From: Macrostomum lignano
Lineage: Eukaryota
Direction: 5' to 3'
Assembly: GCA_002269645.1 (NCBI GenBank)
Contig: NIVC01000303.1
Location: 503,819 to 567,818, forward strand
DNA length: 64,000 bases
Shown: one piece after another, positions 1 through 64,000 of the stretch
Position numbering within the stretch: position 1 is the stretch's first letter
Layout of the letters: each line of letters starts with the position of its first letter
Translations under genes and position numbers: made by a program
The notes under the pieces: generated by a model
Database searches by the model: none
The model's input: the letters and a program-made list of their open reading frames with translations, nothing else
What the model was told of the DNA's origin: nothing

Positions 1-262
1 CTAATTAAAATGTCTGCGAACGCCACTGGTGTGAGCGTGTGCCGTGCCTGCGTACAGTACTGGCGCGCTTGTATGCGCTCATTAGGAGTCAGCGGAATGG
101 ACAAAACTGCCTCAGCGTTTGTTGTGGGACGATGTCGTGGTGCCACGGGGTGCCCCACAGCCCTTCTGCGAATGTTTACACTTATCTCGTGTACTGATAA
201 CGTGTGCGCACACTTCTACGTTCTTATTTTAACATCCAAAAGACGCTGCGAATTGCCAACAG

Positions 263-571
263 GAGATGATTCAAAGCGTAGACATCGACGGGAACGGTGA
301 GATTGACTTCCCCGAGTTCATGGCCATGATGGCCGAGAAGCTGCAGGACACCAACTCGGAGCAGGAGATCATCGCAGCATTTCAAGCCTTCGATCGAGAC
401 GGTAACGGCTATTTGAGCCGCGAAGAACTGCAGGGCATCCTGATGCACTTCGGTGAGAACAGCATGACGGAGGAGGACATCACGGAGATGATCTCGGCGG
501 CCGATCGCAACGCCGATGGCAAGATCCAGTACGAAGAGTTCGCTCACTTCATTGCCTCCGTCATTCGTTGA
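263..571 (+). CDS. Calmodulin-like EF-hand protein, last exon (EF2-EF4); 5' exon(s) not found in window
   Basis: Acceptor AACAG|GAG ATG ATT; EF loops [39 protein letters not shown]; stop at 571. Confidence 0.9.
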
Positions 572-1329
572 TGCTGTCGCGGTGGTAGAGGCTGTATTAA
601 ATCTTGATGTGTTTTGTGACGGGAATCGATCGATCTATATATTCGGGTACGTTGCTCGACCGAAGGACGTTACTTAGAACGAACGTAGGAAAGTTTACGA
701 CACAACCTATATATATTCATAGTTAAAGTGATCCTTGGGTTCCGACCTTCCTGCGAGCATAATACAGATGAATTTACACGTACACACGTTATGTTAAGAC
801 AAGTTAGGATGTTAGGTCGTTATGCACGTAGGCAACCGTTATGATTTGGTTGTTGCAGAATCTCTACATGAAATTTCGCTTCGGGCTTACATGTGATTCG
901 CTAATGATTACATTTTCTTTACATGCTTCATGACTGACACTACGTGTTACGCTTATAACAATGCTGTCAATCATTTTTATTGATTTTTTTCTGATGAGAC
1001 TCTGAATTCTTTATATGACACAGGTGGATTTGATCTATATTACATGTCGTTTCTTCTCCGTCATGTGTTTAAAGGTAACTTTATGGTTAAAGATTTGCAA
1101 GATTATTCAATATTTTCTTAATCATACAGTTATGCTTAGTATACTTACTTTGATCGATTTTTTTGAATACATGTAAGTATCTTAAAATACAGGCGATTTC
1201 TTGTTGAATAAAATATATGCTCTAAAATTACTTTAACAGTTATTAGTAATATGCACGTAACTTTATGCTAAGTTAGCTGTTAATTTTATTTATTAGTGAC
1301 TTCTATGCTGAAAATGAATTGAACTCTAT

Positions 1330-1850
1330 CTACCCACACTCCTCCCCACTCCCTCTGCCCCACTTTCCCCCCACTCTGTCTACCTCACTCTCCTCCCCAC
1401 TCCCTCTGCCCCACTTTCCCCCACTCTGTCTACCTCACTCTCCTCCCCACTCCCTCTGCCCCACTTTCCCCCACTCTGTCTACCTCACTCTCCTCCCCAC
1501 TCCCTCTGCCCCACTTTCCCCCACTCTGTCTACCTCACTCTCCTCCCCACTCCCTCTGCCCCACTTTCCCCCACTCTGTCTACCTCACTCTCCTCCCCAC
1601 TCCCTCTGCCCCACTTTCCCCCACTCTGTCTACCTCACTCTCCTCCCCACTCCCTCTGCCCCACTTTCCCCCACTCTGTCTACCTCACTCTCCTCCCCAC
1701 TCCCTCTGCCCCACTTTCCCCCACTCTGTCTACCTCACTCTCCTCCCCACTCCCTCTGCCCCACTTTCCCCCACTCTGTCTACCTCACTCTCCTCCCCAC
1801 TCCCTCTGCCCCACTTTCCCCCACTCTGTCTACCTCACTCTCCTCCCTTA
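1330..1850. repeat. 50-bp tandem repeat, about 10 copies, C-rich on + strand
   Basis: Unit TCCTCCCCACTCCCTCTGCCCCACTTTCCCCCACTCTGTCTACCTCACTC, near-perfect copies. Confidence 0.95.
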
Positions 1851-2404
1851 CTCCCTCACTCCCCCTCCTCCCCAACGGCCTCCATCCCACTCACTCCCTC
1901 TATCCCACTCTCTTCTCCCACTATACAATTAGTTAAATAATATTAATTTATATACCATTAATCCGGATAATTAATTACCTATTGAACGCGTTGAGTCAAT
2001 TGCCTGTTTGCTTTAGGTAAGTATGCACAATATACGATTTATTCATTGATATTGTAAGTATGCACAGCAAATATTAATACAATACACATTTGGGTTATTA
2101 GAGCTATGATGATCATACTCCCTTTAGCATCTGCCTGACTGCGGGAAACTGACACAAGAGGCACTTATACTGTACGCTCGTACTAAACCATATAGCTAAA
2201 TTGAATGACTGCCTGCCAATGAGTTTCCGTCGCCAATTAATCACTGTCAAAGACTAAAGACTTGAAATAGTAACGTATAAATTGGATTATTGCTGGATCT
2301 CACCCTTGGTCTATGCAAATTAAGGATCATCTGGGATTAATGCGGAATACTGAATCAAATTTTATTATGAGAATAATTAATATATTATAGGCTTCTCAAC
2401 AGCT

Positions 2405-3865
2405 CTTGACTTACTTGACTTACTGCAGGGTGGTCCGTAGACACAGCGGGGAGGAGGCGAGGGTCGCCCATTTCGCTAGCCGCCTTCGGCAGAGGCGGGG
2501 GACCGGTCAGGGTGGTCCGCCGGTCCGTCCTGCAGCGTGGTCCTCCGTGGGGAAGAAAGTGGCTCCTCTTGTCGCCCGAAAGAACTGGCTGAGCCGTGGG
2601 ATGCTGACGGGCTGGCAGATCTTGTCAGTTGACGGATCGGCCCGAGGTATCGTAGCCGCGGTCTCTGGTAAAGAAAGGGCAGTGACAAACAAAGTGCTGA
2701 GCATCTTCATTGTCGTACTCGCAAAAAGGGCAAAGTTCGCTCTCGAGGTCGCCTCGGAGGAAGCAGTGCCTTTCAACGTAACCATGGCCGGTAGAAATCA
2801 TGACAAGGGCTCGAATGTCCTTCCGATTTTGGTTCAGAAGTACATTCAGCACGCGATTGCCTGCAGTTCTGGGTGCCCGCCCATCTGTCCCTGTGGAGGC
2901 CGAATCAGCCCAGTCATCGATCTGACGATTGATGACCGTCGAAGGGATAGGGACCAGGGTAACAGGGCCAGAGAAAAAGCCAGAGCCGCCCCTCTTGGCG
3001 AGGGTGTCTGCCAGCTCGTTTCCCGGAAACCCTGCGTGCCCTGGGATCCACTTCAGCCTGACAGTACATGTATATTGCTACTGGCCAGGAGGTTGAGCTC
3101 CCGGGCGCAGTCGGCGACTGTCCGGGAGTTCGTGGTGTTGTGGCAAAGGGCCTGTAAGGCCGCTTTGGCTATCGGAGTGGATGACAATAGTCTCTCCTCT
3201 CGTACCCTTGGCGTTCAGCTCTGCGGCGCAGGAGCTGATAGCAAGGACTTCGTTCTGAAAGACTGTGGGAGAGTCTGCCAGTGTGCTGGGCATGCGTGGC
3301 AATGACGCGGCCGTTAATGATGATGCAGACCCGCAAAGCCGGCGTGGCCGTCTTTGATTAATCCTTCCGTGTAGCAATGGATCTCCTGGAAATTCCAGTT
3401 GTCAGTGGCAGCATCCTTGAGGGGATGGTGATCTTGTAGCGCTGAAAGAGGTTGAGAGTGGGGGTTCACTGTCAGATAAGACGTGGAGCCCGCCGCCGTC
3501 TCTCAAGTCCTTTAGGCAGAGGTGGGCGTGAGGCAGGAGCTTGGGCTTAGCTATGGCCCTATGGAAACGAATGCCGGCGTCAATCAGATGGCGGGAAGTC
3601 TTAGCCGCTTTCCTGCGCTCTCCTGAGAGTCTCCAAGCAGCTGTCTTCATCTGCAGGGCGCTAGCCCAGATCAGGCCGCCGTGTACGAGATAGCAGGCCT
3701 AACCATTGCAGTGTACATGTAGATATCGATCCACCAGAGGCTCTTTTGGGTGGAGCCTCCAGGTGGTGCCGACGGCCCTGCGAAGCTGGGCGAGAACAGC
3801 GAGGGCGCTTGGCTTTTGCTTGAGCGTGGGGTAACCATGCAGTTCAGCCTGTGGTCCAGGGGTAA
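2405..3865 (-). mobile_element. 5'-truncated, frameshifted non-LTR retrotransposon (post-RT region, RNase H, C-terminal CCHC knuckle; R1/LOA/I-group-like)
   Basis: Minus-strand frames give WIYTAMVRPAISY, TVFQNEVLAI..IVIHSDSQ, VRLKWIPGHAGFPGNELADTLAK, TGHG..CPFC..EDAQHFVCHCP; short tandem tail (TAAGTCAAG) near 2410. Confidence 0.88.
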
Positions 3866-5269
3866 AAATTAAATCTGCTCAATATAGCTAGTTCATCATA
3901 CCTCCTCAATTTTGTGGCGGACAGAGACTGGTGTTCATAAGTTTAGCTGTAAGCAAATTAACTCGACACAACTTTGCTTGCTTGCTAAATTCTACTGCTA
4001 CTCGCAATTAAGCCACTTTAATTTACAGATTATTGAGAAAAAAATGATTACACCTGCCCTAATATGGGCAGATGTGCAACCGACAGCTTAATTAGCCGCA
4101 GCGATTATAGAGAACAGAATTTTAAAACATGAGTCTGCTTTGTGAGGTTTGGCTTTTTCTTCTCACTCATTTTTTTCTGAGTGGCCATCTCGTGAGAAAG
4201 ATTTTAAAGGATATATAGACCAAAGTATGCGGGTTCTGTATATATGATCTCCAGACTCCGATATATTTTCAGAAACGTCACTGACGAAACTACGAGCGTA
4301 TTCACAAAAAATGCGCTCATTCAAGATTTTCAGCTAGTTTATTAATTTTGCTTCCTAAACTTGAGAGTTGATCGAAAATATACATGTAGCTACCAAACGC
4401 CCAATAATAGGGTGTCTCATTGTACAGTATTTTCTTGCATCTACATCTAGTGGGAAACTAAACTATCTGACTTACTTGGTAGGGGACAAAAATCTGAACA
4501 ATCTGGCGAAAAAATTAACCTTCTACGTAACCGATTCTTAACATTCATTTTAATAATCGGCCTTCTACCTTGCGCACACGATTTGCAAGTGTTGCGTCCT
4601 TCAAGTCTAGTAAGAAGGCCGTTAGACAAAGATAATGTTCATGCGTTAACATGTAATTAAAACATTAGTTGTACAATCATTTGGGCACTAAACTGAGTGC
4701 ATTTCGTACTTGATAAAAACTTTGAATGCCTAAATGGAAAAATTCCTGCACAAAAATGTTATTTTCGGTAGGATTTTTCACGGCCAAAAATTCATCGACG
4801 CTTACTGTAATTTTCTCTATATTTCTTTTACATTATTTTGATCCTTTCCTTGCAATTGAAAAAAATCCTGCATTCTGCAAGAAATACTTTAAAGAATACC
4901 GGGACATTTTTATTTATTTTTAAAAGCTTTTAACAAAGCCAGTATCTTTGAACTATTCTTACTTCCTCAAAAAACTTCTAGAATGATTTACAACAAGTAA
5001 AAAATGCTTGTACAAGAAATTTTTTAGCTTTCTTTACAGAAACTTTTTACATTACGGTACGTGTTTTTTAAACCTCCAATTTCCTATTTTTAGCAACAAA
5101 GCCACGCCCGCCACTACATACTACACGCCCACCGAGCTTCCGTCAGTTTCACTAACTTCACTCTTCGTCATACTCGAGGCTTTTCACATTACCAATTCCA
5201 GAACCAGAATCGTTCATATTTTCAAAAAATCTTTAAGGCAGGGTGGCTTTTTTGTAAAATGGTGTTTCC

Positions 5270-5377
5270 GGCTAACCTGTAGTTTCGCACGTTTAATTCC
5301 AACCCCACCCCACCACCCTTGAATAGAGGGCGAAATAATTCCGGAAATAATTAAACGTGCGAAACTACAGGATAGCC
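5270..5377. mobile_element. 108-bp MITE with ~29-bp TIRs and 8-bp TSD (Merlin-type GG termini)
   Basis: GGCTAACCTGTAGTTTCGCACGTTTAATT ... AATTAAACGTGCGAAACTACAGGATAGCC flanked by direct GTGTTTCC (5262-5269, 5378-5385). Confidence 0.8.
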
Positions 5378-5385
5378 GTGTTTCC

Positions 5386-7010
5386 TTTATGTTTGAAATG
5401 GTTTCCTTTATGTTTGAGATGCTGGCTCTTTTGTTTCACAAGATGCTTCTATTGTATTTGATCTGATGCTTCTTTTATGTTTGAAATGGTGTCTTTTTCA
5501 TGTTTGAAATGGTGGCTCTTTTATGTTTGATATGGTGTCTCTTTTATGTTTGACATGGTGGCTCTTTCATGTTTGACATGGTAGCTCAACTTCAAGCTCT
5601 TTTATGTTTCTCATGATGCTTCTAAATATTGTGTTTGACCTGACTCTTCTTTTATATTTGAAATGGTGCCTCCTTTATGTTTGACATGATGGCTCTTTTA
5701 TGTTTGAAATTGTGGCTCTTTTATGTTTGACATGGTGGCTCTTTTGTTTGACATGGTGACTCTTTTATGTTTGAAATGGTGGCTTTTTATGTTTGACATG
5801 GTGGCTCTTTCATGTTTGAAATGGTGGTTTTTTATGTTTGACATGGTGGCTCTTTCATGTTTGACATGGTAGCTCTTTTATGTTTCACATGATGCTTCTA
5901 AACATTGTGTTTGACCTGACTCTTCTTTATATTTGAAATGGTACCTCTTAGTTTTATGTTTGAAATGTTGCCTCTTTTATGTTTGACATGGTGCCTCTTA
6001 CGTTTGAAATTGTGCCTCTTTTATGTTTGACATGGTGCCTCTTACGTTTGAAATTGTGCCTCTTTTATGTTTGACATGGTGGCTCTATGTTTGGCATGAT
6101 GCTTCTTTTATGTTTGAATTGTGGCTCTTTTATGTAGTAGTAAGAATTTGGCTCAGGCAATTAGCCTGTTTGGCCAATGGCAATTATTATAAAGCAATGT
6201 ATTTAAAAAAATTGAAAAAGAAGTTTATAAAGACAATTTGACAAGTTTTTGCAAAAAAAATAAAGTTTTTAAAAGCACTTTTATGTTTGAAATGGTTTCT
6301 CTTTTATGTTGTGCATGGTGTATCTTTTATGTTTGACATGGTGGCTCTTTTATGTTTGGCATGATGCGGCAATCCTACACTTCCGTTCGGTAAATTATTT
6401 TCACATTTGAATTCGTACCACCGAGTCAAATGACGTCAATTGGCAATGTGTCTATGGCCAAAAGTTTGAGCGAACAGAGTTTAAAGGGGTGTCAGTTTAA
6501 GGGAGCTGTTGCTTGTGAGCTGCTTGTTTTATTGAGCTTCAATTTCTCATATCTTCCAGTCTTCATTGCCATGGAGACATGTCCATACCAACACCGTGGA
6601 GGGCACATGGGCCCACGCGAAGCGCAAGATCCGCAACATGCATGGCACGAGCGACGCTCTCTTCGACGCACACATTGAGGAATTTCTCTGGCGTCGTCTG
6701 TATCCCCAATGTCCATTTGGGGCTATCCTGTACTGGATTGGACATTACTATCCATTGTAGACACTAAGACACCTTAATGACCTGCAGACACACTCTAAGT
6801 GACTATGCGCTCTAACAGACTGCTACCATGTTCCACTGTTTTAGTTTTGTTTGGTTACATTGTTATTTACCACGCCTGTTTAAAATTCAATGTCAAAATA
6901 ATTTACCGAATGGAAGTGTAGGATTGCCCATGATGCTTCTTTTATATTTGAAATGGTGGCTCTTTTATGTTTGAAATGGTGGCTCTTCTATATTTGACAT
7001 AGGCCTAATG
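5386..7010. repeat. Degenerate ~24-bp minisatellite, interrupted by the Merlin element
   Basis: Unit about TTTATGTTTGACATGGTGGCTCTT on both sides of 6368-6928. Confidence 0.9.
6368..6928 (+). mobile_element. Internally deleted Merlin (IS1016/IS1595-like) DNA transposon with C-terminal transposase fragment (6566-6760)
   Basis: ~45-bp TIRs GGCAATCCTACACTTCC.../...GGAAGTGTAGGATTGCC; 8-bp TSD CATGATGC; peptide HTNTVEGTWAHAKRK..G....IEEFLWRR. Confidence 0.9.
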
Positions 7011-7894
7011 GCTTTTTATTTATAAGTTTAGCATTTTGTGTTTTCAAGGTTTTCATAATAAAAATATTTTGCATTACTAAGATTCAAACTCAGGTTGCTA
7101 CATTAGCAGTCCAGTCTTTTTGCATCTAGGCTATCTCTTGTCAATCAATTGGAGAACATTAATTGTAGCCCTTATATTTCAATACTTATAGCAAGTCAGT
7201 TAGGGTAAAAGTTATGATATAATCAATTTCTCAGTCAGCTAGTATCAGTCTCAATTAAGTTAGCAATATGGCTACACAAGTTCAATCAAGTCTAGTGCTA
7301 CATGTATTTTTAACATAACAAGGCAAATAAAGTCAGTAAAATTCAGCCAATACATGGACAATGAATTCAATATGGTTATGCAACCTCAATCAAGTTGTGT
7401 GCTTTTCTTTTATACTGTTTTCAACTTGTTGTGATGCAATCTTTGAGTTCAGACTTAAAATTTATAATTATGGTTTTTGTTGTATATATATATTTGTTTA
7501 AAAGCTTATATTTTTATTAAATACTGACTTTTTATTTGCTAGATATAAACCCAAAATTTGTTTCTATTTTATTTCTTTTTCTGTATTTAATTCATTCGTT
7601 TTCATTAAGTTTGAAATTCATTAAGTTTCATTCATAAATAAGTAGTTTTAAGAACATTAAGCATAATGTTTGTTTAGTTAAATGAATATAGACTTAACCA
7701 TACTCAAGAAAAATATTACTTTTAGTTAATAGAATAAACTATTTTATCAACTTGCCCCCAAAACTTAATATGCTTACTTTATAATCATAGATTATAGTTA
7801 TAGTTGATAAAAAATGTTTTGTTTTTTCATTTCAGAAATACTTTCACTTAAATATACTATTAAAAATTGGTTACTGATTAACTAAGCAGCAAAA

Positions 7895-18559
<10,665 letters not shown>

Positions 18560-19976
18560 GAAAACAGGGGCTCACGATTGAGACCATAACGATGACTGAG
18601 CAACGAACAGTGTCTGTGCGCTTCTGTTGACTTTGTTGTTAACTCCATGTATTAAAGTTCAAACAATATACTGCTTTTTTTCGGTGGGCTGAAGTGAGAT
18701 CTCCAAATCACCTTTAACACCTAGGCATTAACTCCCTTTCAAAAAGTTCTATCCAGGGAGGCTGTCTCGCTTTGCCTAGCGAAAGTTAATTATATCTATT
18801 TTTAAGTGTTATTAATAATTGATGTATTGTTTGGTTTTGTGTTTAAAGTTTGCACACACACACACACCAATATTAATAAGTTTCCTGTGTTGTAGTTATT
18901 AAATGCATATTCTAGCTTTATTATTCAATATAATGTTACAAGGATGGCATATGTCAATGTAAATTTGATCAATTGTTTTTGTTTTTAATAGTTACTCTGC
19001 CTATTTGGAAGACAGAACTAAATTAACTTTTTCTGTGCACTGTGGCCAAAATACATATCTTATATTTACTATTAATAATATCGATATGATTATTTTTTAT
19101 GATTAATTATCTATTAATATTGCATATCAAGTATCCAATTTCATGCAAGTCTTTGTTTTGCTCACTCCAGCACCTAATCTGTGTATGTAAGAATTTTCGA
19201 CTAAGTTTCGTTTTTATAAATGTTTATTTATCATATCGTATAGGAAAATATTTATAATATACTTCGACATTCAGCTGCAGTCCGTTTTAACATCTATTTA
19301 GTATGATTTCCATTCGTGTATCTAGTAAGCAAGGGTTATGTCAATGGTCATTGCTTTGTTTGTAGTTGTGAGGTATTTTGTTTCAATAAATTCATTTTGG
19401 AAACTTTAAAATTCAGCTTTTATTTAATGCCTGGAAAACACAAAAGCATTCTCTCTCTCCTTATTGGTTTCATTCCTTGCCTTCCCTGTGTATCCTGGTT
19501 TGTGTTTAACTATTTATAGTAAGTAGTTCATTGCGCATCTCAATCGCATTATAAAAGATTTCAAGAAAAAGTCGAAAACCCAATCTTTTTTTCTATACTT
19601 TTATATTCTTATTGAAAAAAGGAAACTACGCGCATTGTAGCTACTTACAGTAGTTGATTGATTGAAAATTTAACAGCAAACAGCTGGACAAATATTTTAG
19701 TTGGCCGTGTGTGAATTATGAAACGATCCCTGATGCCGCTCCATCTGGAATATAATAATAATTATTGTTTTATTTTTTGCGATCAAATTTCTCAATACTT
19801 CGAAAAGCATAATTAATTGAAGATTGTTTTTAACATCTTATTTATTTTTTGTAACGGTTTTAGCCATTTTGTGGGCGTTTTAATGTATTAGAAAATAAGT
19901 TTGTAGTCAGATTCTTCTAATAGCAATAGAGAGGTAAAAGTAGTTGCAGAGACGAGAAAGCAGACTACAGATTGTA

Positions 19977-20569
19977 TACTGTCCGTCAAAAGCTCCGGAA
20001 CCCTTGCTACGATGTCTTCCAGCGGACATACTTTCAGTCCGTTTCAATTGTAACTTGATTCAAATGAAAGCTGCGGATCTCAGCTCCATGATGTGGTCAA
20101 GAAAAATTCCATTCGAAGGAGCGCGTGTGAACAGGCCAGCGTTATGTACACAAAGGTTAGAGAAAAAAAGTGAGGAAAAGACAAACAAGCAATTGACTCT
20201 CCCATGAAAGCTGACTGCACAAGAATCCATAAGAGCCTGTTGATTTCAACACAAGTTTTGGCCATAGACTAATGTTAGCCAGGCTGAACACTGCGCGCAA
20301 ACCGATTCCTTCCCATGTGTGTTTGCTCCATAGACTCAGCAACCATAGACAATTGCTTGTTTGTCTTTTCCTCACTTTTTTTTCTCTAACCTTTATGTAC
20401 ATAACACTGGCCTGTTCACACGCGCTCCTTCGAATAAACTTTTTCTTGACCACATCATGGAGCTGAGATCCGCAGCTTTCATTTGAATCAAGTTACAATT
20501 GAAACGGACTGAAATTATGTCCGCTAGAAGACATCGTAGCAAGGGTTCCGGAACTTTTGACGGACAGTA
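19977..20569. mobile_element. ~590-bp foldback/MITE with ~220-bp inverted arms, TA-flanked
   Basis: TACTGTCCGTCAAAAG...AAACAAGCAATTG versus CAATTGCTTGTTT...CTTTTGACGGACAGTA. Confidence 0.85.
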
Positions 20570-20819
20570 TATTTTCGCTTGCGGACAACAGATTGCGACG
20601 ATAAAAATACTTAAAACCCGGCTAGGGTGCTCAAACTTGAAGCAAGTTTTTTAATGAATAATGAAAAAATCTGTGTAAATGACAATCTTTTATGATATGG
20701 AAGACAGCTTATTACAAGTAAACATGAGATGCTTATATATACATGTAACAATACCGTTCACAAATGATGACGTAATAACAGTTTGAATCTAGGGCAGTCT
20801 TCAGATCGAGGCCTGTTTC

Positions 20820-20995
20820 ATTTCATTCATTTTATCAAGGTTCATTCATTTCATCAGCTGGGTTCATTCATTCCATCAGCTGGGTTCATTCATTTCATCA
20901 GCTGGGTTCATTCATTCCATCAGCTGGGTTCATTCATTCCATCAGCTGGGTTCATTCATTCCATCAGCTGGGTTCATTCATTCCATCAGCTGGGT
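20820..20995. repeat. 22-bp tandem repeat
   Basis: TTCATTCATTCCATCAGCTGGG, about 8 copies. Confidence 0.92.
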
Positions 20996-21114
20996 AATAG
21001 ATCCCATATCTTAACAATAAGGGCCATTTATATGAACTGAAATCGATCGGTATTTCGGTATTTAATATAAATTATGTCTGTAGATACTTATAGTTGTTTA
21101 TGGTCCAAATCAGT

Positions 21115-22835
21115 TCACATTGCTTTTGGTATGGCCACGCGCTTCACATTGGAGTCTGAGTACTGCTGCTGCTGTTGAGATCCAGTTGGTCGAAGTTCGC
21201 CTAATCGCGTCTGTAACTCATCAATTCTGACGTCTTTCAGGTGCAGCAGGTGTTCCAATCGACGAATTTTGGCTTCAAGAATGTCGATTGTTTCGCTTTT
21301 GGCTAGGCTTTCCTGCAAGCGTAAACATGTGAGGTGGAGAGGCGTAAACATGCTGAGGCCCCTGGTGCTGGGCCCCTGGTGCTGGCGCCCCTGGTGCTGG
21401 CGCCCCTGGTGCTGGCGCTGGCGCCCCTGGTGCTGGCGCCCCTGGTGCTGGCGGCGCCCCTGGTGCTGGCGCCCCTGGTGCCTGCGCCCCTGGTGCTGGC
21501 GCCCCTGGTGCTGGCGCCCCTGGTGCTGGCGCCCCTGGTGCTGGCGCCCCTGGTGCTGGCGCCCCTGGTGCTGGCGCCCCTGGTGCTGGCGCCCCTGGTG
21601 CTGGCGCCCCTGGTGCTGGCGCCCCTGGTGCTGGCGCCCCTGGTGCTGGCGCCCCTGGTGCTGGCGCCCCTGGTGCTGGCGCCCCTGGTGCTGGCGCCCC
21701 TGATGCTGGCGCTCTTGGTGCTGGCGCCCCTAGTGCTGGCGCCCCTAGTGCTTGGCGCCCCTAGTGCTGGCGCCTCTAGTGCTGGCGCCCCTGGGCTGGT
21801 GCTAAAGACCCTGGTGCTTGGCGCCCCTGGTGCTTGGCGCCCCTGGTGCTTGGCGCCCCTGGTGCTTGGCGCCCCTGGTGCTTGGCGCCCCTGGTGCTTG
21901 GCGCCCCTGGTGCTTGGCGCCCCTGGTGCTAAAGCCCCTGAGCTGGTGCTAAAGACCCTGGTGCTTGGCGCCCCTGGTGCTAAAGCCCCTGAGCTGGTGC
22001 TAAAGACCCTGGTGATTGGCTCCCAGCTAGTGCTAAAGCCCCTGATGATTGGCGCCCATGGTGCTAAAGACCCTGGTGCTAGCCCCTGAGCTGGTGCTAA
22101 AGACCCTGGTGATTGGCGCCCATGGTGCTAAAGCCCTTGGCTTCCCTGGAAAACAAAATCTTGGCTTCGCCCTCAATCAGATAAGGGTAGCAAGTAAAAA
22201 ATCTTTGACAGACAGCGCGTCCTTTGACAAGGAAATAAAAATTGTCCGGCAACAAATCGCACCTGCACTTTCTCCTCGTACTCCAGTCTGGTTACAAAGT
22301 CTGTCTGGCCGACTCTCTGTAAGCTGTCCGAACGGCCAACTGGCCTACCGTGGCCGGCGGCTTTTCCGCGGGCAAACCGCGGAGAAACCTTTTGTTGCGG
22401 TTGCTGACTTTTCCTTCTAGACGAAGCGCCCAAGATAGCTTGGTCTTGGTCGACTTCCGGTGCGTCGTTGGAAGCTGGTCGCTGCTGCTGGAACAAAGAC
22501 TTGTCCAGCTTTGTTCGCAATAGCAGCAGCACCCGTTCAATGGTGCCAGGCTTGGCGTTGGCTAGAGCGTCAATGACATCCGGTGACAGCTCGAAGCTGA
22601 GCTTTTTAAAGATCTTCCAGTTGAGCAGAAGCCAGTTCTTCTTCTTCTGATCTGTGGCGTTGCACGCGCTGAAATTGTGCAGGTCGACCAGCTTAGGACA
22701 ATAGTGTTTAACAACCTCGGCCATGAGGACACCGTCGCTGAAGTCTCGGGCTATGCTGCGCTTTGGCCTAGATAGAGGAATCTGGTCGATCCAGCCGTAC
22801 AGATCCTGGAGGACGTCGTCGTCGATTTCTGTCAT
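21115..22835 (-). CDS. SPEF1: Sperm flagellar protein 1 (CH-like domain + coiled coil); exons 22835-22263 and 21312-21115
   Basis: LYGWIDQIPLSRPKRSIARDFSDG..N..QKKKNW; donor CAG|GTGCGA, acceptor TTGCAG|GAA; C-terminal LEAKIRRLEHLLHLKDVRIDEL. Confidence 0.92.
21355..22135. repeat. 15-bp CpG-rich minisatellite filling the SPEF1 intron
   Basis: GGCGCCCCTGGTGCT units, degenerating toward 22135. Confidence 0.95.
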
Positions 22836-23601
22836 CTTTTTGTCACCTAGGAAGAGTTAGCCACATGAATGAAAGTCATATGCATGCATTAATCTGCAGT
22901 TATGCTTATGGCACAACAATTTTTGTCTGTTTGATAACAGTTAAGCATTTAGTTGTTTGTTCTATAGCTAAATTTGCCAGATCATACGATACCAATCTTT
23001 AAACTATAAATACATCTATACTCTACGCAATAAATGTAAGTGATTTAGTAATTTATTTACCAAACAGATTTAACGAAGTGAAGGAACCCTTGTAGTAGCT
23101 TGAAATTAGTAACACGTACTGATTAAGTCAACAGAATTCAAACTTATGCTGGATTGAATAGTTTAAAATAAATTATGAAGTATTTACTGATTATCAATAT
23201 CATAATACATAAAAGATACACAAAATGAGAAACTGAATTATCAACGTAGATAGTAGACTCAATGCTTTAATTATTAAGTTTGTGTTTTAAATGTGCATTT
23301 AAAAATATTTTAACACTTTTAAGGTGTATTGTTGTGGGTAGAACAAGGTGAAAAATATTTTAACAAAGTCGTATTTTGTTTTAATTTATGACAGTCACGA
23401 AAATTACATTTTTAATTATAAGGCTGGGTTTCTTTTCCCGGAAAGTTTCAAAGTGACGTTTATTATAGACAGACAGAGAAAATCTGAAAAGTAGTCGAGC
23501 TATACATTTGTTTGTATTCATTATATAGTTAAATTTTTACCATCCAAGTCTCTAAAATTTATTTTGACATATAATAGTGTTTTTCTACTTTGCATTTCTC
23601 C

Positions 23602-26098
23602 ATGGCATCTTCTGGAGTGGATATGGAATTAAAAGAGGTAGGTAAGCTGTAAACTTGTCTTAACTAAAACAGTATTATGCCATAATTTATACAATACTAC
23701 TATGCAATACTTTGAATGTTGTCTTTGCGACTGTACTACACTATGGTATTATATCAAGTTGTCTTTCTCTATGATAGAGATTTTAATTTTATATATTGGT
23801 TATGCTTTATGCCTAGATTCTAGAATTTGCTAAATTAATGTAATTAATTAGGGTAGACTAATAGACTATGGGCATCTAAACCAGGAAAATCCTATACCAG
23901 GATTTTCTAATATACATATTGCCTTCCAAACTATGGCCTGGTAAAAATATTATTAAGGTAGCTGTTATTGTTATAATTTGACCTTATAAATAGCAAAATG
24001 GTGTGTATTTTATGATCAACAAATAAATCAAATACAATATAAATTAAGTACTTAACTTGCAATGCAAAAAATAAATTATAGTTGTTCTTATATTTGATCT
24101 TAGACTTACTGCTTAGCTAGCTTATTTAACTGTCTTTTTTCTTGACTTAATGTAATTGCTAACTACAAAGTAGTATAATTAAAATATCTTTCAGTAAGCA
24201 ATAAAATAGCTATTTTGCTTCTTAAATACAATAATTGTAAAATAGTTTTGTAATTTTATAGCTAAAACTTTATAGATAACTTTATAGAAACTGCAGTTGT
24301 GTTTATAATGTTGGAGCTAATAGGCACATCCACTGTGTAAGCTTACATAGTACCATTGTTTTAAATTTTGGTAATGAAGAGATTGCTGCCATCTCTAGTG
24401 TTGAATATATTTTATATTAGATATATAGCCACCCATGTATCTTTAAGTATGAACTCATTCAATATTAATGACATGGTTATTGGCATTTTGCAGACCTTAT
24501 TGACATGGCTAGTATTTCCAGTGTGAGATGCATTCTATATTATATGGGCATGGCTGCTATGTTTATAAGCTCTAATATTATAGACACAATGGCTTAGCTG
24601 TGTTTATAAGTATGGATCTAATCACTATTGAGACAGCCACTATTTCTAATAGTTTTTAGATTATAGACATGGTTGCTATTTCTTTAACTGTAGTGAAAAC
24701 CTTAAGCCTAGATAGTATAAGCATATGTATTTTATCTGTTGATTATAAAAATAGTAAAATGGTGACTTAGACTTATTATGATCCCAACTATGATCTAAGT
24801 AGTAATCACATTATAGGAAAATGCAAAACAGAGTATTAATAATAGGTAGTTGATATTTTGACAGTGACCATAATTCTATAAATAGTGAAATAGTGAATGG
24901 TCAGTGGTAGAAATATATTAAATTATATCATTTAATTAATACATAAATAAGCCTTAAATATAAAACAGAGATTAAAAATATCAAATAATAAAATAATAAT
25001 TTTTATACTGATTGACAATTGTATCATACTATATTATATTGTTATCATAATTGATTTTTAAACTTGAATTTTTTAGAAACTTAAAAGGGGTCTTGCCTTT
25101 GACCCTATAGACTTTCTAGTTTTCAAGATATCAAGTTCTGAATTGCAAATTTCAGCAATTTTCTATAATAGATAGTAAGCTGAAATAAAAACTTTTATTA
25201 GTGTGGTTTAGACTCTTTAGTCTTTACCTCAGTATTATGATTGATGCCTTGATATAAGTAACTAAAAAACTAGGCAGAACAGTGGATTCATCAACAAATC
25301 TTAAGCATAGTATGGAACTAGATCAAGAAATAAAATGAGATGTAGAATAAGCAAAGATAAAAAATGGCCTCTGATAACATTTCTATATGGGGCTCTATTT
25401 ATAATATATTTAAGTTGGTTAAAAGTAAAAAAATGGAAAATAACTCTTGAAAATGTATGTAAACATTTATATTTGATTAGAAAGATCATTTCTTATTTCA
25501 TATATTATAGCATAAATCTTTCATTTTGTTTTTATATAGGGCCAGGCCTAGTTTAAATTATAGATTTTTAATATTTAAGAAAAAATCCAAGTGATATCAA
25601 GTTTTGTAAATTCTTCCCCAAGTTTGTGTGATATCCCAGACTGACATGCACCAGCTAACTTAAAGAAATTAAAGAAAAATACAATGATTTGATCAAAGAA
25701 ATTCTTAAAAGCCTTCACATTAATTAGATTTGTAATGTCAATACGCTTTCACAACTTAACAGGCCATCACCCAGCTGCAGCAGAAGAAGCTGCAGACTAA
25801 CCAACAGCTTATGTTTCAAAGCCGCCAAATGGATCAGCTACAAAAAGATGTTCGCCACAGGCAGCTGGTACTCGAGGAGCTTGCCAGCATCAACCCCGAA
25901 GGTCGTGTCTATTCATCTGTGGGGCGCATGTTCATGCTGCAACCTGTTGACGAAATTCGCGCAGAAATTCGTACAAAGATCTCGGCCTCTGAGGAGAAAG
26001 CGAAAACTCTAGAAGCTAATAAAACTTATCTGGAGCAGAGTCTGAAGGAGGCCGAGAACAATCTGAGAGAGATGATTCAAGCTAAGCATGGCAAATAA
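23602..26098 (+). CDS. PFDN1: Prefoldin subunit 1; exons 23602-23637 and 25763-26098
   Basis: MASSGVDMELKE|AITQLQQKKLQT..VYSSVGRMF..KTYLEQSLKEAENNLREMI matches the PFDN1 pattern; GT-AG sites in phase 0. Confidence 0.9.
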
Positions 26099-26339
26099 GT
26101 TTCCTGTTTCACTCAATTTGGACTCTTGCGTCTGTACTGACATCTCTAAATAGCCTACTCTGCTTGTTTTAGCTGAAGGTTTTTTATAATTACAATATTA
26201 GTAATAAGCTTAATGCAGTGCCGTGTATGCTCAGTACATGAGAGCATTCTCTATAGTTACTGTTTGTGTTTTTATACATTCTCTAAAATGGTCATTCTTC
26301 TACTTTATTGTGCTAATTTTCTTTAACAAGTGTTAATAA

Positions 26340-27010
26340 CCCAGATCCTTAGTAGCTGGGCCAGCCTCCCAGATCCTCAGTTGCTGGGCCAGCCTCCCAG
26401 ATCCTTAGTTGCTGGGCCAGCCTCCCAGATGCTCTGTTTCTGGGCCAGTCTCCCAGATCCTCAGTTGCTGGGCCAGCCTCACAGATCCTCAGTTGCTGGG
26501 CCAGCCTCTCAGAGTGTCAGTTGCTGGGCCAGCCTCCCAGACGCTCTGTTTCTGGGCCAGCCTCACAGATCCTCAGTTGCTGGGCCAGCCTCCCAGATCC
26601 TCAGTTGCTGTGCCATCCTCTCAGAGTGTCAGTTGCTGGGCCAGCCTTCCAGATCCTCAGTTGCTGGGCCAGCCTCACAGATCCTCAGTTGCTGGGCCAG
26701 CCTCCCAGATCCTCAGTTGCTGGGCCAGCCTCCCAGATCCTCAGTTGCTGTGCCATCCTCTCAGAGTGTCAGTTGCTGGGCCAGCCTTCCAGATCCTCAG
26801 TTGCTGGGCCAGCCTCACAGATCCTCAGTTGCTGGGCCAGCCTTCCAGATCCTCAGTTGCTGTGCCATCCTCTCAGAGTGTCAGTTGCTGGGCCAGCCTT
26901 CCAGATCCTCAGTTGCTGGGCCAGCCTCACAGATCCTCAGTTGCTGGGCCAGCCTTCCAGATCCTTAGTTGCTGGGCCAGCCTTCCAGATCCTCAGTTGC
27001 TGGGCCAGCC
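26340..27010. repeat. 28-bp minisatellite between PFDN1 and ECHDC3
   Basis: CCAGCCTCCCAGATCCTCAGTTGCTGGG units. Confidence 0.95.
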
Positions 27011-27083
27011 ATTAGATATGATTGCCACACCCGTTTAGTCTACTGTAAGTAGCTGAAATGTAGTTTGTTTTCCAATTCAATGC

Positions 27084-30000
27084 ATGCATACCTCAATGAC
27101 ATCAGTTGCCGCAGCTGGCGCCCGTGCTCTCTGGCACCGGTTCCCTCGGCGACTCGCCTCGACCTCGGCTTCGCCGCCGGTTGTTAGCGAAGTTCGCGAC
27201 TCGGTCGCCCGAGTGACGCTGGCCAATCCGAAGCAGCGCAACTCGCTGTCGTTGGAGACGCTTCGCCTGTTGGAGTCGACGCTGAATAAACACGCAGACG
27301 ACTCGGCAGTTCGGGCTGTGTTGCTTCGCTCCGACGGTCCCGTGTTCAGCTCCGGGCACCATCTGCGCGAGATGGACCAAGGCGAAGCACTGCGCCGCGA
27401 TGTCATGTCGCAGTGCTCGCGACTGATGCTGCGGTTGCACAGCCTGCCCCTGCCTGTGATTGCCCAGGTGCGTCCATTGTGTGCTTGTCGAGTCCTTTTC
27501 CTATCTCTCTGTCTTCCCCTCTTCCCCTACCTGTCTTCCCCTCTTCCCCTACCTGTCTTTCGCTCTTCCCCTACCTGTCTTTTCCTCTTCCCCTACACTG
27601 TCTTCCCCTCTTCCCCTACCTGTCTTCCCCTCTTCCCCTACACTGTCTTCCCCTCTTCCCCTACCTGTCTTCCCCTCTTCCCCTACCTGTCTTTCCCTCT
27701 TCCCCTACCTGTATTCCCCTCTTCCCCTACACTGTCTTCCCCTCTGCCCCTACCTGTCTTCCCCTCTTCCTCTACACGTCTTCCCCTCTTCCCCTACCTG
27801 TCTTCCCCTCTTCCTCTACACGTCTTCCCCTCTTCCCCTACACTGTCTTCCCCTCTTCCCCTACCTGTCTTCCCCTCTTCCCCTACCTGTCTTTTCCCTC
27901 TTCCCCTACCTGTCTTTTCCCTCTTCCCCTACCTGTCTTTTCCTCTTCCCCTACACTGTCTTCCCCTCTTCCCCTACCTGTCTTCCCCTCTTCCCCTACC
28001 TGTCTTTCCCTCTTCCCCTACCTGTATTCCCCTCTTCCCCTACACTGTCTTCCCCTCTTCCTCTACACGTCTTCCCCTCTTCCCCTACCTGTCTTCCCCT
28101 CTTCCTCTACACGTCTTCCCCTCTTCCCCTACACTGTCTTCCCCTCTTCCCCTACCTGTCTTCCCCTCTTCCCCTACCTGTCTTTTCCCTCTTCCCCTAC
28201 CTGTCTTCCCCCTCTTCCCCTACCTGTCTTTCCCTCTTCCCCTACCTGTATTCCCCTCTTTAATTCCCCTACCTGTTTTCCACTCTTCCCCTACCTGTCT
28301 TCCCCTCTTCCCCATCTGTCTTCCCCTCTTTCCCTACCCGTATTCCCCTCTTCCCCTACCTGTCTTCCCCTCCTCCCCTACCTGTCTTCCCTTCTTCCCC
28401 TACCTGTCTTTCCCTCTTCCCCTACCTGTCTTCCCCCTCTTCCCCTACCTGTCTTCCCCTCTTCCCCTACCTGTCTTCCCCTCTTCCCCTACCTGTCTTC
28501 CCCTCCCCCTACCTGTCTTCCCTTCTTCCCCTACCTGTCTTCCCCTCTTCCCCTACCTGTCTTCCCTTCTTCCCCTACCTGTCTTCCCCTCTTCCCCTAC
28601 CTGTCTTCTCCTCTTCCCCTACCTGTCTTCCCCTCTTCCCCTACCTGTCTTCCCCTCTTCCCCTACCTGTCTTCCCCTCTTCCCCTACCTGTCTTCCCCT
28701 CTTCTCCTACCTGTCTTTCTCTTCTTCCCCTGCTTGTCTTTCCCCTCTTCCCCATCTATCTATCTTCCCTTTTTCCTCTTCCCCTACCTGTCTGTCAAGT
28801 TACCGTAGATAATTAAATGGCTATCCTGCCCGTCTCCCATCCCATGCAGGTGTCCGGCCTGGCCACAGCGGCCGGCTGCCAACTGGTGGTCTCCTGCGAC
28901 CTGGCCGTGGCCGCCTCCAGCGCTCGGTTCGCCACACCCGGAGTGAAAATTGGCCTGTTCTGCTCCACTCCCGCCGTGGCCTTGGCCCGATCTGTAAACG
29001 GTTAGTTGGGCTAAATTCTGCTATTATATGCAAAAGCACCTATAGAACAACTACTACGAGTATTTTCGTTATACAAGCGTAAGTAGAAAATATTAAATTT
29101 GTGCACAAAGCGATTATAATTTTCATATTATCCCGACCGAAAATAATCGCCCTTTGAATGCGTCAAATGGCACATAAAAATGAATTGGAGCGAAGCGCAA
29201 AATAACTGTCGAAACGAGAGGAAAATTGAGCGAATCGACAATCGGTGGCACAGCTTGGCACAAATATAACTGTGCCAAGCTGTGCCAATTGGCTCATTTG
29301 ACACAATTAAGAATCAATTTTTTTATTGTGCACTACTACGCCACAGCTGTGCCACCAACTGTGTCAGTCGTCTAAGCTTTTTTTGAATGCTTATAATTGT
29401 GCACAACTGTGCCATAAATGTACCATTTGGGACCATACGAGTAAATGTGCAGTTTGAAACAGTTAAACTAGGCGCGTAATGTGCCATATGATGCTGTAAA
29501 TGCTGCAAGTCAGCTAATGCGAGTATAGCTGACTCGTTAGTCAACTACGAGTTATGAAGTAGCTAAAATTTTGCGAGAAGTAGATGTTTGAATGAGGGAA
29601 GACAATTTGTAAAGAGTTGTCAATGTAAATTAAACTTTTGAACAGATATTAGCTATATATTTGAAGGAAAGTAGCAAAAAGGACAAAAACATGTGTAAAA
29701 CAGGAAAAGGGAAGGCTGTGGAATGTAAAAATGCATAAGTGGAAGCTAACAGAAAGAAACATACATAGAGGAGACAAAAGCAACCTAATACGATTACGCT
29801 CGCTCGCTCGTAATAAAGCGCGGTGCGTGCATGAAAATTGTGGTACCAACAAAATAGAGCTTAATACATTTGAAACGAAAACTTAATGTAAAAAATTGAC
29901 TATTGAATAGACTACACGCAGCAAAGAAGTTTTAATTTAACAATATTTAAATAGATGAAAACATTGGTACAAAAATTTAAAGAACAACAACAAACAACAA

Positions 30001-33000
30001 AACAAGCAAGCAACCAGACAAACAGAAAAAAACAACTAGGGAACCAACTCTTATACCACTATACCCTATAGGTTTTTAGTCAGACACCAAGCCTGATTCC
30101 AGGTGTTATTCTAATTTACGAGCCTGGAGCTAACTATAGTAATGTAGTTGGTTAGTCTACGTGGGAAGGAGCATATTTCCGGGGGAAAACAAAACCAGAA
30201 ACGTGGGGGAAGACAGGCCAAGCTAGACGGCTCCCGCATCTGCCAAACAAGTTTAGTATTAATATATAGAAGTTACAGCTGATATCCCGCGTTCAGTCCT
30301 CGCGAGGTGCATTAGTCGCCTCCGACTGCACAGTGTCAGTGACATCGGCAGCCGCTCCTTGACGACGTTTCTTTACAGGCAAACGTCCGTACCGCTTTTC
30401 ACGTCGACTGACTGTGATGGAGCACCGAACGTATGCCTGTTCAACCGCTTTCATATTGGTTTGGATGTCGATTCCAGCCAGGTAATCGATAATTGCTTGT
30501 AAACGCCGCGCGTCCAGTGGCAGGCGTGGCCGACCAGGCTCAGTAGCGCGACCGCGCAACGACGTTATCAGCAGCTCGTCGTCGCTGAAGCAACCCCGCA
30601 CCATATCGCGGAGAAGTGCATTTAGGTCGGCCGGAGTTCTCGAATTTTTATATAGCTGTATTCGGGCCGTGACCCTGGTCCGGACGACATTGGACGTAAA
30701 GGCGAAACCGATAGGCTGCATAGGTGTGTTATTTAACAATTCGAGTAAATGGGATATGTGTGCGATCATAAATGAAGGACTACGAGTATTAATAGCTTAC
30801 CGTAGCATCAAGTGCCTCGTCGTCGTGGGCCAGCATATCGTCAAGTGTAACGGCTGGGTCCGCAAGCTGATCGAGATGTTGCGTGATATGTTGCTTTGTT
30901 TCTTTAGTAATGACGTCAAGCAAACGCGGTTGTGCCAGTTTAGAGCGTCTAAACAGATCGTGCCGCATTTAGTCAATGACAACCTGCCGATCATCCGCCG
31001 AAATCGAAGCTACTGACGTCGCAGCCTCGGTGCAAGTTGCGAAGCCTGCGGTCCAGTTGCTTGCGTTACGGCGTTAATGAGTTTCTCGTTTTGCTGCGTC
31101 AATTGATCCCGGACGCAAGCTCATCTCGCTCGAGCTCACACTTTCGAAACTCGGACGAATTTCGTTTAATATTTGCTCATAAATTTGACACAATTGGTCC
31201 CTAGATGTGAATCAGATATCAAAACGAGATGTAATTTTACAATGAAGTAACGGAAACGGAAATTCGATACCACGTTTATTATGGAGAAATGCAAAGAAAT
31301 ATAAAACGACCCTTTTCTGGAAAATGTAATCAACCACAATAAGGAGCAACTGCGTTATGCATCAAACAATTCAGAGTGAATCTTGAAAACTTACATTCAC
31401 ATCAAATCACGAAGGTACTCTCGTGTAATACATTTACCTATTATCTACAACATGACACCTTACATGCACTTCTAGAGGGTCCAGCGGCAGTGGCACCTTC
31501 GATTTGCGCAACTTTGTTACCGCCCCTAGGCTGACTTGACACGCTCTGTCGCTTGAGCCGTTTTCGCAATACAGCTTCCGCCTTCGATGCAGCTGCCAGC
31601 ATTTCTTGCGCCTTCCTTCGCATCTCATCTATAGTCTGCTGCTGCATCACAAAATCATTCTCCTGCTGCTGCGCCTTTTTTGCTGCAGTTTCAATCGCAC
31701 ACTGTTCCTCCATCTTCTTCTGCAGTCTGCGGCATGCACTGCGCCTTAGCTTTGGTAGCAGTGGGTAAGTCGCAGTGGGCAGACTTTTCTGGAAAAAGTC
31801 TGAAAAAGTCAAACTTTTCAGGATTTGACTTTTTGACCTCCGAGTTTGAGGCACGCAACCTGGTGACTTCAAGATGCTCATCCACTGCAATGACAGTGCT
31901 CATAGATTTGGCGACCCTTAACATGGTTCTGTCGAAGTTGAAGTGCTCTCCGAGTAGGCAATCAGGGTTGACAAAGCGAAGAGCTCGGAGGATATTATTC
32001 TACAGCAACAGAAATGGAAATCGCAAACGCTCTTGTAGAATCCGATGCGATCAATTGGCGACAGTCTGTCAACAGTCTCACGGGTCTTGCCACCAATCAC
32101 CAGACTTCATTGTCCAACTGATTGGAGCATTCCTTGGCACAATCGGCGAGGTCTGATAGAGAGTTGGTCTCATTGACAATGTCTTGGACAAAGCACGTCA
32201 GGATGCAGCCGCAGAGTTCATCCAGTGACAATGAAACAATGTTGGCTTAGTGTATGTAATTATAAAACTCATTTAGCGCAGAATTGACAGCATTTCAAAG
32301 ATAATAGCGCAGTAGCGCAGCTGAAACAAAATAACGCAGTAGCGCTAAAATAGCGCAGGTATGGCAACTACAACTATATCACAACCGAATGTGCTATTGT
32401 ACATTACCAGCTCTAGCGCCGCCTGCCTCTGTGGTGCGTCCATGGTGACACAATGAACATGAAACCGCATGACAGAGTGCCGGCGATCAATGACTTCAAT
32501 GACTTCATCAATGACAAAGTCGAATTTTTTTCAACGCTGCATAAGGTACTCTGCAGTTAGCATCTTCGTTTTGCAACCCCATAGGCCACACACGACGAGG
32601 AAGCGGGACTTGTGCGTATCGGACAATTCATTGACGCTAATATAGACGGGACACATTTCATAGCGAGACGTCTTGTACATTGCAAACCCGTCCATGTTCA
32701 GCGTGTAAGTTAAGTCCGCCCTGTAGTTCAGCCTGGTACCGCATGCGCGCTTAAATTCGGCGTACTTCTCGCTGTTAGCATAGTGAATGGTGTCTGGTTC
32801 GCTAGTCATGTCGGCCGGGAAGGTGACATGCTGAAGGTACGAGCGACATTCGAGTGCGGACTACAGTTGTCGACCGATATCAAACTGCCAGTAACGGTTC
32901 AAGCTTAAGAACGCTCCGCGACATTGTCGACAACCGTCTCGGGTCGCCTCGGCGCTATCTGTGGCGGCCTTGCAGCTGCGACACACAGCGTAACATTCTG

Positions 33001-35045
33001 TGTTGCATCCAGTAGTGTCATTGACACTATCCAGATAATACACATAGCGTTGGAAATGGCTCCCGACAGGCAGCAGTTCGTCCAGTAGGCGCAATAAACG
33101 GTCTGTCCCTTCGCGAGTCAATGATTCGGTCTCGGCGAACTCCGTTAGTAATAGCGCCGTCTCGATGTATGTTCGACGCGCACCTTGATAGATTGGCTTG
33201 TCATTGACATGCTGTGGCGTCGGTCACGGTGTAGCTGGTTTTGAAGCTTTCGACGATGTCTAAGACTAATATTGCGAACCGCATTTGGCACAGCTTTTCT
33301 GTGGTTGACCTTTAGCATTGCATCTCTAAGCCTGTTCTTAAATGCCATGTGTACACTGAAATGGGAAATACATTACGAATTACGAAATACATATGATAGC
33401 TTTATCCCTATTAAATTTATAGCTTCTTCCTAAACATGGATGGCCGTAAAACCAGGTATTGGTCGTATATGGTGCCAAGTTACAACATTTGAAATCTGGT
33501 GCGGTAAAGCCACTAATCTCAGTGAACAACGCATAACTGCACTTGTGTATATTATGATTCCTATTCTATAAGTAACTTAAAAAATGAAGACTACACAGAT
33601 TCTATGTGGCCGTTAATATTGCGAAAAGAATATTTATTGATCAAGGAGTAAAAGACTAAAGATCAATTTATAAACTACACGCCGTACTAAAATTTTATAA
33701 TGCCGTATTTAATGCCGTATAATGCCGTATTTAACAGCAGCGAGCACACTTCATCATGCTGCGTACTTAATGCGGGAATATTTATGTATAATAAGGCATT
33801 TAATTAGGAACAAATCAAAGTTAACTATGTCATTGTTGAAAGGATAAACAACGCTAAAAATAAAAAATAATGAAATGAAAATTAATCAGTAATATTACCT
33901 TCATTAAGTAAGTTATTAGTGTTACTATTGATAGTATACATAACTTGGTAATGCAATATAGTATCTCACATCATATATTCATTATACTTTCTGCGCCACA
34001 CCACATGGTAATAAAAGTAAAGAATTAAAATGTAACTAATACAAAAACAATTCAACTTCAAACTTTCCTATTCATTTTGGTATCATATGTCTGATTGTGC
34101 CAGCAGTGTGATATAATATCATGATTAGCTATTCAACATAATCCACATTACTTAATGACACAATAAGACTTGAGTCATGTTTCAAAATAAACTTTCAAGA
34201 GTTACGATGTTCTACTGGATTCATTTTGTCAATGTGCATGCAGGCGTCTCACTCCTACGTGAGAATCCCGTGAGAACTTTGAAAATAAAGACATACACAG
34301 ACTGACAGACATTTATTTATAAGTGTGTCAAACGGCATAGCTATGGCACAACTGGTACAATTGTAGCGAGTGTGCCAAAAAGGACATACAAAGACAGTTA
34401 TAACTATGTCAAAGGGCATATTTGTGGCACAACTGGCACACTTGCACTGTTTTTGAAAGGACAAATATTTTCGGTCGGGCTTACCTACTCTACTTATATT
34501 AGAAATATAAGGATAAAAATGTGAAATAATTTAAGCAACGAATTTTATTTGCTTTTTTAAATCGTCAAACAAATCCTTTCACTAAACCTGACAGATCCCC
34601 AAATCCCTAAATTGTACACAAAGCTGGTGCTTCTTCCCACTATGCCTCTTACCACTTATTAATTAGTAACTTTTATCCTTTAATTTTACACCTGTCAGGC
34701 AAAATGGCAATGCGCATGCTGCTCACCGGCGAGCCAATCACAGCTCAGGAGGCGCTGGCCTCTGGCCTAGTCAGTCACGTGGCTGAGGACGCCGATTTAG
34801 AAGCTACTACGGAAACATTGGTTGCTATGGTTACCCGGCACAGTAGGCCAGTGGTTGCTATGGGCAAGCAAACATTCTATCAACAGGTGAAGCTGCCCAG
34901 AGATGAAGCTTACCGCCTGTGCGAGTCCACGATGCTGGCCAATCTCCGTCTGCCCGACGCTCAGGAAGGAATTGCGGCTTTCTTAGAAAAGCGACAACCG
35001 AATTGGAGCCATTCGGACAAGGAAGTTGTCGAGAAGCAGAAGTGA
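27084..35045 (+). CDS. ECHDC3: Enoyl-CoA hydratase domain-containing 3, mitochondrial; exons 27084-27467, 28850-29000, 34699-35045
   Basis: Arg/Ala-rich presequence, [65 protein letters not shown]; exon phases compatible. Confidence 0.92.
27505..28790. repeat. ~22-bp polypyrimidine minisatellite in ECHDC3 intron 1
   Basis: CTTCCCCTCTTCCCCTACCTGT units over about 1.3 kb. Confidence 0.96.
30293..30769 (-). CDS. BEN-domain-like ORF carried inside the CACTA element (upstream coiled-coil-like exons frameshifted)
   Basis: [37 protein letters not shown] fits the BEN pattern by eye; basic C-terminal KKRR. Confidence 0.6.
   Translation of the reverse strand: MIAHISHLLELLNNTPMQPIGFAFTSNVVRTRVTARIQLYKNSRTPADLNALLRDMVRGCFSDDELLITSLRGRATEPGRPRLPLDARRLQAIIDYLAGIDIQTNMKAVEQAYVRCSITVSRREKRYGRLPVKKRRQGAAADVTDTVQSEATNAPRED
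32531..33210 (-). pseudogene. CACTA (Transposase_21-type) transposase fragment with in-frame stop, truncated after the first catalytic Asp
   Basis: [28 protein letters not shown](TAG)..[32 protein letters not shown]. Confidence 0.82.
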
Positions 35046-35394
35046 CCGGTGCTTCAAGTTTTACATCATGTTTTTAAAAAAACTGAAATCGATACATATT
35101 TTATGAATTTGGCTTGATGTAAAATGATTTCTCTCTGATTATAATAAATCTATTTTTATCGTCATTTTTGTGCGCGATTCGCACTACTGATTTAGTCGAT
35201 TATGACCGTAGTAGTATGCAAGGCTTTTGTTCGGTAATTTTTCTATGAAAAGCTATAAAAATGAAAATCTAATTTAATAGATTAAATTAACAGAAACAAA
35301 TTTCGTTTTCTTGCATGCCAAGAACTGCATCTGGTGCGGTTGCACTTCAAATTTTAGTGGGTTAAATAACGACAAATTATTAAACTAAATCTAG

Positions 35395-35654
35395 TCTACA
35401 ATAAAGCTACAATCCTGGCCGCGGCCGCTACTCAAGATCAGATAGTTGGCGGAGTTGTCGGGGGCCTGCTCGCCCTAGTCCTGCTCAGCCTCTGTGTTGC
35501 CCTTTATTGTTACTTCCGTCGTAATCCCAGTCACTCCGGCGACTACGAGACTAACGAGGCGAAGGGCGCCGAACTGACCGACAATCCCGACGCCGCTGTG
35601 CGTTACGGCGCGGCGGCTGGGCAGCCGGATTTGCGAGAGGAATTCTACATGTGA
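35395..35654 (+). CDS. Orphan terminal exon: TM helix + band-4.1-binding motif + PDZ-binding tail (neurexin IV/CASPR/glycophorin C type)
   Basis: IVGGVVGGLLALVLLSLCVALYCYF-RRNPSHSGDYETNEAKGAELTDNPDAAV..EEFYM-stop; GC-rich island; no in-frame ATG; candidate acceptor AATCTAG at 35394. Confidence 0.75.
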
Positions 35655-36594
35655 TTTTTTAAAACATGTATAGCTACTTTCGATACATATCGGCAGGCTC
35701 TGTAAAACACGTTTTTAAGTGTTTTAACTGGTTTCTTGTAGAATAAAATCTCATTTCCTTTGATTTTACCTTCTTCAAAAAATGTATTAAACCAATACGT
35801 GTACCAAAACGTCTGTAGTTATTTATAATTGTTTTCGATACATATCGGTCGTGTAGAAATTTGAGGTATAAAGACAATTAAAATAAATAAACTAATCGAT
35901 ATTTTTTTAATTTGTTACCAGTCAGAATTTTTCCTTAAAACATCCCTCTGACTATTTGGGATTCGAACCTCAGGCGTTTATTGTTTTGAAACTGCCTTAA
36001 AATTAGATTTCGATACATATCGGGAGATGTTTTGATACGCATATCTGTAATTGAAGTTAGTTTAGTCAGAAGTTTCTTAAAATTCTTAAATGATTCAATT
36101 TGTATTATTCGATACATATCGGTGTAGCATAGAATCTGATCTTGGCTTATTAAAAGTTACAAAAGTATCAGGGGCTGGTGAAGACTCGTACCCCTGTCAT
36201 GTGTTGTAATAAGCTTCCTTTAGTCTGTCATAAGATTTGCACCCGATGAACTTAGACTACGATTCGCATTATGATCTATTTGCATATTTTTTTCATGTAT
36301 CAGTGATCATCATAGTACCATGTGCTCAATATTGCCTATTCTAGCGCCTAGTTGTGTAACTTTGTTTTTTTATAATAATGTACACTGCGGACAATGAATC
36401 TAATTTTTCTATGACTTTAAATTTGCTGTTTTGCTTCGCTTTTTGAAATTATTACTTTCCTGGTAATTTGTTCTTTATTCCAGTCGTTTAAAGTTGATAT
36501 GTTTGTCAATATTCTCTGAGCTTGTTCCTCTTTTTGGCTTGCTCTTTACAATATTATTTAGTGCAGCTTTTTTGTTTTTTCTATTTTAATCGTT

Positions 36595-36880
36595 GATCTT
36601 TAGATAAGGCCGCCAAACATTCCTTTGATCTTTAGATGAGGCCGGTAGGTAAAGATTCCTTTGATCCTTTGATAGCCTAAACTTCCTTTGATCTTTAGAA
36701 AAGGCCGCTAGGCTTTCCTTTGATCTTTAGATGAAGCCGGTAAACATTCCTTTGATCTTTTGATAAGGCCTCTAAACTTCCTTTGATCTTTTGATAAGGC
36801 CTCTAAACTTTCTTTGATCTTTTGATAAGGCCGCTAAACTTTCCTTTGATGTTTAGATGAGGCCGCTAAACTATCCTTTG
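36595..36880. repeat. ~31-bp degenerate tandem repeat
   Basis: TTCCTTTGATCTTTAGATGAGGCCGCTAAAC-like units. Confidence 0.85.
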
Positions 36881-37424
36881 ATGTTTTTTATCTAATTACT
36901 AATTAGTCCACTGATTCACTTGCCACTATAGTAGCAATTAGTTTTCGCACTTTGGGTGCCTTTATTGCCTTCTGCTCTCTGATATTTTTGGCGACAGCAC
37001 ACAGTCAAACTTTTGTGCCACACCTTCCCATCGTCTGTCAGAGGTATTAATACGTGCGTAATGTCATTAAAATTAAATAACCATTTTTCCTGTACTTTTT
37101 TCTATACTACGAGTATTTAAAATTTTATATGTGTACATTTGTACACACTTCTATTAAAATTGCAATTGCAGGCATATATTTCAAATTACTAATATGAACC
37201 TGCTGAAGTTAATATTGTTAAATTGCAAAAATTAAATTATTTTGGTTAAAGCAGGCCTCTTACTAATAGCAATTAAGGCTGTGGTTTTACTATCTTCACT
37301 TTAAGTGACATATGAAACACTCCGTTAAACATCATTTTATTTATTTGTTTTTTTATGATCAGTCTCTAAACACTAAATTACACTTATACCAAATCACAAG
37401 CAGTTGCTTTTTAAGCAGCTTATG

Positions 37425-37725
37425 ACCAGATTATAAAGATTGTGTGACCAGATTACAAAGATTGCATGACCAGATTATAAGGATTGCATGACCAGATTAC
37501 AAGGATTGTGTGACCAGATTACATGGATTGTATGACCAGATTACAAGTATTGTATGACCATATTTCAAGGATTGTATGACCAGCTTACAAGGATTCTGTG
37601 ACCAGATTACATGGATTGTATGACCAGATTACAAGGATTGTGTGACCAGATTACAAGGATTGTGTGACCAGATTACAAGGATTGTGTGACCAGATTACAA
37701 GGATTGTGTGACCAGATTACAAGTG
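37425..37725. repeat. 22-bp tandem repeat
   Basis: TGACCAGATTACAAGGATTGTG units. Confidence 0.92.
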
Positions 37726-38509
37726 GTCCCTGGCCAGACTGCAAGTAGTGTATGATCAGATGGCTAGCAAGCAGTTCACATGCATGACCATGCAGATTAG
37801 AATAAGTTGTATGACTCGATTTTAAGAAAATCATGAGCCGCAGATCCTTGCAGACGAATCGCGGTGGTCAGCGAACTTTATACCTTTCTTAGAAGAAAAC
37901 GAGAGATGGATGAGAGGAGAGATGGGATGAGAGAAAAAAGCTGAGATGAGAATGGGATACCTTGAGCATATCGCGGATGGCTTATTATGAAGTTTCCAAC
38001 GACCCGATGCTCGTGTAGTTTGCTGGCCCCTGTAGCACAAGCTCTTGGAACAAGAGTTGTTTTGCATGTAAATTAATTCTCTTGTTTTCTTGTCTTCCGG
38101 CTAAAGAAAGCAATCTGCACAGCTGTCAATGTGGCTTCATCAAGTGAGTGATTAAGTTACATATGCGCCACGCGTTAATATGCTGGATTTGATATTTAAT
38201 CAGAGTCGAAAATTCTAAAGCACTGTAGACACATTGTGCGTTTATAAATTACGTGACTTGTAGATCTACATGTACTTTAGGCTCATGCGAGTTCGTGTCC
38301 TGAGAATATTTGAGAACAAAACTTTGGCTCGTGTCTTTTCAGAGAAGCGCTATCTATATACACTTGATTAAGCTTTATTCTTTATTCGATCCCCCCTAGA
38401 GAGAGAGACTTACGCACTGTAGCTACTTGGCTATGCGAGTTTCTATTACACACTGTCTTCGGCCATCTGGAAGAATTATCAACTTTTGAGTTGTTTTAAA
38501 AGGATCATG

Positions 38510-39925
38510 GGATTAGCGAGGCGCCAGATCAGGGGAATTAGCGAGGCGCCAGATCAGGGGAATTAGCGAGGCGCCAGATCAGGAGGGATTAGCGAGGCGC
38601 CAGATCAGAAGGGATTAGTGAGGCGCCAGATCAGAATGGATTAGCGAGGCGCCAGATCAGAATGGATTAGCGAGGCGCCAGATCAGGAGGGATTAGTGAG
38701 GCGCCAGATCAGGGGAATTAGCGAAGCGCCAGATCAGGGGAATTAGCGAAGCGCCAGATCAGAAGAGATTAGTGAGGCGCCAGATCAGAAGGGATTAGTG
38801 AGGCGCCAGATCAGAAGGGATTAGTGAGGCGCCAGATCAGAATGGATTAGCGAGGCGCCAGATCAGAATGGATTAGCGAGGCGCCAGATCAGGAGGGATT
38901 AGTGAGGCGCCAGATCAGAAGGGATTAGTGAGGCGCCAGATCAGAATGGATTAGCGAGGCGCCAGATCAGGAGGGATTAGTGAGGCGCCAGATCAGAATG
39001 GATTAGCGAGGCGCCAGATCAGGAGGGATTAGTGAGGCGCCAGATCAGAATGGATTAGCGAAGCGCCAGATCAGGAGGGATTAGTGAGGCGCCAGATCAG
39101 AATGGATTAGCGAGGCGCCAGATCAGAATGGATTAGCGAGGCGCCAGATCAGAATGGATTAGTGAGGCGCCAGATCAGAAGGGATTAGTGAGGCGCCAGA
39201 TCAGAATGGATTAGCGAGGCGCCAGATCAGGGGAATTAGCGAGGCGCCAGATCAGGGGAATTAGCGAGGCGCCAGATCAGAAGGGATTAGTGAGGCGCCA
39301 TATCAGAATGGATTAGCGAGGCGCCAGATCAGGAGGGATTAGTGAGGCGCCAGATCAGAATGGATTAGCGAGGCGCCAGATCAGAAGGGATTAGTGAGGC
39401 GCCAGATCAGAATGGATTAGCGAGGCGCCAGATCAGGAGGGATTAGTGAGGCGCCAGATCAGAATGGATTAGCGAGGCGCCAGATCAGAATGGATTAGTG
39501 AGGCGCCAGATCAGAATGGATTAGCGAGGCGCCAGATCAGAATGGATTAGTGAGGCGCCAGATCAGAAGGGATTAGTGAGGCGCCAGATTAGAATGGATT
39601 AGCGAGGCGCCAGATCAGGAGGGATTAGCGAGGCGCCAGATCAGGGGGATTAGCGAGGCGCCAGATCAGGAGTGATTAGTGAGGCACCAGATCAGAAGAG
39701 ATTAGCGAGGCGCCAGATCAGAAGGGATTAGCGAGGCGCCAGATCAGAATGGATTAGCGAGGCGCCAGATCAGAAGAGATTAGCGAGGCGCCAGATCAGA
39801 ATGGATTAGCGAGGCGCCAGATCAGAATGGATTAGCGAGGCGCCAGATCAGAAGAGATTAGCGAGGCGCCAGATCAGAATGGATTAGCGAGGCGCTAGAT
39901 CAGAACGGATTAGCGAGGCGCCAGT
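38510..39925. repeat. 25-26-bp minisatellite with variant units, about 1.4 kb
   Basis: Core TTAG(C/T)GAGGCGCCAGATCAG plus 5-6 variable nt. Confidence 0.96.
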
Positions 39926-40734
39926 GCTTAAGTCGCTAGCATTAGAACCACGGCCTCGATTCGGTAGAATTCCTCATCAACAAGAATACGACTGAGCAGT
40001 GTACGTAGCCCTGTTCTATAGTAGCAGATATTGCCTGCTAAACTAATCGAGTATTTTGTTGCACACCGAAGTGCCCATGCGGAGTCCGGGTTAGCTAGAG
40101 GCTAAGTTAATCATTTTTCTGATCAAGGAGATGTCAGTCTGCATGGCGCATGGTGCGAGAGAGTTGGGCGCGCGAGTGAAGAGTGCAGGATGCTGCCTCG
40201 AGCCGAGGGGCTTGAAGACGGATGAAGGTGACAGTGGAGCCATGGGATTTGCAATTTTATCCCTCTTGATTGTGCTTGGCTGTCTCTTGGCTCCAGAAGC
40301 GATATCTCATCTTGTTATTGAGCTGACTGATGGTATCGATTTGATTGAGGGTGGAACAGTAGTAGCCAGTGCTCACAATAAGACGGCTAACGACCTCGTA
40401 ATGAATGATTGATTACATTAGAGGGTCTTGCAGACAATTGTTTCTTCAGCATACGAGCGTAGTAAATTGACCATGCAGGAGATCAATGTCGGGATATTTT
40501 TCCGAATAATCCGTTGAATAATCAATCAGGCAACGGAAGCCATCGAATATAGCGTGCAGTCTTCCTCTCTTCTTTCGAGTTTCGAGTTTGGCTTCGCTTT
40601 GCACGGCTGTTTCTTAGAATAGCTTGCGGTGTTTCTTTCTTTTAAGTGGATTTAGCCTTAGTTTTGGGGAGTGGCATTGTAGGATTCAGGAGAGCTGGGT
40701 GGACATTCGGGTTGAAATAAATTAAAAAAACGAA

Positions 40735-41015
40735 ACAGAGAAGAAGAGGGAAGGGAAGAGGGGGATGGCGGAAGGGAGAGGGAGAGAAGAGATGAGGGTA
40801 GGAGAGAGTAGAGAAGGAAGTAGAGAAGGAGAAGGAATGAGAGGGAGAGGGAGGGTATGGGGGAGAGGAGAGGAGAGAAAAGGAGAGGGAGATGGTGAGG
40901 GAGTAGAGGGAGAGAGGAAGGAGAGGAGGGTAGGGGGAGAGATGAGAGAAAAGGAGAGGGAGAGAAGAGAGGGAGAGAAGAGAGAAGGAGGGTAGGGGGA
41001 GAGATGAGAGAAGTG
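40735..41015. repeat. Low-complexity GA-rich tract upstream of the iGluR
   Basis: Almost purely G/A on the + strand. Confidence 0.85.
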
Positions 41016-41338
41016 AGAGAGAAGATGATCAGTAGAAGCGGTTGAGATCAGGTATCCGGACAGGGAAGCAGTGCCGGAAATAGGCAAGCAGAGGGACAGG
41101 GAGAGGGCAGAGAGGAGAGTGACCTGGGACACTCGGAGACCGCGCAAAAGCGATAGCAGTGTAGAAGAGAAGAATTCCCAATATTCCAGCCAGCTCCCAG
41201 CGACCGGCAGCCAATGGCCGCTCCGGTTTGAAGGCTGCAAAATCATTAAAAATGAGTTAACTCGATCAGCTCGCTAGCCATGCTGCAACTACAAACTACA
41301 GCTCAGACGAATATCTGTGATTCTACCCAGCAACAGAA

Positions 41339-44300
41339 ATGCTCAGACAGCATTATCTTTGTCTTCTAGCAGCAGTGTCAGCTGTCTGCCTCTGCGCCGC
41401 ATCCGACGCTGTTCTCAAAGCAGGAACGCTGACTCTTGGCGCTGTGTTGCCAAGTCGCAATGCTCAACTTCGTTCAGCATTCTATTTGGCGCTAAAACGG
41501 CGCCAAACAGATCCAAGTGGCGCCGTACAGTGGCGCCTAGCTGTGGTAGACGCTGCCAATCCGATGGAAATCCAGCGAGCAATACGTCGCGAACTTCAAG
41601 ACGTCGCCTGTCTTATAGCTGTAAGCAGCGAGTTGGACTCGATGAGTCACGTTGTTCATCTAGCTAGAAATCTCAGCCTGCCGGTTGTCATGGCAACAGC
41701 AGTAGCCAGCGGAGACGCCGGGGGATTCTACATGCGACCGAGTCTGGCGCCAGAGGCGGCGCTGAAGATTGCGCTGGGATTCGGCTGGCGCCAGGCCGTC
41801 TATCTGGTTAACAGCGCTGACGGTCTGGCCAGGGCTGCTCAGGCGGCTGCCACAGCTGCCCGATCGGGACTCGAACTCCGGACTGTCTACTTGCCGGCGA
41901 CAGAGGTGCCGCTACCCCGACGCTACTTGGATGTGCCAGATCTGGACGGCAAGCACCGAAGGCGGGTGGTGGTGGATCTGGAGCCGGCGGAGCAGCAGGT
42001 GCAACACCTGATGGCATCGCTGAGCGGAGCCGGGCTGAACAGGCGCGAGTTTCACTACCTGCTGCTCGATGGGGCGGCGGCGCAGCTGCCCACGGTGGGG
42101 CTGCTGTACAGCGGGGTGTCCGTGACTGGCCTGCAGCTGCTGGGGCTCGGGAGGCGGGAGGTGAGACATGGACAGATGTTGAGGGGCCAGAGTTCGATGA
42201 GGGCCAACCCCCAAGGCACAGAGAGTCTGACGATTAGAATGTCCGGGCCGTTGCACACCCTGTGTGTGCGAATGTCTGTTTGCGTACTGTATTGGTGCAC
42301 TTGTGTGTGCTCCGGAGTCAGCGGAATGGGTCGAGCTGCCTGACCGCTGGTGATGGGACGATCAAATCTCGGACACAATCCCTAATCCCATATCCGGACA
42401 AAATTCTCAATAGCATCTCGGACACAATCCGTAATCACATCCCGGACACAATACCTAATCACATCCCTGATACAATACCCAATCACATCCCGGACACAAT
42501 CCCCAATCACATCACGGACACAATCCCCAATCACATCCCGGACACAGTCCCCAATCACATCCCGGACACAATCCAAAAATCACATCCCTGATACAATACC
42601 CAATCACATCCCGGACACAATCCCCAATCACATCCCGGACACAATACCCAATCAAATCTCGGACACAATCCTCAATCACGTCCCGGACACAATCCCCAAT
42701 CACACCCCCGGACACAATCCCCAATCACATCCCGGACACTATCCCCAATCACATCCCGGACACAATCCCCAATCACATCCCTGATACAATACCCAATCAC
42801 ATCCCGGACACAATCCCCAATCACATCCCGGACACAATACCCAATCAAATCTCGGACACAATCCTCAATCATGTCCCGGACACAATCCCCAATCACATCC
42901 AAGGACACAATCCCCAATCACATCCCGGACACTATCCCCAATCACATCCCGGACACAATCCCCAATCACATCCCGGACACAATTTCCAATCACATCCCGG
43001 ACACAATACCCAATCAAATCTCGGACACAATACCCAATCATGTCCCGGACACAATCCCCAATCACATCCCTGACACAATACCCAATCACATCCCGGACAC
43101 AATTTCCAATCACATCCCGGACACAATACCCAATCAAATCTCGGACACAATACCCAATCACATCTCGGACACAATCCCCAATCACGTCCCGGACACAATT
43201 TCCAATCAAATCTCGGACACAATGCCTAATCACATCCCGGACACAATCCCCAATCACATCCCGGACACAATCCCCAATCACATCCCGGACACAATCCCCA
43301 ATCACATCCCGGACACAATACCCAATCGCATCTCGGACACAATCCCGGACACAATACCCAATCACATCCCGGACACAATCCCCAATCGCATCTCGGACAC
43401 AATCCCGGACACAATACCCAATCGCATCTCGGACACAATCCCGGACACAATACCCAATCGCATCTCGGACACAATCCCTGACACAATACACAATCGCATC
43501 TCGGACACAATCCCGGACACAATACCCAATCACATCTCGGACACAATCCACAATCACGTCCCGGACACAATCCTTAAACCACCCCCCGGACACTGCAGGT
43601 TCGCGACCTCAAGCGCCGCTGGGAGCTGATCAGTCAGCATGTTGAAACTCAACACCGGCAGCGCGAAGGCCACGGCGGCTCCTCTCCGCTTCCTCCTCCG
43701 TCGCTGCAGATGGTGGCTCTAGTCATGGACTCGGTGACCGCGGCGCTGACAGCAGCGACAGCAGCTCAGCTCGGCCTTAACGCGGCATCGTCGAGAACAA
43801 CAACAGAAGCCAGGAAACGAATGCGGTGGCATCTGGCCAACACCGTTGATTTCGTTGGCTACACCGGCCGAATCACCTTTCGAGGCGGCGGCAGTCAGCG
43901 GAGGACTAGCTTGTCGGTGCCGGTGCTGCAGTTGAACAGCCCGGACGGCTTCCGGCATCTGGACGATTGGCATTCGAACTCGACTTCGCAGCCGATGCAA
44001 CTGTCACCGGACGTTGCTCATGGCGGCGGATTCTTCGATAGCAGCGACAGTGACATCGGTGTCGGCTTCAGGGGGCGCCGGAACCGAACGGCGAAGTCGT
44101 CGCTGCGCTGGCCGAGACTCATCCGGGTGGTGACCATCGAGTCCAGGCCGTTCGTGCAGCCGAAAACTCCATCGTTAGCGACAGCAGCCGATGACGTCGG
44201 TAGCAACGACACCGCACCGTCTGCGTCGCCACGTCGTCTGCCGTTTGAAGGCTTCTGCATGGAGCTGCTGGAGCGAATCGCCGAACGAGTGGGCGGGCTG

Positions 44301-47300
44301 AAGTACTCGGTGCACCTTGTCGGCGACGGTCAGTACGGCGGCAGGAACTCCAGCGCCCCGGCAGCGGCACCGGAGGCGGACAAGTGGAACGGCATGATCG
44401 GCGAGCTGCTTCAAGACACCGCCGATGTCGCCTTTGCGCCGCTGACCATCAACACGGAGCGATCGAAGGTGGTGGACTTCACCGAGCCGTTTCTCACCTT
44501 TGGCATCTCAATTATGATTAAGAAGCCGCGCAAGGAGAAGCCGGGAGTTTTTGGATTCTTGCAGCCGCTGTCTCAGGTGAGGGGGCGTCGTCTGCTGTGC
44601 TGGGCTTTGTCCATGCTCTTTGAGCCCCAGGTTAACTGCCTAGCCGCTTTCTCCAGCCAGTTCTCACTTTTTTAACTTCGCACTTGTTGTCCGTCTTCTC
44701 TGCAAAGATTCTCTGCAAAAGAAATAGGACCTCTACTCGTAGAAACAGAAAACCAATGAGATAATTGTTGAGGGCCAACGTAAGTTATATTTAAATACTT
44801 AACACGTGCATAGTTTTTAATGTGCTTCTATTCAATAAATATCAATTATGAATATACTAGACATAGCAAGATTGTTTAGACAAAGAAGGTCATCTCATGT
44901 TAAAAATTCCATAATAAGAAAACCGCTGATGAACACTCGGTTAGAGGGTTTTTGTTCTCCGGAGTTAAGAATCTCCAGCCCGGAGATCCAACAAAAAAAT
45001 AGAATCTGGTTTAGGATCGCCCGATTGGACCAGACCGGACCATGCCTCGGAGACCCCACAACGGTAACGGATCTCCTATCGCGTAGATCCATAACTGTTT
45101 GTAGGCAATGAAGATCTTAAATCCTTGGATCGGTGACCCAAAGCTAGCCGGAGCCCCGGAGATTTAAAACCGTAACACCGGCGCCAATAAATCAATCACT
45201 CCAGAAACATCACAATTCGATTATTATTCGGCCTGCAGTGAATAAAATTAGGGTGCACTGAACACCTGCAGTCTCCCGTTCGAAACGTCAGCTACCACCA
45301 GCTGTTCACGTAGACCTCCCGTCACCACCGCCAGACCCAGCGGCCTGCTGAATCTGCCGTCTCCGCTGACGCTCTCGCCCGGAGTCCCCAGAGTCCACAG
45401 CAGCGACCCGTCGTCTGCAGCCACCGCTCGCACTGAGTGACCCCGCCATTCACTCACGAACAGGCGGCCTCTGCTGTCGACGGCCACATCATATGGAAAT
45501 TTAAACTGTTGGAGGTCGGAACGCTGAGTCGGGAAGGAGGCGACCAGCTGCTGGGTGTCGATGCGCACTCTGTGCACCTGATTGTGCTTCCAGTCTGTCA
45601 CCAGAATGCAGTTGTCGTGAGTCGCCAGGTTGCGCAGATCAGCATGAGGAAGCTGAGACAGCGTGATGACCGTCTCCATCTGCCAAGTCGCTTTGCTGAA
45701 TGCAGCAATTTTGTTTCCACTGGACACAAACACGAAGGCTACGTTGCTGCCGATTCCACCGATGTCACCGAAGGGCGGAATCGACGCACCGCACGACCGC
45801 TCAGGTCCGTCACTGTCACTGCGTCAGGCTGAGCAATGAACAACAGCTGACGGTCGCAGTGAAGGCCTTCAATGTCCTTCTTCCAGTCGATGTCGCAGTG
45901 GCACCGCAGCTTCCGTGAGCCGTCCACAGACAGCACCAGTAGGTGGATCTAGTTACTTTTTAAATTGAATGATGCAAGGACGCAGGGCTGAGGCAGAGCC
46001 TCGCTGCCGTCTCGCGCTGAGTCGGAGAAAACCACACGGCCTGAGCGGTCACCAACGAATCCGTTGGTGTCGCTGCACACAGCCAGCCATTGAACTGGGC
46101 CATCCAGCTTCACCTCGTGACTGAAGACCATCGGATCGAACAGCAGTCTCTCTCTCTCAGCAGCGTCAATCTCCTCGGATGTCGCGGTCACCGCAGCCTC
46201 TCTCGACCAGTCGCCCTCTTCGCTGCGTCTTGCACAAATGCCGACCAGCCGCTCGAGCTGGCCCAGAAGCCGCAGCTGCACCTCCTCATTGTCGCTCTGT
46301 TCTCTGAGCAGCCGCTCTGACCTCTCAAGGTCGGCCTCCAAGTCTCCAAGCGATTCGTGCATGGACTGGACCAGGCGAAGCAGCTCCGCCATGTCGCCTG
46401 CAGCCTTCGCCGTGGCCACCTCCTGCTTGTAGCTGGAGACGTCCTCGAGGTCCCGCTCGCACACACGCACTGCCTCAAGCACACCTGAGAGCTGGCCCGT
46501 CACCCTGCTACGAAACGAGTCGATGTGTTGCTGTACCAAATCGAATTTGTGATTGACCTCTTGCTGCTGCTGTTGGATGTCGAGAGCGAGACGACGCAGC
46601 GACTCAGCGTCTTGTCGGTGTCGCATCAGCGCTGCACGGCCAGCTGCACCTACTGCGCCCTGTGACTCTAGTGACTCTTGTGACTCTTGTGAGTCTTGTG
46701 AGTCTTGTGACTCTAGTGACTCTTGTGACTCTTGTGACTCTTGTGACTCTTGTGACTCTTGTGACTCTTGTGACTCTTGTGACTCTTGTGACTCTTGTGA
46801 CTCTTGTGAGTAGGCACGCAGCAGCTTGTCGACCTCCTCCTTGAGCTTGAATAGATTGGCCACATCGACACTGAGGTGTTCACTGCACATGTGGCAGCGG
46901 GAGAACGGAGCCACACCGACTGCAGCTTGGTCGCAGATGATGCAGAGAGGAGTTGGGGTAGCGGGAGGCGCGTCCGAACTCGAGCTGTCGCTGGAGTCTC
47001 TGAGGCTCATCTTGTGGGCGATCTGAATAACTGAGAGGGTGGGAGACTCAGGTCAGGTGGGAGACTCAGGTCAGGCGGGAGACAAGACCCATGAGGGAAA
47101 CATCAATTAAGAATGTCCTGCAATCGGATCACTCACACAGGAATGGAGAGATTAGGAATAATCGAGAACAGAATTCAGATAAAAAATAACCAGCTCACCT
47201 TCTGCAATTGCGCAAAGTCAGCTAGGGTGAAGCGCTGGGCTGCTGCAATCTCTAAAGTGGGGGCTCAACAGAGCCACAGTTGCTAATATAATTTAAACCT

Positions 47301-49373
47301 GAGCCCAGCAGCGGCGCTATCAGCAGTTGCCATGGTTGCTAATCTGCGGGACAGTCAGGGAGCAAGCAGAGCCACACTGCGCACAGATAAGGTGATTCGA
47401 TTGCACACAGATTCAAAGCTCTGTGCAGTGTGTATCTCCTTATCTTATATTTGAGCCAAACTCTACCTAAACACTATCTGGGATCTGGGATCTAGGATCT
47501 GGGATCTAGGATCTGGGATCTAGGATCTAGGATCTGGGATCTAGGATCTGGGATCTAGGATCTGGGATCTGGGATCTGGGATCTACATGCTCACATATGC
47601 TGCCCCATCCCTGACCCCAACTGAGCACAGGTGTGGCCCTACATGCTCACATGCGGCGCAGGGGTGATTGCCGGTCTGCACCTGTGCGCCAGACTCAGCC
47701 CTGTTGAGTGGCGCATCACAGACTCCGAGCAGCTGCAGCCCTGCAGTCTTCTGCTTCTGCGAAAGAGGCGCAGAGACTTCTCGCTGTTCAACTCGCTGTG
47801 GTTCGCGCTGGCCTCCATCGTCAACCAGAGTGTAGACATCTCGCCTCGCAGCTCAGGTGCCCGCCTGGTAACCAGCGTGTGGTGGTTCTTCACCCTGATC
47901 ATGATCGCTGACTACACCGCCATCCTGGCCGCCTCCCTGACAGTTGAGCTGCTGCGGACACCCATCGAGAGCTGGCCGGACCTGCTGGGAGCTCACGAGA
48001 CCAGCGGAATGTTGTTTGGCACCATCGCCTCGGGCTCGACTCAGGCCTTCTTTCTGAGCACCAAGATTTGGCCCTACAGCGGCATCGGGGCCGTGATGAG
48101 GAGCAACTCCGATGAGGTGCGGCTTGGGATTGGGGATTTAAGCTTGAGAATTGGGGATTGGGGATTTGGGATTTGAAATTGGGATTTGAGATTGGGATTT
48201 GGGATTGGGGATTTGAGTTGAGTATTCGGGAATGTGGTTGAGTATTTAGGGTTAGCGATTGCGATTTGGGGATTGAAGATTTGAAATTGTATACTTTAAG
48301 TTTTAATACGCTCGTACATTCCTGTGAACACTCCAAAACTCGTGAACACCACCGAGATCCCCGTGAACACCACCGAGATCCCCGTGAACACCATCGAGAT
48401 CTCCGTGAACACCAAAAGAGATACTCGTGAACACCTCGAAATCCCCGTGAACACTCCGAGATCCCCGTGAACACCTCGAAATCCCCGTGAACACTCCGAG
48501 ATCGCCGTGAACACCCAGAGATTCCGTGAACCCGGAGCCCCGCAAACCCGCCCAGGTGTACGCGAGCACCACAGCGGCCGGGGTGCAGCGAGTTCGCGAA
48601 TCCAACGGCCGCTACGCTTTCCTGCTGGAGTCGAAGATGAACGAATTCCACAACAACCGCGACCCCTGCGACACCATGATGGTCGGGCAGCCGTTCGGCG
48701 ACAACGGCTACGGGGTGGCCACCCAGCGCGGCTCGCCGCTCAGAGAGCTCTTCAACGATGCCATCCTGCAGCTGAGGGAGCAGCAGGTGCTGGCCGAGCT
48801 GTACAAGAAGTGGTGGATTGAGAAGGTAAAGGTCGGGAGTTCGAGTCCGAGATCTTGAGTACACCTGGCTGTACACAAATTAAAGAAATCAAATTCTACA
48901 TGTACTTAGGGCACTACATGCAATTTGCACCCATGAGAGGCCTGTGATGGGAGCACCGGTTTCCGTTGGCTGCTCCCCAGGGGTCAAGCAGTGATTGACT
49001 GCCCTTCCGCCTCAGCTCCCCTGAACCCTCAGCTACGGCATTCTTTGGGTCCAGTCTCGCACAGGGCCGGAGTTCGAACCCCGCTACTGCCAGCAATTGT
49101 CCCGAGCTCGAACCTCGCTACCACCCACAGGGCCAGTGCGCCACCGACGACTCTGACTCGAGCGACGCCGGCCAGTCGCCGCTGGCAGTCGTTAATGTGG
49201 CCGGTGTGTTCTACATCCTGGTGGCCGGTCTGGGCGCTGCGATGGCGGCGGCGCTGGTCGAGTCCGCGTGCGCCGCGGCGATGCGGCGGCGGAGAAATCG
49301 GCGACTGAGGCGGCGGCCGGAGATGGTGGCCGGCTGCGTCGGGGCGACATCGGCGGCTGGCGTCATCATGTAG
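41339..49373 (+). CDS. Ionotropic glutamate receptor, AMPA/kainate-like, about 930 aa; exons 41339-42160, 43599-44576, 47631-48116, 48556-48825, 49131-49373
   Basis: Signal peptide + ATD; S1 ([36 protein letters not shown]); M1-M3; S2 ([27 protein letters not shown]); M4 (NVAGVFYIL); all introns phase 0 GT-AG. Confidence 0.9.
42360..43590. repeat. 24-bp minisatellite in iGluR intron 1
   Basis: CCAATCACATCCCGGACACAATCC units. Confidence 0.96.
45248..47010 (-). pseudogene. Zn-finger(B-box-like)/coiled-coil/NHL-repeat gene, copy A, nested antisense in iGluR intron 2; in-frame TAG plus frameshift
   Basis: CIIC..CHMCSEH, (ESQ)n, coiled coil, NHL blades ([38 protein letters not shown]). Functional status unresolved. 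Confidence 0.7.
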
Positions 49374-49379
49374 CTCTTG

Positions 49380-49550
49380 GGGAGTTTGAGTAGCAGTTTG
49401 AGTAGCAGTTTGAGTAGCAGTTTGAGCAGCAGTTCGAGCAGTAGTTTGAGCACAGTTTGAGCAGCAGTTTGAGTAGCAGTTTTAGCAGCAGTTTGAGTAG
49501 CTGTTTGAGTTGCAGTTTGAGTAGCAGTTTTAGCAGCAGTTTGAGCACAA
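49380..49550. repeat. 12-bp repeat just after the iGluR stop (also 55465-55635)
   Basis: AGCAGTTTGAGT units. Confidence 0.9.
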
Positions 49551-50039
49551 GCAGCACAAACCACAGCTACAATAACTTCATCAAGATGCAGTCTTGGTGT
49601 GCAAATCGCATTTTCCGACTTGAATTCTGCATGCTGTTTGCTGCATGCCAGACTCACCTGTGAGCTCACCACCTGACTGAAATTGGTCACCGCAGACTTG
49701 CAGTGCGACAAAGGGAGACTAAAGCGCACATGGAAGGGAAATAACGTGTTTCCCAGAAAATAATTGAAGGCTGGCTATGATTGAAAATGAACTGCAAGAT
49801 GAGAAATCATGATTTTGTGGTAATCAAAATGACAAAATCTTTTGACAGAAGCAGATTTAGTTATTTTCTTTTTATATGTCATATAAGCAGCTGCATCATA
49901 AATTGTTTGCATGGCATAAAAATTAAAATGCAATTCAACTTCATTAGAAATAAAGTAAAAATCTTGTTCAACAACGTGTAGTAGCATGCATTGTAATTCT
50001 AGAAATTTTTGCGATAAATATACATGTATTCCAAATATA

Positions 50040-50429
50040 CGAGGGGTGTCCCAGAAATAGTGTCACCTTTGCCTGCCTCCACAAGTATTAATGTGTGTTA
50101 AAAAATCATATGCCCTAAAAGTTAGCGGCTTATTTTTGCTTTCAGACTGGAACAGATCTTGCAGCTGCTCTCTTGCAACTCTGTGCTTGATCAGCTCTGC
50201 TTGTGGCTTCCTTCTGAGTGAGCATAGAAGCACTATGCAGTGTGTATTTCTATGGCCAAGGGTATGCGAACAAATGCATGCTGCTTACAGCTTACAGCTG
50301 CTTATAAAAATCGGACTTTCGTGGCATGAAAGCTAAAATAAGCCGCTAACTTTTAGAGCATGATTTTTTAACACACATTAATACTTGTGGAAGCAAGAAA
50401 AAGTGACACTACTTCTGAGACACCCCTCG
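50040..50429. mobile_element. 390-bp mariner-type MITE, ~105-bp TIRs, TA TSD (duplicate at 56126-56515)
   Basis: TA|CGAGGGGTGTCCCAGAAATAGTGTCAC...GTGACACTACTTCTGAGACACCCCTCG|TA. Confidence 0.9.
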
Positions 50430-50653
50430 TAATAAGGTAAATTCCACGCGACTCTGTTTAAAATATTCTGGCCTCCGGAATGTTCCTTTAATTTAAAAAC
50501 TATAAATATAATAATGCACACGCGCAATCAAATAGTTGCAACCGTGGGCTCTACATTGCTCCAATTTTTTATTAATCGCCTTCAAATCATTTGAGTTCTC
50601 TACAGAAGCATCCGATCTGAACTCTACAGGAAGCTACACGAGTAGTAGAGGGA

Positions 50654-50910
50654 ATGTACACACCGCCGCGGGAAAGCGCGAATAGAATGGGACCTAGTAA
50701 GAGTAGGTAGCCGCTATTATTTAAAGACATAGAATGGACTCTGCCCGAGAGACCATAAAGGTTTTGTAAATTGTAGGTTTTCATAAATTTTGAGTGAGAG
50801 ATTCAGTGAGAATCTTTTCAGTAATAGAATGCGTGTGGTCATACATGTTAGCGCCACCGAAATTGAGTAAATTGGATTCCACACGGCTTTCCCTGCGGCA
50901 GTGTGCACAT
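50654..50910. mobile_element. Putative small non-autonomous element with ~24-bp imperfect TIRs (duplicate near 56740-56996)
   Basis: ATGTACACACCGCCGCGGGAAAGC ... GCTTTCCCTGCGGCAGTGTGCACAT; no clear TSD. Confidence 0.5.
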
Positions 50911-51325
50911 CTCTGAGTCTAATAGCTGTATGTGGTAATCCATAGCTAAATTGTACAAGTACTTTTTGTAAGAAATCAAGATTTTCAAGTGGAATTCAGG
51001 AATCAATTGTCGGTCACAGCGGCCACTCGGCACTGAGGCTGCAGCCGCACCCAAAATTGACTCAATTTAGTGAACTGGATTTAGGCGGAAAGTGTGCTCC
51101 CGGAAAGTTTAATATAATTGCTTAATACATGCATAATGTTTAATGTGCTTCTATTCAATAAATATCAATTCTGACATGCACAAGACATGATAAACATTTA
51201 TCAGACAAAGAAAGTCATCGCATTTAAAAAAAATTCATTAAAAAACTCGAACGAAAACCCGGCCTCCAACAAATCAATCACTCCAGAAACCTTCAGTTCG
51301 ATTATTATTCGGCAAGTGAATAAAA

Positions 51326-53097
51326 TCAGGATGCACTGAACACCTGCAGTCTCCTGTTGGAATCGTCAGCCACCACCAGCTGCTCGCGCGGACCTCCCGT
51401 CACCACCGCCAGACCCAGCGGCCTGCTGAATCTGCCGTCTCCGCTGACGCTCTCGCCCGGAGTCCCCAGAGTCCACAGCAGCGACCCGTCGTCTGCAGCC
51501 ACCGCTCGCACTGAGTGACCCCGCCATTCACTCACGAACAGGCGGCCTCTGCTGTCGACGGCCACATCATATGGAAATTTAAACTGTTGGAGGTCGGAAC
51601 GCTGAGTCGGGAAGGAGGCGACCAGCTGCTGGGTGTCGATGCGCACTCTGTGCACCTGATTGTGCTTCCAGTCTGTCACCAGAATGCAGTTGTCGTGAGT
51701 CGCCAGGTTGCGCAGATCAGCATGAGGAAGCTGAGACAGCGTGATGACCGTCTCCATCTGCCAAGTCGCTTTGCTGAATGCAGCAATTTTGTTTCCACTG
51801 GACACAAACACGAAGGCTACGTTGCTGCCGATTCCACCGATGTCACCGAAGGGCGGAATCGACGCACCGCACGACCGCTCAGGTCCGTCACTGTCACTGC
51901 GTCAGGCTGAGCAATGAACAACAGCTGACGGTCGCAGTGAAGGCCTTCAATGTCCTTCTTCCAGTCGATGTCGCAGTGGCACCGCAGCTTCCGTGAGCCG
52001 TCCACAGACAGCACCAGTAGGTGGATCTAGTTACTTTTTAAATTGAATGATGCAAGGACGCAGGGCTGAGGCAGAGCCTCGCTGCCGTCTCGCGCTGAGT
52101 CGGAGAAAACCACACGGCCTGAGCGGTCACCAACGAATCCGTTGGTGTCGCTGCACACAGCCAGCCATTGAACTGGGCCATCCAGCTTCACCTCGTGACT
52201 GAAGACCATCGGATCGAACAGCAGTCTCTCTCTCTCAGCAGCGTCAATCTCCTCGGATGTCGCGGTCACCGCAGCCTCTCTCGACCAGTCGCCCTCTTCG
52301 CTGCGTCTTGCACAAATGCCGACCAGCCGCTCGAGCTGGCCCAGAAGCCGCAGCTGCACCTCCTCATTGTCGCTCTGTTCTCTGAGCAGCCGCTCTGACC
52401 TCTCAAGGTCGGCCTCCAAGTCTCCAAGCGATTCGTGCATGGACTGGACCAGGCGAAGCAGCTCCGCCATGTCGCCTGCAGCCTTCGCCGTGGCCACCTC
52501 CTGCTTGTAGCTGGAGACGTCCTCGAGGTCCCGCTCGCACACACGCACTGCCTCAAGCACACCTGAGAGCTGGCCCGTCACCCTGCTACGAAACGAGTCG
52601 ATGTGTTGCTGTACCAAATCGAATTTGTGATTGACCTCTTGCTGCTGCTGTTGGATGTCGAGAGCGAGACGACGCAGCGACTCAGCGTCTTGTCGGTGTC
52701 GCATCAGCGCTGCACGGCCAGCTGCACCTACTGCGCCCTGTGACTCTAGTGACTCTTGTGACTCTTGTGAGTCTTGTGAGTCTTGTGACTCTAGTGACTC
52801 TTGTGACTCTTGTGACTCTTGTGACTCTTGTGACTCTTGTGACTCTTGTGACTCTTGTGACTCTTGTGACTCTTGTGAGTCTTGTGAGTCTTGTGAGTAG
52901 GCACGCAGCAGCTTGTCGACCTCCTCCTTGAGCTTGAATAGATTGGCCACATCGACACTGAGGTGTTCACTGCACATGTGGCAGCGGGAGAACGGAGCCA
53001 CACCGACTGCAGCTTGGTCGCAGATGATGCAGAGAGGAGTTGGGGTAGCGGGAGGCGCGTCCGAACTCGAGCTGTCGCTGGAGTCTCTGAGGCTCAT
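51326..53097 (-). pseudogene. NHL gene copy B (chimeric: C-type 3' end, A-type 5' part)
   Basis: Near-identical to A and C, same TAG and frameshift; diagnostic sites given in findings. Confidence 0.7.
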
Positions 53098-53717
53098 CTT
53101 GTGGGCGATCTGAATAACTGAGAGGGTGGGAGACTCAGGTCAGGTGGGAGACTCAGGTCAGGCGGGAGACAAGACCCATGAGGGAAACATCAATTAAGAA
53201 TGTCCTGCAATCGGATCACTCACACAGGAATGGAGAGATTAGGAATAATCGAGAACAGAATTCAGATAAAAAATAACCAGCTCACCTTCTGCAATTGCGC
53301 AAAGTCAGCTAGGGTGAAGCGCTGGGCTGCTGCAATCTCTAAAGTGGGGGCTCAACAGAGCCACAGTTGCTAATATAATTTAAACCTGAGCCCAGCAGCG
53401 GCGCTATCAGCAGTTGCCATGGTTGCTAATCTGCGGGACAGTCAGGGAGCAAGCAGAGCCACACTGCGCACAGATAAGGTGATTCGATTGCACACAGATT
53501 CAAAGCTCTGTGCAGTGTGTATCTCCTTATCTTATATTTGAGCCAAACTCTACCTAAACACTATCTGGGATCTGGGATCTAGGATCTGGGATCTAGGATC
53601 TGGGATCTAGGATCTAGGATCTGGGATCTAGGATCTGGGATCTAGGATCTGGGATCTGGGATCTGGGATCTACATGCTCACATATGCTGCCCCATCCCTG
53701 ACCCCAACTGAGCACAG

Positions 53718-55459
53718 GTGTGGCCCTACATGCTCACATGCGGCGCGGGGTGATTGCCGGTCTGCACCTGTGCGCCAGACTCAGCCCTGTTGAGTGGCGC
53801 ATCACAGACTCCGAGCAGCTGCAGCCCTGCAGTCTTCTGCTTCTGCGAAAGAGGCGCAGAGACTTCTCGCTGTTCAACTCGCTGTGGTTCGCGCTGGCCT
53901 CCATCGTCAACCAGAGTGTAGACATCTCGCCTCGCAGCTCAGGTGCCCGCCTGGTAACCAGCGTGTGGTGGTTCTTCACCCTGATCATGATCGCTGACTA
54001 CACCGCCATCCTGGCCGCCTCCCTGACAGTTGAGCTGCTGCGGACACCCATCGAGAGCTGGCCGGACCTGCTGGGAGCTCACGAGACCAGCGGAATGTTG
54101 TTTGGCACCATCGCCTCGGGCTCGACTCAGGCCTTCTTTCTGAGCACCAAGATTTGGCCCTACAGCGGCATCGGGGCCGTGATGAGGAGCAACTCCGATG
54201 AGGTGCGGCTTGGGATTGGGGATTTAAGCTTGAGAATTGGGGATTGGGGATTTGGGATTTGAAATTGGGATTTGAGATTGGGATTTGGGATTGGGGATTT
54301 GAGTTGAGTATTCGGGAATGTGGTTGAGTATTTAGGGTTAGCGATTGCGATTTGGGGATTGAAGATTTGAAATTGTATACTTTAAGTTTTAATACGCTCG
54401 TACATTCCTGTGAACACTCCAAAACTCGTGAACACCACCGAGATCCCCGTGAACACCACCGAGATCCCCGTGAACACCATCGAGATCTCCGTGAACACCA
54501 AAAGAGATACTCGTGAACACCTCGAAATCCCCGTGAACACTCCGAGATCCCCGTGAACACCTCGAAATCCCCGTGAACACTCCGAGATCGCCGTGAACAC
54601 CCAGAGATTCCGTGAACCCGGAGCCCCGCAAACCCGCCCAGGTGTACGCGAGCACCACAGCGGCCGGGGTGCAGCGAGTTCGCGAATCCAACGGCCGCTA
54701 CGCTTTCCTGCTGGAGTCGAAGATGAACGAATTCCACAACAACCGCGACCCCTGCGACACCATGATGGTCGGGCAGCCGTTCGGCGACAACGGCTACGGG
54801 GTGGCCACCCAGCGCGGCTCGCCGCTCAGAGAGCTCTTCAACGATGCCATCCTGCAGCTGAGGGAGCAGCAGGTGCTGGCCGAGCTGTACAAGAAGTGGT
54901 GGATTGAGAAGGTAAAGGTCGGGAGTTCGAGTCCGAGATCTTGAGTACACCTGGCTGTACACAAATTAAAGAAATCAAATTCTACATGTACTTAGGGCAC
55001 TACATGCAATTTGCACCCATGAGAGGCCTGTGATGGGAGCACCGGTTTCCGTTGGCTGCTCCCCAGGGGTCAAGCAGTGATTGACTGCCCTTCCGCCTCA
55101 GCTCCCCTGAACCCTCAGCTACGGCATTCTTTGGGTCCAGTCTCGCACAGGGCCGGAGTTCGAACCCCGCTACTGCCAGCAATTGTCCCGAGCTCGAACC
55201 TCGCTACCACCCACAGGGCCAGTGCGCCACCGACGACTCTGACTCGAGCGACGCCGGCCAGTCGCCGCTGGCAGTCGTTAATGTGGCCGGTGTGTTCTAC
55301 ATCCTGGTGGCCGGTCTGGGCGCTGCGATGGCGGCGGCGCTGGTCGAGTCCGCGTGCGCCGCGGCGATGCGGCGGCGGAGAAATCGGCGACTGAGGCGGC
55401 GGCCGGAGATGGTGGCCGGCTGCGTCGGGGCGACATCGGCGGCTGGCGTCATCATGTAG
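53718..55459 (+). pseudogene. Duplicate of iGluR exons 3-5, with 1-bp deletion in M1
   Basis: Copy of 47631-49373 lacking the A at 47660 (GGCGCAGGGG becomes GGCGCGGGG); has no 5' exons of its own. Confidence 0.85.
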
Positions 55460-57410
55460 CTCTTGGGGAGTTTGAGTAGCAGTTTGAGTAGCAGTTTGAG
55501 TAGCAGTTTGAGCAGCAGTTCGAGCAGTAGTTTGAGCACAGTTTGAGCAGCAGTTTGAGTAGCAGTTTTAGCAGCAGTTTGAGTAGCTGTTTGAGTTGCA
55601 GTTTGAGTAGCAGTTTTAGCAGCAGTTTGAGCACAAGCAGCACAAACCACAGCTACAATAACTTCATCAAGATGCAGTCTTGGTGTGCAAATCGCATTTT
55701 CCGACTTGAATTCTGCATGCTGTTTGCTGCATGCCAGACTCACCTGTGAGCTCACCACCTGACTGAAATTGGTCACCGCAGACTTGCAGTGCGACAAAGG
55801 GAGACTAAAGCGCACATGGAAGGGAAATAACGTGTTTCCCAGAAAATAATTGAAGGCTGGCTATGATTGAAAATGAACTGCAAGATGAGAAATCATGATT
55901 TTGTGGTAATCAAAATGACAAAATCTTTTGACAGAAGCAGATTTAGTTATTTTCTTTTTATATGTCATATAAGCAGCTGCATCATAAATTGTTTGCATGG
56001 CATAAAAATTAAAATGCAATTCAACTTCATTAGAAATAAAGTAAAAATCTTGTTCAACAACGTGTAGTAGCATGCATTGTAATTCTAGAAATTTTTGCGA
56101 TAAATATACATGTATTCCAAATATACGAGGGGTGTCCCAGAAATAGTGTCACCTTTGCCTGCCTCCACAAGTATTAATGTGTGTTAAAAAATCATATGCC
56201 CTAAAAGTTAGCGGCTTATTTTTGCTTTCAGACTGGAACAGATCTTGCAGCTGCTCTCTTGCAACTCTGTGCTTGATCAGCTCTGCTTGTGGCTTCCTTC
56301 TGAGTGAGCATAGAAGCACTATGCAGTGTGTATTTCTATGGCCAAGGGTATGCGAACAAATGCATGCTGCTTACAGCTTACAGCTGCTTATAAAAATCGG
56401 ACTTTCGTGGCATGAAAGCTAAAATAAGCCGCTAACTTTTAGAGCATGATTTTTTAACACACATTAATACTTGTGGAAGCAAGAAAAAGTGACACTACTT
56501 CTGAGACACCCCTCGTAATAAGGTAAATTCCACGCGACTCTGTTTAAAATATTCTGGCCTCCGGAATGTTCCTTTAATTTAAAAACTATAAATATAATAA
56601 TGCACACGCGCAATCAAATAGTTGCAACCGCGGGCTCTACATTGCTCCAATTTTTTATTAATCGCCTTCAAATCATTTGAGTTCTCTACAGAAGCATCCG
56701 ATCTGAACTCTACAGGAAGCTACACGAGTAGTAGAGGGAATGTACACACCGCCGCGGGAAAGCGCGAATAGAATGGGACCTAGTAAGAGTAGGTAGCCGC
56801 TATTATTTAAAGACATAGAATGGACTCTGCCCGAGAGACCATAAAGGTTTTGTAAATTGTAGGTTTTCATAAATTTTGAGTGAGAGATTCAGTGAGAATC
56901 TTTTCAGTAATAGAATGCGTGTGGTCATACATGTTAGCGCCACCGAAATTGAGTAAATTGGATTCCACACGGCTTTCCCTGCGGCAGTGTGCACATCTCT
57001 GAGTCTAATAGCTGTATGTGGTAATCCATAGCTAAATTGTACAAGTACTTTTTGTAAGAAATCAAGATTTTCAAGTGGAATTCAGGAATCAATTGTCGGT
57101 CACAGCGGCCACTCGGCACTGAGGCTGCAGCCGCACCCAAAATTGACTCAATTTAGTGAACTGGATTTAGGCGGAAAGTGTGCTCCCGGAAAGTTTAATA
57201 TAATTGCTTAATACATGCATAATGTTTAATGTGCTTCTATTCAATAAATATCAATTCTGACATGCACAAGACATGATAAACATTTATCAGACAAAGAAAG
57301 TCATCGCATTTAAAAAAATTCATTAAAAAACTCGAACGAAAACCCGGCCTCCAACAAATCAATCACTCCAGAAACCTTCAGTTCGATTATTATTCGGCAA
57401 GTGAATAAAA

Positions 57411-59074
57411 TCAGGATGCACTGAACACCTGCAGTCTCCTGTTGGAATCGTCAGCCACCACCAGCTGCTCGCGCGGACCTCCCGTCACCACCGCCAGACC
57501 CAGCGGCCTGCTGAATCTGCCGTCTCCGCTGACGCTCTCGCCCGGAGTCCCCAGAGTCCACAGCAGCGACCCGTCGTCTGCAGCCACCGCTCGCACTGAG
57601 TGACCCCGCCATTCACTCACGAACAGGCGGCCTCTGCTGTCGACGGCCACATCATATGGAAATTTAAACTGTTGGAGGTCGGAACGCTGAGTCGGGAAGG
57701 AGGCGACCAGCTGCTGGGTGTCGATGCGCACTCTGTGCACCTGATTGTGCTTCCAGTCTGTCACCAGAATGCAGTTGTCGTGAGTCGCCAGGTTGCGCAG
57801 ATCAGCATGAGGAAGCTGAGACAGCGTGATGACCGTCTCCATCTGCCAAGTCGCTTTGCTGAATGCAGCAATTTTGTTTCCACTGGACACAAACACGAAG
57901 GCTACGTTGCTGCCGATTCCACCGATGTCACCGAAGGGCGGAATCGACGCACCGCACGACCGCTCAGGTCCGTCACTGTCACTGCGTCAGGCTGAGCAAT
58001 GAACAACAGCTGACGGTCGCAGTGAAGGCCTTCAATGTCCTTCTTCCAGTCGATGTCGCAGTGGCACCGCAGCTTCCGTGAGCCGTCCACAGACAGCACC
58101 AGTAGGTGGATCTAGTTACTTTTTAAATTGAATGATGCAAGGACGCAGGGCTGAGGCAGAGCCTCGCTGCCGTCTCGCGCTGAGTCGGAGAAAACCACAC
58201 GGCCTGAGCGGTCACCAACGAATCCGTTGGTGTCGCTGCACACAGCCAGCCATTGAACTGGGCCATCCAGCTTCACCTCGTGACTGAAGACCATCGGATC
58301 GAACAGCAGTCTCTCTCTCTCAGCAGCGTCAATCTCCTCGGATGTCGCGGTCACCGCAGCCTCTCTCGACCAGTCGCCCTCTTCGCTGCGTCTTGCACAA
58401 ATGCCGACCAGCCGCTCGAGCTGGCCCAGAAGCCGCAGCTGCACCTCCTCATTGTTGCTCTGTTCTCTGAGCAGCCGCTCTGACCTCTCAAGGTCGGCCT
58501 CCAAGTCTCCAAGCGATTCGTGCATGGACTGGACCAGGCGAAGCAGCTCCGCCATGTCGCCTGCAGCCTTCGCCGTGGCCACCTCCTGCTTGTAGCTGGA
58601 GACGTCCTCGAGGTCCCGCTCGCACACACGCACTGCCTCAAGCACACCTGAGAGCTGGCCCGTCACCCTGCTACGAAACGAGTCGATGTGTTGCTGTACC
58701 AAATCGAATTTGTGATTGACCTCTTGCTGCTGCTGTTGGATGTCGAGAGCGAGACGACGCAGCGACTCAGCGTCTTGTCGGTGTCGCATCAGCGCTGCAC
58801 GGCCAGCTGCACCTACTGCGCCCTGTGACTCTAGTGACTCTTGTGACTCTTGTGACTCTTGTGAGTCTTGTGAGTAGGCACGCAGCAGCTCGTCGACCTC
58901 CTCCTTGAGCTTGAATAGATTGGCCACATCGACACTGAGGTGTTGACTGCACATGTGGCAGCGGGAGAACGGAGCCACACCGACTGCAGCTTGGTCGCAG
59001 ATGATGCAGAGAGGAGTTGGGGTAGCGGGAGGCGCGTCCGAACTCGAGCTGTCGCTGGAGTCTTCAAGGCTCAT
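57411..59074 (-). pseudogene. NHL gene copy C (short ESQ tract, distinct 5' flank)
   Basis: ATG at 59074 preceded by TTTCAG acceptor; same TAG and frameshift. Confidence 0.7.
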
Positions 59075-59265
59075 TGTTAGATAGACTAGCAGCTGAAACA
59101 CGGGTTAAGCAAAAAAGTTATTGATGACACATTAGACGAAGAGAAACTATGAGAAGTTGAGGATAAGAAGATAAGTAGGATAAGTAGTTAGCTTTGGGCA
59201 CTGAATGTCAAGTGTATTTTTAAATGCTTGTAGTCACACTACTTAGACGGTTCAGTAGTATAAAA

Positions 59266-60800
59266 CTAATCATTATCATCAGTGTCAGTATCGCGGGCTT
59301 GGGCAAACGCCACAACCATGGGTTTATTGTGCAGCACACAGCCATGTAGAGCTTTCAATGCCGCAGTCGCTTCAATCGCGCTATCAAAGCTAACAAACGC
59401 TTGACAGCGCATCCGACCGGAAGTGAGCAGGCGAACTTTTAGAGCCGAATAGGGTTCGAATACTGACTCGAGATCCGATTGGACGACTGAACGGGCGAGA
59501 TTCTTCAAGTAGAGCCTGTTGGCCGGCTTGCCTGGGCTGTAGTTGCGGAATGCAGCCAGCTGGGAGCGCTCCTGTTCACCTATGCGGCTCAGACAGGGAA
59601 GGGGGGCGGAACTCGGCGCGGATGACGGAACAGGAGCGGAAATTGGGGTGGATGACGGAGCAGGAGAGGAAATGGGGGCGGATGACGGAACAGGAGCGGA
59701 AATGGGGGCGGATGACGGAGCAGGAGCGGAAATGGGGGCGGATGACGGAACAGGAGCGGAAATGGGGGCGGATGACGGAGCAGGAGCGGAAATGGGGGCG
59801 GATGACGAAGCGGATGGCACGAGCCGACCGAACCCAAAGCCAGTCTGTGGCACTTCCGGCGCTGGCAAAGCCACAGCCGCTTGGGCAGGTGCAACCGGAA
59901 GTGAAATTCTGGCTGGCAGACGAAGTGCCGGCGGCCGCAGCTGAGGCGGCACCGACTGGGCGGCAGTCGTCGCACCTGCAGCGGTCACTGGAAGCAGAGC
60001 CAGAGCGGGCCGCGGCTTCGGCAACAGGTGCTTCCGGTTAAACTGAGCAACAGCAGAAACAGCAGCAACTCCTCGAGGCTTCTTGGCAGCTGAAGCAGCA
60101 AATGACAATGATGAAGGGCACTCCTCTTCTTCTTCTTCAACTTGTTCAACAGGCTCAACATTTGCAGTTTCATCTGCGCCATCAGTGCATGCACTCTGCA
60201 GATGGCTGGCAACCAGCTGATCCTCTGCAGCCAAGTTGCCGCGCCGCAGCAAGCCGAGAACTTTCTTACGAAACCGGGCATCGTTGCGCAACAGCCACAC
60301 AGCCTCGGAGGTGGCCGCTCGTTCGGCCTCTTCAGACGCCGTCCAGCCGCCGCCCCAGTCGAGACAAGCGGCTGCCGCTTGGCAACGGCGGGCAAATTCG
60401 ACGCAAACCCGACGGCCTGCCAGCAGCTCCTCCTCGTGGAGGCACTTCAACACCGCCTTGGCCTTCGCTGAATCGTTGAACGTGGCGTAGAAGCAGCCCG
60501 ATAGGCGAGGATTCGGCGAGACGGCTACGGCGCCGAAACCGTCGACAAAGAGACGGCGAGCCTGGGACCAGGGCAGCTGGGCTGGCCAGCGCCGGATGTG
60601 CAGAACTCGAGTGTCCGTTGCCGAGTCTGCTGATGCCTCATCATTGCGGATGCTGGAAGCTGCTTGCTGTTGCTGCTGATGATGTACAGGCGGGGGCTGA
60701 TGAAGAGGAGGCTGCGGCGGCGGCGGCGGCGGCGGTGGCTGCGGAGGAGGCTGCCAAACCCAGCTGGGAGGAAGTTGACTGCTGTTAAAGCTTTGCTGAA
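59266..60800 (-). CDS. RNPC3: RNA-binding protein with two RRMs, U11/U12 snRNP 65K-like; 5' end unresolved
   Basis: RRM1 (VLHIRRWP..FYATF..RRVCVEFARR), FRKKVLGLL..NL segment, RRM2 (NRLYLKNLA..GRMRCQAFV..KPMVVAFAQ); the frame is open upstream to about 60810 without an ATG; 30-nt coding repeat (PSSAPISAPA/V). Confidence 0.82.
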
Positions 60801-60861
60801 GAGTTTGTAAATTAAGCTTTTAATTAACTATAATTATTTTTCAGGTGCTTCTTCTGATGTG

Positions 60862-61085
60862 CGGTGAAGGGATCAATGAAGGGATATAGGATTGAAATGA
60901 AGGGATCAATGAAGGGATTTAGGATTGAAATGGAGGGATCAATGAAGGGATTTAGGATTGAAATGAAGGGATCAATGAAGGGATTTAGGATTGAAATGAA
61001 GGGATCAATGAATGGATTTAGGATTGAAATGAAGGGATCAATGAATGGATTTAGGATTGAAATGAAGTGATCAATGAAGGGATTT
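60862..61085. repeat. 33-bp tandem repeat, about 7 copies
   Basis: GAAGGGATCAATGAAGGGATTTAGGATTGAAAT units. Confidence 0.93.
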
Positions 61086-61786
61086 TTTTACTGCAATAAA
61101 AACAAACACAAACAAAAGACAAATATAATAAAATCAGTTCAATTGATTTTGTGACAATTTGAAACAAAATGAGCCCAAGAAAACACGAAGTCACTACACT
61201 GTGCGTGCATTCCGTAACGCGTTTATTTATACATCGCTATAACTAAGAGTCATTATTATGTGTATAGGAGTATACTAAGTTAATTTCTACTATCAATACT
61301 ACAACATCGTAAAGATATAAACTCATTGAGATGTTCAAGCAAGTCTGGCTAACACAGAACTTTAGCCAATAAAAGTAAATTATTAATAGACACTTAGATA
61401 AGACAATAATTGATGAATTGGTAACGGTCACGGGGTCAATAAGTCGGTAAAGGAGAAGCAAAATAGTCGATCGAAAAACAACGAGTAACGAAAATATGGT
61501 CCTAGTACAACATGCCGAAAGAGAGCAAACATGCAAAGTGTAATTTTTTAAACGAGATCGACTGTTTATTTTCTATTTAAAAGTTTAATTTCATATTATA
61601 AATAATAATTAGCAAAGCTTACGTATAGTTAGTTTATAGACCAAGCTGCTCAACACCCTCAGCTAAGTCAAGCATCTAGGCTCGCAGATCCGTATTGCCA
61701 GCCAGCATAACCGTGTCAGTAATAATAAAGCAGCACAATAAATCAACTATAGAGTCAACAAGTTCAACCAATAATGCAATAAAAGT

Positions 61787-63154
61787 TCAGTGCAGGCGAG
61801 ACAGCTCCTCAAGGATTCTGATTAAGTCTTCAACTGTGCATGGCACGCTGTCAGACACTGCACTGCTGAAGTCCGTCTGAAATTAACCAATAAAATATAT
61901 AATCAGTTGGAGGATCATGTTTAAATAATAGTGAGGGCTATGGGGCTTCTGTACGCAGGCACAGCACTCATACACACACTGGCACAGGGTGCACAGGGGC
62001 TCTTGCTTTCTAAAAAAGTACTGCTCCATCTATGTAGATAACTAAAGAAGATACACCGGGAGAGTGAGAATGAAATACACAGGGGGAGGGTGAGATACAT
62101 GGGGGGAGAGTGAGATACAAATGGGAGAGTGAGATACACAGAGGGATAGAGTGAGATACACAGGGGGACAGAGTGAGATACACAGGAGGGAGAGTGAGAT
62201 ACACAGAAGGACAGAGTGAGATACACAGAGAGACAGAGTGAGATACACAGAGGGAGAGTGAGATACACAGGGGAGATACACAGAGGGACAGAGTGAGATA
62301 CACAGGAGGAAGAGTGAGATACACAGGAGGAAGAGTGAGATACACAGGAGGGAGAGTGAGATACACAGGAGGGGGAGTGAGATACACAGGAGGAAGAGAG
62401 AGATACACAGAGGGGGGGTGAGATACACAAATGGGAAAGTGAGATACACCATGCTTGGGCGCAACCTAGGGATTCACCCGGCCGTTTCTATTGGCAACAC
62501 ACACACGTAAGTCGCTATTGGACAGAATAGTAGTCACGTGACTGCTCTCAGCCAATGGGGACTTACATGTGTGTGTTGCCAATAGAAACGGCCGAGTGAT
62601 TCCCAAGGTTGCGCATGTATGAGATACACAGGGGAGAGTGAGATACATGGGGAGAGTGAGATACACAGGGGAGAGTGAGATACACGGGGAGAGTGAGATA
62701 CACAGGGGAGAGTGAGATACACAGGGGAGAGTGAGATACACAGGGGAGAGTGAGATACACAAGGGTAGATAAAGCAGACACACCGCACCTTTCTCGTGAG
62801 TCCCTGAGCGACAGTCTCGAGTTTGTCGCGTCCCAAATCGAGCGCAGCTTCCAACAGATCGCCATCAATGAAATCCTTAGCCGGTTCGGTCCTGTGCTCA
62901 GTCTCAAACGATCGATATTTGGCGTGCTCAACTCCGCCAACTCCGACTATAAGACTGGCTAGCCGGCGTTGCAATTCGTTGAGAAACTCAAACAGAGGCG
63001 GCGGTAGCTGACAGATGAGACCAACTGCGCCGCTTTGAGTAGCAAATAGAATTGGAGTGCTCACAGTGACCAGGCGTTCGCCTAATTGGCTCATTACTAA
63101 TGAGCCGTGTTGGAAAGTGTTAACTGTGTCGCCTAGGTGGTACCAGGCGTTCTC
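61787..63154 (-). CDS. DDB1: DNA damage-binding protein 1, last two exons (63154-62789, 61876-61787); gene continues beyond the window
   Basis: HLGDTVNTFQHGSLVM..LFAT..EHAKYRSFETE..FIDGDLLE..|..TVEDLIRILEELSRLH-stop; GT-AG, phase 0. Confidence 0.93.
62040..62760. repeat. ~19-20-bp minisatellite in DDB1 last intron, split by a hairpin element
   Basis: GAGTGAGATACACAGGGGA-like units. Confidence 0.93.
62459..62614. mobile_element. 156-bp near-perfect hairpin/MITE-like insertion
   Basis: GCGCAACCTAGGGATTCACCCGGCCGTTTCTATTGGCAACACACAC... is the reverse complement of ...GTGTGTGTTGCCAATAGAAACGGCCGAGTGATTCCCAAGGTTGCGC apart from a few mismatches. Confidence 0.75.
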
Positions 63155-63339
63155 CTGCGCGTGTGACGGGGTGCATTGCTTCTAAGAGATGATAATTGAT
63201 CGGTAGTGATCAGTTGTAAGAACTTTAGTGTTGCTTCAAAACAGCTACATAGCAGAGTAACACAAAGGATAGGTGAGAGTGACACACAAATTGATAAGGG
63301 TAGTGTAAGCAGAAAAGCCAGCGAAACACGCAGATCTAA

Positions 63340-64000
63340 GAGAGTGACCCACGAAAATCTAAGAGACATGCAGATCTAAGAAAGTGACCCATACATAAGA
63401 GACTGGTACACGTAAGTGAGTGATGCACACGGATCTAGAAGTGGCACACATAAGAGAGTGACGCACATAAGAGAGTGACACTCGCAGGTCTAAGGTAGTG
63501 ACACACATAAGAGAGTGACACACAGAGTGACACACACGGATCTAAGAGTGACAAACATAAGAGTGACGCACACGGATCCAAGAGTGACACGCATAAGAGA
63601 GTGACGCACACGGATCTAAGAGTGACACGCATAAGAGAGTGACGCACACGGATCTGAGAGTGACACGCATAAGAGAGTGACACAGAGTGACGCACAGGGA
63701 TCTAAGAGTGACACGCATAAGAGAGTGACGCACAGGGATCTAAGAGTGACACGCATAAGAGAGTGACGCACACGGATCTAAGAGTGACACGCATAAGAGA
63801 GTGATGCACACGGATCTGAGAGTGACACGCATAAGAGAGTGATGCACACGGATCTAAGAGTGACACGCATAAGAGAGTGATGCACACGGATCTGAGAGTG
63901 ACATGCATAAGAGAGTGACACAGAGTGACGCACACGGATCTAAGAGTGACACGCATAAGAGAGTGATGCTCACGGATCTAAGAGTGACACGCATAAGAGA
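63340..64000. repeat. ~36-bp minisatellite in a DDB1 intron (runs off the window)
   Basis: CACGGATCTAAGAGTGACACGCATAAGAGAGTGACG units. Confidence 0.93.

Follow-up and report, generated by a model that had tools for sequence, protein, structure and literature searches.

Locus organization and gene structure

The window analysed here is a stretch of 64,000 nucleotides of Macrostomum lignano DNA (NCBI GenBank assembly GCA_002269645.1, contig NIVC01000303.1, positions 503,819 to 567,818 of the forward strand), within which all coordinates are counted. It holds an iGluR gene of five exons, a coiled-coil/NHL-repeat gene and a tandem duplication (Table 1). The iGluR gene encodes a protein of 932 amino acids, made up of a signal peptide, ATD, S1, M1, M2, M3, S2, M4 and a short tail; all exon junctions are GT-AG and in phase 0, and there are no internal stops. 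The gene is an intact, divergent family member that by its sequence probably gates differently, and not a new kind of receptor.

Table 1. Coordinates of the iGluR gene, its motifs and the surrounding features in the window
Feature	Position	Strand	Content
iGluR exon 1	41339..42160	+	Start codon, signal peptide and first part of ATD; GTGAGA donor after 42160
iGluR exon 2	43599..44576	+	End of ATD, S1 half of ligand-binding domain (Y520, APLTINTER), pre-M1; AG acceptor, GTGAGG donor, phase 0; supported by tblastn of P0001, P0004 and P0018
iGluR exon 3	47631..48116	+	M1, M2 pore loop, M3, start of S2 (GTIASGST); 162 codons; AG acceptor, GTGCGG donor
M2 pore loop	47796..47852	+	19 residues; N665 (Q/R/N site), S667 (on G588) and D669 (+4 acidic site)
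M3 motif	47910..47936	+	DYTAILAAS vs SYTANLAAF; within an 11-residue segment at 47907-47939
iGluR exon 4	48556..48825	+	Remainder of S2, with E705; 90 codons; AG acceptor, GTAAAG donor; supported by tblastn
iGluR exon 5	49131..49373	+	GQC (second S2 disulfide Cys), M4, short Arg-rich C-tail; AG acceptor; TAG stop at 49371-49373; supported by tblastn of P0002
Coiled-coil/NHL-repeat gene, copy a of three	45248..47010	-	Antisense, nested in iGluR intron 2; ORFs 45248-45733 and 45949-47010; Pfam NHL, E = 5.7e-10
Tandem duplication	45174..58873		6.08-kb unit, 2.25 units; each unit holds the NHL gene and iGluR exons 3-5
iGluR copy 2, exons 3-5	53718..55459	+	53718-54202, 54642-54911, 55217-55459

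Pfam detected ANF_receptor (aa 47-373, the ATD), Lig_chan-Glu_bd (aa 449-584, E = 5e-30) and Lig_chan (aa 600-886) in the protein, and the domain order ATD - S1 - M1 - M2 re-entrant loop - M3 - S2 - M4 was recovered by Pfam, by the alignment to GluA3 and by AF2. The AF2 monomer model of the core (pLDDT 72.6) has M1, the pore helix, M3 and M4 in order, and all of its top Foldseek matches were AMPAR LBD-TMD chains (E about 1e-38); the structure model named as a check in the original prediction thus returned the AMPAR fold and topology. This monomer informs on fold and topology only, and side-chain geometry was taken from published GluA2 structures.

Two Arg-rich stretches are present, RKRRR in the M1-M2 loop (47760-47774) and 11 residues after M4 (49284-49316). 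We take both to resemble RXR-type ER-retention signals, by prediction only. RXR signals enforce heteromeric assembly in other channels, and the stretches would fit a subunit that needs partners.

Tandem duplication and the partial second copy

Self-BLAST of the duplication gave 99.5% identity over 7.6 kb, and with its left edge excluded just 7 differences were counted in about 7.4 kb. The NHL copy in the middle combines sequence of the outer two, a chimeric pattern of the kind left by unequal crossing-over. Exon 2 is single copy because it lies upstream of the duplication, and iGluR copy 2 is limited to exons 3-5 and lacks the exons for the ATD and S1. It is 99.9% identical to copy 1, and its peptide is the same save for a 1-nt deletion after 53746 that causes a frameshift and an immediate stop in M1. 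The original prediction had used the agreement of both genomic copies as an argument against read error; this argument is weak, because agreement is expected, and says little, for a near-identical, frameshifted partial duplicate. An identical M2-M3 peptide occurs in three UniProt models from M. lignano (A0A1I8FHB0, A0A1I8GU24 and A0A1I8J562), which are better independent support for the motifs than copy 2. The A0A1I8FHB0 model skips part of M1 via mini-introns, consistent with a frameshifted template of the copy-2 kind. For annotation, it follows that public gene models at this locus are mis-fused or mis-spliced, and that a 6-kb tandem duplication produced a partial second iGluR copy.

Ligand-binding site

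The claim that the glutamate-binding residues are intact was borne out by alignment of the S1 and S2 contacts to GluA, in which all contact residues are present. Y520 lies in GDGQYGG, P478, T480 and R485 in APLTINTER (44436-44462), S654 and T655 in GTIASGST (48018-48041), and E705 and M708 in a 10-residue segment at 48619-48648; Y814 is also present. The residues tested for alpha-amino-acid and glutamate binding (Arg485, an acidic residue at 705, T480, S654/T655 and Y450) were all found, in a 27-residue segment and GDGQYGG aligned to GluA. The S2 disulfide pair C718/C773 is kept as well (PCDTMMVG and EKGQC).

Pore loop and M3 motif

The reported M2 and M3 changes lie in exon 3, where frame 3 of the + strand translates without interruption across the M2-M3 region. 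The HMMER alignment to GluA3 (9hpg) covers 490-913 and runs without gaps through M2-M3. It places N665 (AAC, 47823-47825) on Q586, the Q/R/N site, S667 (47829-47831) on G588, which it replaces, and D669 (47835-47837) on D590, the +4 acidic site, which is kept. In M3, D694, I698 and S702 replace S615, N619 and F623 of GluA2, while Y, T, A, L, A and A are kept. Translation and alignment therefore bore out the three reported changes: an NMDA-like Asn occupies the Q/R/N site, Ser has taken the place of the filter Gly, and SYTANLAAF is non-canonical. These lineage-specific changes extend to pre-M1, where S516 is changed to G and D519 to Q. The linker differs from GluA by R628L/M629L/V630R. The M3 codons GAC, ATC and TCC are each one base from TAC, AAC and TTC; each motif change took one base substitution, except Q586 to N, which took two.

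SYTANLAAF is not strictly conserved in this protein, since positions 1, 5 and 9 are changed and 6/9 match. Its Asn5 is among the best-conserved positions (PMC6307864). The rule of Ramos-Vicente et al. 2018 for inclusion among the iGluRs calls for at least 4/9 SYTANLAAF residues (PMC6307864), of which six are kept here. The description of the M3 gate as rewritten was overstated: pore-facing T617, A621 and T625, hinge A618 and the Lurcher residue A622 are unchanged, and the three changes, at i, i+4 and i+8, all lie on a single, outward helix face. The same applies to the pore loop, in which Q587 and the +4 Asp are kept (filter NQSVD) and each filter change is found separately in relatives with a canonical M3.

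The rarity of these states was assessed in 145 relatives from outside M. lignano among the 150 best matches in a set of 1.84 billion representative proteins. Exact YTANLAAF is present in 126 of these 145. Asn5 and Phe9 are each kept in 140/145; Ile occurs at the former position in none and Ser at the latter in 2, while Asp occurs at motif position 1 in none. Among the same relatives, the Q586 position is Gln in 98/126 and Asn in 1, and the G588 position is Gly in 119/126 and Ser in 2.

Family position

The best solved relatives of the protein are GluA3, GluA1, GluA4 and GluA2 (E about 1e-125), and all 60 best PDB sequence matches and all 50 best Foldseek matches are GluA1-4. In an NJ tree of 37 proteins and 410 core columns, the window protein and A0A1I8IHC4 are sisters (100% support) within a flatworm clade that includes Cichlidogyrus and Hymenolepis proteins (100% support). 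Of the phylogenetic placement called for earlier, the flatworm clade is thus firm, and support for joining it to AMPA-like or kainate-like groups does not exceed 32%. By sequence, the protein is a member of a flatworm-specific, AMPA-like (AKDF-type) clade, within which the Asn at the Q/R/N site is read as having arisen from Gln. An NMDA-type subunit was rejected: the Asn is present but no GluN is among the best sequence or fold matches. A variant IR of protostomes was likewise rejected, as the R, T and E contacts and the ATD are all present. The contig L001, source of P0003, is AT-rich genomic DNA whose exon starts past the Q/R/N site and is uninformative there.

Between the paralog A0A1I8IHC4 ('Glutamate receptor', 898 aa, P0052) and the window protein, identity is 48% over the whole length and about 63% within the S1-M4 core. 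Both have Asn at the Q/R/N site (VVNQGID in the paralog), both have lost the SYTANLAAF Asn, and the TVELLRTPI linker, KKWWIEKGQC and the ligand residues are common to the two. The paralog differs in keeping the filter Gly, F623 and pre-M1 S516, in having Tyr at S615 (not Asp) and Thr at N619 (not Ile), and in being without the Arg-rich M1-M2 loop and tail. The other flatworm relatives, Cichlidogyrus casuarinus 'Glutamate receptor 1' (KAL3319324.1), Hymenolepis diminuta VDL57446.1 and the Logan protein P0053, resemble the window protein in the IMIA(Y/F)YTA context, with Tyr or Phe in place of the motif Ser, and in PCxTMMVG, but have Gln at the Q/R/N site and exact YTANLAAF. The protein of Cichlidogyrus, a monogenean, also has Ser at G588 (VQQSVD). 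Vertebrate GluA1-4 share the domain order, identical or conservative glutamate contacts, the +4 Asp and M4 N791. They differ in the filter, which in the AMPA class has Q or edited R in a QQGCD-type sequence and here reads NQSVD, in M3 (SYTANLAAF, here DYTAILAAS) and in pre-M1 (here S516G and D519Q).

Extracellular collar and functional analogues

In the portions of PMC10584687 and PMC10705377 that describe GluA2 inhibitor pockets, the perampanel pocket is lined by S516, D519, P520, Y616, N619, L620, F623, L624 and S615', and the GYKI pocket by S516, N619, S615, Y616, N791, F623 and P520. Going by these descriptions, all five changes outside the filter, at the S615, N619, F623, S516 and D519 positions, fall on GluA2 extracellular-collar residues. 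Two of the positions, S615 and S516, were mutated in GluA2 (S615A/C/Y and S516X) according to the portions of PMC5430913 that treat collar mutants, where S615A/C/Y gave slow, weakly desensitising currents and slowed deactivation. S615D, N619I and F623S are not among the GluA2 collar mutants given in those portions of PMC5430913, PMC10584687 and PMC10705377.

Human NMDA receptor M3 disease variants offer a second comparison, with N changed to I as here, N changed to T as in the paralog, and F replaced by a residue that has no aromatic ring. With GluN1-N650I the glutamate EC50 falls to 0.037 uM, over ten times lower than in the wild type, and deactivation has a time constant of 1753 ms; agonist potency is likewise raised more than tenfold by GluN2B-N649T/S and GluN1-F654C, and all of these receptors still conduct (PMC10973091). 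Unlike the state found here, in which three changes are fixed together in a non-NMDA flatworm subunit, these are single de novo pathogenic gain-of-function changes. The mutant data are largely from NMDA receptors, and single mutants cannot predict the effect of three combined collar changes that include a buried Asp.

Interpretation

We favour, at a probability of about 0.55, a complete and apparently functional divergent iGluR that binds glutamate, conducts cations and has its gating shifted by a remodelled collar. Of the options in the original prediction, a divergent channel with altered gating or selectivity is the best supported. Ca2+ permeation is supported by an Asn at the Q/R/N site, and polyamine block by that Asn together with the +4 Asp (PMC12226733); both residues are present here, which suggests Ca2+ permeability and polyamine sensitivity in a subunit that would still bind glutamate and conduct cations. 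The remodelled collar may shift the closed-open equilibrium, so that agonists would be more potent, deactivation would be slower and/or desensitisation weaker, and some opening might occur without agonist. Sensitivity to perampanel- and GYKI-type inhibitors would be lost with the changed collar.

A bolder and tentative reading, drawn by analogy with the disease variants, is that of a naturally 'pre-activated' receptor, in which the equivalent of N650I is fixed in a healthy animal together with two further collar changes on the same face and one in pre-M1. Such a receptor might sense ambient glutamate tonically or with ultra-high affinity, deactivating slowly and passing Ca2+, or it might be a partly constitutive leak channel.

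It is doubtful that the protein is instead an obligate auxiliary or modulatory subunit, which would bind glutamate and join canonical flatworm subunits but be non-conducting alone or only tune heteromers. The Arg-rich stretches in the M1-M2 loop and after M4, presumed RXR-like, would suit such a role, as would the sister paralog with its intermediate motif states and the Asp at S615, an inter-subunit M3 contact, which could disfavour homotetramers. The M. lignano iGluR repertoire is also large, with about 67 predicted genes vs 12 human homologs (PMC3447372). Against this, nothing is altered at the pore-facing M3 residues, Q587 or the +4 Asp, the sequence bears no mark of lost conduction, and both NMDA and AMPA receptors still conduct when they carry an equivalent single substitution (PMC10973091, and PMC5430913 in the portions treating collar mutants). 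The non-conducting modulatory subunit of the original prediction is hence not favoured, GluN1 N to I, GluN2B N to T/S and GluN1 F to C being conducting, gain-of-function changes (PMC10973091).

We hold it improbable that the gene is a recently inactivated or unexpressed copy drifting neutrally, with the motif changes marking the onset of decay in one redundant member of a family that has expanded, in a genome that was duplicated not long ago. Rate evidence was taken from protein-level relative-rate counts and from the distribution of differences, in place of dN/dS. The ATD has evolved faster than in the paralog (56 vs 31 unique changes), which together with the frameshift and stop in M1 of the tandem copy, the mini-introns of A0A1I8FHB0 and the few base substitutions behind the motif changes would agree with decay. 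The same holds for transcript support, of which none was found: word-indexed protein searches returned no spliced near-identical Logan or transcriptome protein, a silence that means little because these searches also missed the UniProt models, and an exact look-up of the exon-3 ORF gave no match. On the other side, the 932-codon frame is intact over five exons with canonical splice sites, no ligand contact and neither disulfide Cys has been lost, and the three M3 changes share one structural face and are not random. The core rate is about equal to that of the intact paralog, with 29-43 unique changes in S1-M4 on the window lineage vs 23-32 on the paralog, a difference that is not significant for 3/5 outgroups. 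In A0A1I8J562, which is roughly 97% identical, 16/561 residues differ but none of the 125 aligned residues spanning aa 638-762, where the M2-M3 peptide lies unchanged (P about 0.018 if differences fell evenly).

A sequencing or assembly artefact as the source of the motifs is scarcely credible. The region is repeat-rich, and its 99.9%-identical copies differ by single-base indels of the long-read-error type, including one in a homopolymer at 51226. The motifs, however, were changed by base substitution and not by indels, and the same motif residues recur in the two window copies and in three UniProt proteins that were predicted separately. Of these proteins, A0A1I8J562 differs at 16 other residues and is therefore another allele or locus. 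The sister paralog also has N at the Q/R/N site and has lost the M3 Asn. Read error was rejected on the agreement of independent gene models.

Significance

The collar is the interface of pre-M1, M3 and M4. Through it ligand binding is coupled to gate opening, the antiepileptic perampanel binds there, and human GRIN and GRIA disease variants are concentrated in it. If expressed and functional, the gene would be a natural experiment on this part of iGluRs. Apart from this, it adds another lineage-specific divergent member to a large, well-known family. If the pre-activated reading is true, S615D, F623S and S516G would act as natural compensators, and from them one could learn how the closed-open equilibrium depends on the collar. 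The M. lignano pair YTATLAAF (paralog) and DYTAILAAS (this gene) would offer graded natural states for structure-function work, and M. lignano is genetically tractable by RNAi and transgenesis, so that the role of the subunit is testable in vivo.

Gene structure and fold

The receptor gene, modelled with relatives as guides, comprises five exons (table) separated by introns that are all GT-AG and phase 0, and its 932-aa product contains no internal stops. The protein runs from a signal peptide through the ATD, S1, M1-M2-M3, S2 and M4 to a short Arg-rich tail; Pfam assigns ANF_receptor to the ATD, Lig_chan-Glu_bd to S1 and Lig_chan over the M1-M4 region. Its best solved relatives are GluA3, GluA1, GluA4 and GluA2 (E about 1e-125). 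Of the checks proposed with the original prediction, a structure model and a phylogeny were run. The AF2 model of the S1-M4 core (mean pLDDT 72.6; LBD 80-94, membrane helices 50-77) shows sequential M1, pore helix, M3 and M4, and has an AMPA receptor-like fold according to Foldseek, the 50 best matches all being AMPA receptor LBD-TMD chains.

The window is eukaryotic DNA whose introns are full of mini- and microsatellites. Such repeats occupy every receptor intron and the 3' flank (for example a 24-bp unit x45, 7-bp x16, 20-bp x9 and 12-bp x14), and similar arrays occur elsewhere in the window. Several ORFs inside the long enoyl-CoA hydratase intron had no Pfam match and may be mobile-element remnants.

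Features of the receptor locus and its surroundings in the window
Feature	Position	Strand	Basis or remark
M2 pore loop	47796-47852	+	frame 3, translation
M3 motif segment	47907-47939	+	frame 3, translation
iGluR exon 1	41339-42160	+
iGluR exon 2	43599-44576	+
iGluR exon 3	47631-48116	+
iGluR exon 4	48556-48825	+
iGluR exon 5	49131-49373	+
RKRRR	47760-47774		cytoplasmic M1-M2 loop
Arg-rich stretch	49284-49316		just past M4
Exons 3-5, copy 2	53718-55459
Tandem duplication	45174-58873		self-comparison of window
NHL gene copy 1	45248-47010	-	nested antisense in receptor intron 2
NHL gene copy 2 (middle)	51330-53100	-
NHL gene copy 3	57411-59101	-	after second unit
Coding 9-bp repeat, (SQE)n	46661-46809		in NHL gene
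Receptor intron and 3' flank repeats	42361-43573, 47476-47584, 48126-48217, 48341-48531, 49383-49545
Similar arrays elsewhere	1323-1857, 10051-11345, 13754-16542, 21351-22142, 26340-27010, 27508-28793, 38503-39924
FERM-domain protein	8219-9284	+	Pfam
CH_2 (sperm flagellar protein-like) domain protein	22173-22835	-	Pfam
Enoyl-CoA hydratase, split by long intron	27084-27500 and 34704-35045	+	Pfam
Several ORFs, 86-158 aa	30293-33121	-
RRM protein	59266-60453	-	Pfam
CPSF_A-domain C-terminus (DDB1/SF3B3-like)	62534-63094	-	Pfam

Pore loop and M3

The original prediction held that this iGluR keeps its glutamate-binding residues while its pore loop and M3 gate are rewritten. Translation confirmed the M2 and M3 readings, both segments aligned to GluA3 without gaps (HMMER), and every predicted ligand residue in S1 and S2 was found. 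In this alignment the predicted Asn at the Q/R/N site is N665 (GluA2 Q586) and the Ser replacing the filter Gly is S667 (G588); Q666 and V668 occupy filter positions Q587 and C589, and D669 the +4 acidic site D590. In M3, D694, I698 and S702 correspond to S615, N619 and F623, which are positions 1, 5 and 9 of SYTANLAAF. Y450, Y732, M708 and the C718/C773 pair are also kept by residue mapping. In codon terms, each of the three M3 changes is one base substitution (TAC to GAC, AAC to ATC and TTC to TCC); G588S likewise takes one, and Q586N two.

Being spaced i, i+4 and i+8, the M3 changes lie on one helix face. Between them Y616, T617, A618, L620, A621 and A622 are unchanged, as are T625, V626 and E627. 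In GluA2 the gate is lined by T617, A621, T625 and M629 (Leu in the window protein), with A618 as gating hinge and A622 as Lurcher site. In published structures, GluA2 S615, N619 and F623 belong to the extracellular collar, whose pocket also includes pre-M1 S516, F517, D519 and P520, M3 Y616, L620 and L624, and M4 N791, and binds perampanel and GYKI-52466 (PMC10584687, PMC10705377). The window protein carries G for S516 and Q for D519 in pre-M1, with P512, F517, P520 and N791 retained; its sister paralog in M. lignano, A0A1I8IHC4, differs from it in retaining S516 and F623. The M3 motif is altered, as predicted, but the changes fall on collar residues, so the collar rather than the gate is remodelled.

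Relatives and classification

The 932-aa protein was scored against 1.84 billion representative proteins, and M2 and M3 were read in the best 150; counts cover the 145 relatives from outside M. lignano among these (126 for M2 positions). Exact YTANLAAF occurs in 126/145. Asn5 is retained in 140 (Ile in none), Phe9 in 140 (Ser in two, one a dust-mite kainate-like receptor), and Ser at position 1 in 128 (Asp in none). For M2, Gln occupies the Q586 position in 98/126, Gly that of G588 in 119/126, and Asp or Glu position 590 in 115/126. These counts agree with the published conservation ranking, in which SYTANLAAF residues two, four and five are best conserved (Ramos-Vicente et al. 2018, PMC6307864).

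The sister paralog reads VVNQGIDLSPRS and AYYTATLAAFL. The wider flatworm clade, including Cichlidogyrus and Hymenolepis proteins and the Logan protein P0053, has IA(Y/F)YTANLAAF, with Tyr/Phe already replacing the motif Ser; the Cichlidogyrus filter is VQQSVD, and Asn is found at the Q/R/N site of kainate-like receptors from cestodes and trematodes too, alongside a canonical M3. The window changes are thus not isolated. In the NJ tree the window protein and A0A1I8IHC4 are sisters (100% support) within a flatworm clade that itself has 100% support; by similarity the protein is AMPA-like, but in the tree the clade's attachment to AMPA-like or kainate-like groups has at most 32% support. Apart from strict SYTANLAAF conservation it shows the defining features of the iGluR superfamily, and it passes the 4-of-9 SYTANLAAF inclusion rule (PMC6307864). 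Identities as an NMDA subunit or a variant IR were rejected.

Predicted function

Most of the changes have experimental analogues. With GluA2 S615A, S615C and S615Y the non-desensitised current was 27-fold larger, and deactivation and desensitisation were slowed about 5.7-fold (PMC5430913). GluN1-N650I, which matches I698 in both motif position and residue change, lowers the glutamate EC50 more than tenfold from wild type, to 0.037 uM, with a deactivation time constant of 1753 ms; GluN2B-N649T/S, the state of the paralog, and GluN1-F654C raise agonist potency more than tenfold, and 28 of 48 M3 variants are gain of function and conduct (PMC10973091). At the Q/R/N site, Asn supports permeation by Ca2+ and, when combined with the +4 Asp, block by polyamines (PMC12226733).

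With these analogues, the most likely reading is a conducting, glutamate-binding subunit with altered gating and permeation (probability about 0.55). As such it would belong to a glutamate-gated cation channel permeable to Ca2+, its gating equilibrium shifted towards high potency, slow kinetics and, possibly, some constitutive activity; sensitivity to perampanel-class inhibitors would be lost. The analogues are single mutants and the window protein combines three changes, including Asp at an inter-subunit contact. The original prediction, which offered either a divergent channel or a non-conducting modulatory subunit, is partly supported.

A partner-dependent modulatory subunit seems rather unlikely. 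The two Arg-rich stretches, absent from the paralog, resemble RXR ER-retention motifs and may be such signals, which would fit a subunit obliged to assemble with partners.

Tandem duplication and database models

The duplication has a period of 6082 bp and 2.25 units; its left edge is diverged over 140 bp, and outside this the two complete units show 7 differences in about 7.4 kb (~99.9% identical). Every unit contains iGluR exons 3-5 and, in antisense, a coiled-coil/NHL-repeat gene (Pfam NHL). Because the single-copy exons 1-2 (ATD and S1) lie upstream, the first NHL gene sits inside receptor intron 2. The middle NHL copy is a chimera: its left edge is that of the right-hand copy and its right end that of the left-hand copy, the pattern that unequal crossing-over between two older paralogs of the gene would leave. 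The NHL genes have a Cys/His-rich N-terminus and look TRIM-NHL-like by eye, and the (SQE)n repeat differs in length among copies.

In copy 2, exon 3 is one base short, the A present at 47660 being missing after 53746, and this brings an immediate stop in M1 (...CGAG-stop). Both copies are intact in UniProt A0A1I8GU24, which spans both units, so the deletion reflects allelic or strain variation, or else an error of the assembly. This broken duplicate and an accelerated ATD (56 vs 31 relative-rate counts, window vs paralog) would suit a silent or decaying gene, and with the roughly 67 iGluR-like genes of M. lignano (PMC3447372) redundancy is plentiful. Protein collections searched for a transcript product yielded no spliced counterpart, in a scan that also missed the UniProt models described below, and the exon-3 ORF gave no exact match. 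Such decay is improbable, however: reading frame, splice sites, and ligand and structural residues are intact, the M2-M3 peptide is retained in a diverged second copy, and unique changes in the S1-M4 core (29-43 vs 23-32 in the paralog) differ non-significantly with 3/5 outgroups.

The closest database protein is from M. lignano, and the M2-M3 peptide is identical in UniProt models A0A1I8FHB0, A0A1I8GU24 and A0A1I8J562 of that species, which assigns the window to M. lignano or something very close to it. Set against 41339-55459, these gene models are wrong: a fusion of 2154 aa runs across both tandem units and the antisense NHL gene between them, and another model drops part of M1 and of S2 via spurious mini-introns. 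In its clean form, the 932-aa, five-exon model was absent from the databases searched; the sequence itself is already in UniProt, as uncharacterised, mis-predicted models. A0A1I8J562 differs at 16/561 aligned residues and at 0/125 from M2 into S2 (aa 638-762; P about 0.018 under an even fall of differences), and is the strongest independent support for the motifs among the UniProt models. Read error had been discounted originally on the agreement of both genomic copies; they do agree, but trivially, being near-identical tandem duplicates, and it is the UniProt models that make a sequence artefact highly implausible.

Pore loops have commonly changed as iGluRs evolved (PMC12226733), and divergent SYTANLAAF motifs were already known from Lambda and Phi iGluRs (PMC6307864). 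The novelty here lies in describing a subunit, otherwise AMPA-like, whose collar face is coherently remodelled.
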